Shown here: positions 1-64,000 of the stretch, piece by piece | Layout of the letters: the number at the start of each line of letters is the position of its first letter | How positions within the stretch are numbered: position 1 is the first letter of the stretch | Origin: Sarcophilus harrisii | Lineage: Eukaryota | DNA: 64,000 nucleotides | Direction: 5' to 3' | NCBI GenBank assembly: GCA_048593225.1 | Contig: CM109175.1 | Coordinates: forward strand, 261,543,655 to 261,607,654 | Notes under the pieces: model-generated | Databases searched by the model: none | What the model saw: the letters and a program-made list of their open reading frames with translations, nothing else | Told to the model about the DNA's origin: nothing | Position numbers and translations under genes: made by a program

Positions 1-375
1 TGTAGCCCCAAAGTTGACTCAGATCCGGGTGGGGCTGGGACAGGTCCAGATCTTCTATTGGAATTCAAAAGGACCAAGATTTGTGAGTCAAAGGGTAATT
101 ACATTAACTAGAGGGATTTGGGAATCAAAGATAAGAATCTTTCCCATATCAATTTGACTGTACTTAAAAAAAATTATGAAAAAAATTTCAACCAACTATT
201 ATCAGTGAATAAGGCTTGGCACAGTGGGTGAGGAATACCTATGTTAACTTTACTGTGCAAGTAAAGTATGGATGTGCAAAAAGCATTGAACCCCCAAGGG
301 GGAAAATTCCATTGAGGCAAGCTGAGTTCTCAATGTTCTAACTAGTCATTGTGATACTTAGTAAGCAGGCCAGTT

Positions 376-843
376 CTTTTTTTTTAATAGCTTTTTATTT
401 GCAAGTTATATGCATGGGTAATTTTACAGCATTGACAATTGACAAACCTTTTGTTCCAATTTTTCCCCTCCTTCCCCCCATCCCCTCTCCCAGATGGCAG
501 GTTGACCAATATATGTTAAATATGTTAAAGTATAAATTAAATACAATATAAGTATACATGTCCATACAGTTATTTTGCTGTACGAAAAGAATCTGACTTT
601 GAAATAGTGTACAATTAGCCTGTGAAGGAAATCAAAAATGCAGGCAGACAAAAATAGAGGGATTGGGAATTCTATGTAGTGGTTCATAGTCATCTCCCAG
701 AGTTCTTTCCCTGGGTGTAGCTGGTTTAGTTCATTACTGCTCTATTGGAACTGATTTGATTCATCTCATTGTTGAAGAGGGCCACGGTCATCAGAATTGA
801 TCATCATATAGTATTATTGTTGAAGTATATAATAATCTCCTGG
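376..843 (-). mobile_element. 5'-truncated L1 (LINE-1) 3' end (3'UTR with poly-A, seen as poly-T 376..386 on + strand)
   Basis: Same ~450-bp unit recurs at 11051..11415, 32929..33370, 50123..50310 and 56211..56682. Copy 32929.. continues directly into an L1 ORF2 C-terminus, which identifies the unit as an L1 3'UTR. Possible short TSD agcaggcca. Confidence 0.6.
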
Positions 844-3329
844 TCAGCAGGCCAATTAGTAAAAGGAGTTAGTGAAGAAGTAGGGTAACAGTAGGTTCTT
901 TTATAGGAGAAAAATAATCTCAGGGGCTGGCATCATAAGCTTGGCTTTCTGATTGGATACAGTAATTGTAGGGGGTCATAATAATTTGACTAATGCAAGG
1001 AATTTGACAAGGAATTAAACAAAGGCCTACTGTAACAAAGGCTTATTTAAGGACAACAAAAAAAGGCCTGCTTTATCTTATTAATACCTCTCTCTTTGGA
1101 AGTAAATTGAACTCCACCTTAATACTTCTTTTATGACTTATCCATCTACCAAGAACCAATGATTCCATCAGTACTATGAATACCTTATTAACTTTATCTT
1201 TCAGTTTATAATTCTATAATCATGGTACATGCCTTTGTTATATAGTCTAGTAAAGCAGATAGGTAGGGGTGAACACTAAATCTGAATCAGATTCTCCAAC
1301 TCTCACAAATCTTCTGACTCCAATTCTACTTTGGATTCCTAACCCTAACTCTAACTGACTCTAACTCTAACCCTATATTTGCCTTATTTTCATTATGTAA
1401 AAATCACTTAGGTAGAGGCCTATGAAATGGTCTTATTGAAGTTACAGGGTGCAGTCAGAGTATATTGGAATTACAGACCAGTGTTGTAAGCTTTCAAAAG
1501 AATTTGTAGATTTAGACATTCTCTAAATCAAAGGGCAAAGATTTTATTATGCTGCTAAGAGCTAAATCTATAATGACCTTCAAGGAAACGGGGCTTTAGC
1601 AATTAAGAAGAAAAAAGACAGATTCCTTAGTGGAGACCCATTAAAGCATGACAAGTGGGGGGATTAGCCATTGACTGGCAGGCTAACTCTCACAGGGATT
1701 TAGCACCCTAAAGAATTAGCTAGCTACTGAGGTTCAGTTAAGCCTTTTACAGGTGAACGATATAACCTTGAGGGTTTGATATAACTTGTCTTTCTGAGTG
1801 GATAAAATAATTGAAGTTATGATGATTTTGTCAATGCAAAGCTAAGAATTCTAACAGAGACCTCTACTTGAGGTGGGGCTATAATAAAGTCCACTTAAAC
1901 AAAAGGCCTAGAGGATTCTTTTAGTGATCCTCCCTACTCCCCTGTGGGGAGACGGAAAGGAGGAAGTAGCTAGGCTTTCTGATTGTTCTTATTCAGCCCC
2001 CATCAATCCATTTATGTAAAGCTATAGTTGCTGTCTGTCTTTTACGTCTTGACTTGCAAGCGAATTGGATTTCAGTGAGGGAGGACTGTACAAAGTCGCC
2101 AGCTTCACTTTCTCCATAACCATCTGGGTCCAGTAGCCAGCTATAGATCAGGAAGATTGGAGATGGATTCAAGGGGAGACCTTGGCCTTTTTAAGCTAAG
2201 GTCTTTAAGAAGTCTGTTTGACTGAAGCGATATCCATTCAAGAAACTGAGGCTGGGTAAGAAAAAAATGAGGCAAAGAATGGCTTTTCAAACCTAGTTAA
2301 AAAATGTAATCTGTCAGGGAGGGGAAGACTCTCCAGGTTACTAGTCAAAACAGAAACAATTGCTATTTTATAGTCAATCTGCACCAATCTGGGGCCAAAA
2401 CAAAGACCAAATGGGCTTGGCGTGGGACCTCTTGTTGGCTAATCAATGAGAGCCAGAATGATTTGGGTTTAAGGATTTGGTCCTTCAGAAATAAATCTAG
2501 TTTATATTCCATATAAGGTATAATCTAGCAATTATAATAGGAAGGATTGCAGAGTAACAATCAGGACTTTGTGAGCTTTAATAGCATGAATCTGCAGTGA
2601 ATATGATTATCTGGGTCTTGTGATTTACTCTACTTATTCTTAATGTATTCAAATTAATAGAGTCAAAACATTATTGGCACCTTTTGCCTACTTTCCTTTT
2701 TTTCTCTTTTATCCTTACTAATTCTACCTCTTCCAATCATCTTACAATGATTGTTGCCTCCTCTTTGCTCCACTCCAATCTTATTTTATGTATATTGATG
2801 CTAACATATATATATGTGTGTATGTTTTTCCTTTTCCTTTCCAGTGTAACCACTCCGTTACTCCTCTTTGTCTATCTGTTGAGTTTGGGAAGGGACCCCA
2901 AATGTATGAGGGTCACAGACCAGTTTCACGAGGTGTCTCAAAAAGAATTTTCAGGCTTGAATCCATCTCCAAATCAGGGGGCAAAGTTTATTGTAATTGT
3001 AACATCAACTATAATGGGCTGAGTTCCAAAAGAATTTAGCAAAGGACCCAAGAGAAAGCAGGTAGATTTATAGGACAAAGTTGATTAGAGCTTCATGTTA
3101 CTTATTTGCTAATTTTATGACTTACAAGTAGGTTTGAAGGGTATTCTATTCGCTACTGTCTCAGGAACTTGGTTATCACTGATCAATAGATTATCTGACA
3201 ATGAGTAATGTTTGTAGGACTCTTCTGAAGCCAGAAGACATTGAAATCATTGACAGACAGATTGTTAGAACAGAATTCTTAGATCAGAGGGCCTCAGGAT
3301 TACTAATATATCTTCCCTAAAATATAAGG

Positions 3330-3985
3330 GAAGAAATATTTTTTTATGCATATATATTTATACAATTATTGTGGTGCACAAGAAAAACCAGATCAAATCA
3401 GTAAAAAAAGAAAGAAGAAGAAAATGCAAGCAAGCAACAACAAAAAGAGTAGAAATGCCATGTTGTGGTCCACACTCAGTTGTTCTCTTTCTGGGTGTGG
3501 GTGGCTCTCTTCATTACAAGATCATTGGAACTGGTTTGAATCACCTCATTGTAGACAAGAGCCATGTCCATCAGAGTTGATTATCATATTTTCTTATAGT
3601 TACCATGCATAATGATCTCCTGGTTCTGCTCATTTCACTTAGCATCAGTTCATGTAAGTCTTTCCAGATCTCTCAAAAATCATCCTGCTGGTCATTTCTT
3701 ATAGGACAATAATATTCTATAACATTCATATACCATAACTTATTCAGCCATTCCCCAACTAATGGGTATCCACTCAGTCTTCAGTTTCCAGCCACTACAA
3801 AGAGGGCTGCCACAAACATTTTTGCACATGTGGGTCCCTTTCCCTCCTTTAAGATCTCTTTGGGATATAAGCCCAATAGTAACACTCCTGGATCAAAGGG
3901 TTTGCACAGTTTTATAGCCCTCGGCATCAGTCCAGATTGTTCTCCAGAATGGCTGGATCCGTTCACAGTTCCATCAACAAGAGAA
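3330..3985 (-). mobile_element. L1 fragment (ORF2 C-terminus plus 3'UTR)
   Basis: Minus ORF 3781..3966 gives ...GLYPKEILKEGKGPTCAKMFVAALFVVAGN, a typical L1 ORF2 C-terminus. 3330..3610 matches L1 3'UTR copies at 16310..16580 and 54140..54300. Confidence 0.7.
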
Positions 3986-5724
3986 GAAATATTATATTCC
4001 TAGGCCAGAGAACTTTTACAATCATTGATGGACAGATTGCCAGAACAATAATACTCCAAGGTTGGGGGGGACTATCTCGGTATCACATATTCCAAAGCCA
4101 GACTTTAGAATCACTGACAGAATGTTAGAACAGAAGTACCCCAAAGTCAGTGGGACCTCCCTACTACTGTCTCCCCTAGAAGTTATATTCCTTCACATCC
4201 ACAATAATTTGTTATCTGAAGGAGACAGCACCAGCAAATGGAGGGAACAAGTGAGGTTTCCCATAAGAGATGATACCTGAGCTTGAAAGAAAGTATTCTA
4301 AGCTGAAGAGATGAGGTTAGAGGGCCTTCCAGAATGGTAGGTAAGGAAGGAGGGAGAAAAGTTTATGCAAAGACAAGAAGAGAGATAGAATGGTAAGTCC
4401 AGGGAACAGTTTAAGTAAGTTAAGTTTGACATTAAGGGGACTAATAATGCATGTGTAGGGAAAATAGATTGGAGCTAAATTATAGATAGTTTTAAATTCC
4501 AGAACAAATAATTTTATTTTATCCCAGAAGTAATAGGGAGCCACTGAAGATTTTTGAGCAGATGAATGGCATAGCCAGAGTAGTAGATTTCATAGAGGAT
4601 GTGGGTTCAAATCCTATCTCTGTCATTTATGACTATTGTGGTATTGTATTTAACATCTCTAGGGAACAGTTTTTTAAAGAGCTTTGATTTGGGAGTAATT
4701 TGTAGGTTATATATATGTTATGAAAAATAAAGGTGAAGGGTACTCATGTGTAACCTATATGATGTGGTCTTCAGTTTTTGTTTTTGTTTTTTTTTTTTAA
4801 ACATGTATAAAGATGACAAGAGAAATAAGAAAATAGATGAGGTCACCAAAGGAAAAGTTGTAGAAAGAGAAAAGCCCAGCTTCAAGCCTTAGGAAGCACC
4901 CATTCTTAGAGGGTAAGAAGTGAGATAATCTAGCAAAGAGAATGTGGGGGGATTTTTACAGGTAGGGCGACAATAAGAATAGCCAGCATTTATAATGTGC
5001 TTTACAAATATCTTATTTTGTTCTCCTAACAATTCTGAGAGATAGGTTCCATTATTAGCTGAGGATCCTCAGGTTAATTGATTTGCCCAGTCACACAGCT
5101 AGTTTAGTATCCAAGGCAGGATTTGTACTCATTTTCCTGATTCCCATCAAGTTTAGTGCTCTATCCAACCCTGAGGCTTAACTCCTGAAAATAGAGATAA
5201 GGAGGGCAAGGGAGAAGAGAATAACTAAGGATGAGATGATTTACAGGATCAAATTCAGAAGATCCATCAAGTGGGAAGGAAAATGAGTTTTAGACTTTGT
5301 AGTTAAGATCATTAGAGAGTTGTTTCAGAAGAGTGGCAAATTAGAAATCATATTGTGGATGAAAAATGAGTGGATAATGAGAAATTGAAGGCAATGAATA
5401 TGGATGACTTTTTTCCAAATTTGGATAATTAAAAAAACTATTTTTTTACAATTTTAAAAAGTAGTTACTATGATCTCCAAAGTAAGAAGAAGGGTTAGAA
5501 CTTGTTTCTCCTAAACTCTGGAAGTAGAGGTGTTCAGAAAATGCCTTTGTCTAGACATAGCAAAGGAAAGTACTCCAGGAAGAAAGGCAAATGGAAGGTT
5601 AAGGGAGGATCTGGAACTTTGTGGTCTTTGGATGTCCCCAGACATGGTTATTTAGTCATATTTTACCTCTAGCCTGAAGCAACATACTACTTCCAGGGTC
5701 AGTAGTGTTCTTAGAAAATTATTC

Positions 5725-6530
5725 ATAAAATGAACCAACCATTCTGGAGAGCAATTTGGAACTATGCCCAAAGGGCTATAAAACTGTACATACTCTTTGA
5801 TCCAGCAGTGTCTCTGCTGATTCTGTATCCTAAAGAGATCATAAAAGAGAGAAAAGGAGCCACATGTGCAAAAAAAATGTTTGTAGCAGCCCTTTTTGTA
5901 GTGTCGAGGAACTAAAAATTAAGTGAATGCCTCTTAGTTGAGGAATGGCTGAATAAGTTATGGCACATGAATGAAATGGCATATTATTTTTGCATAAGAA
6001 ATGAATAAGCAGGCTTATTTCAGAAAAGGCTGAAAAAACTTACATGAATTGATGCTGAGTAAAGGGAGCAGAATTGAAGACCTTTATACACAGTAATGAA
6101 AAGATTATGTGATGAACAACTATGACGACTTTGCTCTTCTCAGTAATGAGATGATTCAAGACAATTCCAATAGACTTGAGATGGGAAGAGCCATCTGCAT
6201 CCAGAGAGAAAAGTATGGAGACTAAATGTGGGATCGAAGCATAATGTTCTCACCTTTTTTGTTTTTTTCTTTCTTGTGGGTTTTTTCCTGTTTGGTCTGA
6301 TTTTTCTTGTACAACATCATAAATATGAACATATGTTTAAAAGAATTACGTATATTTAACTCATATCAGATTACTAGCTATCTTGGGGAGGGGGGAGACA
6401 GGAGGAGAGAGGAAGATAAGAGAGGGAGGGAGAAAAACTTGAAGCACAAAGTCTTACAAAAATGAATGTTTTGAAAATGTAAACTATCTTTATATGTATT
6501 TGGAAAAAAAATAAAATACTATTGCAAATT
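5725..6530 (+). mobile_element. L1 3' end (ORF2 C-terminus plus 3'UTR); tail partly duplicated at 6595..6670
   Basis: ORF 5730..5915 gives WRAIWNYAQRAIKLYILFDPAVSLLILYPKEIIKERKGATCAKKMFVAALFVV (L1 ORF2 end). Downstream matches L1 3'UTR (gatgctgagtaaagggagcag...ggggaggggggagac...). A second partial tail copy lies at 6595..6670. Confidence 0.7.
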
Positions 6531-6744
6531 TAAAGAAAAGGAAAAAATGAATGTATTATAAAAATAAAAGATATTAATAAAATAGCTCTTAAAAATGAAT
6601 GTTGAAAACTGTATGAACACACATATATATATATTTGAAAAAATAAAATACTGTTGAGGAAAAATAAAAAAATCATTCACAAGATCATAGATATAAAGCT
6701 AGAAAAGGCTTTTTTGAGGTCTTCTAGTTTCGATTCCTTTTACA

Positions 6745-6840
6745 GTTGAGGAAATTGAAGACCAAGATCATACAGAGTATAAGCAGATGAGCTGGAATTT
6801 GAATCCAGATCCCTATGACTAACTTTAGCACACTTCCCAT
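6745..6840 (+). mobile_element. MIR-type SINE fragment
   Basis: Core ttttacagttgaggaaattgaag...tgaatccagatccc resembles the MIR core (tacagatgaggaaactgagg). Similar cores lie at 22262..22400, 26556..26660, 39340..39495, 49680..49790 and 63190..63335. Confidence 0.4.
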
Positions 6841-7780
6841 TGTACTTTTGCTACTTTTCTTCCCTTCATTTGAGAACAGGACACAGGTGAAAGAGTGATT
6901 GGACTGGCTATTTGTCTACATTAAGCTCCCTTGTGTGAAATCATTTGATTCCTATCAAAGCTCTCAACCTACATTTGTGATACTTTGTTCCCTTTTTCAT
7001 TGTTTTTTCTTACTTTCCATTTATCCTTTTAATGGCTTTTTTGGATATAGATGTTTGAAGGCTAACTCCCAGTGAGATTGTAAGCTTCCTGAGAATGGGG
7101 ACTATCTTTTGCCTTTTTTCCTATGCACAATGCTTATTAAGTGTAACTGGCCAGTTGATCTGTCTTTAGGATCATAGATTTAGATCTGAAAGGGCTTTCA
7201 GAGACCCTAGTCCAACTCCCTTATTGTATAGATTAAAAAAAAAAAAAAACAACTGGAGGCTCAAAGTGATATTACTTGAATTACTTGTCTAATTCATACA
7301 GATAATGGTGTTATTAAAACCAAAATTTGAACCTCAGGTATGATTCCAGAGCCTGTGCTCTTTCAATTATAGCACACAATGCCTCCTTGATGCTTTTAAT
7401 ATCTTTGGGGTTGAGGATGAAGTGGAGAGGAGGAAGAAAAATTGCCAGTTAAGTCCAACATTTGACTCCATTCAATCCAGCTGCATTGAAACCCACCGTC
7501 TCATTTGGTGAACGGCCAAACGATTAATAGCTAGTAACTATCTTCCATGGCAGTAGAAGCTGTTGGTATTTGAAGATCATTATGAAGTTTTTCTTTAGTT
7601 TCCTTTTTTGCAGGTTGAATAAGACCCCAAGTCCTGGAACATTTTCCCCAAAAGTTCTGTCCTTTTCATTACTTTCTAGATCTTCTCTTTGTTTTCTCTT
7701 GCCCTCTGGCTAAAGCAGCAGCCTGGAGATTGTTGCTCTCTGAGCTTTGTGGGAGGAGCCAAAGATATTGGGAGTGGTTG

Positions 7781-7804
7781 AGTTTCAGTTTTGAAAACTT
7801 TGAG
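7781..7804. promoter_or_regulatory. ISRE-like element (reverse complement AAAACTGAAACT) upstream of PARP14-like gene
   Basis: agtttcagttttgaaaactttga; reverse complement matches ISRE GAAANNGAAACT at 11/12 positions. Confidence 0.3.
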
Positions 7805-7985
7805 ACGCTACAGGAGTAGAAATTTTGAAAAGGGCCTCAATCTTAGCTTTTTCTCCTCTGTTTTCTCCTCATCTTTCTCTATTCTTATTTTCATTTTGAA
7901 AATATTGAAGTTTGATAAACTCATACTATCTACATCTAAATATGCTTCTTAAAACCCACCTCCTGAAGTAAAATCATTGAGTTAG

Positions 7986-8008
7986 TTTTCAAGGAAATGA
8001 AACTGAAA
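7986..8008. promoter_or_regulatory. ISRE/IRF-E-like element (tandem GAAA half-sites, GAAACTGAAA core)
   Basis: agttttcaaggaaatgaaactgaaa contains TTTC plus three GAAA repeats with the canonical GAAACTGAAA spacing (compare ISG15/ISG54 ISREs). Sits ~700 bp upstream of the ATG at 8710 and ~175 bp upstream of a consensus donor at 8181|GTGAGT. Confidence 0.35.
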
Positions 8009-8709
8009 TTAGTCTTTTTCATTTTGGTTGCTGATTGTGGGAATGTCCCTATACTAAAGGAGAGAAGAGAGTTATTTAGCAGAATATCCTGGATGATCAG
8101 TAGGAGAGTTACAAGGAATATCTGTGCTGGGGAAAAGTGACTTTTGATAAGGAATGATGGAGACAGTATCACTTTTGCTAGGTGAGTGTGATATGTTTTG
8201 GTTTTTTAAAAATTTATATAAAAATGCTATGAACTTGGGTTTATTTTTTAAATCTGTTTTCCAGTTTAATGAATTTCTTTCAGTAAACTCAAAACCACTG
8301 AACCCCAAATCACAGAGCAATCTGAAGAATGATAAGATTATATGACAGAATATTCTCTACTTCTAGGGCTCTTCCTTCTTTTTTTTAAACTAATTTTTGT
8401 TCCCTTTTATTTTTGCAATCTCACTCCCAAACCTTAATTGATAGGGGACAATAGAGACTCACAGAAAGAGAGACATAAGCAAGGAAAGACAAAAATCAAA
8501 TTTTACCCTGGCCCAGCCCTGCTTTCAGAATGCAAGGTGGAAAATTCACATAGAGTATTCTCTCCCACAGGGATTGCTAATCATACTACAATATCAGGCT
8601 CTGATTATTTGTCTTATATGATGTTCTTTTCTGAATTTTTCCAGCAAGGCTGCAGAATCTGATAGGTGGTTTTCAATTTTGAAGTAGAAGCAAGAAGGTT
8701 GGATCAAAC

Positions 8710-9780
8710 ATGTCTGGATCTGTGACCAGCAATGGACCTCATTTAAGAACTTGCTGTAAAAGAGCTTCAGGTGATAAAGATCTAAAGGATCCCAGCTTCA
8801 GCCTGCAAACAGTCAAGCCCTGTTGTGGTCCTTTCATGAGAGTCTCAGGGAGACAGCCACGAAGCTTCTCAGTATGTAGCAGGAACAGTAAAGACTGGAA
8901 GATGCTGGATCACCTTCAGAGTTATCCAAGCACAAATGAAATTTTACATGTGACCCCTGAGGAGTTCCATTTATGGAAGGTCCTACAGGAAACTCTGGAT
9001 TTTTCTCTTTGGAAGGTGAAAGTTGGCTGGCAACTAGTTGAGAACTCAGCAATCATTTCCTTCTCTGGACCCCAGAAAGTGGTCTCTAATGCCAAGACTG
9101 CCATCAGTAAACTGATGATCCTTCTCAATTCCACTGTGAGAATGAATCCATGGCCTGGTTTGATTCAAGAGCAAAAAAAGATGAGTGGTTTCTTTCAAGT
9201 AGGAAATGGCCTTAGTCTTTATCTTTGGAAAGGAGAAGCTTCCACCTTCCGAGCCTCTGTCATCATGAGCCTCAGCAGTGGGCCACTGGACAGACAAAAT
9301 AAGGTCAAACCAGTCCCCAAAGTAAGGGTACAGAGGCAGCATATCCTGAATGATCGAGGTATTCCCCAGGTGTTGCTACAAGTGGTGCTATCATCCTCCT
9401 GGGCTGGCCATAGCTCAGGGAGGAAGCTTACTTCTAGGGATGAAAGCCAGGAGCTGACTGCCAGTGCTGTCACTTTGGCACTGCAAGCTGCGTCTCAGGA
9501 GAAAAGTGCTTCTTTGGTAATCCACCCCACAGGTCCAACAGCCCTCGCAAAGGGGATAACTCAGGGAGTCAAGGCCTTTAAGAACATGCAGCCCATGGGG
9601 AGCAGCCTGAAGAATCTGACAGTTGCAGTAACTGATGATGACTTTGTAGCCGAGTGGGAGGTGGAATGTTGCAGGTGGTGGCCCAGTGGAAAGAATCTCC
9701 GCGTCCTCCTTCCCTACGTCATGAGCTCCTGGGAAGCAGTAACAACTGAGGTAGTGTTTGGAAGCCTCTTCAGCCAGAAA
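8710..9780 (+). CDS. PARP14-like protein, coding exon 1 of 10 seen (KH-like repeat region); ATG at 8710 is a candidate start
   Basis: Long ORF; in-frame stop at 8680..8682 just upstream; Kozak aaacATGt. Ends at consensus donor AAA|GTAAGT (9781). Segment HLWKVLQETLDFSLWKV resembles PARP14 PLWKFLQKK KH-like region. Phase 0 end. Confidence 0.65.
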
Positions 9781-10297
9781 GTAAGTGGTCACTACTGAGT
9801 CTGGTTCTCCTTAGGTCAGTGGTACACATGCAGCCTTGGAAAGAATCCATGATTGATCAACAGAAATGATCAACTGGGTAATGAGATTCTAGGAAAAGTT
9901 AAGGAACATGGGATAAAGAGAAACTTGGAGAAAAACAATAACATTTCTTAAATATTCCAAGGGATTCAGAAGCCATAACAATTTATTGTCTATCCCCTTT
10001 GAGAATAGAACAAAACAAAATAGGTTAGACATGAGAGGGAACATCTAGTCAGTGAAGTCAATAAGAAATGGTACAGGTGACCAAGGAGTCCTATGAACTT
10101 TCTGTGAGAATTTGTTAAAACATGAAGGATCTCTGTTTGGGTTAAGGTAAAAGTAATGGAGGTTTTGGCAATCTCAAAGCTAAAGGAAAATGGTTTAGAA
10201 TTCTATTACCTGATGAAAACTTTTTTTTAGAGGATGTTTATCTTAATTTTCCTTATTTTCATTCTTCTTTCTTCCTGAACTTTTCTTTTATTCACAG

Positions 10298-10492
10298 ACA
10301 GATGTGGTTGTTTTCCCTTGGATTCTGGAGCCCCACAATAAAAGTTGGGTCCAGGAGACTACTACTCAGGTCCGTACAGCCCTGGAGACCATTCTTACTG
10401 CCCAGAATCTTGTCCATGGAAATATCATCACCATTCCTGCTTCCAGCTTGCCTGGTCTGCATTGCCAGATCCTATATATCATCTGCCTGGAT
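10298..10492 (+). CDS. PARP14-like protein, exon 2
   Basis: Acceptor ttttattcacag|ACA, donor GAT|GTGAGA. 195 nt, phase 0 to 0, in frame with exon 1 (TDVVVFPWILEPHNKSWVQETTTQVRTALETILTAQNLVHGNIITIPASSLPGLHCQILYIICLD). Confidence 0.6.
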
Positions 10493-11050
10493 GTGAGATT
10501 GGTTCAACAGTGCCTAGAAGTTAGCAAGGTTTGGCCTAATGTTTGAATATAAATGAATTAAAAGACATTTAATCAAACATTTACTATGTGTAAAACATTG
10601 TACTAAATGCTGGCTTTACAAGTAGAAAAAGAAGGACAGTTCTTGCTCTCAAAGAACTCACATTCTAATGGGGGAGACTATGTACTTTAGGGTACAGCAG
10701 CAAGGCAGAGGGTAATGCATTTTCTTTAATGTCATTTCAACTGATAAAATCATATCTGTTTCTGATGCTTACTTATTTTATAATGCCAAAGGCTTTGGAG
10801 GTGAAAACTTTCTTCTTGAAATCTTTAGTACTTGTGGGTATTGAGACCAGGCTGTAGTAACTGTAAAAGCAGTTGCCAAATTGCATCTCCATAGAGTTGT
10901 TCTCTGGCACGATGGCTATAGAGATTGGGCTAAAAGCAAGAGCATGGTGTTGTCTGTGCTGCCTTTACTGAGGCTTTTAGGTTTTTCTGTTAGTGGAAGT
11001 TGGTGGCAATTATGAGGAAGATGAATCTTTTCAATAGTGATTGCTTCTTT

Positions 11051-11415
11051 CTTTCTTTTTTTTTTTTTTAATAGCCTTTTATTTACAGGATATATGCATG
11101 GGTAACTTTACAGCATTAACAATTGCCAAACCTCTTGTTCCAATTTTTCACCTCTTACCCCCCCCACCCCCTCCCCTAGATGGCAGGATGACCAGTAGAT
11201 GTTAAATATATTAAAATATAAATTAGATACACAATAAGTATACATGACCAAAACGTTATTTTGCTGTACAAAAAGAATCAGACTCTGAAATATTGTACAA
11301 TTAGCTTGTGAAGGAAATCAAAAATGCAGGTGTGCATAAATATAGGGATTGGGAATTCAATGTAATGGTTTTTAGTCATCTCCCAGAGTTCTTTTTCTGG
11401 GCATAGCTGGTTCAG
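11051..11415 (-). mobile_element. 5'-truncated L1 3' end flanked by 18-bp target-site duplication (tagtgattgcttctttct)
   Basis: Poly-T 11054..11070, then the shared L1 3'UTR unit. TSD copies at ~11033..11050 and ~11416..11433. Confidence 0.75.
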
Positions 11416-11974
11416 TAGTGATTGCTTCTTTCTATGGTGATTATGGAACCTGAATGGGAAACAGGACCAGTGGTCTGGGGGGTACTGCTATTCTGAAAGC
11501 TTTGGGGTTTAAGTCAGGGGTTATTTACTTCAGGGTGTGGGGGAAGGAGTAGGGATTGACTGGCCTGGCACATGCCAACTCTTGTCTTTTACTCAGGGTG
11601 TTTTACTACTTTAGCTAGGCTGATGTACTCATTCTATAGGTGCTGGTTATTTGACGGTTGATGGGGAAGACTCGGCCCTTCTCCAATAGAGTTGTTTTCC
11701 TATGGGTAGAAATAATGGTTGAGATTGGGCTGGAAGTAGGATCAATAGACTAGGTGGCACTTCTTTATGTCATATACTGTGTATAAATTGATCTTTATCA
11801 GGTCAATATCACATTCCCACTTTAAGACCCTTTGAGATGAAGGTAGTGAGTGTTGAGTTATGATTTCTCTTTACCTTATCTACCTTCTTATGGAGACAGG
11901 CTATACATATTTGTAATTATACTTGCATTATAATTACATTTATAATTATTTTAATTACTGTGATTGTTACTCAG

Positions 11975-12193
11975 CAGGTCATTCAGCAGGTGGTCTGGAG
12001 CTGCTTGGACAATTTCCTTGGCTCTTTTCTGGAATCCATCTCCTTTCCTATCTTAGACCTGGAGACTACTGGGAATTCTAATTCTTTGTGTATTATGTTG
12101 GAAGAGATCAATAACTTTTTAAAACAAAAACCCAACACATGGATGAAACTAGTACAGATAATTCAACCCCTACAAGCAGCCACTCCTCAGAAG
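11975..12193 (+). CDS. PARP14-like protein, exon 3 (KH-like repeat)
   Basis: Acceptor ttgttactcag|CAG, donor AAG|GTAAAG. 219 nt, phase 0 to 0. QVIQQVVWSCL...ILDLETTGNSNS parallels PARP14 FLQQVNWKEF...LYELEGTTVLLTS. Confidence 0.6.
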
Positions 12194-13189
12194 GTAAAGT
12201 TTTAGTAAATCCATCATCAGCCATCATGGACAGAGATACCTTAGACCAAAATTTCTTACACTGGGTTGTGACCCCATATGGGATTGTATAACTGAATGTG
12301 GGAGTCACAAAATTATTATTTATTATCACTAAATGTTGGATTTGTACACCTATTTTATATACCTACATACTCTCAGCTGTGTAAAATTTTCCTGAGCAAA
12401 ACAGGGTTGCAAGTAGAAAAAGTTTTAAGAAATCCTATCTTAGACAAAAGTACAAATCTTCCCACTTGCCTTCTTAGCTCTTGTATGCTTCTGATACCAC
12501 TGCTGCTCTGATCCTCAGCTGCTTATTGCCAGGAGCTCCAGCATTAAATTGCTTTACTCTAGGTTTTGACCCTAAATTGGGCCCCTCATTCCAAAGTTAT
12601 TCTTCCTATCTATGCTATCAAACTTTCATTTCCCCAAAGGCAACTGCCTTCATTTAGCTTGCTAGAGTGATTCAATCTGATAAATTAAATTCACACTGAA
12701 GTGAGAATCACTGATTCCTAGATTAATGTATTTGTACTTTAATAGAAAAATTAATTAATTTGAATTAATAGATCTCTAATGGAAGAATCTAAGCAAGATA
12801 TTTTGGGGACAGATGGTTTTCTTCTCTCAAATGACAGTAGATTGCTGGTTGGAGGTGAGCCAGAGACAGCTGAGGGTTTAAACAGATGTCTTCTCCCACA
12901 GAAACAATAATAAAGTGAAAGTCAATGACATTACATGAATAGTTTTGACACCTGTTCAGATTATTGATTTGTAATTACAGATCAAATGCTCAGATACTCT
13001 ATGAGACTAAATAGGTTGTTCTTTAAAGATAAAATATTAACACAGCCAAATCCAGAGACTCTTAGACCTTTTTAGAAAAGATGTACAAAATTGCAGTGCT
13101 TCAGTATTTATAAACAATAGTCTTTTTGGTGTGTACTTGATCTTGGTTTATTTTAAATATATCAGATTTCTTCCATCTTTTCCTTTCAG

Positions 13190-13217
13190 ATGACTGAATA
13201 TTTTAGGACCCCTCTTG
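13190..13217 (+). CDS. PARP14-like protein, 28-nt micro-exon 4 (MTEYFRTPL + 1 nt)
   Basis: Strong acceptor ccatcttttcctttcag|, perfect donor |GTAAGT. Only one frame is open. Its phase-1 end joins exon 5 exactly (g + aa = GAA Glu). Confidence 0.45.
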
Positions 13218-14314
13218 GTAAGTACACTGTCTGGGAATATCATAGAGTTGATATTATTCAGCTTTCCAGAGAATTCAAGCATCTTCTCATTCACAAACAT
13301 TTCTGTTCTTCAAAATTTCATCTAATCTGTTTATCAATATAGTCATTCATATCCTACTTCCTCACACTTTCAAGGGCACAAGTCTAAAGGACACATAAAT
13401 CTGTGTAGGTAAATAGGTAGAGATACTTATGCAGTTATGATATACTTAATGAATTACTTCCCACTCCTACCCTTATTCCAGGCTAATCAGTAAGGTAATA
13501 TATAAAAGAGATATAATGAATTCAAATTGTTTAAATTAACTCTCTGCTTGATGTGCTATTTAATAATGGACAGTATTGAAGTTATTATTGACTCTATACT
13601 GCTTGACCCTGGTGTTTTTTTTTTTTTTTCAGATATCTTAGAATCTCAGTCCTAAGAAAATTATAGCAATACTTATCATATGTTATAATTAACATATGCT
13701 ATCCACCTCCTGAACATAAAATTCTAAGGGAGAGGAAAAAGAAGTATAATACCCTCCTGTTCTTAGGGAGTTTGCAATTTGATTGAGATGGCAAGATTAC
13801 CATAATACAGTGGTACAGTATATAAGAATTATATATGCCTATCCTCCACTGAGATCTTCTGATACTTGAGTTCTCAAAGGCTGTGATAGTGAAACATAAA
13901 CACTAGTAGATCTTCCTAACCTGAAAGGGCTCAGGGACCCAATGTGTGCCATTACTATAGAAACCAACCTTACTAGTGAGCCTATCATTGAACTGATGGC
14001 AGAGTGTTGATTTTTGTGACTAAAGTCTCTTAAAATGATGATTTTTGTGATTGAAGTCTCTTAAGAACACTCTTCCAAAATGATGGTGAGGATATGATCT
14101 GTGCTGATGGAGGTATTGATGAAACTGATAAAATTATTTAATGGCATGTGAGTGTAGATATATGTGTCATGAGAGAGAAGAGACAAAAAGAGAGACAGAG
14201 ACACAGACACACACAGAGAAAAGAGAATATTATAAACATATATAAGCATCATAAACATTTATATTTACACCCAAACTTCTATTGTCAAAGATAAATTTTC
14301 TATGTGGGGGGAGG

Positions 14315-14480
14315 AAGGGGGAGCCTGGCCAACTAAATTGAGAGCTGACCTTAGGTCCAGGAAGACCTGCATTCAAGTCCCACTGCTGACACATACTGAT
14401 TGTAATCTTGGTCAAATCATTTATCTTCTGAATCCTCTAAGCAACTTCTAAGAGATTAAATTGCAGAAAAGGTGATCACT
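14315..14480 (+). mobile_element. tRNA-derived SINE fragment (MIR/MAR-like)
   Basis: ...gacctgcattcaagtcccactgctgacacatactgattgtaatcttggtcaaatcatttatcttctgaatcctctaagc resembles the MIR/MAR body (gacctgggttcaaatc...ctgtgtgaccttgggcaagtcacttaacc). Confidence 0.35.
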
Positions 14481-16159
14481 AGCATTGATAAAGATATCAA
14501 TCTGGGCATATATCCTTTTCTGCTGAAATCACAGATCCAAGGAAAAAAGAAATGTTTGTTAAATGGAAACAACATTGAATAAAAAAAAGAAAAAGGAAGA
14601 ATCATAGATCTAGTCCTTGTTTATATATAATATACATATATATATACATATAAAAATGTATATATAGCTAAATACCTGCATATATTTATTAACATATAAT
14701 AAATATATACAATATGAAACTAAATTCTAAGGGTATGGTATAGATCAGGGGTAGGGAATGCTTGGCCCGCCTGATTTCAAAGATTGCTAAATCATTTTGC
14801 TAAGGCAACCATAAGCAATAATGAGCTAAAAGCTAGGTACAACAATCTCCAACTGCTTGAGTTCTATAAATTGATCATTTTGTATAGCCCATGAATAATG
14901 TTATAAATATCCAAATTGCCCTTGGCAGAAAAAAAGATTCCCCCCCAGTATAGATAATAAGGACTGTTCAGAGAAGAGAGACTATTGGAGCTTGAATGGA
15001 AGAGATGAGATTTGATCTGAATCTTGATAGGGTAGTGTTTGAGCAAGCAAGGAAATAAATGGAGGATAAGACATTTTAAGGTAACAGAGTGCTGTAGATA
15101 AAGGGCCCTGGCTTTTGTATGACAGGGAAATGCGCTTGATGATAAAGGAGGTTTCATGTTGGGAATTAATGGGGAAAAAAAACGTTGAATAGGTAGAGTA
15201 GGGCTAGAAAATGGGGAGCTTTAAAAAGTTTGTAGGTATATTTGGCCCAGTTACAAAAATACAGATTTGCCATTAACAAAGAGGTAGTTATGGAAGACAA
15301 TGGTAATAGATGAGTGATAAGAGGAAAGATGTATTTAAAAAGAATAACACAAGACTGGGTGGAACCTTGAGGAAAGCCCTTATTTAGGGTTCATAGTAAG
15401 GAAGAAGTATGAGCAAAGGAGAGAGGGAGAGAGAAGTAACACATTAACGTAGAGGGCCAGTATTGAATAAATCCATATATAAGAATGGACTTATTCAATA
15501 TTGGCCCTCTACAGATTAATACAAACAAGAGGAGATTCAGGAGAGTAGAGTCCCATGGAAACCAAGAGTACCCAACAGTATGAAAGAGAAGGGGGGGGAA
15601 TCCATAGGATCATAAACTTTTGAGGTGCAAGAGACTTCAAGAGGTCATCAAGTCCAATCAGCTCAATTAAATAAAAAGAAAAAAGAATACATAATTAATA
15701 ATAATAGTAGCTAACTTTATATAGCACTTTAAAGCTTTATACAGTACTTTATAAAACATTTTTAAAGTAATTTACCATACTACTTAATCTTCACAAGGAC
15801 TCTAATGAATAGGGAAGGGAATATATATTTATAAAATATGTACTATGTGCAAGGCAGTCTGCTAAGTGCTTTACAAATGTTATTTCATTTTAGATGAGAT
15901 AATATTAAGAGCTATATTATCCCTATTTTGCAAATAAATACAATGAGACTGAGAAAAGTTAAGCAATTTGCTCAGGACCACTCAGCTAGTGGGTATGTGA
16001 AGCAGTATTTGAATAAAGTTAATAAATAATAATGGTTCTAAATCTAGCACTATCATCCATGCCACCTAGTTTTATAATTAAAACTTCACAGAACTATCTA
16101 CAACATGCTTTTTTAAATCTTAATATTTAGTTTTTTATTTAATTTTTAAAATTAAAATT

Positions 16160-18180
16160 AAAATTTTTTTAAATAAAGCTTTTTATTTTCAGAACACATG
16201 CATAGATAATTTCAATATTCACTCTTGCCAAACTTTGTGTTCCAAAACTTTTTTTTCTTTCTTTCCTCTACCTGGCAAGTAGACCAAAATAGATGGCAAG
16301 TAATCCAAAATATATTAAACATGTGCAATTCTTCTATACAAATTTCCACAATTATGCTGCACAAGAAAAATCAGATTAAAAAGGAAAAATGAGAAAGAAA
16401 ACAAAATGCAAGCAAACAACAACAAAAAAAAATATGAAAATACTGTGTTGTGATCCCCAATCAGCCCCACAGTCCTCTCTCTGGGTGCAGATGGCTCTTT
16501 CTTCATCACAAGACCATTGGAACAGGCCTGAGTCACCTTGCTGTTGAAAAGAACCACGTCCATCAGAATTGATTATCATATAATCTTGTTGTTGCTGTGT
16601 ATAATGTTCTCTTGGTTCTACTCACTTAGCATCAATTCATGTAAGTCTCTCCAGACTTTTTTGAAATCCTCCTGATCATTTCTTACAGAACAATAATACT
16701 CCATAACATTCATATACCATAACTTATTCAGCCATTCTCCAACTGAGGGGCATCCACTCAGTTTCCAGTTTCTTGCCACTATAAAAAATTCATGTAAGTC
16801 TTTTCAGGCTTTTTTGAAATCAGTTTGCTGATAGTTTCTTATAGAACAATAATACTTTATTACATTCATATAACTTATTCAGTCTTTCCCCACTGATGGG
16901 CATCTACTCAGTTTCTAGTTTCTTGTCACCACAAAAAGGGTTGCTTCAAACATTTTTGCACATGTGGATCCTTTTTCTTTTTTTATGATCTCTTTGGAAT
17001 ACAGACCCAGTAGAGACTCTGATGGATCAAAGGATCTACACAATTTGGTAATCCTTTGGGCATAGTTTCAAATTGCTCTTTAGAATAATTGGATCAGTTC
17101 TCAACTCCACCAACAATGTATCAGTGTCTCAGTTTTCCCACATCCCCTCCAACATTCATCATTATTTTTTCCTATCATCTTAGCCAATCTGAGAGGTGTG
17201 TAATAGTACCTTAGAATTGCCTTGATTTGCATTTCTCTGACCAGTAGTGATTTAGAATACTTTTTCATATGACTAGAAATTGTTTTAATTTCTTCATCTG
17301 AAAATTATTCATATTCTTTGACCATTTATCAATTGGAGAATGGCTTGTATTATTTTAAATTTGAGTCAGTTCTCGATATATTTTAGAAATGAGGTCTTTA
17401 ATAGAATCCTTGGATGTAAAATTTTTTCCCCAATTTACTGTTTCCCTTCTAATCTTGTCTGCATTGTTTTTACAGACTTTTTTTTTAACTTAATATAATT
17501 AAAATTATCTGTTTTGCAGTCCATAATGTATTCTGGTTCTATTTTCCCACAAATTTCTTCCTTCTCCACAGATATAAGAGGTAGATTATCCTTTGTTTTT
17601 CTAATTTGTTTATAGTATCACTCTTTATGTCTAAGTCATAAACCCATTTCGACCATATCTTGGTATATGGTGTTAAATGAAGGTCAATGCCTAGTTTCTG
17701 CCATATTAGTTTTCAATTTTCTCAGCAATTTTTGTGAAATAGTGAACTCTTATCCCAGAAGCTGGGGATTTGGGATTTATCAAAGGCTAGATTACTATAG
17801 TCATTGAATATTGTGTCTTGTGAGCCTAACCTATTCCACTTATTGACTGTTCTATTAGCCAGTACCAAATGGTTTTGATGATTGTTACTTTATAATATAG
17901 TTTTAGATCTGGTACAGCTAGGCCACCTTCATTTGCGTTTTTTTCTATTAATTCCCTTGAAATTCCTGAACTTTTGTTCTTCTAGATGAACTTTGTTACT
18001 ATGTTTTCCTAGATCTGTAAAATAATTTCTTGGGAGTTTGATTGGTATGGCACTAAATAAGTAGATTAATTTAAGTAGTATGGTCATTTTTATCATATTA
18101 GCTAGCCCACCATAAGCACTTGATGTTCTTCTAGTTGATTAGATCTGACTATTTGTGCTATCCACAAAATACTATAAATA
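16160..18180 (-). mobile_element. L1 fragment (~2 kb: 3'UTR plus ORF2 C-terminal half) in intron of PARP14-like gene; internal tandem duplication ~16700..16900
   Basis: 16310..16580 is L1 3'UTR. 16580..18180 is the reverse complement of L1 ORF2 (ccactataaaaa..ttgcacatgtggatcc; FAHVDP... motifs). Two near-identical ~100-bp tandem blocks lie at 16690..16790 and 16800..16910. Confidence 0.75.
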
Positions 18181-18247
18181 AGCTTGACAACTGAGAAAAG
18201 ATTTTTAATTTAGACTTGTTGGTCAACTCTCTTGTCTTTTCTTCTAG

Positions 18248-19632
18248 AAGCCATTGGTCTCTGTTGGAAGGAGGACCTTGCTTTCATCCAGTATCTTAAT
18301 GACTCCCCAGATGTTTTCCAAGAGTTTGAAGATGATTTAAAGAAAGTAGGCTGTGTTTTCCAAACTTGTTACCCTTTGGGAGTGCTTCAGTTTGTAGCAG
18401 AAGGAGAACACTTAGATCCATCTAATTGGGAGAAAGCTGTGGAGAATGCTTTTCAGAAAAACAAGAAGAGATATGCTATTCACTATGAGTCCAATACAGA
18501 TATTCTAAATATTCTGAAGAAGCAACAATCTCTAGTGAAGTCTTTTAAAAGTATACAAGAATACAAAGGCCCTTGCTTTGTAGGGCTAACTGAAGAAGTG
18601 AAGATGTTTGTACAACATATTCAGGAAATGGCTTTCAGTGAAAAGCCAGTGTGTGTGGAACATCCCATTCTCCATCTTCCTAGATTTACAGTAGTCAAAA
18701 ACATGATAACCAAGTTCCTCTTTCCTCACTCTCCAGTGACTATAGCCTTGGCAGAAGATCCTTTAGGTATGATCACTTTTCAGGGGCCCCAAAAGGATGT
18801 GCTTGAGGTGGAAAGGCAGTTTTATAGTCTGTTTAGTGCTTTTAAGAACTGGCCAGTCTCGCTCTCCACATTCCAAATACATTTTATCCAGGGCCTCCAG
18901 GAAGAACTCTTTAATGAGAATTTTTTCCTTTCTCAAGATATTTCGGCAGTGCTTAACACTTCTGATGGAATTAATATTTGGGGGCTTGATTTTGGAGAAT
19001 TGGTACAAGCAGAAGAATTATTGAAAAGCCTGGTTTATGAGAGGAAGATTGATATCGGGGAAGAGGTCCAGTGGGCAACCAGTGGCCTGGAATGGGAAAC
19101 TCTACTCATAGCACTAAGAAATCCAAAGAGAGTTAATTTTTATAGTGTCAAATCACAGCTAGGTATTTTGACTTCGGTGGTCATAGTGGGCACCAGGATT
19201 GAAGTAGCTGAGGCAGAAATGAATATTAGGGAATATTTGATGAGTTATTCAATAACTGAAGACAGAATTATTTCTCCTCGACTGGAGCTAGCTGAAGCCA
19301 GAGAAAACCTGTTTCGGATAATGAACTGGGGGGACTTAAAGGTGAATATTTGCATTCAAATCAACCATTCTACTTTAACTTTGAAACTAAAAGGACTAAG
19401 GAAGCATGTAAAAGAGGCCAGAGGAATTGTTCAAGCAGATCTAGATTCATTAACTATGAGAAGCATCCCCATAAGGCACAGAGGAGTACAACAATACCTT
19501 TTGGGAATTGGAGCTACAGTTCTTTTCACATTTGCTGAAGAACTCCAATGTTTGGTGAAGATGCAAGTGACAGAGAAAACCACAAATACTTTGCTCTCTG
19601 AGGTCTCAGCTTATAGGAAGGAGAATGAATTG
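18248..19632 (+). CDS. PARP14-like protein, exon 5 (large, 1385 nt; KH-like repeats)
   Basis: Acceptor cttgtcttttcttctag|, donor TTG|GTAAGA. 473-aa ORF. RVNFYSVKSQLGILTSVVIVGTRIEVAEAEMNIREYL parallels PARP14 KVNVQVSFNPENKQKGILLTGSKTEVLKAVDIVKQVW. Terminal ...YRKENEL parallels PARP14 IELQENEV, the segment immediately preceding macrodomain 1 in PARP14. Confidence 0.75.
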
Positions 19633-21775
19633 GTAAGAGTCATCAATTCTTGATAAAATTTCAGAACTGAAAGGGAACTTGAGTCTTTTTTCATCCTCTA
19701 TTCTAAGCCTAGAAAAATGGTTCTTCTATTTTTAGAGGACTTTAAAGTAGGTACCCAGTCTTGCTTATGCTCCTTTGGGGGTTTACTCATTTATTAAATA
19801 TTTATTAAGTGTATAGTATATGTAATAATGCACTAAAATTAGAGAGTATTCAAATTTGGTCCTTTTCTTCAAGGAGTATAAACTCCTTGATAAATCTAAT
19901 AAGATATATTCTTGTATAGGCATTTATCAGTGATATTGCAAGTTCAGTTCCAGACCACTGCAACAAAGTAGATATTGCAATAATGCGAAGTTACTTGGAT
20001 TTTTTCCCCTGTGCATATAAAAGTTATATTTATACAGTAGTCTACTCTACTAAATATACAATAGTATTATGTCCTTACTTTTAAAATATTTTATTACCAA
20101 AAATATGCAAACCCTTATCTGGGCCTTCAGTGGGTCATAATCTTTTTGCTGGTAGGGTCTTGTTTCTGTATTGATGGCTAATGATTGATCAGCTGAAGGC
20201 TATGATGACTATGATGAGTGGCAGTTTCTTAAAATAAGACAACAATGAAATTTGTCACATCTATTGACTATTCTCCCTTTAACCCTCAGAGAGCATTATT
20301 GGGTTATTAATTGACTTAATTTCAAAACTGTCATGTCTCAAGCAATAGGGCAGTCCAAAGAGAGGGAGAAACAGGGAACAGTCAGTTGATGGAGATGTCA
20401 GAATATAGGCATTTATTGGGCAAGTTCCACTGTCTTACAAGGGCATGGTTTGTGGCACCTCAGAACAATATAGTTAGTAACATAAAAGATCACAGAGCAC
20501 CATAAAAATATGATAATGATGAAAAAGTTTGAAACATTGTGAGAATTACCAAAGTGTGAGAGAGACATGATGTGAACCCCTGCTGTTAGAAAAATGGTGC
20601 CTCTTGAATTTCAAGGTTACCATAGTGAAAAATGCAATATCTGTGAAACACAATAAAAGGAAGCACAATTAGACAAGTTATGACTATACAAATTTTATTT
20701 TTTATATTTCATATTCTTTATAAAATATGTATATATTATTTATATTTATATTACAGAAATGCTGATATAGGGACAGCTACGTGGCTCAGATGATTCCTAA
20801 AGTTTCTTTTACCTCTAAGATTCTATGACCAAGTCATACATTATATCAGAATGTTCTGGATTTTAAGCTCTTGTCCCACTTGATGACATACTAAGAAATA
20901 ACCCTAGCTGACCCATTTCATCTCTCATTGGCTTTTAAAATTCTCCCTTTTTCCCTTTTCTCATTTGTGCTTACCATATCTACCATAGATAATTTTGTTT
21001 CCTCTCTACCCCCTTGATTTTATTTTCTTGTTTTATTGCTATAGCTAGCATTTCTACTTCTATATCAAATAAGAGTAAAAACACTGGACATTTTTGTCTT
21101 ACCAGTAATCTTATTGTGAAATATTCTAGTATTTCTCCAATTACGTCTTAAGTAGATTTAACCATGATTATTGATAGTTTATAAACCAATTAGATAGATG
21201 GTGCCCTGAGCTTCGGTTTTAGTTCTGGTTCCAGGACAAGTGAAATAGTCAGGGGCCACCAACCCTCTCTAAAATTATGCAAGTTGATTTGGAATGACAT
21301 AGTAGTTAGGATGAATAATGTTTTTAAAATGTTAAGTAGACTAGGGAATCAGGACTCTACAAATAAACTAATCTGGGGTAAATAGAAACTAGCTACCTCT
21401 AAACACACTAATTATCACCAAATAAGGATAAACACAGGGATTAGTAGCATTGAAGGGTTGCCCTTAATGGATTCATCAGTAATTCAATCAGTAATTGTGA
21501 GTCCTTTTCTACATTCCCTCTGGGGAATCCTAAACTAGACAGGGTGATTGGTGAAATATCAGTGTTCTGTTCAAGGCCTTCCCCGGGATTTCTTCATCTT
21601 TTAGTCCAATTATCTTTTTGTTTTTGTGTTTGTTAAATGAGAAATGGAAGAATAATTTATAAGTTTCTGAACTTTAGGATCTTATAGAGGAATCAAAAGA
21701 AAGATTTCTGAGTCTTCTGGGAATGTCGTGTTTTCTAATACATTTAGTAGGTTTCTTACTCTTTCTTTTTATTAG

Positions 21776-21836
21776 ACATCTGTCCAAGAACTCCTGAAGT
21801 TTCTCAGAAGATACAGAAAAGAACACTTTGCTCTTG
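21776..21836 (+). CDS. PARP14-like protein, exon 6 (TSVQELLKFLRRYRKEHFAL)
   Basis: Acceptor ctttctttttattag|, donor CTTG|GTAAGA. 61 nt, phase 0 to 1; completes Gly codon with exon 7. Resembles PARP14 AISWLQDLIEKEQ (post-macrodomain linker). Confidence 0.55.
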
Positions 21837-22454
21837 GTAAGAATGAGAAGATACTGTCCTATTCCCTGGAATCCCTATTAGTTTTCTTTCATCTCCAGAT
21901 GTGTAAGAATTTGGGGACATTATTCCATTTGGAGATATTTGTACTACAGGTAGAAACATTCTCTTCCCAGTTACTGACAAAATGACCAGGGAGACACAAA
22001 GCAGTAACCTAAAGATAATGCAGTGTATGGTTACTAAGCATTTTCAGAGCAATGGTACACATTATCTCTTGAAGACTGCTCTGTGTCTTCTCTTAATGTT
22101 GAACTTGTCGAGGGGACCAATATGTAGGAAAAGGAGAAAGGAGAGAAGGAAGATGGCTGTTATTAGTTGGCTAAGCTATTAGTCAGCATCCAGCTAAAAG
22201 CACTTAGTACAGTGCTTTTATAAATATTATTTAATTTGATTCTAACAACAACTTTGGAAAGTAAGTACTATTACCTGCATTTTACAGTTGAGGAAACTGA
22301 GATAAAACGAGTTGTCCAGGGTGACACATTCATTAAGTATATAAAGTTGGATTTGGATTCTGACTTTTCTTACATCAGGCCCTAAACTATATCTGTTGTA
22401 TCAACAGCTACTTAAACCATTCTTCTAAACATATTAAGTATGTTAAGTAAGTAT

Positions 22455-22615
22455 CACAAATGTTTAACCTATATTGGATTACTTGCTGTCTAAGGGAAGG
22501 GGATGGGGAGGGAGAGAGAAAAATTTGGAACACAAGGTTTTGCAAGGGTGATTGTTGAAAATTATCTTTGCATGTATTTTGACAAATAAAAAGCTATTAT
22601 TAAAAAAATTAAAAT
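22455..22615 (+). mobile_element. L1 3'UTR tail fragment
   Basis: tattggattacttgctgtctaagggaaggggatggggagggagagagaaaaatttggaacacaaggttttgcaagggtgattgttgaaaattatctttgcatgtattttgacaaataaaaagctattattaaaaaaa matches the L1 3' ends at 32760..32880 and 54360..54420. Confidence 0.6.
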
Positions 22616-23211
22616 AAACCACTGAGATTGGTGAAAAGAAAGAGAAAGTAGCAGTTTCCTCTAAATTAAACCACATTTTTTTTTTTTTTTACTATAAGTT
22701 AGATGTGTAAAGTACCTTAGAGGTTATATAATTCAACTCCCTCTTCTCCAGCCTATTCCTAGGTTCCTTAAGTATGTGGAAATTTATGTATATAATGATT
22801 TTGTATATAAAAATTTATGTATGTAATAAGTTTCTGAATAAGTGGAAATTTGATCTTGCAATCTTAAAATTAAAAACAAATTTCTAATTTTGTCAACCTT
22901 CCACAGTTATATACATATATTTATATATAAACCTAAGCCCTTTGCTAGAATTCTAGTATAATTGATTATTTTCTTGGTATTAATTAAATTAGAAAATAGT
23001 TATTTCTCATTTTCTTTATGCTTCAGAAACTGAGGGCAATTTGTTCAGCCTTTTTCAGACTGAGTAATTTCAATTCTTTTGAGCTTTTCTCATACATTCT
23101 ATTATTTTAGCCTTTCATAGGCAGTATGACATCAGAATGGATCAGATTTTCCTTCATTTTCAAAAATTGAGGGTATTTGACTCATTATGAATTTCTTCTC
23201 TTTGTTTTCAG

Positions 23212-23739
23212 GTGACTCTCCACTAGGACTGGTTCAAGTATTGGGTAAGGAGATGAATTTAGTCAAATTTCAGGAAGCTTTTGAAGACTTTATGAATGGA
23301 TATTGCAGTGAAACATTTGACAGTGATAAAATAGTCACTTTCAGCCAAGACTGTCTTCAAAAGGTCTTAAGCCAAGGGTACTATTTCCCACTCAATCTGC
23401 ATCATCGTGGGAGTCTCTTACAGATCCAAGGTTTTCAGGAAGATGTGAAGAAAGCTGCTATTGTTGTACAAACTTTAATCCAGGAAGCTCATGACATAGA
23501 TAGAGCAGCAGAAGCCCTGAAATCTGTGGTTCAATGGCAATATGACATTGGTAACACAGGTCTTTCCCCATTTGATAAAACTACAAATCTAAAACTGGAA
23601 GCAGCATATAGGAAGGAAGAAGAGAACATTGAAATCATCTTGAATTCTAGAAAAGCCAAGGTCAACTTGAAGAAGAGGGAAGGTTTGGTACTAGACATGG
23701 GGACAATTTTTAAAATAAAGCGGGAAATCTGCATATGGG
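23212..23739 (+). CDS. PARP14-like protein, exon 7 (contains WWE domain)
   Basis: Acceptor tctttgttttcag|, donor TGGG|GTGAGT. ...ALKSVVQWQYDIGNTGLSPFDKTTNLKLEAAYRKEEENIEIILNSRKAKVNLKKREGLVLDMGTIFKIKRE matches PARP14 WWE (FIEWQYNDNNTSHCFNKMTNLKLEDARREKKKTVDVKINHRHYTVNL). Confidence 0.8.
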
Positions 23740-25034
23740 GTGAGTTTTTTTTTTCCTTTAATTTTCATTTCTCAATTAATCAGGTTTACTTGGCTTTGTC
23801 CCTTTCTTTAAGCTCTCATTTCTTCCCAGATTCATCCTTAATGAATAAGAATGAGAGAGGTGGTCATTCTGGAAGATATTTATCTATGTTAGAAAATTGG
23901 AAAATTAAAAGTAGTAGTTGTTAACCTTGTCCTGCACTAATTTTTCAATGGGATTCTTTAGCCAATTTCATACTTGCTTATAATGAGAAAAATATAAACA
24001 TTTGAAGTTCATTGATAATCCAAAAGGTACTTTAGTTAATTATTCTAATGTCTTATTTTATTTATACTAATACATTGTATTTGAATACTTTCCCTCAAAC
24101 ATCTAGAGAACAGCAAATCCAGAACATTCTCTGAAACTTTAAGCAAAAATGTAACTAATCACACCATAGGTTTCTACATTTGTAGTTTACCAATTGCTAA
24201 TAGAAAGACTATGCTAATAATTTTACCTTTTCCTCCCATTTAATTTTTTATCAGAATTTTTAACAAGAGATAAACACAGATATCTAATGTTTTTTTCACT
24301 TCCTCTTTACCAGTAATTAGTTAGATGGGCTAAAAAAGAAACAATTAAAAGGATTCTCTTGCCTTTAAAGAATTTAGAAATAAATGTGGACACTCAATTC
24401 AACAAACAGTAAGTGCTTACTATATACAGGGCCATAGAAAGCCACTTCCAGATAACAGACTGCTTTCCAAATTCAGATGGAATAAAACTGTTTAAAGTAA
24501 AAAGAGAAGCAGATGAATATTTTGAAGGCAAGTGTGATGATAAAGCCATTCTACATTTATTTCATTGCCTTCTTGAACACAGGAATACATAACTCCAGTA
24601 ACAAAACAATCTCTCCTTGAATTGGAAGCAAAATAGCAGCTGACCATTTCTAGATAATTCTCAATATTTAATTCAACAAATTAGGTACCTAATATGTGTA
24701 GAATGCAGTGCTGGAGGAAATGCAATTAGCATATTCAATAGGGAAATGCAATATATGCACATATATGTATACTAAAATGAACTAGTAAGAAAGATTAAGC
24801 TCTGATAATGTGGTTAGATTGCTATGGTTGCACTAGTCCAAAACACTTGAGTAATTGATGTTCTCTGTCTTCTCAGATATTAGTGATTTTAAACTATGGT
24901 AGGCAATTCATATTTCCTGAAAAGGTAACTTTTATTTCTAAACGATACCTCCTTTTTGGCTTGCTTCCTCTTTCCTGTTGAGTCCCTTCCCCCCCACCCA
25001 AACAAAACAATTTTGCCATACTTTAGTCTTGGAT

Positions 25035-25272
25035 TTGGGCAAGTAGGTGGTATGGTGGATAGAGAGCCAGAAATGAAGTCAGTAATACTCATCTTCCTAA
25101 ATTCAAACCTGACCTCAGATACTTAGTAGCTGTGTGACCCTGGGCAAGAGACCCTGTTTGCCTGAATTTCTATTCTATAAGATGAGCTGGAAAAGGAAAT
25201 GGCTCTTCAATATCTTTCCCAGGAAAACTCCAAATGGGTCACAAAGAATCAGACACACTGAACAACTGAAAA
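25035..25272 (+). mobile_element. marsupial tRNA-derived SINE (MAR1/SINE1-like)
   Basis: gtaggtggtatggtggatagagagccag...cctcagatacttagtagctgtgtgaccctgggcaag...ccaaatgggtcacaaagaatcagacacactgaacaactgaa is the characteristic MAR1/SINE1_Mdo structure. Confidence 0.6.
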
Positions 25273-26148
25273 ACAACAATGGTGTTGCATACTATTATAA
25301 GCGGTTATGAAAGTCTAATAATAAATAGTCCCTCTCTTTATCTTCCTTCTCATTTCCAGTGTCCGGGTTCAGTTCAATTAAATCAGATGTTTATTTAATA
25401 AAGGGAAAATCACTTTGTGGTCTTCTACATCTGAATATTAGATAAAATACAACAAGCAATTTCAATATTTATTGGCCAATAGTTTTTTTTTTTTAAATCA
25501 CATTTAATTTCTTAGAAGCAAAAGTGAACATTTAGAACAAAGATTAAAGTTTCCTGAATCCCTCCCTTTGTTCCTTGCTTCTCAATCTTCCAAAATAGTC
25601 TGGTAGGGATGAAGTGAATGAATAATCCACTATGCATTTGGCATCGCTGCTGGACAATGGGACAGAGAAGAAGGAAATGATATCACCATCTTTCTTCCTG
25701 GCTCACACTTGAGCAAAAGTTTGGGTTTCTCCCTTATTATCTCAGTATTACGCCTCAGAATTGTCACTACCATTCATTCTAGTTCAATCCCTGGCTGCTT
25801 GAAATAGCTCCTTCTAGCAATTGCTCCTGATGGGTCCTCTCTGGGGTCTCATGAAGACCATTCCTTTTGTATCTTCATGCTTGTAATAGCTTCCTGCTTC
25901 CTCTTCCCACTTCTTCAACCTTAAGATTAGGGTCAGTATTGGGGTAGAATTTGGGATTCTGGGTAATTAGTCCCTTAAACAAAGTCTCTTTGTCCCCAAT
26001 GGATATGGCCAAGGTTAGATTACATATGTAAATAACTACAATAAATAAAAGAACAAAAATGCAAACATAAAGTATCCCAACATAAGAAATAGGAACGCTC
26101 ACAGATTTCATTTAAGTTTCTAAAAATACTTCCAACTTTTTGTAATAG

Positions 26149-26285
26149 AGATGAGCATCCCTCAACATTGGGAACCAATGGATGATAACCCAGTGAAGAC
26201 TGTGAAACTCTCATCAAATCAGGTGGAGTACCAGAGAGTAGCCCAGAAGTTCAAGTATTCCATGAATAAGACTACCATCCTTAAG
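26149..26285 (+). CDS. PARP14-like protein, exon 8 (WWE-to-PARP linker)
   Basis: Acceptor ctttttgtaatag|, donor TTAAG|GTGAAT. EMSIPQHWEPMDDNPVKTVKLSSNQVEYQRVAQKFKYSMNKTTILK matches PARP14 [37 protein letters not shown]. Phase 1 to 0. Confidence 0.8.
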
Positions 26286-38948: not shown

Positions 38949-39752
38949 GCTTTTCTTTATATTCCTCAGTACTTAGCATAATGCTTGGAATTTAGTAGGC
39001 TCTTAATAAATATATATTGACTGACTTCCTCCATAAGCATTCAGTAGTTCTTCAACAGAAAGGGAGAAAGCAGATGATATGGGGTAGCCTAGGATTAAGG
39101 TTTGGTAAGGCCTCAACTTCAAAAGGAAAAGAGGCTGAGGGGATTGGGAATAGTATCCATTTAAACTAGTTTATCATAGAAATAGGATTTAAAGGGAAAA
39201 GAACAGAATATAACTAATTGATTGGTGTTCCAGAGAATTAATAATAATAGCTAGCGTTTATATAGTGCTTACTTTGTCTCAAACATTAGCTAAATTACAA
39301 ATTTTATCTTATTTGATCCTTACATTAACCCTAGCAAATCAGAGTGGTTTGCTATTTCCCTTTCCAACTCATTTTACAGATACAGGTTAAGTGACCTGGC
39401 CAGAGTCACACAGCTAATAGATTTGAAGTCAGGGAGTTGAGCCTTCCAGACTCCTGGCCCAGACTCTATCCACTGTGATACCTAGCTGCCCAGTCTTTCC
39501 ACAGTCTTTTGATGTCTCCTCTGTGTCTTCTTTATGGGGAGTCATATCTTTACAGCTTTTCCCAAAGGAATATTAATTTCATTGCTTATACTTGAAAAAT
39601 ACCTTGAGATTTGGGGACTGATGCTGTTTGAGTGGTCTAGATTAGTGGCTATAAAAGAGTTAAGAATCCCCTTTAAATAGGCCACAGGTTTTAGGAGTGA
39701 AAGAATTCACTCATACCCGAATTATTAGTTGCAAAATGAAAGTTTATTGTTA

Positions 39753-40567
39753 TACTGATGCATTGTTGGTGGAATTGTGAACGAATCCAACCATTCAGGA
39801 GAGCAATCTGGAATTATGCCCAAAAAGTTATCAAACTGTGCATACCCTTTAAACCAGCAGTGCTACTACTGGGCTTATACCCCAAAAAGATACTAAAGAA
39901 GGGAAAGGGCCCTGTATGTGCCAAAATGTTTGTGGCAGCCCTGTTTGTAGTGGCCAGAAACTGGAAACTGAATGGATGCCCATCAATTGAAGAATGGTTG
40001 GGTAAATTGTGGTATATGAATGTTATGGAATATTATTGTTCTGTAAGAAATGACCAGCAGGATGACTACAGAGAGGCTTGGAGAGACTTACATGAACTGG
40101 TGCTAAGTGAAATGAGCAGAAACAGGAGATCATTATATACGTCAACAACAATATTGTATGAGGATGTATTCTGATGGAAGTGGATTTCTTTGTCAGAGAC
40201 CTAACTCAGTTTCAATTGATCAATGATGGACAGAAGCAGCTACATCCAAAGAAAGAACACTGGGAAATGAATGTAAACTGTTTGCATTTTTGTTTTTCTT
40301 CGGGGTTATTTTTACCTTCTGAATCCAATTCTTCCTGTGCAACAAGAGAACTGTTTGGTTCTGCACACATATATTGTATCTAGGATATACTGCGACATAT
40401 TTAATATATATAGGACTGCTTGCCATCTAGGGGAGGGGGCGGAGGGTGGGAGGGAAAAATCGGAACAGAAGTGAGTGCAAGGGATAATGTTGTAAAAAAA
40501 TTACCCTGGCATGGGTTCTGTCAATAAAAAGTTATTATAATAAAAACAAAACAAAACAAAACAAAAA
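39753..40567 (+). mobile_element. 5'-truncated L1 3' end with 15-bp TSD (gaaagtttattgtta at 39738..39752 and 40568..40582)
   Basis: ORF 39758..40174 gives HCWWNCERIQPFRRAIWNYAQKVIKLCIPFKPAVLLLGLYPKKILKKGKGPVCAKMFVAALFVVARNWKLNGCPSIEEWLGKLWYMNVMEYYCSVRNDQ (L1 ORF2 end). 3'UTR ends in (AAAAC)n. Identical flanking 15-mers. Confidence 0.8.
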
Positions 40568-42761
40568 GAAAGTTTATTGTTAGATAGAAATCACTTTACC
40601 CAGAGACTGACTTCTTATTTGCAGATCTATGGAAAAATGGAGTTTTGCACTGAGAATGCAATTCTCAGTGGACAGAAAGTCCTGGCAGCAAAGGGAGCTA
40701 ACAAGGTCCATCTGCAAAAACTTTAGTTGATGGAAGCTGTTATATTGAGTGTCTTGGTGGAGGATAGGACCACCCAAGCAGAGCAGGCAGACCTGGAGGG
40801 GGATAGTGGGTAGAGTCCCAAGTTGGCTCATCTACAAGCTGGGTTTCAGCTCGAGTTGGAATTTGAATTGAATGAGTTTCCTTAATTGAATAGGGTTGGA
40901 ATTCTAAATAACAGAATGAAACTGTTTGCTTTGTTTCCCTCACTGAGGCAAAGTTGAAGGAGATTTTCTCCTTCAATGAGTTTTAGAGTTTCAGGGTCCC
41001 TTCTTCAGGGACTAGATTTTTCCCCCTCATTTATTTATTCTATCATTTTTTTTTTAAATCTGGGGTAATTAATTTTTTATCTCTCATAGTTTCATTTAAT
41101 ATTTCTTGAAATGTTGCTCTGAAAAAATAGGTTTTGAATAAATACATTGTATTTCAAATGGAACTATTTGATTATGCCTTTAAAGTGAAAATCACTCTGT
41201 TTTTCACCATTTGGCCAGCAATAGGTCCCAGCCCAATCTCACTTGCTCATTGTTGGATTTTGGTGGATCAAGAGAGTGCAAGTAGCAATTTGCTTTAGCC
41301 AGAAACAATGAGTTTTCCCCTTCCAGATGGAAGTTTTTCTGGAGGCAGCCTGAGTCTCAGTTGAAATAAATAATTACTCCAAAATCGCAGCCAGCCGGTA
41401 AAAATGCAAACATTTATTTCTCCTTCCAAATTAGCCCGGTTAGTTGAGGCCTATCTCTCTGCCTGGCTCCAAGAGATCTTGCAGCTTTGTCCTTGGCTTC
41501 TGCCTCTGCTTTCTTCAGCCTCCAGCCAGCACCAAGGTAGAACATTACAATGAATCCCTCTTGCCTCGAAGATAGGGCTTGTAGTCTTTCTTCTAGAGTG
41601 TCCTGTGGCCCTGGGAGCTTCTTGTTTATATGCTGTGCACTGAGTACACACTCATCATTATATGGCTGGGAAACCATTATTTGTTGTAGGATTAAATCAG
41701 TGCTAAACTAGATTTAGCCATTGTTTCTATCAGTTCCACTTAGTACCTTGTTTCAAGTTCTGGCCCAAAATATCTCTTTCTAAGATCAAATCAACTCCAA
41801 TGGCTTAACAGTTTGTAAAGATTCCAACATCCAGATTCTTTTGGGAAGGTAAATTGGGACATCTTTTGTTTCATTGTTATCTAGCTTTTAATATTGAATA
41901 CAAATTTACACCTGGGAAAGATCCTCTCTTTAAAAGGTCAAGGTCACCCACTCCATCCTGGGTCATCAACAGTTTCTTGGCATTAGACTTCAGTGATTCT
42001 GGAAGAGACCTGACAACTTTGTACAGCTCTGATTCACTTAAGTCCAATTCATGAGCAAGTGAAGATATCAACCTCCTGATGTCATTGGTTCTTTTTGAGA
42101 ACCCTTGGTAAATCATTACTATAATCATGCTCTGCCTTTCTGGTGGGAAGTGTGAGAAATGCTGAAAAGTTGCAAGCTTTGAGGTAGTGTGAGATAGTGG
42201 GTACCACTGACCTAGAAGTTTTAAGAATGTGAAAGGTTAAGGAAAGTTAGGTTTCACAGAACAATTATGTGATCAATAGGAGCCTTGAACAAACAAGGAA
42301 CTGGGAGGCTAAGAAGGCACAGGTGGATTCAGCCAATCAGAAAGATCTGTCTTGTGGTTGTTGAGAAAACCACAAACTTAAGGTAATGGGCCATCCAGTC
42401 CAAACTAGTTGGGGTCAATGACAGAACTTGACCAAATCATTAGTGAGCCTGCTAATAGGCTAATTGATTAAACAATACCTTCCAGAAGAGGAGTTTTCCA
42501 CCATTTTTGAACATGGGATGCATGATTGGGGGGGGGGGGGGATGTTTTATATATATTAAGGGGAAACCTGTAGTGGGTGTATCAGAATGATTGTAACCTG
42601 GATAAAATGGACAAATCTGCTCTCTGAAGGGAAGAGCAAGTATAAAGGTTCTCCCACTTCTGTACCCAGTGCTCCCTCTTTCTGAAGAGGAGTAGGGCCC
42701 ATTTCTGGCCAGAAACATTAAGACAATTCCCTAAGAGTCTTCTTTAATAAATTTTCTTCGA

Positions 42762-42925
42762 TGGGGCAGCTAGGTGGCCCAGTGGATAGAGCACCAACCC
42801 TGAAGTCAGGAGGACCTGAGTTCAAATATGGCCTTAGACACTTAACATGTTCTGGCTGTGTGACCCTGGGCAAGTCACTTAACCCCAATTGCCTCAGCAA
42901 ATCAAAAAAGAAAAGAAAAGAATAC
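42762..42925 (+). mobile_element. MAR1-type SINE nested in the ERV
   Basis: ggggcagctaggtggcccagtggatagagcaccaaccctgaagtcaggaggacctgagttcaaatatggccttagacacttaacatgttctggctgtgtgaccctgggcaagtcacttaaccccaattgcctcagc is near-consensus MAR1. Confidence 0.75.
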
Positions 42926-44352
42926 TTTCCTCGATATCTGATTTTCAGTGTCAAGAGTGTTATTTCTAACAATTTTGGTGCCCAAAGTGGGGGCTTGACT
43001 TGTAGAACTTGGTTGGAGCAGGGTAAGACCCCTTGGGAAGAGTGCTCCCAGAACCAGCCAGCAGACCAGGCAAGGCAATATAGGAAACAAAGATAAGGGA
43101 TGTTCCTTTCTAGCACAAGGCTGAAGTGGGCAGCTTTGGGCTGTCCCTACCTTGCAGAAACCATCTGGCAGAAATCTATGCCAAAGTCTAGAGCAGGCAG
43201 GTTTGAGCTGCGCCAGAAATTGCTGAATTTGCAGATAGGAGAGAGATGGGTTCTAGGCCTAGGGAAACGGGAGGAATCCCAGGGAAGGGATTGGGAGAAT
43301 GCTCCCAGGAGTAGGGGGCAAGAAAGAGAAGAGACAACTCTGTCCTAGACAGAAGGAAGAGGAATTTAAAAACAGTTTGTGTATGAGTGAGCCTATTTTG
43401 TTTTCAGTTTCTCTCAACCGATTAATAAAGGAAAAAGTTCTGGCTATTTGAGATTTAAAAGCACTTGTTTTGAACATAATTGGACTTATGCAAATAGCTT
43501 TTAGCTAGAAAGAGGAAGGATTAGTTTTCAAAAAGAGAAAGTTTTTAACTGCTGCATCAAAAAGAAAAGAAAAATAAAACTTGATATATTTCTGTGGACA
43601 TACCAATTTACTTCTGCAGCCACAGTTAAAGTTATAGAATTTTTAAAACATTTCAGCAGATTCTAGGGGTTTTGAGACTAATCATTAAGTTGCTTGGCAC
43701 TGTCTCTCAGTAGAATAACTTCAGTTAGTCTATTGTATTTTTAAGTAGGCCTAATTTATACAACCAGAAGCCTCCCTAGCGCCAGAACTTGTGCCTTACT
43801 AGAAAAACAAAACCAAAAAAGCCCTCTTGAGGAGAGGGTTGTGAAATCTATCCTAGCTAGGCTGACGTCCCTCACTGGTCTGTATTCTTTTAGAGTTTGT
43901 GCTAGTGCCTCAACATCGACCTGGCCTCCTCCCCTGCATTTCTGGCATGGGAGAGTGGGCTAGTCATTGTGCCACAGACTTGCAGCTGGACACCTGGGTC
44001 CAGATTTCTCCATTCTTTCCCCCCGGGATCCTAAAGTCCTACAATTTCTTAAAGCTCTGTAGATGAACTTGAAAGAACAGTTTTCTGCTATCTTAATTTT
44101 GGAACTGTGTGTTTGTGAACATGTTTATTCTGGTATAAGATTTTAGAAATATGAGTGCATTTATATTGAAATATTGCTAGAAGTTTAAATTTATATTTGA
44201 TTTGATTTTAACTTTTAAAAAATTGGATATTAAAACAAAATTCTCTGGTAATTAATCTAAAAAGGTCACATGTTGACTTCTTATCTGAAGTACTTGATCT
44301 GCTCTTCAGGGGATGGCCTGAGTGCATACAAGCAGTAGCTGCAATTGCCTTA

Positions 44353-44595
44353 TTGATAGCAGAAATTCGAAAATTGACTTTTGGGGGAGCATTGATAGTA
44401 AGCCTCCCACATCAAGTTAGGTCCATCCTAAACCAAAGGGCAGGTCATTGGCTGACTGATTCAAGAATCTTAAAATATGAATCATTGTTGCTGGAAAAAG
44501 ATGACTTGATTTTAAGCACTGAGAACTGTATCATTCTAGCCACCTTCTACAGAAAAGTGAATCAAGTCAGGCAGAACCTGAACATAGTGGTCTGA
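44353..44595 (+). pseudogene. ERV pol remnant: RT C-terminal/connection region
   Basis: ...QRAGHWLTDSRILKYESLLLEKDDLILSTENCIILATFYRK resembles gammaretroviral [37 protein letters not shown]. Confidence 0.5.
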
Positions 44596-45786
44596 ATGTA
44601 ATGGACTTCCAAACCAAAGTTAGATTGGAAAGTGATATTCCTTTTGATACAGAAGAACGTTGTTTATAGATGGGTCTTCACAGTAGTTGAAGGAAAGAGA
44701 AGAAATGGTTATGAGGTGGTTAGTGGCAGTGTAGAGTTGAGGTGTGAGAATCCCCTTCTGGCTGGTCCAGGTTCAACCTGAAAGAATTCATGAACCTGAA
44801 ATATTAGTGGCAAAAAAGGGAAGTTTTATTGTTGGCACTGCAGAAGTCAGTCTTTACTAGGAAGACTGACTTCTGAGTGACAAGGTCCTGGCAGAGAAAT
44901 AAAGGTTGTAGCAGAGAAATCCTGGCAGAGAAATAAAAAGGGGTTATCTCTGAGAAGAGAATGTCTTCACAGCAGGTGGGAGTCCTACCAGGCAGCTGTC
45001 CTGGCAGGCAGCTATGCCAAGGAGAGAGCGATTCCTTGACAAGACATAATCCTGCTGAGGACATTCTGCAAGGAAATGAGTTTTAAATTGCCTTTTAATA
45101 GGAAATCTGAGACACAGGTTTCAATTGAATAAGATTCCTTCAATGTTATCACTGCCCCCAGGCTTAGATTTCCAATTGAATGAGACCACTTAAGTTCCAG
45201 CTAAATAGGAGTGGTCCTGGACTAATTTTCAACTCAATAAAGGGTACAATTACTCAATAGAGGGTGTAGCTAGTCCCACCATGGATAACACAATGAAACT
45301 ACTTATCTTGATTCCCTGAGGCAGGTCTCTCCCAGAGGAGAGTTCTTCAGTGTTTCCCTCCCATCACTCCAAAAGTTTAAGGGGAACACTATTTGCATCA
45401 GTTATGTAATCATAAATGGGAAAGATTAGTCAGTCCAAGAATCTGGATCCCTGTCAAAGAATTAGTCATGTGTGGTATGCAACTCACCCAATAAGTAAGG
45501 AGACAATTTATTCAGTTCTCATGAGAAGCAGGCAGTCACTCTCACCATATGGAGAGGTGAAAATGAGGGCTCCGACCACAGACAGAAAGGGCACTTCTGA
45601 AAATAGGAACCTGATCCCAGAGCTTAGTTAATTTATAATTTGTCTTTTGAAGAAATATCAAATTTTCCGTTCCATCAGCACAGATATGTGAACTCTATTC
45701 TCTAAATCAGGCCCTTAAGAAACTGAGTGAGAAAGAAGGAATTATATATACAGATTCCAAATATGCCTATGAGGTAGTCCATACTT

Positions 45787-45984
45787 TTGAAGTTCCATAC
45801 TTGGGAGGAACAGGGCCTCATAAGTAGTAAGGGAAAGGATTTGGCTCATGATAAACTAATCAAACAAGTATTAGAAAAATTATTATTGCCATCAGAAATA
45901 GCGGTGGTACACATCAAGGGTCACCAAATGGGAAGCTTGCTGGAAGTGAGGGGAAATAGGCTTGCAGATAAGGAAGCAAGATGA
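45787..45984 (+). pseudogene. ERV pol remnant: RNase H C-terminus
   Basis: ...EIAVVHIKGHQMGSLLEVRGNRLADKEAR matches retroviral RNase H ...[26 protein letters not shown]. Confidence 0.6.
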
Positions 45985-46239
45985 ACTGGGCTAAGTGATA
46001 GAAAAAAACCCATATTAGTCTTAATACCTTAAATAGATCATCCTAAAGTGATTCCGTCTTTAATCAAAGGGACACAGAAGAGTTGTCTAAATTAGGGGCT
46101 AGTACTAAGGATGAGAAAGGATGGTGGGTACTTCCAAAATGTTAAGCAAAGGAATAACAAGAAAATTGATGGGAATTCTCCATAAAGGGAGTCACTGGGG
46201 AACCCAGCTACTCTGTGATATGACTCTTAAACAGTCTGG

Positions 46240-47130
46240 GTGTCTTGGAATTTATATAGTGGCAATGAGATTTATACAATGGCAAAACAAATCACAGAAA
46301 GATGTGTGATATACCAGAAGGTTAACAAAAAGGTCCTGAGGAAACATATAAAGGGAGGGGGGGGGGGGGGAGAAATCTCACTAAGATGCCTCCAAAGTAT
46401 TCAGCTGGATTTCACTGAAATGTCACTAATCGGAAAACTGAAACATTTTCTGGTAATTATAGATCACTTACCTGAATGGAGAGAAGCCTATCCTCTGAGC
46501 TCACTCACAGCAGCTGGGGTCAGCAAAGTCGTCCTTGATCAGATCATTCCTCAGTTTGGGTTAGTGGAAAGGATCAACTTGGACAATGGAACTCATTTTA
46601 CTACTAGAGTATTACACAATATCATGATGTGATTAGGAATTAAAAGAGAATTCCATACCCCTTGGCATGTACCTTCCTCAGGAAGAATAGAGCCAATGAA
46701 TCAAACTTTGAAACAACAGATCATTACATTAGGCATTGAAACATGGTTACCTTGGATGAAATGTTTGCCACTAAGTCAGAATGGCCCTTAGGTGGGATAT
46801 ATAGCATTATCACCCTTTGAAATGTTGTATGGAATGCTTTACCCAGGGAGGGAAGGAAAGGTTCCAACTTTCAGAGGAAGGACAGGTTTCTAAGAGGCTA
46901 TTTACTGGCAGTATCTACTTGTCTTTCACAACTTCCATTGAAAGGACTCCTTGCTCAGACTTCACCTCTTGAATTCACTATATATACATCCATTCAAACC
47001 AGGTGACTGGGTACTGATAAAAAAATCTAGGAAAGGTTACTTCTTAACTGGGATGGGCCATTCCAGATTTTGCTAACCATTGAGACTGCTAAAGGAGGTT
47101 GGACTCATTACACTAAAGTTAAGGGACCTG
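46240..47130 (+). pseudogene. ERV pol remnant: integrase (catalytic core and C-terminal domain, frameshifted)
   Basis: LDFTEMSLIGKLKHFLVIIDHLPEWREAYPLSSLTAAGVSKVVLDQIIPQFGLVERINLDNGTHFTTRVL (D,D-35-E core pattern). Downstream frameshifted ...WDGPFQILLTIETAKGGWTHYTKVK (integrase C-terminus). 19-nt G homopolymer at 46352..46370 interrupts it. Confidence 0.6.
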
Positions 47131-48136
47131 TTTCTGAACCAGGAGAATTGGATAAAGTGGAGAAAACAAACAAATTAAAGAGAAATGCTAAATTAGAATG
47201 GTTATTTTTGAGGAAGATTAAAATATAAATGAGGAATGTAAGATATTAAAAGGTCTGAAGAAGGGGCAACAGAAAAGATGTGGAAACCAAATCCTTATTA
47301 AAAAGGAAATAGGAAAATTGTGAGAAATGCTGAAAAGTTGGGTTTCCATAGTGTTCCAAGCTTTGAGGTAGTGTGGGATAGTGGGTACCACTGACCTAGA
47401 GATTTTCAGAATGTGAGAGGTTAAGGAAGGTTAGGATTCACAGAACAATTAAATGATCAATAGAAGCCTTGAGCAAACAAGGAATTGGGGGACTTGGAAG
47501 GCAGCCATCAGAAAGTCTTGTGGTTTTGAGAAAACCACAAATTTAAGGTAATAGCCCACCCAACCCAAACTAGTTGAGGTCAGTGACAGGATTTGATCAA
47601 ATCATTACTGCATCTTGTGAGCTGAGCTTTGAAGGAAGATTAGAATTCTTCAGGGAGGGGGTAAGATGCTTTGAAGAAAGCTTGGGATTCTACAGAGGGG
47701 CTGTGTTCTTGTTATGGGGACTAACCTGCAAAGACTTGGAAAGAAGAGATGGAACATCTAATATAGGAAATAGTTGGTATGCCAGTTTGCCTGAAATATA
47801 GAAAGAAGAAAATTATACACATGAACATGGGAAGAGGATGAAGGAGGATTGTGAAAGGTTTTACAAGCCACATACCAGAATGTATTTTATCCTAAAGTCA
47901 AATAGGGAACACTTTTTAGACTGGAATAATCCATTTGGAGCTGTGTTCTGGGAATATTAATTTCAAAATGGTATGGAAGATGGACTGGAGAGAGAAAAAA
48001 CTAGAATCAAGGAGACCACTTTGAAGGCCATTATAATAACCAATTGAAAAACAATTAAGGCTTGAACTGGGGTGGTGGGCTGATATAAAGTGGAAATAAG
48101 AGGACAGAATTCCATAAGTTATCCATGCTGTTGTGA

Positions 48137-48428
48137 CCCCTTTTGGAGTATTTTTTTTTTCTTTTTTGGCAAAGATAGAGGAATGGTTTGCCATTCCTTC
48201 TCTAGCTCATTTTACAGATGAGTAGCTCAGGCAAACAAGATTAGACCAAGATAACAAACAGGGACCAAGATAAAACACCTAATACCAAGCAACAAGCAAA
48301 CCAAAAGACCAAGATATTAGACTTGCTCATGGTCATGCAGTAAATGTCTGAGGTCAAATTTGAACTCAGGAAGATGATTCTTCCCGATTTCAGGCCCAGC
48401 ATTCTATCCACCATACCACCTAGCTGCT
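48137..48428 (-). mobile_element. marsupial tRNA-derived SINE (MAR1/SINE1-like), reverse orientation with poly-T start
   Basis: Reverse complement reads gcagctaggtggtatggtggatagaatgctgggcctgaaatcgggaagaatcatcttcctgagttcaaatttgacctcagacatttactgcatgaccatgagcaagtc.... Confidence 0.6.
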
Positions 48429-50122
48429 CTGATATTTTACCCATATACAATGTGATACAGAGGAAAGAGTATGTATTTGTAGTCAGAAGACGTGGTTTTC
48501 AATTTTGGTTCTTACATTTATCTGTATGACCATGTTTCTCTGGTTTGCTCATCTGAAAAACAAGGGGAGCTGAAGAATTTTTCCCCAAGAAAATGTAAAA
48601 AATATGGATACATAATATTTAGAAGAATTGCAATAAAAAAAAACATAGGAATGATTGCTCCAAATCTTTATGAAAAAATTTCAAATTAAAATAGCTCCAT
48701 GAGGCTAAAAATTTGAGTGTTTTCAAGTACTGAGCATAATCAGTCATTCAATCAATCAACAAGTGTTTATGAAGTATTTAGTGGGTGCCAACTACTATGC
48801 TAACTTATCATCTACTTTGTTGATCAGTTGTTCAGATGTATTCTATTCTTCTGACTCCCTGGCCCATAACATGTCAAAGTGGGTCCAAGTAAGTTCATGC
48901 TCATTGTTTACATGTTTACATATTTATCTATTTCATCCTCTATTGCCCCTTTTCCTTTTGTCTTCAAATTTTTCCAATATGAGGATTTTTTCCAATTTAT
49001 CTATGGTCAAAGTATTTAAGATTCAGCTTTCAGTGTTTGATCTTCTAGTAAAGACCTTACATTAATTTAAGTATTATAGGACAAAACAAAAACAGTTTCT
49101 GCTCTTAAAAAGTTTAATTTTTTAATGAGGTGGGCAACATGAATGCAGATTGTTATATGAAAATGTTTGGAAACCAGAAGAGACTGGTTTTGGCTGGGGA
49201 TCAGGGGTGACCTAATGGAGGTGATATTTCAGTTTTGTGCCATTTGGGCAATGGCATAAAGCATAGTTTGACTGGATGATAAGGTGAGTAACGAGTCAAT
49301 CTTATAGAAAACTTTGAAATTAATCTTTATATGATAATGATACCTATAAGTTTATATAGTTTAAAATTATTTCAATATAAGTAAAATATCTGAGTTGCCC
49401 AATTAGGATAAAACTAGAAAGGCAGATTAGGACCAGACTGGGGTGGTGAAAGCCAGTGTTAGGAGTTTTAAACTTTGAAGGAAAGGGGAATATAAGTTTT
49501 TGGATAGGTATGGGATGGCTAGAATGCTTATTAGAATGGTATATAATAAAGAAGATTAATCAAGCATCATCATATAGATGGTCTAAGAGGACCTGTAGGC
49601 TGTTTGCCTAGTCAGAACTTTATTTAGGAGCATAGATTTAGAGCTGAAAGTGACCTTAGAGGCCAGTAAGCTGAATGTTCTCATTTTACAGATAAGGAAA
49701 CTGAGAGGTTAAATGACTTGCCCAGAGTCATAGCTAATTAAAGTCTGAGATGGGATTTCAAGTCCAGTGCTCTAGCTCAATACTATAGGTATAAATGCTT
49801 AGGATCCAAATGCTGAGGGGATGCAAAAGAGATTACTTATTGAACCATTGTTTTATTAAGGATTTAATTGAGTTGCCAGATTAGGATATTTTATATCTAT
49901 ATAAAAGAAGTCCTTTAAAGATATAGAATGAATTGAAATTTGATGATCAGAGTATTCAAATAATTGTCATTAGCCTGATTTTATAAGTAGATTTTCCTTT
50001 AAAAAAAAAAAAGGAAATCCAAATAACAGGTTACTTTTTTTAAAAAGTGTATCACAGAGCCTAGATAGGATACTTTACCTTAACTTGTTTTAAATTTATA
50101 TATTTTGGATAACTATTTTTCT

Positions 50123-50310
50123 TTTTTTATTTTTAATAGCTTTTTATTTACAAGTTATATGCATGGGTAATTTTATAGCATTGACAATTGCCAAACCTTT
50201 TGTTCCAATTTTTCCCCTCCTTTCCCCCACCCCCTCCCCTAGATGGCAGGATAACCAATACATGTTAAATATATTAAAGTATAAATTAAATACAAAATAA
50301 GTATACATGT
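50123..50310 (-). mobile_element. Short L1 3'-end fragment with 16-bp TSD (ttggataactattttt)
   Basis: Poly-T, then tttttaatagctttttatttacaagttatatgcatgggtaattttatagcattgacaattgccaaacc...ggcaggataaccaatacatg...aagtatacatg. Flanked by identical ttggataactattttt at 50106..50121 and 50311..50326. Confidence 0.7.
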
Positions 50311-50547
50311 TGGATAACTATTTTTCAGTATAATTGTTTTTTTTTTTTTTTGATAATCCTATGCAATTTATTTTTATGAATTTAAAAATATCATTTTGAG
50401 AAGGGTTTCCATATGCTTCACTACATTGTCAAAAGGGTCTAAATCTCTAAAAGATTAAGTACCTGTTCTAAAAACAGGAAAGTACAAAAGTACAAAAAAC
50501 ACTTTTTAAGGTAAGGGAAGGGTGGGCCTTTGCCTTGGACTAACTAG

Positions 50548-50624
50548 CCAATCAGGTGCTTCCATTGCTTCTTAAAGCCATTTCCGGGCTCTCCTACCTT
50601 ATTTTTTTTTCTGCTGGTGGCCTG
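50548..50624 (+). promoter_or_regulatory. Candidate promoter/first exon of a snoRNA-host-like transcript: CCAAT box (50548..50552), ~27-nt 5'TOP-like pyrimidine tract (50590..50616), consensus donor G|GTGAGT at 50624/50625
   Basis: agCCAATcag then cTCTCCTACCTTATTTTTTTTTCTGCTGGTGGCCTG|GTGAGTAG. Lies 1.7 kb upstream of the first intronic C/D snoRNA-like element. Confidence 0.35.
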
Positions 50625-52282
50625 GTGAGTAGTTGTTAAGGGGTCTTTTCAATCCTTTTTGAACCTGGGTTTAGGGGAACCATCCACTCATGCTTTTACT
50701 TCCAGATGCTAGCTGGAAGCAAGATTAGACTTTGTGAAATTATGAGAAAGTGTTGGGGTCATATAGAACTTTAGTTTGAGAGAGGGAAAACTGAGCCAGG
50801 CCTGGGAGCTGCTTATTAGGCAGGACTGTGCTGGCGGCAACCTGGAGGCTCCTAAAGGACTGCAAGCTGCACGGAGGGTATTTATGAATAGCTACAGGCC
50901 TGGGCTTGCTGTTTTATCAAAGGTGCTGCATCTAACGAATATTGCTCGTTTGCCAGAGGGCATGCAGATTTGAGTCTGAATCGGGATTCTGACCTTGCCC
51001 GCATGGCATCTTTTCCGTTGCCATCTCCATTTATGTTGGGTGGGTGAGGAAGATAGCAGGGACTGCTTCATTTACTTAACACTTCAAAAAATATTCATTA
51101 TTTCAACCTTGGGCTTTTGCTGCTAATAAGATTTAGCTTGGATTGGGGGAGTCTGGGGCAAACAGGGTTTTATTGGACCTGGGAAAGGTGTCTTGAAAAC
51201 TTGAGTTGTGTTACAATTTAGATTGCTAGCTGCTTTGCCCCAATACTTTGGCCCTGAATGGTGTTGGGCTTGAATTTCATTTTATCCCAACCACGTTTTC
51301 TCTTTTAATCTGTGAGATTAGCAATATGTGTTGTGATTTTTATGAAAGACAGTGCCTAAGAAATATCTGAAATAAAAAATATTTGGTGAAATGAAAGAAA
51401 TAAGATGGGTTGTGGGATTCCTCTTAGCCATTCTAGATTTTCGGCCTGGACAGGTTCTTTGGATGTGTTAACTTTTCCCTTGCAGTGAAATTTCTGGTGG
51501 TTATTTTTCATAGCGGTTTTTGCCATTTTTTTGGAGGGGGGTTTGTTGCGTCCTGTGCTGACAGAAAAATTAATATGGATCTTAAAAATATCTTGGATTA
51601 CATAACGGCTTTTCTACTTCAGTCGGGCTGTAGCGACAACCCTTAAAAGTGTAGATTTTTGCCAACAGCTATTCTCTTAAATATGGGTTAGTTTATTTTG
51701 CGGTTAGTGGTTATGATGAGGTTAAGGGAGGAATGAGAATACTGGGCTTTGTGCCTTTAAGAAGAGACCACGTGGCCTCTGAATTCTCAGGCAGGTCTGC
51801 AGGCAGTAGTGTTGCCTCCTGAGATATTTATTTAAAAATTACAGTAGTGGGTAAGTAAATCTATTTTTGTAAGCATTTATTTGGGAATTAGTTGAAACTT
51901 GGAATGCTAAGAAATGTGGAAATCATTGTAAAGAGGCCTTTTAAAATGGTCGTTTTCATTTTATTAGTGCTGGTGATCTGGTTTGGTGATCTGGTGATCT
52001 CAGCAAATAGATCCCACCTGAGGTGGAGACAGAATAGATCTTACAGAAAACGTTTTTCCTTTTTAAGTTATCCACTTTTTTTTTTTTTTTTTTAACTATA
52101 ATAATCTACACAGCTCTCTGTAGGCTGTATGTTGCTTATTAGAGTGGGAAACAGACAAGTGGGAAATGCTTCTTGTGTATTACTCCTTTGTTAAAAAGTT
52201 TTTCCTAATCAAAATCTTCCAGATATACTTGATTTTAATTTTTTTCTTCAGTAAAGAAAAAACATGGTTCCTGGGAAAGTTT

Positions 52283-52355
52283 TCTGCCATGATGAGCTGC
52301 ATATTCAGTCCGTGTTTCAAATGATCACTCTGATTATACATATGCCCTGAGCAGA
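52283..52355 (+). ncRNA. C/D-box snoRNA-like element, copy 1 (possible SNORD126-type, intronic)
   Basis: 5' stem tctgc(c); C box ATGATGA (52289..52295); conserved antisense block tcagtccgtgtttcaa; D box CTGA (52347..52350); 3' stem gcaga pairing with 5' stem. Sits 93 nt upstream of acceptor ccctcctttttag| (52448). Paralogous to 57103..57177. Confidence 0.5.
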
Positions 52356-53119
52356 GACCATATTAAGATTTTGAGGGTGGGTGAGGAGGGAAGAGGAGCC
52401 ACTGATCATTTTCATTTTTAAAAAATTACTAAAACCCCCTCCTTTTTAGCTGTTTCTCATTGCCAAGTCTACATTTAAGTATCAAAGTTAAAACTTTTTG
52501 TATATCTATGGAAGAGATGAGGTGACAGCAAATCATGCTTTTCTCTGCCAAAATTAGCCAGCAGTCATTAACATATTAAATTGTAAGCCTAATTCATATG
52601 GTTCATATGACCAGTTCTGGACAGCAATCAATAACTTTGTTCTGTTTTCAAAGTTTAGGTTGAAGATGGATTTGGCTTTTGGTAGGAAGGGGGCTAAATC
52701 CTTTGCAGGGGAGGAGACATGGCTTTATGGACAAAGCTGGGAGGCAGAAGTCCAGCACCAGAAAAATCAAAACTTCCTTGTCTCAGGACCAAGTTAACCA
52801 AGGTTGAGCTTTTCAGTATGGGAAGGGCCGAAGATGACATGGTTGCTACTCTGATTTAGGTAAGTACTAGGATTTGACTAAAGTAGATGTTTATGTCCCA
52901 AATACCTTAACAGGACAATGAGTTCTTGGTCATTGTTGTTGAAAAGTTTTAACTCTGCCTCAGTTTCCTCATCTATAAAATGGGGTTAATAACAGCACCG
53001 ACCTCCTAGAGAAGTTCTGGATCAAATGAGATAGCTGTAGTGCTTAGCACAGTGTGTGGCACGTGCTATATAAAATGTTAGCTATTAACATTTCACATTA
53101 CTGACTCTTAGAACAAGTG

Positions 53120-53311
53120 CTAATCATGTCTCTCATCTTGCATGTGCAAAATTATTTTCTTACCCAGGTGTAAGACTTTACACTTATCCCTGTTGAATTT
53201 CATCTTATTAGATTCAGCCCAGTGGTCTAACCCAAGATGCTGATTCTCTTGGCACAAAGTTCTAGATTTTGTCTTTATATTTGAATGAATATGCTCTATT
53301 AAATAGAGCAT
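53120..53311 (-). mobile_element. CR1/L3-like LINE RT fragment
   Basis: Minus ORF ...LDHWAESNKMKFNRDKCKVLHLGKK matches the conserved CR1-type RT motif (L..WA..N.MKFNK.KCKVLHLG). Confidence 0.4.
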
Positions 53312-54029
53312 ATCCTATTGGAGGAGGAGACTTATCCAGCCTAGCATCTGTACCATATATTGCTATCTTCTCCACAAGAAGAATGGGAGATAACATCTCA
53401 AAAAACTTGTCTAAAGTCTATATAAATGATATCTATAGTTTTTCCTTTTCCAAAGAAGAAATAAATTTAGATTGGTTGATCAGTTTTAGATGAACCCTTG
53501 CTGGCTATTTGTAACCACCATTTCCCTTTCCAGATGGTTACCAGACATTTGTTCTTAAATCTGTCAATCATGTAAACGCTGTCTTAAGGTAGATATAAAA
53601 TAAAAAGTTTATATATACATACACAGATTTAGATGTATATAAATATAAGGTAGATAAAAAAAAAAATTTAAAAAGAGGCACAAGCCAGTCCCTATTCTCA
53701 GGGAAATTCTAATGAATAGTTCAGTCTAGAATTTAAGTTCCATGTTCATTGCCTTTTATATTGCAGGCAATAGTTTCTTTTTTGAAAATCAGAACGTATG
53801 CTCTCCAATCTCGTTACCTTTTTTTTTTTTCATAATCTTTCAGCTATCTAATGGAGGCTCAGCTATAGCATATGGTAGCAGGGCTTTCCCATCTATTCAA
53901 ACTATTTTTTATTTCCATTTATATGTGTGCCCTCCAGTTGGATATAGACTGCACTCCTGTAATTATTACAGGGAGACCAAGCTCAGAAGTTTTGAGCTGC
54001 ATTGCGGCTAAAGTCAATGAAATACCCAT

Positions 54030-54430
54030 ATTAGGTTCAGAACTAGTATGATGTATACAGCAACAAGATTATATGATGATCATTTCTGATGGATATGACT
54101 TTCATCAAAAACGAGATGATTCAGGCCAGTTCCAATGATCTTATAATGAAGAGAGCCATCTGCACCCAGAGAGGACTGTGGGAACTAAGAGTAGATTACA
54201 ATATAGCACTTTCACTCTTTGTTGTGGTTTGCTTGAATTTTCTTTTTCTTTTTTTTTTTTTTTTAACTTTATCCGATTTTTCTTGTGCAGCAAGATAATT
54301 GCATAAATATGTATACCTATATTGGATTTAACATATATTTTTACCATGTTTAACATATATTGGATTACATGTCATCTGGGGAGGGGTGGGAGGGAAGGGG
54401 GGGAAATTTGAACACAAGATTTTTTTTTTT
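54030..54430 (+). mobile_element. L1 3' end (ORF2 extreme C-terminus plus 3'UTR)
   Basis: tacagcaacaagattatatgatgatcatttctgatggatatgactttcatcaaaaacgagatgattcaggccagttccaatgatcttataatgaagagagccatctgcacccagagag...ggattacatgtcatctggggaggggtgggagggaaggggg is the characteristic L1 3'UTR. Confidence 0.6.
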
Positions 54431-54439
54431 AATAACTTT

Positions 54440-54730
54440 TTTATCGATGGAACCCATGCCAGGGTAATTTATTACAACATTATCCTTTGCACTCACTTCT
54501 GTTCCGATTTTTTCCCTCCCTCCCTCCACCCCCTCCCCCAGATGGCAAGCAGTCCTATACATGTTAAATAGGTTACAGTATATCTTTAGATACAGTATAT
54601 GTGTGCAAAACCGAACAGTTCTCTTGTTGCTCAGGGAGAATTGGATTTAGAAGGTATAAATAACCCGGGAAGAAAAACAAAAATGCAAGCAGTTTACATT
54701 CATTTCCTAGTGTTCTTTCTTTGGGTGTAG
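54440..54730 (-). mobile_element. L1 3'-end family fragment (reverse orientation)
   Basis: ggaacccatgccagggtaatttattacaacattatcctttgc...ccctcccccagatggcaagcagtcctatacatgttaaata...gtatat resembles the shared unit at 376..843. Confidence 0.45.
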
Positions 54731-55142
54731 CTTCTTCTAGAACACAAGGTTTTTCAAGGGTCAGTGTTGAAAAATTATCCTTGCATATGTTTTGAAAGTA
54801 AAAAAAAAACTTGAATAAAAAACAAAAAGAGCTAGTATGATGATGAGTTACTGAGAATGGGCATCACCAGGCTAACTATTGTGCTGTGAATTAGTATAGG
54901 TCAGAAATCAGTGTATCTGAGATCTCTTCCCTTCTCCAAATGGGATCCGGACTACTCCATAGTTGCAGCTTTGCTGAGATAAATTTATAACTGTACACAT
55001 ACTTTTAGAGTGGGACTTCTTTCCCTCAGGATTTTTGTCATCTTGAGAAATTTTTATGCGACCCTGGGTATGTAGGTATATATAAAAAAGATACATAAAT
55101 GAAACATTTGCTGATAATAGATCATCAAGAAATCTATTAATT

Positions 55143-55275
55143 ATTATTTTTTGCTGAAGCAATTGGGGTAATTGACTTGCCCAGGGTCACAGCTGGGAAG
55201 TGTTAAGTGTCTGAGACCAGATTTGAACTTAGATCCTCCTCATTCTAAGGCTGGTACACCATCCACTGCACCATC
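55143..55275 (-). mobile_element. MAR1-type SINE fragment (reverse)
   Basis: gcttgcccagggtcacagctgggaagtgttaagtgtctgagaccagatttgaacttagatcctcctcattctaaggctggtacaccatccactgcaccatcttgctacc is the reverse complement of the MAR1 body. Confidence 0.55.
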
Positions 55276-56210
55276 TTGCTACCCCAAGAAATTTATTTTA
55301 AAACAATTTACTGCTAACATATAATTTTGTCTTTTATTAAAGATGATAGCAAATTTATATAATAATGATATGGATATACTTGCTTTTTACATAATGAATT
55401 AAGTTGGAGGAATATGGATGCCTTTGACTGTTGCAAAGTTTTTTACAACCTCATATGGGGTCACAAACCAAAGTTTTGTTTTAGGGTACCTACTTGAGGA
55501 CCATTTTCATTTTTAGTATTCAACAGAATGTTAAGTTGGATTAGTTACTTATGTTCATTATCTCCCACAGAATATAGGGACAATGGATTTAATAAAATTA
55601 TTATCTGATATGTGAAGATAACAAAGTTGAAAATTAATTTCCATATAAATTTCAACAATCATATCTTTATTTTTCCTTCAATTTAATACATCTTCTAAAG
55701 GGAAGAAAGTTGGCTGTCCAGTCTGTGTTTCACGTGATTTAATTTAATGTCACACATGACCAGGGGAGATCCCTGTGTTGTAGGATAAGAAAACCTTGCA
55801 TGTTGCCATCTTGTGGCATAATTAATAGCTGCATGGCCTTCTCATTTTCTCTACATAAAGGGAAAATTTTCAGTTTATAGAAAGATGCATTGTGACATAG
55901 TAGGCATTTAATAAATGCTCATTGATGGATTGATATAGCATCTTGGGTATGACTGATAGCAGGATTTGGTTAAGCAAAACTGCAACTATTGTATTTTACT
56001 GAAAAAAATGGTTCCTTGCTCTTAGTCTTTTGGGTATGTATATCAGTATTTCAAAATATGCTGTCTTTTGCTCAGGGTTATTAATTTTTAGGTTACCTTA
56101 TATTTGACTCTTACATCAGTCTTTAGTATTGAATATTCATGGCCAGTAAATCAGTATTGAACATTAAATAAGCTTAAAAAGCTTGTCAAAAAAAATGGTT
56201 GAAGTTTCTT

Positions 56211-56682
56211 TTTTATTTATTTATTTTTTATTTAATAGCCTTTTATTTACAGGATATATGCATGGGTAACTTTACAGCATTAACAATTGCCAAACCTCTT
56301 GTTTCAATTTTTTACCTCTTACCCCCCCACCCCCTCCCCTAGATGGCAGGATGATCAGTAGATGTTAAATATATTAAAATATAAATTAGATACACAATAA
56401 GTATACATGAACAAACCGTTATTTTGCTGTACAAAAAGAATCAGACTCTGAAATATTGTACAATTAGCTTGTGAAGGAAATCAAAAATGCAGGTGTGCAT
56501 AAATATAGGGATTGGGAATTCAATGTAATGGTTTTTAGTCATCTCCCAGAGTTCTTTCTCTGGGCGTAGCTGGTTCAGTTCATTACTGTTCCATTGGAAA
56601 TGATTTGGTTGATCTCATTGCTGAGGATGGCCAGGTCCATCAGAACTGGTCATCATATAGTATTGTTGTTGAAGTATATAAT
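56211..56682 (-). mobile_element. 5'-truncated L1 3' end with 17-bp TSD (atggttgaagtttcttt)
   Basis: Poly-T, then the shared L1 3'UTR unit. Identical atggttgaagtttcttt at 56194..56210 and 56684..56700. Confidence 0.75.
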
Positions 56683-56800
56683 GATGGTTGAAGTTTCTTT
56701 GAAACGATTTTTATGATTTAAATGAGAGCATGGTGTAGTACAATTAAATAATATAAAAACATCTGAATAATATCATTTCCATATATTTGGTGTCATTTCC

Positions 56801-56870
56801 TAGATTGTTGAGAGAGCTATCCAGTTTTAACGTGCATGACTGCAAGGCAGAAGCTGTACTTGGTATCAGA
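56801..56870 (+). other. Candidate non-coding exon of snoRNA-host-like transcript
   Basis: Acceptor tcatttcctag|ATTGTTG and donor ATCAGAG|GTGAGTT. The C/D snoRNA-like copy 2 lies in the following intron. Confidence 0.35.
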
Positions 56871-57102
56871 GGTGAGTTAAAAAAAAAATGTTTCTGCCTT
56901 CTATTTGTACAGAAGGGAGCACTCAGTATAACGGACTATATTTTGGAGGGGAAGTATTCTTTCACATTTTTCGGTCTTCTATCTTAGAGCTTTATACACT
57001 TTATAAATCCGGAAGCATAAAAAGCACTTCTGAAGCTCAAGGACTTATTCCCAGTTCAGGGAATACCACTAAAAAAGTAATCATAGTTACCTATCACACA
57101 CA

Positions 57103-57177
57103 GTCTGCCATGATGAAATGCATTTTCAGTCCGTGTTTCAACTGATTACCCTGATTGCATGCATACTCTGAGCAGAC
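57103..57177 (+). ncRNA. C/D-box snoRNA-like element, copy 2 (possible SNORD126-type, intronic)
   Basis: 6-bp terminal stem gtctgc/gcagac; C box ATGATGA (57110..57116); antisense block tcagtccgtgtttcaa immediately followed by D' box CTGA (57142..57145); D box CTGA (57168..57171). Sits 93 nt upstream of acceptor ccttattttag| (57270). Confidence 0.55.
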
Positions 57178-60100
57178 TAGAGCCAGAAGTGAACATTTGT
57201 TCCTGGACTTTTGGGTCTAGTTACTAGGCTATACCAATTTCTAACTTTTGTGTTTATAATACCTTATTTTAGATTTGACTGGTAACAACTTCCTTTCTAA
57301 AAGGGAACATTTGCCTCTTAAAAATTAATGACATTTTGAAGTGTTTGTTTTTAAATTTGCAGTATTCTGATAATTGGAAGGAATAAGTGAATGAATGAAA
57401 AAGCATTGGCAACCACTGCTAAGTGCTGGGGAAACATATGACTTTGACAAATATCAATAATCATGTTCATATTTGTATGATTATGAGAAACTGAATCTTA
57501 GAAAATTTTTAAAAATTTAATGTGTTATTTCATTGATACTTTTTATAAAAAATGGAATACCACTTACTTGTAACATGTATCATCCAGAAAAACAAATCCA
57601 TGTTTCTCATGTAAATCTGTATTATCTCTGCAAAAGGTGTATTCTTTTGGAGACTCCAGTTACCATTTTATTAATATTTTCTGATAGATCAAAAAAACCC
57701 CTTGAGGAAGGTGCAGTTGACTAATTTACCTCATTTGTATTTTTTGGGGGAAATTAAGGTGGGATGCTATGTGAAGTTAGTCTCACACATTATAAGAAAA
57801 TGGAGGATCACATTATTAACTTTTGGATAGTAATTTTTTGTAGTTTTTGGCCTTTTTTTGCAGAGATTGAAGCTGTAGTCAAATTCACTTTGTTCACCTG
57901 GATTGGTTAGTGATGGAAGCCATGATTTAAAATCCTACCAACAGTGACTTAGTTTCTCTTTATGGTAAGATTTTTGTTCACATTTAAAGAAAAACTATTA
58001 ATTGGATGTTTTATTCTTATAAGCTTAAAATGGATAGATCCAAGAAGTTGGGTGATACTAGATCTCAGATACCCCTCATTTGCAACTGTGCCTAATTCTT
58101 GATGTGTTACATATTGACGCTATTTTGGATGACATGGGAGGATTTTTCTGTCCAGAAAATGATGATCACAAAAACTTTGTTGCCAATCATTAGTAAAGGA
58201 CTTCGTAGCCCCTACACAAACTATAATTTTAAGTTTTGAAATGGACTGTCACTGAAGTTTAGGGTTTATATATATGTGACAAGATTTCAAGTGTGAATGG
58301 ACAACCACTAACTTAGCAGAGTGATTGCGTGCTGGAAATTATGTTGATATCGTGGGAAGAATAACAGTTGTGTGATTCTCAAGGAGCTAATTTGCAATCA
58401 AATATAATAAAAGGTTTGGACTGCTACTCAGAGGCATATACTCTTGTATATGTGACTTTTATTATATTTTGCAGTATAATCTTATTTATTTTAGTTTACC
58501 ATTAGAAGTTTGGCTATGAGGACAAATGCATGGTAATAGAATATGTGTAATAATATAAGCAATAAAATTATATTTGGCCTTGAAGGCATAATTCAGAGGG
58601 GATGTTACTGTTAAGACAATGAAGTTGGAAATTGGAGATTTCAGTGTTGGAAATCTTCAGTGGGATGTTATACTGGACTGGTATTGAATCTACACGTTGT
58701 ATTATTACACGTTGTTGATGGTAATTTCTCAGTTTTATGCTCTAGCCACAAAAACATTTTGTAATGATTTTGGACTTTTGATTTATGAGAGAATTATTAA
58801 AATTTAACTATTGATTATTTTGGGGGAGGAGAGAGGGCTCATTATTGATGGCCTCAAATGGCAACTGATATTTTTAATAAATGTATAATCTATGCTCGTT
58901 GTGTACAGAGGATAATTTTGTCAATTTGCCTAGTGTGGCTAGAAAATGTGGTAAACCCTTGGAGCTTTGAAAGCATTTTTTTTTTTCCAAAGTTTTAAAA
59001 ATTTTCCATTTTTTGAAAGACATTTAAAAATACAAAGCATACACTAAAGGTAAGTTCCTATAGAAATGGACAAATAATAAATCAATTTAAAATGGTTTGT
59101 TTGGGAATCAGGGTTGGGAGACCAGGAGTGGGTCAGAACAAAAAGTACAAAAGTAATTTTGGGGGGAATAGTTCTAAATTGTTTTTCAGATAAAGTGGAT
59201 CAATTTACAATTCTATCAACACTGCATTAGATAAATGTGCCATTCAGGAGGTGTGAATTGGAATCTCATGCTTTGGCTTTTCTCTAATAGTGATTTGGAG
59301 CATTTTTAAAATATGGCTCTTGATAGCTTGTTTTTTCTCCTTGAAAATTTTCAGTTTATATCCTTTGATCATTTTAAAAATTTTGATATATTTTTATAAT
59401 TCAGTGTATTAAGAAAAGCTAGTTTTGTTGAAATCCAGATGGCTGTTCCTCTCATTGCTTTGAGTTTTGGCAGTGGGATTTTAGGCCATCACAGAGTAAA
59501 TCTGGTCTTTCTTCACTCAGGGCACCATTGGATGGGTTGGCCATCTGTTAGTGCTTTCTGAATTTTGCGGGGCCAGACATTTTATAAGGTTAACCTGATC
59601 TAAAAACATGCTCTTGCTTATAAATGAGATAGTTGATCTTTTAAAAGGTTGATTTAAATTCTGAGGAGAAAGGAAAGATCTAGATTGAATTGGAACTAAT
59701 GGTGAGAACAATTATGGTAAACTTTGAGCTATGCACTTGAATTTAATCATTTGAAAGATTGCTTTTTGACTTTGAAATTTTTTTTCCTTTTCAGAAAGAA
59801 GATAGATTTTTACCTCTCCAAGAATACTGACGTTCTCCAGCAGAACTAATAAGTACCAAAAATGTTTGAATCTTCTTGCACAAAACCTGATAAAATTCCT
59901 TAATATTTGCCCTTGTTATCTCTGTAAATTAACAGCCAAGTAAAAATAAATAGTATTTGAATAAATGTTGAACATTTTTCTGTATTATATTTTTAAATGG
60001 AACAAGTGTACCTAAAACTTACATTTTATAACCTGGAACTTGATGAATTCATTACAATAACATTTGAGCAGAAGAATGGATAGAATTAAATTCCTGTAAC

Positions 60101-60789
60101 TATTTTGTTACTACCTAATTTGAGTATGGTGTTCCAAGGTGACTGAAATATTTACTTTGTGATATATGTGCTTGTCTATGAGCATGCTTATGTGAATAAC
60201 ATAAGTTTAGGAATTATTTTCTATGCATGTGAGATTTAATTATTACTGTGTGAAAGTTTTGTTTAATGTTCAGTAGGAAATCTTTTCCATCCTAATAGAT
60301 ATTTTCAATCTTCCTTTATATTTTAAGTATATAATTTTAAGTATATAAAATTTTCAGAAGACAAAAGTTTTGTCCCGTTTTGATCCTTGTGGAAACAACT
60401 TGTAACAAATTTGTAAGGCTATACTTATATATACGTTTAGTATACAACAGATTTTTTTTTTAGAAATACCTGTAATATCAATGATTTAGGGAGTTGAAAA
60501 ATATTAAAGAGAATATTTCATGTTAGTAAAAAAATGACAACAAAGGAGGATGAAACTTTGAGGTTTGAGCTACCACCTAACTGATCTTCCCTATCAAAAA
60601 ATTACCTTTCTGCACCTGACTGTTCCTAGTCCAAATGTTAAAGCTTAAAACTTTGCAGTTATTTGCCTTTCTATATACCTTTCTTCCTCCAAGTGTTGCT
60701 GGTACTACTTTACAGCCCTTAAACCTTTGAGTTGATGGTCACAGGGGTTTTGGTTTATTTTTTTTTTCTTTCAAATACACATTGCTTTA

Positions 60790-60975
60790 TGAATCATGTT
60801 GGGATAGAAAAATCAGAGCAAAAGGAAAAAAAACCATGGGAGAGATTAAAAAAAAAAAAACCCCAAAAGTGACCATAGCATATGTTGATTTACATTGTCT
60901 ATGTAGTTCTTTTTCTAGATGCAAATGGCATTTTCTATTCGAAGTCTATTGGGATTGCTTTGGATCACTGAACCA
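60790..60975 (-). mobile_element. L1 3'UTR fragment (reverse)
   Basis: ...accatagcatatgttgatttacattgtctatgtagttctttttctagatgcaaatggcattttctattcgaagtctattgggattgctttggatc is the reverse complement of L1 3'UTR (gatccaaagcaatcccaatagacttc...atatgctatgg); compare 35100..35170. Confidence 0.45.
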
Positions 60976-61159
60976 CTGAGAAAGGGTCTCTCTTTGTACA
61001 CCTGTCTCTTTCAATGTCTAATTATGATGGTTCTAATTGTGCTGCCATAATTGAGAAAGTACACATGGATGCACACTTAGTGAAACTAATGTGAAGTTTT
61101 CATAGCTAGCTAAGTGGAAGATAGTTTTGTGAAGTTTTCATAGCTAGCTAAGTGGAAGA

Positions 61160-61550
61160 TAGTTTTATTTATATATATATTAATATTAATAATAATATTA
61201 GTATATTAATATATTAATGTTATTAATATATATTATATATCAATGTATATAATATATATAATTATTATATATAATAACATAATGTATATTATAATATATA
61301 ATATATATAATATATTAACATATATAATATATTATAACATACAATATATAATAATATATTAATATATATTAATATAATATTATTAATACATTAATATTAA
61401 TGTTAATAATATATATTATTTATTCTATTTATTTATATATTCTATTTGTTATATTTATTTACATATTATATTTATTATATATATAATATATATTATATAT
61501 ACATATTATATTTATAATGTATTATATATTATATTTACATATTATATGAC
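61160..61550. repeat. AT-rich low-complexity/microsatellite-like block ((TA)n, (ATATTA)n, (TTATA)n variants)
   Basis: Direct observation; ~390 bp almost exclusively A/T. Confidence 0.85.
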
Positions 61551-62069
61551 TTTCTAGTTTTATAATCTGCAAGGTCCCTTTCCAGATGTAAAATCACTGT
61601 GTTGGGATGACTTCCTGTACAACAACTTTCAATGAACTATATGAATAAGTATATAAACTTGTCACTAACATCGGTCACGTACAAAAAAGGACATGACAAT
61701 CTTGTCAGAATTGGGTATGCGCAACGGGTTGCTTAAAACAAAAATCAAGGCAGTATATTAAACGCCAAATGAGGGCTTCAGGATGTCAGTATAACGTATC
61801 TGTTAAACTACCCGAGACAAAAAAGTCTGCCCAGGTTAAGGTAATGCCACGGAAAAAAACATTTATGGAGCTATTTTAAGACGCAAAAATAAAAGTCCCT
61901 GCCCTCGTTAGGGTGATTTCACTTATATAAATAAGATTTGAAATAAAAGTCTGGTTAGTATTTGGGCAAAAGGTACGAGAGGATTACAGAAAAGGAATGA
62001 GTAGAAATAAGGGGGATTGTGTTCTTCTGCTAAGTTAAGTTTCAGTGAGCAAAAGATAGCCTTGGGGAA

Positions 62070-62690
62070 ATGATTTCACGGAAGTGAATTTACAGCGCGT
62101 GCGCAGTTACAAAACTCGTCGGCGCGAGGATAGCCGGCCGCATGCGCAGTTTGGCAGGTGGGGGAGGGGAGGACAAGAGAAAGCGACTCTGGTGGCGGCT
62201 GAGGCGCTCTCGGGCTTTCCTTTTCTGGCGGGCTCAAGTAAAGTTTTCCCTTTTTGGTGGTTCGAAGTTGCCTGAATTCAAAACCTTCCCAACCACACTC
62301 AAACCCCAGCCCCTTCATGGGCTTCAGTATCCCGCGAAGCCCAGGAAATCACTCCTCTTCCAAGCGGAAGGTCTCGGGGAAGCCCCTCACCCTTCCCTCC
62401 CCGCCCCCACTCCCCCAGGAGGCCTTGCGAGCTTTTTACCTCAGGCCCTCCACCCTCACTTAAGCGGTCTCCTAGTCCCGGGCTCTTGTGGGCTTTTCGT
62501 AAAAGCTGACGAGGATTCTAGTTCTAGAGCTGGAAGCAACCTCTGCGGCCTTCTAATTCATTCAGAAGGGACTGGAGAGCCCCCCAGTCTTATACCTAAC
62601 CCCTTCCGGATCTTTCCGGTAGTCTTCATAAAAGGTGGATTCGATGCCCTCTCGCCCTTCTACTCTACCATGTTTTGTGAATTGAATTGA
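62070..62690 (+). promoter_or_regulatory. CCNB1IP1: CpG island / TATA-less promoter region upstream of CCNB1IP1 coding exon
   Basis: Sharp rise in GC and CpG density (cgcgtgcgcag...cgtcggcgcgagg...agccggccgcatgcgcag) in an otherwise CpG-depleted window. The 182-aa + ORF here is Pro/Gly/Arg-rich with no domain, probably non-coding. Confidence 0.55.
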
Positions 62691-63828
62691 AAATTGAGCC
62701 GCCTGCTTACAGGACCCTGTCAGTAGGACATGTTCCTGTAGCTCCCATAGGACTCTGTTAGATGGTGAGGTCTCTTGCAGGGCGCAAGACACGCCTGTTT
62801 GCCACTGGAAACCAAACATGATTTTTGGCAACGTTTATGAGTTTCTATCAAAAAATGCAATCACTTTATTTCAGTCTGTGATTGCAACTAGAGATGGGAA
62901 TGGGAATGGGGTGCCTTGTCTAATTTGGATTGCCATATAAAAACTAAGAACTAGGTGTAAGACTCGTGGGGTAAAATATTCAACCCTGTCAGTCAAAAAC
63001 CAGTAACTCTGCTTTCAATTCTACTGAATATCTGTGTGGTCTCTGTATTTATGTGTGTCTCCTGGATAAAGCTTAGTTTCTTCATGATAGTTTGCTATAT
63101 GGAGAAGGGGAGAGAACAAGCACTTATTAAAAGCAAGCTAAGTGCCTGACACTTCAAAATTTGTCACAGCAACCCAGAAGTAGGTGCTGTTATTGCTTTC
63201 ATTTTAGAATGAGGAAACGGAGGCAGAAGATAAGTAAGTGACCAAGTAACTGTCAGAGGCAGGAGATGAACTCGGGTCTTCCAATTGTGTCATCCAGCCA
63301 CTCAATAAAGAGAGAAAATGCTGGATTTGCTGTCAGAGTACCTGGGTTGGAGTTCCACATTTGCTACTTTCTACTTGTGTGGCCTTGGACAAATTCTTTA
63401 ACCTGTCTGGGACTTAGTTTCCTTATTTAAAAAATTGGGTATTAATGAAAATTAGATAGTTCCTAAGATTCTAAATCTATTTTTCTATTTTCACTGGCCA
63501 GCAAAAATGGAAGCTGAGGTCTTTTAATCCAATATTTTATAGATAAAGAGACTGTAAAAGAGACATTAAAAAATACATGTCTAATTAGTGACAAAACCCA
63601 ATCTTTCATCTTTTAGTTTAATGTGCTTTTCATTTTAAAACTTGGTTAAGGATCTGTCTGTCGACAGAGGAAACTCGATGTTGACTGTTCCAAAAGTGCC
63701 AAGTGGGCTTGTTAGTCTGATTTATTCTTCCATTTTCCTGAGTAAAGTTTAACTGCATATTTTATTTGATTCCTCCTTAGAATTTCCTTCAGCATTTTGG
63801 AGCCTGAAAGAATTGTTACTACTGAAAT

Positions 63829-64000
63829 ATGTCTATATGTGAAGACATGTTGCTCTGTAATTATCGAAAGTGTCGAATCAGGCTCTCTGGCTATGCATGG
63901 GTAACTGCTTGCTCACACATCTTCTGTGACCAGCATGGCAGTGGTGAGTTCAGTCGGTCTCCAGCTGTCTGCCCTGCCTGCAACAGTACCCTTTCTGGTA
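63829..64000 (+). CDS. CCNB1IP1: CCNB1IP1 (HEI10) E3 ubiquitin ligase, first coding exon (N-terminal RING); exon begins at acceptor 63781, CDS continues beyond window or splices at 63997|GT
   Basis: MSICEDMLLCNYRKCRIRLSGYAWVTACSHIFCDQHGSGEFSRSPAVCPACNSTLSG versus human HEI10 MSLCEDMLLCNYRKCRIKLSGYAWVTACSHIFCDQHGSGEFSRSPAICPACNSTLSGK (~95% identity). Acceptor tttgattcctccttag| at 63780. Confidence 0.85.
   Translation, partial: MSICEDMLLCNYRKCRIRLSGYAWVTACSHIFCDQHGSGEFSRSPAVCPACNSTLSG

Follow-up and report, generated by a model that had tools for sequence, protein, structure and literature searches.

Probable interferon-responsive promoter and short non-coding first exon of a PARP14-like gene in the Tasmanian devil

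PARP14, PARP9 and DTX3L are human interferon-stimulated genes of the composite GAS+ISRE class (PMC10287828). The composite GAS/ISRE of the human PARP14 promoter is experimentally established, by ChIP and by mutagenesis in reporters (Sekrecka et al. 2023, PMC10287828). It responds to both interferon types through ISRE and GAS, and composite genes are occupied basally by IRF1 in human cells (PMC10287828).

The window is the whole stretch of Tasmanian devil (Sarcophilus harrisii) DNA that was analysed (64 kb); all coordinates refer to it. Positions 7781-8181 probably hold the interferon/IRF-responsive promoter of a marsupial PARP14-like gene, together with its first exon, which would be short and non-coding. 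By itself, the presence of an interferon-response element ahead of a PARP14-family gene would not surprise a specialist. The only species used for the conservation comparison is Petaurus breviceps (sugar glider; 1.6-kb devil/glider alignment). The features of the region are the following:

7781-7794, minus strand: distal ISRE-like element AGTTTCAGTTTTGA (sequence reading, Petaurus identity)
7889-7903, no strand assigned: third IRF-half-site-like block TTTCATTTTGAAAAT (15-nt perfect run common to Petaurus)
7986-8009, plus strand: whole composite GAS/ISRE module TTTTCAAGGAAATGAAACTGAAAT (Petaurus identity, unique grammar, match to a human 63-mer)
7988-7996, plus strand: GAS-like element TTCAAGGAA, pattern TTCNNNGAA (motif search, Petaurus identity)
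7993-8010, plus strand: three GAAA repeats GGAAATGAAACTGAAATT (sequence reading, Petaurus identity)
8011-8181, plus strand: putative non-coding exon 1
8182-8187, plus strand: consensus 5' splice site GTGAGT after TAG (boundary AG/GTGAGT at 8181/8182, donor scoring)
8182-8644, plus strand: putative intron 1, 3' end uncertain (acceptor comparison)
8680-8682, plus strand: in-frame TGA, 30 nt upstream of the start codon (sequence reading)
8710-9780, plus strand: first coding exon, MSGSVTSNGPH from the ATG at 8710-8712 (protein alignments)

The first-pass annotation, whose interpretation is partly supported, had named two ISRE/IRF-E-like elements (7781 and 7993) and a splice donor (8181/8182). Sequence reading confirms all three, and their distance from the ATG (529-929 bp upstream) agrees with what had been given. 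Both elements are ISRE-like, but the one at 7993 is better described as a fused GAS / Ets-IRF / ISRE module. The ATG lies 700-720 bp downstream of it and the donor 170-190 bp. GGAAATGAAACTGAAA is read as ggaaatgaaactgaaa at 7993-8008. The GAS-like TTCAAGGAA shares GAA with the first of the three GAAA repeats (GGAAA-T-GAAA-CT-GAAA) and overlaps GAAACTGAAA, the ISRE-type core present in GGAAATGAAACTGAAA. In terms of the proximity that characterizes the composite class, GAS (TTCNNNGAA) and ISRE-type core (TTTCNNTTTC) are separated by a linker of 0 nt, which is also the case in human PARP14. The GAS-like component had been unnoticed in the first-pass annotation. It reads TTCCTTGAA on the other strand, has only one optimal TTCC half-site, is kept in Petaurus and stands alone as a GAS match in the 2.5 kb preceding the ATG. 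Its core is the same as that of the human GBP3 GAS (Table S4, PMC10287828).

The tandem GAAA half-sites with 2-nt spacing resemble the canonical ISRE (the ISGF3 site, GGAAANNGAAACT), IRF-E and PRDI. An ISRE/IRF-E core, GAAACTGAAATT, is found at 7999-8010 (minus strand AATTTCAGTTTCA; the canonical form would end ACT), the minus strand carries TTTCAGTTTC at 7999-8008, and both devil elements contain TGAAACT. Each site departs once from the canonical 12-mer consensus: 7999-8010 (GAAACTGAAATT), 7993-8004 (GGAAATGAAACT) and the minus strand of 7781-7793 (CAAAACTGAAACT) are one mismatch away from (A/G)NGAAANNGAAACT, and none of the three matches it exactly. Exact GAAANNGAAACT is absent from both ISRE-like motifs; the window's only exact copy is part of an L1, at 33908. 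Departures of a similar kind are seen in ChIP-supported human ISREs (PMC10287828).

At the distal element, AGTTTCAGTTTTG is read as agtttcagttttg (7781-7793). It matches the ISRE core as had been proposed, except for one mismatch: compared with AGTTTCNNTTTC, it has T instead of the final C. On the minus strand (TCAAAACTGAAACT), the 3' half TGAAACT is perfect and the 5' half AAAA is degenerate. ChIP-supported human ISREs carrying T at the same position are known (Table S4, PMC10287828). The closest described counterpart is the ISRE of human PARP9/DTX3L, AGTTTCAGTTTCG, equal to AGTTTCAGTTTTG at 12 of 13 positions; PARP9/DTX3L, which belong to the interferon-induced composite class, are macro-PARP-related like the PARP14-like gene. 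The two differ by the C-to-T change in the second core of the devil element. Furthermore, a GAS lies 17 nt from the human ISRE whereas none is adjacent to the distal element, and the human promoter is bidirectional whereas the nearest divergent gene here, TEP1, is about 9-10 kb off.

The closest likeness is found between the proximal module and the human PARP14 site. The human sequence AGTTTTCCAGGAAACGAAAGCGAAAGAGTC, rebuilt from the mutagenesis primers of PMC10287828, and the devil sequence AGTTTTCAAGGAAATGAAACTGAAATTAGTC are identical at 25 of 32 positions with equal spacing, flanks AGTTTTC and AGTC included. In both, the GAA(A) of GAS is also that of the first GAAA in a series of three, with gaps of 1 then 2 nt; GAS precedes the repeats on the primer-F, presumed sense, strand (the orientation is thus apparent); and a PARP14-family gene follows downstream. 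Optimal cores (TTCCAGGAA; GAAAGCGAAAG) in a GC-rich promoter characterize the human site, whereas the devil site has TTCAAGGAA and GAAACTGAAATT in AT-rich DNA. The two genes occupy different loci and are related as paralogues, not as orthologues; proof of function exists for the human site only. When the whole window was scanned on either strand with the human PARP14 promoter 63-mer, the best local alignment was at 7984-8014 (score 17.5; all 60 shuffles were beaten, with a maximum of 16.5). In the Petaurus locus, too, the 63-mer matches best at the orthologous site. The earlier proposal that the proximal motif is an interferon-type element is in keeping with this grammar and apparent orientation. 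With a layout nearly identical to that of the proven human switch, the devil site can most likely be classed among ordinary interferon-inducible promoters.

On the model of the human PARP14 site, IFN-gamma would act through STAT1 homodimers bound to GAS and IRF1 bound to the GAAA repeats, and type I IFN through ISGF3 (STAT1-STAT2-IRF9) bound to the GAAACTGAAA core. The sites at 7781 and 7889, ISRE-like but weaker, may provide extra IRF/ISGF3 binding sites. In myeloid and B cells, PU.1-IRF8 or PU.1-IRF4 could also occupy the GGAANNGAAA overlap. The predicted start of transcription is no more than about 150 bp downstream of the module. The non-coding exon would end at 8181/8182 and be joined to an acceptor within 8570-8644, and translation would begin at the ATG at 8710.

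The GGAANNGAAA overlap raises another reading: the module would be mainly a constitutive Ets-IRF (PU.1-IRF8/IRF4) or IRF1/IRF2 site responsible for basal expression in immune cells, and not a site of induction by ISGF3/STAT1. GGAAATGAAA at 7993-8002 is conserved and fits the Ets-IRF composite consensus (EICE, GGAANNGAAA; PU.1-IRF4/8) exactly. The ISRE cores do not show a correctly spaced canonical ...GAAACT, the GAS half-site is suboptimal, and human composite genes show basal IRF1 binding (PMC10287828). However, GGAANNGAAA is a common 10-mer with 8 copies in the window, so an EICE alone is not distinctive, and the human PARP14 site shares this overlap (GGAAACGAAA) but responds to both interferon types. 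This reading is very unlikely as the main explanation; it is compatible with an interferon response, the two not being mutually exclusive.

Counted one by one, the motifs do not exceed chance expectation in this AT-rich window. The observed and expected numbers are 2 and 1.36 for GAAANNGAAAYT, 16 and 8.1 for GAAANNGAAA, 3 and 2.0 for AGGTGAGT, and 5 and 1.4 for AGTTTCNNTTTY. Conversely, the window contains the grammar TTCNNNGAAA-N-GAAA-NN-GAAA a single time, and the pattern TTCNNNGAAANGAAANNGAAA, with at most one mismatch allowed, has one match versus 0.01 expected. The TTCNNNGAAANGAAANNGAAA grammar is also found at the orthologous position in the Petaurus locus (L001, 9324-9344). The features are more convincing taken together than singly.

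Conservation of both motifs had been set as a test before the comparison was made. The first-pass annotation had suggested looking for them in related marsupials, and both are there, in a region of 78% identity. The distal element is identical over 14 of 14 nt. The module is identical over 24 of 24 nt (7986-8009, bases 7993-8009 included), the longest perfect non-coding run in the 1.6-kb alignment. The 21-nt composite is fully conserved, which is true of 0.3% of the 21-mers in 7386-8694, all overlapping the module. Fully conserved 16-mers amount to 0.85% in the same interval, and 9 of these 11 overlap the GAAA-repeat site. The 13-nt distal element is fully conserved, as are 2.4% of the 13-mers. 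Three of the six TTTCNNTTT/AAANNGAAA sites in 7386-8694 are fully conserved (background, 9.1%), including the block at 7889-7903. The latter block was not listed in the first-pass annotation.

Conservation thus exceeds the neutral background, and its support is moderate since there is a single comparison species. The devil-glider distance is too short for strong footprinting. Background identity is 78% (7386-8709) and a shared ancient SINE, presumably neutral, has 74% identity and holds perfect runs of 17-23 nt. Conservation of the whole region was rejected as evidence, given 78% versus 74% in the SINE and the 23-nt perfect run of the latter.

These figures bear on the possibility that the motifs are chance matches in AT-rich DNA without regulatory function, their conservation reflecting the short distance between marsupials. 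The absence of enrichment of single motifs, the perfect runs of the SINE, the expectation of about 0.9 runs of at least 24 nt under a simple 78% identity model and the single comparison species are in line with it. It is nevertheless improbable: the composite grammar is expected 0.01 times, the best match of the window to human PARP14 falls exactly on the module and beats 60/60 shuffles, and both motifs chosen beforehand are conserved (joint empirical probability roughly 0.003 x 0.024). Moreover, 3/6 pairs of IRF half-sites are conserved versus 9% of the background, and the module lies just upstream of a gene of an interferon-stimulated family.

Downstream of the module, the transcription start is expected somewhere in 8011-8140. 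A clear TATA box or initiator element was not found. The identity profile shows a conserved block at 8040-8139 (0.84-0.86 for 8065-8139). The final 37-41 nt of the putative exon (about 8140-8180), a length that is not a multiple of 3, are missing from Petaurus. Two upstream ATGs, at 8154 and 8157, are both inside this stretch. The donor at 8182 is above chance: it scores 10.7, ranks in the top 8 of the 3116 plus-strand GT sites of the window and is the only strong donor between the module and the ATG (all other GTs in 7990-8709 score at most 4.2). In an affine-gap alignment, its GT pairs with Petaurus TGG/GTATGT, a weaker donor of moderate score (5.6-6.5). A donor GT kept beside a 37-41-nt indel that is not a multiple of 3 fits a non-coding exon. 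The short non-coding exon proposed earlier is supported in this respect, but the acceptor that it implied is not conserved: CAG/C at 8644 has the best pyrimidine tract but is CAA in Petaurus. The conserved candidate acceptors are TCTCCCACAG/G at 8570 and ATATCAG/G at 8597.

The module may alternatively be a genuine interferon/IRF upstream enhancer, with the core promoter in 8440-8700, the donor at 8182 unused and no exon 1. The best-conserved non-coding stretch (identity 0.84-0.92) is 8500-8700, immediately before the ATG; it is at least as conserved as the module region and could be the real core promoter. The loss of the 8644 acceptor in Petaurus, the merely moderate Petaurus donor and the expectation of about 2 occurrences of AGGTGAGT per window point in the same direction. 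Against this, the position of the donor GT is conserved and no other strong donor exists in 7990-8709. As conserved acceptors are present at 8570 and 8597, a 5'UTR exon would account just as well for the high conservation of 8570-8710. In Petaurus, three RefSeq accessions encode one isoform X1 protein, which hints at alternative untranslated exons. The enhancer is the less probable arrangement, although it carries some weight; a promoter with a non-coding first exon is preferred.

The coding sequence begins at 8710. In the product of 8710-9780, a KH-like region is accompanied by a degenerate macro-like one. This product shares 99.7% identity with Sarcophilus harrisii A0A7N4UZA8, 75% with Petaurus XP_068953802 and 69% with Monodelphis A0A5F8HDU9. 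The remaining coding exons span 10295-27976 on the plus strand; they were mapped by tblastn, with splice junctions read from the sequence and domains assigned from Pfam and PDB matches:

10295-10531, plus strand: coding exon
11996-12196, plus strand: coding exon
18244-19629, plus strand: coding exon, KH-like
about 21692-21844, plus strand: coding exon
23211-23738, plus strand: coding exon, WWE
26149-26285, plus strand: coding exon
26988-27159, plus strand: coding exon
27705-27976, plus strand: last coding exon, PARP catalytic domain, stop codon TGA

The first-pass annotation had placed the promoter just upstream of this ATG, as opposed to a start far upstream with additional coding exons such as RRM-encoding ones. 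No upstream coding or RRM exons were found. The devil, opossum and glider orthologue models have the same start ATG and are aligned from residue 1. The in-frame TGA at 8680 prevents any in-frame coding extension through an acceptor upstream of 8680. Reptile and caecilian N-termini gave no tblastn match in the DNA upstream of the ATG, and DNA further upstream is mostly L1/SINE (L1 fragments at 3480-6200, not alignable to Petaurus).

Assignment of the gene to PARP14 stands for the family but not for the gene itself. Pfam detected PARP, WWE_1 and KH_PARP14_4/6/8 (the KH matches being weak), and the PDB matches include the catalytic domains of PARP15 and PARP14 (E about 1e-18) as well as the WWE domain of PARP14. 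The domain content thus appears to be that of a PARP14-type protein: PARP catalytic domain, PARP14-type WWE and, from weak matches, KH. Pfam RRM or Macro domains were found neither in the devil exons nor in the 1366-aa Petaurus orthologue, and identity to eutherian PARP14 is only 32-36% (WWE and catalytic region). The neighbours are TEP1 upstream and the CCNB1IP1/SNORD126/SNORA79 host gene downstream. The RRMs, the three macrodomains and the PARP9-DTX3L-PARP15-PARP14 cluster synteny of PARP14 thus appear to be lacking, and these domain, identity and locus data indicate a distinct PARP14-like paralogue located between TEP1 and CCNB1IP1. An exhaustive search of representative proteins retrieved relatives from devil, glider, lizard, snake, turtle and caecilian; word-indexed protein searches with the KH exon and coding exon 1 gave zero matches. 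The paralogue occurs in marsupials, turtles, squamates and a caecilian, and a eutherian orthologue was not detected.

Derivation of the element from a transposable element (e.g. an LTR with interferon-responsive sites), or a role as regulator of the divergent TEP1, is extremely improbable. The intergenic surroundings are indeed repeat-rich, and the TEP1 coding start of Petaurus lies 9.7 kb upstream on the opposite strand. However, a second copy of 7386-8700 was not found in the window or in the compared loci, the block is orthologous across two marsupial orders, and about 0.7 kb separates it from the PARP14-like ATG versus roughly 9 kb from TEP1.

The fused cassette is possibly, though doubtfully, an ancient module from the common ancestor of PARP14 and the PARP14-like paralogue. 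A grammar of about 30 bp (spacing, orientation, flanking bases) would then have persisted for more than 300 million years, through duplication of the gene and its move to the TEP1-CCNB1IP1 region. Otherwise, convergence would have produced it twice. The near-identical layout of human PARP14 makes the locus a small clean case for distinguishing promoter grammar inherited across ancient paralogues from re-invented grammar.

If the interferon-responsive promoter is real, the composite GAS+ISRE switch, characterised so far in human cells, extends to a marsupial gene. A PARP14-like ADP-ribosyltransferase apparently absent from placental mammals would then be a probable interferon-stimulated antiviral gene. 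The IFN-gamma responses of devil facial-tumour cells have been intensively studied; for Tasmanian devil immunology, the locus offers one concrete gene and one 24-bp site. Nothing usable was found in the literature on marsupial or devil interferon transcriptomes naming PARP genes.

In the snake (Crotalus) orthologue, ISRE or GAS were not found within 2.5 kb of the coding start. A 15-nt similarity between the snake region and devil exon 1 (GCAGAAT..CTGGATGA) was rejected because 70 of 500 shuffles scored as well. An IRF-E, GAAAGTGAAAG, is found 4.25 kb upstream in the snake, about 110 nt before a consensus donor AAG/GTGAGT; this combination is a weak post-hoc lead (estimated chance, about 0.05).

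Two interferon-type elements, a splice donor and a start codon (ATG 8710) had been reported by the first-pass annotation upstream of and at the start of a PARP14-like gene. All were found at the positions claimed when the sequence 7000-9600 was read, the distances from the ATG (529-929 bp) were borne out, and this observation is confirmed.

Features of the upstream region and of the PARP14-like gene
7781-7793: distal ISRE-like element agtttcagttttg, read from the sequence
7993-8008: proximal ISRE-like element ggaaatgaaactgaaa, read from the sequence
8181/8182 (boundary): splice donor AG/GTGAGT, read from the sequence
From 8710, plus strand: coding exon 1, KH-like / degenerate macro-like
10295-10531 and 11996-12196, plus strand: two small exons
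18244-19629, plus strand: KH-like exon of 1.4 kb
23211-23738, plus strand: WWE exon
Within the gene ending at 27976, plus strand: three catalytic-domain exons

Both elements are ISRE-like, as claimed, but neither is an exact GAAANNGAAACT; the single exact case in the window lies within an L1 at 33908. Single motifs, each taken alone, are not more than chance. The counts in the window (found vs expected) are 2 vs 1.36 for GAAANNGAAAYT, 16 vs 8.1 for GAAANNGAAA, 3 vs 2.0 for AGGTGAGT and 5 vs 1.4 for AGTTTCNNTTTY. GAS sites (TTCNNNGAA) show no overall enrichment (22 vs 31). The GAS-like TTCAAGGAA at 7988-7996 overlaps the proximal element, and the site therefore reads TTTTCAAGGAAATGAAACTGAAATT: the GAA of the GAS begins a series of three GAAA repeats, with spacers of 1, then 2 nt. 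The element is better described as a composite GAS/ISRE (7986-8010, hereafter the module) before a PARP14-like paralogue. At 7993-8002, GGAAATGAAA fits the Ets-IRF composite consensus GGAANNGAAA, a 10-mer present 8 times in the window; a mainly basal PU.1-IRF8/IRF1 role of the module is among the least probable readings. A near-palindromic NF-kappaB-like GGGAATGTCCC (8039-8049) lies downstream of the composite site, ahead of the conserved block. Since this stretch is deleted or diverged in the glider Petaurus breviceps, the sequence probably does not represent a conserved element.

In the composite class of interferon-stimulated genes, an ISRE lies near a GAS (Sekrecka et al. 2023, PMC10287828). 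PARP14, DTX3L and PARP9 belong to this class; in human PARP14 'a GAS site [is] directly adjacent to the ISRE', and the site is bound by pSTAT1, pSTAT2, IRF9 and IRF1 (PMC10287828). The human sequence GGAGTTTTCCAGGAAACGAAAGCGAAAGAGTCAAAG was rebuilt from the mutagenesis primers of that paper; its devil counterpart is TAGTTTTCAAGGAAATGAAACTGAAATTAGTC. The two sites have in common the grammar TTCNNNGAAA-N-GAAA-NN-GAAA, the order of elements (GAS 5' on the strand of the _F primers) and 25 of 32 bases, flanks AGTTTTC and AGTC included. By convention, _F primers give the sense strand. The human site belongs to a gene that is only a distant paralogue and occupies another locus. The grammar is independent of the window because it was taken from the human site. 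A search that tolerated one mismatch still gave a single occurrence in the window (0.01 expected), and the grammar is also present at the orthologous glider position. When the human 63-nt fragment was aligned to both strands of the whole window, the best local alignment was 7984-8014 (score 17.5); all 60 shuffles scored lower (maximum 16.5), and the best glider match is the orthologous site. The distal element (AGTTTCAGTTTTG) differs from the PARP9/DTX3L ISRE AGTTTCAGTTTCG by one base, at a position where several ChIP-supported human ISREs have T (PMC10287828). The module is a known kind of regulatory element; its one unusual aspect is a layout nearly identical to that of the validated human PARP14 site, a similarity that could be due to a very old inherited promoter grammar or to convergence.

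Conservation in a related marsupial, a check suggested by the first-pass annotation, was examined in the glider. Its orthologous locus (L001) can be aligned to window 7084-10000 without interruption. In 7386-8709, 78% of the non-coding positions are identical; a shared SINE (74% identity) serves as a rough neutral yardstick. Both motifs are perfectly conserved: for the module the perfect run is 24 nt (7986-8009), the longest non-coding one of the alignment, and for the distal element 14 nt (7781-7794). Fully conserved 21-mers (4 of 1289 in 7386-8694) all overlap the module; 2.4% of the 13-mers of the same region are fully conserved. Three of the six TTTCNNTTT/AAANNGAAA sites in the region are fully conserved (background, 9.1%), the third being TTTCATTTT at 7889; this site and the distal element are weaker conserved IRF-type sites, 100 and 205 bp upstream of the module. 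The test covers one species at modest divergence, and the SINE itself has a 23-nt perfect run; about 0.9 runs of at least 24 nt are expected under a uniform 78% model. Since the motifs had been fixed before the two loci were compared, conservation is moderate support, not proof. Pure chance matches, compatible with the counts of single motifs and with this uniform model, have the rarity of the full grammar and the shuffled alignments against them and are held to be improbable.

Coding exons farther upstream, named by the first-pass annotation as what would speak against its reading, were looked for, and several results argue against them. The protein models of devil, opossum and glider all start MSGS... 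at ATG 8710. An in-frame TGA at 8680, 30 nt 5' of the ATG, blocks an in-frame coding extension via an upstream acceptor. No tblastn match upstream of 8710 was obtained with the N-terminal 150 residues of the relatives in lizard, snake and caecilian. The upstream DNA consists mostly of L1 fragments (3480-6200) and a MIR-like SINE (7084-7385); the glider locus is alignable only from 7084 on, and the L1 fragments are not alignable. The two species share this MIR-like/marsupial SINE (L001 8403-8700) at the orthologous position, which dates it to before they diverged. TEP1 is the upstream neighbour in the Petaurus locus, with a divergent coding start about 9.7 kb away (extents cited for the TEP1 side and the PARP14-like gene: L001 1-286 and 10001-29431). 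A transposable-element origin of the module, in this repeat-rich setting, or regulation of TEP1 by the module likewise ranks low in probability.

Between module and ATG there is one strong 5' splice site, the donor (score 10.7; next best, 4.2), which is in the top 8 of the 3116 plus-strand GT sites of the window. By affine-gap alignment, its GT (8182-8183) falls on the glider GT of TGG/GTATGT. Directly 5' of it, a devil-specific stretch (about 8140-8180; 41 nt by affine-gap alignment, 37 nt by MAFFT) is absent in Petaurus. The putative exon ends in an indel whose length is not divisible by three, which fits a non-coding exon. The stretch, flanked by the repeated word CACTTTTG / GACTTTTG, contains two upstream ATGs (8154, 8157), which after 8181/8645 splicing would open a 22-codon uORF ending at TGA 8680. 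The glider has CAA in place of the acceptor implied by the first-pass annotation (TTTTTCCAG/C, 8644); candidate acceptors that are conserved lie at 8570 (TCTCCCACAG/G) and 8597 (ATATCAG/G). The stretch 8500-8700 (identity 0.84-0.92 between devil and glider) is compatible with either a 5'UTR exon or a proximal core promoter. The main rival keeps the interferon element, places the core promoter beside the ATG and dispenses with the non-coding exon; it fits the conservation of 8500-8700, has the conserved donor 170 bp downstream of the module against it, and is considered rather unlikely.

In the preferred reading, which is modelled on human PARP14, STAT1 dimers and IRF1 (after IFN-gamma) or ISGF3 (after type I interferon) would act on the module. 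Transcription would start no more than about 150 bp downstream of it, the first exon, short and non-coding, would end at 8181 and be spliced to 8571-8645, and translation would begin at 8710. This whole reading (interferon-responsive module, non-coding exon, start at 8710) is judged reasonably probable. The initial interpretation is partly supported, all its testable computational predictions being favourable. No data naming the PARP14-like gene were found in the literature on marsupial interferon expression.

The gene runs on the plus strand from 8710, where the ATG opens a 362-codon ORF, to a TGA ending at 27976. Its catalytic part is similar to structures of human PARP15 and PARP14 (E about 1e-18), its WWE exon to the PARP14 WWE domain. 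An exhaustive search with coding exon 1 gave 12 relatives: Sarcophilus harrisii A0A7N4UZA8 (99% identity), Petaurus breviceps XP_068953799-803 (75%; RefSeq name 'uncharacterized protein') and proteins of lizard, rattlesnake, turtle and caecilian. Monodelphis A0A5F8HDU9 was recovered through a C-terminal search. The WWE and catalytic region has only 32-36% identity with eutherian PARP14. No RRM or Macro domains were detected, even in the 1366-residue glider protein. The search results contain no eutherian orthologue, only relatives from marsupials, squamates, turtles and one caecilian. Downstream, a coding exon of CCNB1IP1 begins at 63829; the exon 63829-64000 (plus strand, encoding MSICEDMLLCNYRKCRIRLSGYAWVTACSHIFCDQHGSGEFSRSPAVCPACNSTLSG) is taken to be the start of CCNB1IP1 (HEI10). 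In human, PARP2/RPPH1 sit in this neighbourhood. Given the low identity, the lack of RRM and Macro domains and the neighbours TEP1 and CCNB1IP1, the gene is therefore a PARP14-like paralogue, neither PARP14 nor inside the PARP9/DTX3L/PARP15/PARP14 cluster. Its catalytic H, Y and L positions look intact.

The N-terminal half (8710-12196) resembles macrodomain remnants (e.g. ...SASLVIHPTGP..., ...ISFPILD...). It has no Pfam Macro match and no PDB match, so its macrodomains seem degenerate. Exon 18244-19629 is present in the 1365/1366-aa Petaurus RefSeq isoforms and skipped in the UniProt models of devil (708 aa) and opossum (877 aa), so the two models probably lack part of the gene, or else this exon is subject to alternative splicing.

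In the rattlesnake orthologue (Crotalus tigris, L002), no ISRE and no GAS lie less than 2.5 kb from the coding start. At 1610-1760 of that locus, about 4.25 kb upstream of the coding start, an IRF-E-like AGAAAGTGAAAGAG precedes a consensus donor AAAAG/GTGAGT by about 110 nt. This resembles the marsupial arrangement; it is a post-hoc lead and could be chance. A similarity between the snake region and devil exon 1 was dropped as not significant.

Elsewhere in the window, two SNORD126 and one SNORA79 (52281-52357, 57102-57178, 59437-59582, plus strand) score well above Rfam thresholds. Together with same-strand consensus donors at 49283, 50510, 50624, 56871 and 59049, they fit snoRNA-hosting 5' non-coding exons and introns of CCNB1IP1. 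A CpG-rich stretch (62050-62700, plus strand; 44% GC, many CG dinucleotides) lies upstream of exon 63829-64000; a GAS-like TTCACGGAA is found at 62075. Direct repeats 42169-42445 and 47353-47610 (86-89% identity, about 5.2 kb apart) flank an ORF (46240-46632) with a retroviral integrase core (Pfam rve). Together they are probably an endogenous retrovirus with its two LTRs; inside it, GAAACTGAAA lies at 43402 (minus strand).

Follow-up and report, generated by a model that had tools for sequence, protein, structure and literature searches.

Results

A cluster of three snoRNA genes upstream of CCNB1IP1

The window, i.e. the whole 64,000-nucleotide stretch of Sarcophilus harrisii DNA that was analysed, carries three snoRNA genes on its forward strand. 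Two are box C/D snoRNAs of the SNORD126 family, at 52281-52357 (copy 1) and 57102-57178 (copy 2), and the third, at 59437-59582, is the box H/ACA snoRNA SNORA79. We searched with Infernal and the Rfam model of SNORD126 (RF01168, curated gathering score of 55 bits), and found 85.8 bits for copy 1 (E = 1.7e-17) and 97.2 bits for copy 2 (E = 1.2e-20), both alignments covering model positions 1-77 of 77. The match of SNORA79 to its own model (RF00600, gathering score of 55) is also full length, with 125.5 bits. The original prediction had described two paralogous C/D-box snoRNA-like elements and suggested an Infernal search with Rfam models; this search returned full-length SNORD126 matches of ~77 nt on the forward strand for both. 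A degenerate 32-nt pattern running from the C box to the guide has exactly two matches in the window and none in 100 shuffles. Judged by their sequence, both elements are genuine SNORD126 copies. Rfam models gave no further snoRNAs beyond these three in 44-64 kb at a relaxed threshold. A purine-rich inverted repeat accounts for weak matches to miRNA models at 54.36-54.55 kb, which were discarded.

The cluster precedes the first coding exon of CCNB1IP1 (HEI10), which spans 63781-63943 on the same strand, with its ATG at 63829, an acceptor AG at 63779-63780 and a donor GT at 63944. The translation of this exon, MSICEDMLLCNYRKCRIRLSGYAWVTACSHIFCDQHGSGEFSRSPAVCPACNSTLSG, is 77-95% identical to proteins named CCNB1IP1 by their sources (four matches in a protein search). 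The ATG exon lies 11.5 kb downstream of copy 1 and 6.7 kb downstream of copy 2. The only clear CpG island, at 62000-62750, lies between the last of the three snoRNAs and the ATG exon, 1.1-1.8 kb before the latter, and is probably the proximal CCNB1IP1 promoter. It holds 16, 10 and 7 CpG per 250 bp, against 0-2 elsewhere, with a GC content of 0.48-0.58. It lies 9.7 kb downstream of copy 1 and 4.9 kb downstream of copy 2, in agreement with the 5-10 kb given at the outset. Human SNORD126 is intronic to CCNB1IP1 (PMC1636440, PMC8148486), as the original prediction had stated.

Boxes, guide and predicted rRNA target

Both copies have the features that define box C/D snoRNAs, all of them anticipated: a 7-bp terminal stem (52281-52287 with 52351-52357 in copy 1, 57102-57108 with 57172-57178 in copy 2), a C box AUGAUGA (ATGATGA at 52289-52295 and 57110-57116) and a D box CUGA (CTGA at 52347-52350 and 57168-57171). 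Internal boxes are also present in both copies and, as is usual for them, degenerate. Copy 1 has a C' box UGAUUA (TGATTA, 52331-52336) and a variant, non-consensus D' box AUGA (ATGA, 52321-52324); copy 2 has a C' box UGAUUG (TGATTG, 57152-57157) and a D' box CUGA (CTGA, 57142-57145). The 13-nt guide GUCCGUGUUUCAA is identical in the two copies (GTCCGTGTTTCAA at 52308-52320 in copy 1; 57129-57141 in copy 2). It belongs to a conserved block that had been given as 16 nt long; the block is indeed common to both copies, but its length is 17 nt, TTCAGTCCGTGTTTCAA. In copy 2 it directly abuts the D' box CTGA, as had been noted, the equivalent in copy 1 being ATGA.

The guide GUCCGUGUUUCAA and the 28S segment UUGAAACACGGAC form a 13-bp duplex of ~ -22 kcal/mol, the segment being a conserved large-subunit sequence taken as a stand-in for the species' own rRNA. 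In both copies the fifth nucleotide upstream of D' is a U that faces the second A of GAAAC in this segment, and this A is A1323 (A1310), the position expected for a SNORD126 guide. The reverse complement of the segment, CCGTGTTTCAAGACGGG, is the LR3 primer, and this string appears in print in many sequencing papers.

The C and D boxes and the terminal stem would fold into a kink-turn, and the folded snoRNA would assemble with SNU13, NOP56, NOP58 and fibrillarin. The guide GUCCGUGUUUCAA, which immediately precedes the D' box, would base-pair with 5'-UUGAAACACGGAC-3' of the 28S rRNA, and the second A of GAAAC, i.e. human Am1323 (Am1310 in the older numbering), would receive a 2'-O-methyl group from fibrillarin. 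Accumulation as a ~77-nt nucleolar RNA with fibrillarin, NOP56 and NOP58, and a requirement for Am1323, are what we take to be the hallmarks of SNORD126. The literature assigns 28S Am1323 to SNORD126 (PMC9941101, PMC11550049), and a further paper gives it as a SNORD126 site that is conditionally methylated (PMC9226514). The site of SNORD18 is an A 3 nt away (PMC11550049), in keeping with GA[A]AC[A]C.

Candidate introns around the snoRNAs

We scored the 732 GTs and 839 AGs of 50-64 kb with a crude Shapiro-Senapathy-style weight matrix. Even the acceptor that the coding sequence implies for the CCNB1IP1 ATG exon ranks only 68 of 839, and the matrix is therefore used to rank candidates roughly and decides nothing. 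For copy 1 the candidate host intron is 51851-52449 on the forward strand, with a donor G/GTAAGT at 51851 (rank 15 of 732) and an AG at 52448-52449 (rank 14 of 839) preceded by a 50-nt AG-free zone and by ACTAA at 52428-52432. For copy 2 it is 56872-57272, also on the forward strand, with a branch-like CTAAC at 57241-57245. Its donor, AG/GTGAGT at 56872, is the best of the 732 GTs and lies 230 nt upstream of the snoRNA, and its AG at 57271-57272 is weak (rank 170 of 839). The original prediction's description of the acceptors as strong was an overstatement. SNORA79 is itself flanked by a candidate donor at 59050 (rank 2 of 732, 387 nt upstream) and a candidate acceptor AG at 59793.

The spacing of the two copies to their acceptors had been described as identical, exactly 93 nt. 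Between the 3' end of the snoRNA and the base that follows the candidate AG we count 92 nt in copy 1 and 94 nt in copy 2, and the distance to the candidate branch-like motif is ~75 nt and ~66 nt, respectively. The position of vertebrate intronic box C/D snoRNAs is given as ~70-90 nt from the 3' splice site. PMC5519232 gives it as a preference for ~50 nt upstream of the branch point. The strong candidate donors, the AG-free zones and the branch-like motifs make an intronic placement of both copies plausible, with intron boundaries that are predicted from these signals.

Differences between the two copies

The copies lie 4.8 kb apart on the same strand, in different candidate introns, and are identical at 60 of 77 positions. 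The C box, D box, guide and core stem, 34 positions in all, contain none of the 17 differences (hypergeometric P = 8.6e-6), and the two outer stem pairs are changed in a compensatory manner, from U-A and U-G to A-U and G-C. At positions 16-17, for example, copy 1 reads GC and copy 2 reads AA. From C' to D, conservation is poor, whether the copies are compared with each other or with the Rfam consensus. Outside the snoRNAs the resemblance ends: the 100-nt flanks are 27% identical, which is the random level, and in a blastn comparison of 4 kb around each copy 52283-52355 aligns with 57104-57176, i.e. the snoRNA bodies only. This speaks against a segmental duplication including exons and upholds the initial view of duplicated snoRNAs in unrelated flanks. 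The same comparison returned a few opposite-strand matches of the kind expected from interspersed repeats. Since the differences spare boxes, guide and core stem while the flanks are unrelated, both copies appear to be maintained. They would form an old intragenic duplicate pair in which both members were retained under selection, the second copy being a minor, probably lineage-specific paralogue.

One might instead consider copy 2 alone as the functional SNORD126 orthologue and copy 1 as a decaying pseudogene that is no longer assembled or no longer guides methylation. Copy 1 has indeed the lower score (85.8 against 97.2 bits) and a D' box AUGA rather than CUGA. Yet, degenerate D' boxes are common among functional snoRNAs, according to general statements in the literature (PMC11028025, PMC8148486), and copy 1 retains an intact C box, D box, 13-nt guide and core stem. 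Its outer stem changes are compensated, its key positions have stayed free of differences while the flanks were randomised, and it has the better candidate acceptor of the two. We thus regard decay of copy 1 as unlikely.

Retroposition of mature snoRNAs would also leave a similarity limited to the snoRNA body, and the elements might then be copies dropped at random outside functional introns, or else chance or repeat-derived look-alikes. We give this very little credence. The E-values range from 1e-17 to 1e-20, and the shuffles never produced the motif. Both copies are in sense orientation, less than 5 kb apart, and their host region is that of the human gene. A high-ranking donor is found 230-430 nt 5' of each, and an AG with an AG-free zone ~92-94 nt 3' of each, and neither a poly-A tail nor a target-site duplication is visible at the copy ends. 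Two maintained SNORD126 copies remain the reading that we favour.

The host transcript

Each copy would be processed out of an intron after splicing of a host transcript that starts upstream of 51.85 kb. The original prediction had offered CCNB1IP1 or a separate host gene, and the candidates remain either long 5'-UTR isoforms of CCNB1IP1 or a separate non-coding gene. A speculative upstream promoter and first exon can be placed at 50540-50630 on the forward strand, where a CCAAT box (GCCAATCAG) and a pyrimidine tract CTCTCCTACCTTATTTTTTTTTCT are followed by a donor GT at 50625 that scores 7.3, tied third of 732 by our crude matrix. A weak local CpG excess is found at 50.75-51.75 kb. The combination of a CCAAT box, a start in a pyrimidine tract and a strong donor downstream recalls TOP-type host-gene promoters, and the sole strong CpG island lies 3' of the whole cluster and close to the ATG exon. 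Both observations speak for a separate and probably non-coding host gene, starting at ~50.6-51.8 kb and ending before the CCNB1IP1 CpG-island promoter at 62 kb. This is at odds with the description of the human snoRNA as intronic to CCNB1IP1 (PMC1636440, PMC8148486), and nothing here points to a transcript end between 59.8 and 62 kb. Besides, with an acceptor of its own at 63779, the ATG exon could be joined by splicing to upstream exons from either promoter. We consider a separate host gene a serious contender whose chance is somewhat below even. The two kinds of hosting are not mutually exclusive.

Discussion

We find at this locus a pair of SNORD126 genes accompanied by SNORA79, in sense orientation in the 5' region of CCNB1IP1. 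The membership in the covariance-model family, the boxes, the stem, the complementarity of the guide and the non-random distribution of the differences between copies are plain features of the sequence. They are best explained if the pair encodes intronic guides for 28S A1323, both kept by selection, and we hold this to be highly probable. Expression of the two copies, their processing from introns and the actual methylation of the rRNA would follow the scheme proposed above.

The resemblance to human SNORD126 is close. It extends to the full-length model match above the gathering score, the boxes, the length of 77 nt, and the register of guide and D' box, as well as to the neighbourhood, with CCNB1IP1 on the same strand and SNORA79 alongside. 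The differences are as follows: the papers on human SNORD126 cited here describe one gene, whereas there are two copies here; copy 1 has a D' box AUGA; the C'-D region is poorly conserved; and all snoRNAs are upstream of the only CpG island. In having the same guide in separate introns of one host gene, with the snoRNA body alone conserved, the pair also resembles multi-copy paralogues such as SNORD18A/B/C. It differs from them in nothing of principle, with host exons that are here predicted. In the eel Conger conger, the 10 kb preceding the first coding exon of CCNB1IP1 gave a match to neither SNORD126 nor SNORA79, even at E <= 1. This one locus is a weak hint that the cluster may be absent from the place upstream of CCNB1IP1 in teleosts. 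Metagenome contigs, scanned for contaminating host DNA with a degenerate C box-to-guide pattern, gave one match. It was set aside as due to chance, since no Rfam model recognises it and the architecture of a snoRNA is missing.

The relation to SNORD18 (U18, RF00093) is of another kind. Human U18 is hosted by RPL4. Common to both families are the guide core GUCCGUGUUU, directed at the same 28S helix, and the placement of the guide on the 5' (D') side; their lengths are also similar. The SNORD18 model aligns end to end with both copies, at 37.3 bits for copy 2 and 29.2 bits for copy 1, below its gathering score of 41. The two copies differ from SNORD18 by 3 extra nt between the core and D' (AAC in the alignment; CAA if counted as the 3' end of the guide), which shift the methylation site by 3 positions in the 5' direction, from Am1326 to Am1323. 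SNORD18 guides 28S Am1326 (Am1313) (PMC11550049). One might speculate that SNORD126 is a register-shifted descendant of a U18/SNORD18-type guide, in which the insertion of 3 nt between GUCCGUGUUU and D' shifted the target from A1326 to A1323, giving rise to a 28S methylation site that is new and variably used. The guide would then have been duplicated again in the present lineage, and copy 1, whose D' box is AUGA, may now differ in efficiency or regulation. We put this forward as a tentative scenario, and rather doubt it.

The SNORD126 family, its rRNA target and its association with CCNB1IP1 as host were already known and, the extra copy aside, the locus is ordinary. The main value of these results is a clean annotation, with three snoRNA genes identified, two copies of SNORD126 and one SNORA79. 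They also suggest that, as in human, snoRNAs are hosted by the 5' region of CCNB1IP1 in this genome, with a host transcript that is itself predicted. Two further points would not surprise a specialist. The 3-nt offset relative to SNORD18 illustrates how a new methylation site may arise from an existing guide. And the presence of two guide copies could be used to probe the relation between guide dosage and methylation stoichiometry: since Am1323 is described as conditionally methylated (PMC9226514), a genome with two copies could serve as a small natural dosage experiment.

Three snoRNA genes in the window

An Rfam scan of the whole window at gathering thresholds returned three matches in total, all on the + strand and each end to end on its model. 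Two are SNORD126 (RF01168) box C/D elements: copy 1 at 52281-52357 (85.8 bits, E = 1.7e-17) and copy 2 at 57102-57178 (97.2 bits, E = 1.2e-20). The original prediction described two snoRNA-like elements and proposed Infernal with the SNORD126 model as its own test; both copies pass it, well beyond the curated threshold of 55 bits, which is also that of SNORA79. The pair is real, and both copies belong to SNORD126 by covariance score, boxes, stem and guide register. The third match is the H/ACA snoRNA SNORA79 (RF00600; 59437-59582, 125.5 bits, full-length). It lies 2.3 kb 3' of copy 2 and had not been predicted. A relaxed Rfam scan of 44-64 kb gave no further snoRNAs beyond these three.

The predicted coordinates and motifs proved correct on re-reading the + strand. 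The C box ATGATGA is at 52289-52295 in copy 1 and 57110-57116 in copy 2, the D box CTGA at 52347-52350 and 57168-57171, and the 7-bp terminal stem pairs 52281-87 with 52351-57 and 57102-08 with 57172-78. The conserved block is indeed identical in both copies, but its length is 17 nt (TTCAGTCCGTGTTTCAA) and not 16 nt. It is directly followed by ATGA in copy 1 (52321-52324) and by CTGA in copy 2 (57142-57145). A 32-nt degenerate pattern running from the C box to the guide has two matches in the window, and 100 shuffles gave none.

Guide, target and relation to SNORD18

The guide, GUCCGUGUUUCAA in both copies, comprises the 13 nt that immediately precede D' and forms a perfect duplex with 5'-UUGAAACACGGAC-3', which we take to be a conserved segment of the large-subunit rRNA and the target side of the duplex. 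The reverse complement of this segment, CCGTGTTTCAAGACGGG, presumably the LR3 primer, appears in 199 papers. The U at the fifth nucleotide upstream of D' faces the second A of GAAAC in the presumed segment, and the A lying 3 nt further 3' is that of CAC. SNORD126 has been assigned to the methylated A of 28S rRNA Am1323, Am1310 in older numbering (PMC9941101; PMC11550049), which is conditionally methylated according to PMC9226514, and SNORD18 has its site, Am1326, 3 nt 3' of it (PMC11550049). Since Am1326 thus falls on the A of CAC, the guide register agrees with the published assignments. Following the canonical box C/D mechanism (summarised in PMC10557570 and PMC8148486), we infer that each copy would assemble through its kink-turn with SNU13, NOP56, NOP58 and fibrillarin, and would then direct methylation of the rRNA nucleotide paired 5 nt upstream of D'. 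Conservation is poor in the segment that precedes the D box, both between copies and relative to the Rfam consensus, and we therefore propose no second target.

The SNORD18 model also aligns end to end with copy 2 (57105-57175, +, 37.3 bits) and copy 1 (52284-52354, +, 29.2 bits). Both scores are below its gathering score of 41 bits, and we rejected SNORD18 membership. Relative to SNORD18, both copies carry a 3-nt insertion between the common guide core and D', which reads AAC as aligned, or CAA if it is taken to be the three 3'-terminal nucleotides of the guide. Its size is the distance from Am1326 to Am1323. To judge from these alignments, SNORD126 may have descended from a SNORD18-like guide by a register shift, an origin not raised in the checked literature naming both.

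Host transcript and neighbourhood

SNORD126 was first listed as an orphan snoRNA with CCNB1IP1 as host (PMC1636440), in line with the host named in the original prediction. Here, the exon with the CCNB1IP1 start codon (ATG at 63829, +) spans 63781-63943, and its translation, MSICEDMLLCNYRKCRIRLSG..., matches proteins named CCNB1IP1 by their source. Since an acceptor opens this exon, there must be non-coding exons further upstream. All three snoRNAs lie upstream of the sole clear CpG island (~62.0-62.7 kb), as had been stated for the SNORD126 elements. About 0.5 kb upstream of this island, a (TA)n-like block of low complexity is extremely rich in AT (61170-61540, GC down to 0.04).

We ranked the 732 GTs and 839 AGs of 50-64 kb with a crude splice-site weight matrix. 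Candidate donors precede copy 1 by 430 nt (51851, G|GTAAGT, rank 15), copy 2 by 230 nt (56872, AG|GTGAGT, rank 1) and SNORA79 by 387 nt (59050, rank 2); SNORA79 is followed by a candidate acceptor AG at 59793. The candidate acceptor AG of copy 1 (52448) ranks 14 and follows a 50-nt AG-free zone, and that of copy 2 (57271) ranks only 170, although a CTAAC motif and a 43-nt stretch free of AG precede it. Both elements had been placed exactly 93 nt before a 3' splice site. This is slightly overstated: the first base past the AG lies 92 nt from the snoRNA 3' end in copy 1 and 94 nt in copy 2. Candidate branch sites lie ~75 and ~66 nt downstream of copies 1 and 2. In human, box C/D snoRNAs reportedly favour a location ~50 nt ahead of the branch point (PMC5519232). 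Given these distances and spacings, the predicted intron geometry is plausible but not striking.

The snoRNAs may be carried either by a long 5'-UTR isoform of CCNB1IP1, which is what human annotation implies, or by a non-coding host distinct from it. A candidate upstream promoter and first exon (50540-50630, +) combines a CCAAT box (GCCAATCAG), a long pyrimidine tract (CTCTCCTACCTTATTTTTTTTTCT) and a donor-like GT at 50625, tied third best of the 732. More speculatively, it might be a TOP-type promoter and first exon of the snoRNA host transcript. At ~51769-51774 there is an E-box, CACGTG, and at 50.75-51.75 kb a weak CpG excess.

Upstream of the snoRNA region, on the same strand, is a PARP14-like gene (18232-28000, +), with a large exon weakly matching PARP14 KH domains (18232-19653), a PARP14-type WWE domain (23187-23924, E = 2.8e-8) and PARP catalytic fragments (27045-27365 and 27689-27976). 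The gene list for sheep, by contrast, places PARP2 and RPPH1 beside CCNB1IP1 (PMC8355708); RPPH1 was not detected by the whole-window Rfam scan at gathering thresholds. In the eel, neither SNORD126 nor SNORA79 occurs within 10 kb upstream of ccnb1ip1. A metagenome scan for a SNORD126-like pattern gave one match only, which we read as chance. The GC content of the window is very low (~0.35, range ~0.31-0.40), and CpG is extremely depleted outside the single island (observed/expected ~0.1, ~0.05-0.15). Taken with the gene order, this composition points to a mammal outside the eutherians, possibly a marsupial. An intergenic ORF (46240-46632, +) matches the retroviral integrase core domain (rve, E = 3.7e-7), narrowly missing the Pfam cut-off, and is probably what remains of an endogenous retrovirus or LTR element. 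Between the two copies lies a purine-rich/pyrimidine-rich inverted repeat (54342-54575; 65-nt arms, 74% complementary, 104 nt apart), probably a low-complexity hairpin or a repeat. Several miRNA precursor models, from plants as well as animals, match it weakly, with scores that all fall far short of threshold.

Duplication and probable constraint

The copies are identical at 60 of 77 positions. As predicted, their flanks are unrelated: with 4 kb around each copy, blastn aligns the snoRNA bodies alone (52283-52355 with 57104-57176), apart from a few opposite-strand matches that resemble interspersed repeats, and the 100-nt flanks are 27% identical, the random level. The 34 positions that make up the C and D boxes, the 13-nt guide and the five inner pairs of the stem are free of all 17 differences (hypergeometric P = 8.6e-6). 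In each of the two outer stem pairs both partners have changed, yet pairing is kept: copy 1 has U-A and U-G, copy 2 has A-U and G-C. We read this avoidance of functional positions and this compensation as evidence for snoRNA-type constraint on both copies ever since they separated. Hence copy 1, despite its non-consensus D' box, does not look like a decaying pseudogene. Earlier work has already described the SNORD126 family together with its rRNA target and host association, and we regard the second copy as an ordinary intragenic paralogue.

What the first reader, a model, noticed from the sequence alone, without database searches (positions are those of the whole stretch)
52301..57145. Conserved snoRNA guide is complementary to 28S rRNA UUGAAACACGGAC
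The antisense block gtccgtgtttcaa, immediately 5' of the D' box in copy 2, is perfectly complementary over 13 nt to UUGAAACACGGAC. That sequence is part of a universally conserved large-subunit rRNA segment (…CUUGAAACACGGACCAAGG…). The fifth-nucleotide rule predicts 2'-O-methylation of the second A in UUGAA. Copy 1 has a degenerate D' (ATGA), so the copies may differ in activity.
Basis: partly seen in the sequence, partly recalled or inferred. Interest (0 to 1): 0.5.

Follow-up and report, generated by a model that had tools for sequence, protein, structure and literature searches.

The report
Two copies of snoRNA SNORD126
These are two copies of the already described small nucleolar RNA SNORD126, lying upstream of the CCNB1IP1 coding exons, and their guide sequence points at the adenosine of 28S ribosomal RNA (Am1310, also numbered Am1323) that SNORD126 is already reported to methylate, so the finding is correct but ordinary.

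Summary
GTCCGTGTTTCAA occurs at 52308-52320 and 57129-57141 (+), each time directly 5' of a D'-type box: ATGA in copy 1, CTGA in copy 2. Rfam identifies both elements as SNORD126 (RF01168): 85.8 and 97.2 bits against a gathering score of 55. A SNORA79 lies 2.3 kb downstream. The first coding exon of CCNB1IP1, the human SNORD126 host gene, starts at 63829 on the same strand.

On a complete mammalian-type 28S (L191), both guides have one 13-bp Watson-Crick site. The fifth-nucleotide rule selects A1323, the second A of UUGAA. The literature assigns 28S-Am1323 (Am1310) to SNORD126.

Two corrections:
- The rRNA segment is conserved across eukaryotes, not universally. E. coli 23S has no match with up to 3 mismatches.
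- The ATGA D' box is weak evidence that copy 1 is impaired. All other boxes and the guide are intact. The precursor stem shows compensatory changes between the copies. Similarity between the copies stops at the snoRNA borders, which suggests selection on both.

What may be new is the two-copy arrangement in what is probably a marsupial genome. Interest is low.

The parts
52281..52357 (+). SNORD126 copy 1 (precursor with 7-bp external stem; the mature RNA probably spans about 52284-52355)
   Evidence: Rfam RF01168, 85.8 bits (gathering score 55), E 1.7e-17, full model 1-77. The rule for mature ends, 4-5 nt before box C and at most 5 nt after box D, comes.
52289..52295 (+). Copy 1 C box ATGATGA
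52308..52320 (+). Copy 1 D' antisense element GTCCGTGTTTCAA, complementary to 28S UUGAAACACGGAC
52321..52324 (+). Copy 1 D' box ATGA (variant)
52331..52336 (+). Copy 1 C' box TGATTA
   Evidence: Sequence read; aligned to the Rfam consensus CUGAUUA
52347..52350 (+). Copy 1 D box CTGA
57102..57178 (+). SNORD126 copy 2 (precursor with 7-bp external stem; the mature RNA probably spans about 57105-57176)
   Evidence: Rfam RF01168, 97.2 bits (gathering score 55), E 1.2e-20, full model 1-77
57110..57116 (+). Copy 2 C box ATGATGA
57129..57141 (+). Copy 2 D' antisense element GTCCGTGTTTCAA
57142..57145 (+). Copy 2 D' box CTGA
57152..57157 (+). Copy 2 C' box TGATTG
57168..57171 (+). Copy 2 D box CTGA
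59437..59582 (+). SNORA79-family H/ACA snoRNA in the same transcription orientation (a neighbour in the same cluster)
   Evidence: Rfam RF00600, 125.5 bits (gathering score 55)
63829..63999 (+). First coding exon of CCNB1IP1 (ATG at 63829; runs off the end of the window)
   Evidence: tblastn with residues 1-57 of a human CCNB1IP1 sequence written from memory: 94.7% identity, E 9.5e-35; sequence read
50540..50630 (+). Putative start of the snoRNA host transcript: a CCAAT box, an oligopyrimidine (5'TOP-like) tract and a CTG|GTGAGT donor site. This is inference only.
   Evidence: Sequence read; no expression data

Best explanation
The window carries two paralogous genes for the box C/D small nucleolar RNA SNORD126, 4.8 kb apart on the + strand. 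They lie with a SNORA79-type H/ACA snoRNA upstream of the first coding exon of CCNB1IP1, which is the human SNORD126 host gene.

Proposed mechanism:
- Each RNA is probably released from an intron of a host transcript. The host is either a long 5'UTR isoform of CCNB1IP1 or a separate upstream TOP-like non-coding transcript.
- Each RNA assembles with SNU13 (15.5K), NOP56, NOP58 and fibrillarin.
- Its 13-nt element 5' of the D' box pairs with 28S rRNA 5'-UUGAAACACGGAC-3'.
- Fibrillarin methylates the 2'-OH of the rRNA nucleotide paired to the fifth guide nucleotide upstream of D'. That nucleotide is the second A of UUGAA, human 28S Am1310 (Am1323 in the newer numbering).
- The 10-nt element upstream of the D box differs between the copies and has no convincing 28S target, so it probably does not guide.

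Shown here: family membership, box architecture, a unique 13-bp complementarity, the predicted position, and linkage to CCNB1IP1. Taken from the literature: Am1310/Am1323 exists in human rRNA and is assigned to SNORD126. Inferred: expression, intronic processing and methylation in this species, and activity of both copies.
For: - Both copies match Rfam SNORD126 far above the gathering score.
- C, D', C' and D boxes and the terminal stem are present in both.
- On the complete 28S of L191 (LSU_rRNA_eukarya model 1-3401), both D' guides have one 13-bp Watson-Crick hit. The fifth-nucleotide rule gives A1323, in the context GACCCGTCTTGAAACACGGACCAAGG.
- PMC9941101 lists '28S Am1323 (Am1310) ... SNORD126'. 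PMC8307265 calls SNORD126 the guide for A1310, reports the site absent in mouse and tissue-specific in rat. PMC9226514 says SNORD126 was first thought an orphan, was then predicted to interact with 28S rRNA, and was shown to methylate it conditionally. Am1310 was also detected by mass spectrometry.
- Duplex energy is about -20.5 kcal/mol, equal to the -20.4 kcal/mol average for snoRNA-rRNA duplexes quoted.
- Host gene: CCNB1IP1 exon at 63829-63999. snoSeeker lists CCNB1IP1 as the human SNORD126 host.
- Both copies look maintained. Similarity between them is confined to 52283-52355 versus 57104-57176. Stem pairs 1 and 2 differ by compensatory changes, U-A to A-U and U.G to G-C.
Against: - No rRNA, expression or methylation data exist for this species.
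- The 28S used is a proxy: a mammalian-type contaminant contig, L191.
- The window's only CpG island (61.8-62.6 kb) lies between the snoRNAs and the CCNB1IP1 coding exon. Intronic residence in CCNB1IP1 itself is therefore not shown.
- SNORD126 and Am1310 are dispensable in some mammals: the site is absent in mouse and tissue-specific in rat. Presence of the gene does not prove methylation.
- In human the site is only partially methylated, with a MethScore of about 0.6.
Confidence: 0.93

Rival explanations
1. Only copy 2 is functional. Copy 1, with D' = AUGA and a lower model score, is a decaying duplicate (pseudogene) that no longer guides methylation.
For: Copy 1 scores 85.8 bits against 97.2 for copy 2. 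Its D' box departs from CUGA. It has 17 differences from copy 2 over 77 nt.
Against: The C box, D box, C' box, the 13-nt guide and the spacing are all intact. The terminal stem is kept through compensatory changes. The flanks have diverged beyond detection while the 73-nt body is retained, which a neutral pseudogene would not show. C'/D' boxes are generally less conserved, and ATGA is an accepted D variant. From K-turn geometry (my own knowledge), A1 of AUGA can pair with U6 of the C' box UGAUUA, whereas the consensus CUGA gives a C.U mismatch.
Confidence: 0.15
2. The conserved element acts mainly on targets other than rRNA (mRNA stability or splicing, the FGFR2/PI3K-AKT pathway). On this view the rRNA complementarity is secondary.
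For: The literature reports non-canonical SNORD126 roles: knock-down changes 1050 genes, and predicted mRNA interactions centre on a region overlapping the D' box. One paper reports hnRNPK/FGFR2 regulation (title and abstract only).
Against: The part that is invariant between the two old paralogues is exactly the rRNA antisense element and the boxes. The predicted site coincides with a mapped Nm site assigned to this snoRNA. Non-canonical roles would add to the guide function rather than replace it.
Confidence: 0.1
3. The elements are SNORD18 (U18) family members that guide the neighbouring site Am1313 (Am1326).
For: There are sub-threshold SNORD18 hits of 37.3 and 29.2 bits. They share the guide core GUCCGUGUUUC.
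Against: The scores are below the SNORD18 gathering score of 41. The alignment shows a 3-nt insertion (aac) between the shared guide and the D' box. This moves the fifth-nucleotide position from A1326 to A1323. SNORD126 scores 50-60 bits higher. The linked gene is CCNB1IP1. From my own knowledge, SNORD18 resides in RPL4 introns.
Confidence: 0.02

Closest known systems
Human SNORD126 (Rfam RF01168; host gene CCNB1IP1; guide for 28S Am1310 = Am1323)
   Same: Full-length covariance-model match. Same box order and spacing. Same D' antisense element and the same predicted target nucleotide. Same linked gene. A SNORA79-type snoRNA lies nearby.
   Different: There are two copies here, 4.8 kb apart. 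Position 1 of the guide is A (an A-U pair) where the Rfam consensus has G (a G.U wobble). Copy 1 has D' AUGA. The 10-nt element upstream of box D differs from the consensus and between the copies. The genome is probably marsupial; this is my inference from SINE-like repeats and 35.6% GC and was not tested.
SNORD18 / U18 (Rfam RF00093), guide for 28S Am1313 (yeast snR18: 25S Am649)
   Same: Its antisense element overlaps (GUCCGUGUUUC) and binds the same rRNA segment. It gives the best non-SNORD126 Rfam score on these loci.
   Different: The score is below the gathering threshold. The D' box is 3 nt closer to the guide core, so the target lies 3 nt downstream in the rRNA. From my own knowledge, the host gene is different (RPL4). 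Whether the resemblance reflects common descent or convergence on one target segment cannot be decided here.

Membership tests
SNORD126 (RF01168) | Covariance-model score at or above Rfam's gathering score (55 bits) over the full model | tested here: met
   97.2 bits (57102-57178) and 85.8 bits (52281-52357), both covering model positions 1-77 of 77
SNORD126 (RF01168) | D' antisense element complementary to 28S rRNA, placing A1310/A1323 opposite the fifth nucleotide upstream of D' | tested here: met
   A single 13-bp Watson-Crick site on the complete 28S of L191, with the fifth-nucleotide position at A1323. This matches the 'Am1323 (Am1310) SNORD126' entry. It was tested on a proxy 28S, not on the species' own.
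SNORD126 (RF01168) | Genomic location in the CCNB1IP1 locus, sense strand | tested here: met
   CCNB1IP1 first coding exon at 63829-63999 on the + strand; human host listed. Intronic position within a CCNB1IP1 transcript is not shown, because a CpG island lies between them.
SNORD126 (RF01168) | Expressed, fibrillarin-associated RNA of about 75 nt; methylation of the target depends on it | not testable with these tools
   No RNA-seq or RiboMeth-seq data for this genome
Box C/D snoRNA (general) | C box RUGAUGA near the 5' end and D box CUGA near the 3' end, brought together by a terminal stem | tested here: met
   ATGATGA and CTGA in both copies, with a 7-bp stem that shows compensatory differences between the copies
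Box C/D snoRNA (general) | Internal D' and C' boxes, with an antisense element of at least 10 nt directly 5' of D' or D | tested here: met
   D' CTGA or ATGA; C' TGATTG or TGATTA; a 13-nt antisense element abutting D'. The element 5' of D is only 10 nt and has no convincing 28S target.
SNORD18 (RF00093) | Covariance-model score at or above the gathering score (41 bits) | tested here: not met
   37.3 and 29.2 bits
SNORD18 (RF00093) | D' register that places A1313/A1326 at the fifth position | tested here: not met
   A 3-nt insertion before D' in the alignment; the fifth position falls on A1323, not A1326

The most novel reading that the evidence does not exclude
SNORD126 may be an old derivative of SNORD18. 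On this reading a 3-nt insertion between the shared antisense core and the D' box moved the methylation site from A1313 to A1310. The gene was then duplicated in this (probably marsupial) lineage, and both paralogues stayed under selection. Copy 1 would carry a compensated C'/D' motif, with D' A1 pairing to C' U6. That would be a small, clean example of a new rRNA methylation site created by a register shift, and it would date SNORD126 to before the marsupial-eutherian split.
Probability: 0.25. Interest if true: 0.3.

Novelty: already known. Interest (0 to 1): 0.1.

Why it matters
It matters little beyond annotation. The SNORD126 to 28S-Am1310/Am1323 relation is published. That site is one of the variable, partially methylated positions discussed in work on ribosome heterogeneity, and it has been lost in mouse. 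Two intact copies in a distant, probably marsupial, genome would show that this 'optional' modification guide is old and has been maintained. That is a modest point for the comparative study of rRNA modification.

Tried and rejected
- A batch Rfam scan of 14 rDNA loci failed internally; a smaller batch worked.
- An Rfam scan of a 201-nt piece of L191 around the target, meant to show the LSU consensus, found nothing.
- Hebras et al. 2019/2020 (PMC6948968), the primary paper on rat and mouse SNORD126/Am1310, is not held. I used reviews that summarise it.
- The main text of Krogh et al. 2016 mentions neither SNORD126 nor A1310.
- The Jorjani et al. supplements are not held.
- Two literature searches for SNORD18 with A1313 or Am1313 found nothing. 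That assignment therefore rests on my own knowledge. It is consistent with the 3-nt register difference and with an A at position 1326 of L191.
- The 2-mismatch match at 55721-55733 was considered as a decayed third copy and rejected. It has no C box, no Rfam hit up to E = 10 and a blastn E-value of 0.41.
- No duplication unit larger than the snoRNA was found. blastn of 4-kb flanks shows nothing beyond the snoRNA body.
- The D-box guides were scanned against 28S and 5.8S. Only 9-10-bp matches with 3 G.U pairs appeared. 18S and snRNAs were not tested, because no such sequences were available.
Full report
**Observation**

The 13-mer GTCCGTGTTTCAA occurs exactly twice in the window, at 52308-52320 and 57129-57141, both on the + strand. 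Its reverse complement is TTGAAACACGGAC. In copy 2 it abuts CTGA (57142-57145). In copy 1 it abuts ATGA (52321-52324). The guide is therefore present in both copies.

Each element has the same layout:

| Feature | Copy 1 | Copy 2 |
|---|---|---|
| C box ATGATGA | 52289-52295 | 57110-57116 |
| D' box | ATGA, 52321-52324 | CTGA, 57142-57145 |
| C'-like box | TGATTA, 52331-52336 | TGATTG, 57152-57157 |
| D box CTGA | 52347-52350 | 57168-57171 |
| Terminal stem | 7 bp | 7 bp |

A third match with two mismatches at 55721-55733 is at chance level. Five of 100 shuffles gave at least three matches. The blastn E-value is 0.41. It has no C box and no Rfam hit up to E = 10.

**Identity**

A scan of the whole window against Rfam 15 gives three hits at gathering level:
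- SNORD126 (RF01168) at 57102-57178: 97.2 bits, E 1.2e-20.
- SNORD126 at 52281-52357: 85.8 bits, E 1.7e-17. The gathering score is 55, and both hits cover the full 77-position model.
- SNORA79 (RF00600) at 59437-59582: 125.5 bits.

All three are on the + strand.

A tblastn with a human CCNB1IP1 sequence that I wrote from memory hits 63829-63999 on the + strand. Residues 1-57 match at 94.7% identity, E 9.5e-35. The ATG is at 63829 and the exon runs off the end of the window. The paper that discovered SNORD126 lists CCNB1IP1 as its human host gene. A sheep gene list places SNORA79B next to CCNB1IP1. The locus is thus the orthologue of the human SNORD126/CCNB1IP1 locus.

**Target**

No rRNA is present in the window. 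I scanned public collections for the 19-mer CTTGAAACACGGACCAAGG.

One hit, L191, is a contaminant contig in an Arthrobacter assembly. It carries a 5.8S rRNA and a complete eukaryotic LSU rRNA covering model positions 1-3401 at 852-5920. It begins CGCGACCTCAGATCAGACGTGG at position 850. I recognise that start and the length of about 5070 nt as mammalian, human-like 28S (my own knowledge).

On this 28S the D' guides of both copies have a single 13-bp Watson-Crick site. The fifth nucleotide upstream of D' pairs with A1323, the second A of UUGAA, in the context GACCCGTCTTGAAACACGGACCAAGG. None of 20000 shuffled 13-mers had a perfect complement in this 28S. The duplex energy is about -20.5 kcal/mol. 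That equals the -20.4 kcal/mol average for snoRNA-rRNA duplexes quoted.

**Literature**

- SNORD126 was described in 2006 as an orphan with restricted expression (thymus and spleen in rat).
- A RiboMeth-seq table lists '28S Am1323 (Am1310) ... SNORD126', with a MethScore of about 0.6.
- A review reports that Am1310 is absent in mouse and tissue-specific in rat because SNORD126 is differentially expressed.
- Am1310 was also detected by quantitative mass spectrometry. It belongs to the less fully methylated positions.

First, the rRNA segment is conserved across eukaryotes rather than universally. All six loci tested with the 19-mer were eukaryotic LSU rRNA, including four labelled as bacterial assemblies. 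The 230 loci with enough sequence on both sides share the eukaryotic context GACCCGTCTTGAAACACGGACCAAGGAGTCTAAC. This set was selected by the motif, so it cannot measure conservation of the motif itself. The E. coli rrnH operon has no match to the 13-mer inside 23S, even with three mismatches.

Second, the ATGA D' box is weak evidence that copy 1 is impaired:
- C'/D' boxes are generally less conserved, and ATGA is used as an accepted D variant in genome scans.
- The other boxes, the spacing and the guide are intact.
- Similarity between the copies is confined to the snoRNA body, 52283-52355 versus 57104-57176, with no detectable homology in the flanks.
- The two outermost stem pairs differ by compensatory changes, U-A to A-U and U.G to G-C.

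This pattern is what one expects if both copies are maintained by selection. It does not look like one copy decaying.

From K-turn geometry (my own knowledge), position 1 of a D box pairs with position 6 of the C box. Copy 1 (A1 with U6 of cUGAUUA) can form that pair. Copy 2 and the Rfam consensus (C1 with U6) cannot.

**Second guide**

The spacer between C' and D is only 10 nt. It differs between the copies (TACATATGCC versus CATGCATACT). Its only 28S complements are 9-10-bp matches with three G.U pairs. It is probably not a guide. 18S and snRNAs were not tested.

**Relation to SNORD18**

The best non-SNORD126 score is SNORD18, at 37.3 bits (copy 2) and 29.2 bits (copy 1), below its gathering score of 41. 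The alignment shows the same antisense core, GUCCGUGUUUC, with a 3-nt insertion (aac) before the D' box. This moves the fifth-nucleotide position from A1326 (the old A1313, the U18 site from my own knowledge) to A1323 (the old A1310).

The loci are therefore not SNORD18 members. Outside the boxes and the guide the similarity is near chance. Common descent and convergence on one rRNA segment cannot be told apart here.

**Host transcript**

Polypyrimidine-AG sites lie about 90 nt downstream of both SNORD126 copies...cctttttag at about 52448 and ...ttattttag at about 57266. From my own knowledge, this is the usual spacing for intronic box C/D snoRNAs.

The window's only CpG island is at 61.8-62.6 kb. 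It lies between the snoRNAs and the CCNB1IP1 coding exon.

At 50540-50630 there is a CCAAT box, an oligopyrimidine tract and a CTG|GTGAGT donor site. Together they resemble the 5'TOP start of a snoRNA host transcript.

It remains open whether the snoRNAs sit in a long 5'UTR isoform of CCNB1IP1 or in a separate upstream non-coding host.

**Verdict**

The feature is the known SNORD126 with its known target. The two-copy arrangement in a probably marsupial genome is at most a new member of a known family. The marsupial assignment is my inference from SINE-like repeats around 55160-55290 and 35.6% GC and was not tested. Interest is low.

Noticed in passing
window 59437-59582 (+): An H/ACA snoRNA of the SNORA79 family (125.5 bits) lies 2.3 kb downstream of SNORD126 copy 2. 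It probably corresponds to SNORA79B, which a sheep gene list places next to CCNB1IP1.
   Followed up: partly
window 61800-62600: The only CpG island of the window lies between the snoRNA cluster and the first CCNB1IP1 coding exon (ATG at 63829). This suggests a proximal CCNB1IP1 promoter downstream of the snoRNAs.
   Followed up: partly
window 50540-50630 (+): A CCAAT box, a long oligopyrimidine tract and a GTGAGT donor site lie here. Together they look like the 5'TOP-type start and first exon of a snoRNA host transcript, 1.7 kb upstream of SNORD126 copy 1. This is inference from sequence only.
   Followed up: no
window 18232-19653 and 23187-23924 (+): Long ORFs give weak PARP14-like KH-domain matches, and one gives a WWE-domain match above threshold (PF22005, E 2.8e-08). 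They point to a PARP14-like gene or pseudogene upstream of the CCNB1IP1 locus.
   Followed up: partly
window 54368-54550; 54058-54419 versus 56297-56671: A G-rich/C-rich palindrome gives several sub-threshold miRNA-family hits. Two inverted copies of an interspersed repeat, about 72% identical, lie between the two SNORD126 copies. They are most likely transposon remnants.
   Followed up: no
window 61170-61560: About 400 bp of TA-rich low-complexity, microsatellite-like sequence lies just upstream of the CpG island.
   Followed up: no
loci L121-L240 (e.g. L124, L125, L186, L200, L191): More than 100 assemblies labelled as bacteria hold contigs with the eukaryotic 28S motif. Every one tested was eukaryotic LSU rDNA. 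L191, from an Arthrobacter assembly, is a complete mammalian-type 5.8S-ITS2-28S. These contigs are contamination in public prokaryotic assemblies.
   Followed up: partly
window 55721-55733 (+): GTCTGTGTTTCAC followed by GTGATT loosely resembles the SNORD126 guide and D' region. It has no C box and no Rfam hit, and the match is at chance level.
   Followed up: yes
window 55160-55290: A SINE-like repeat lies here that I recognise from memory as the marsupial MIR-related type. Together with 35.6% GC it suggests a marsupial genome. This was not verified with any tool.
   Followed up: no
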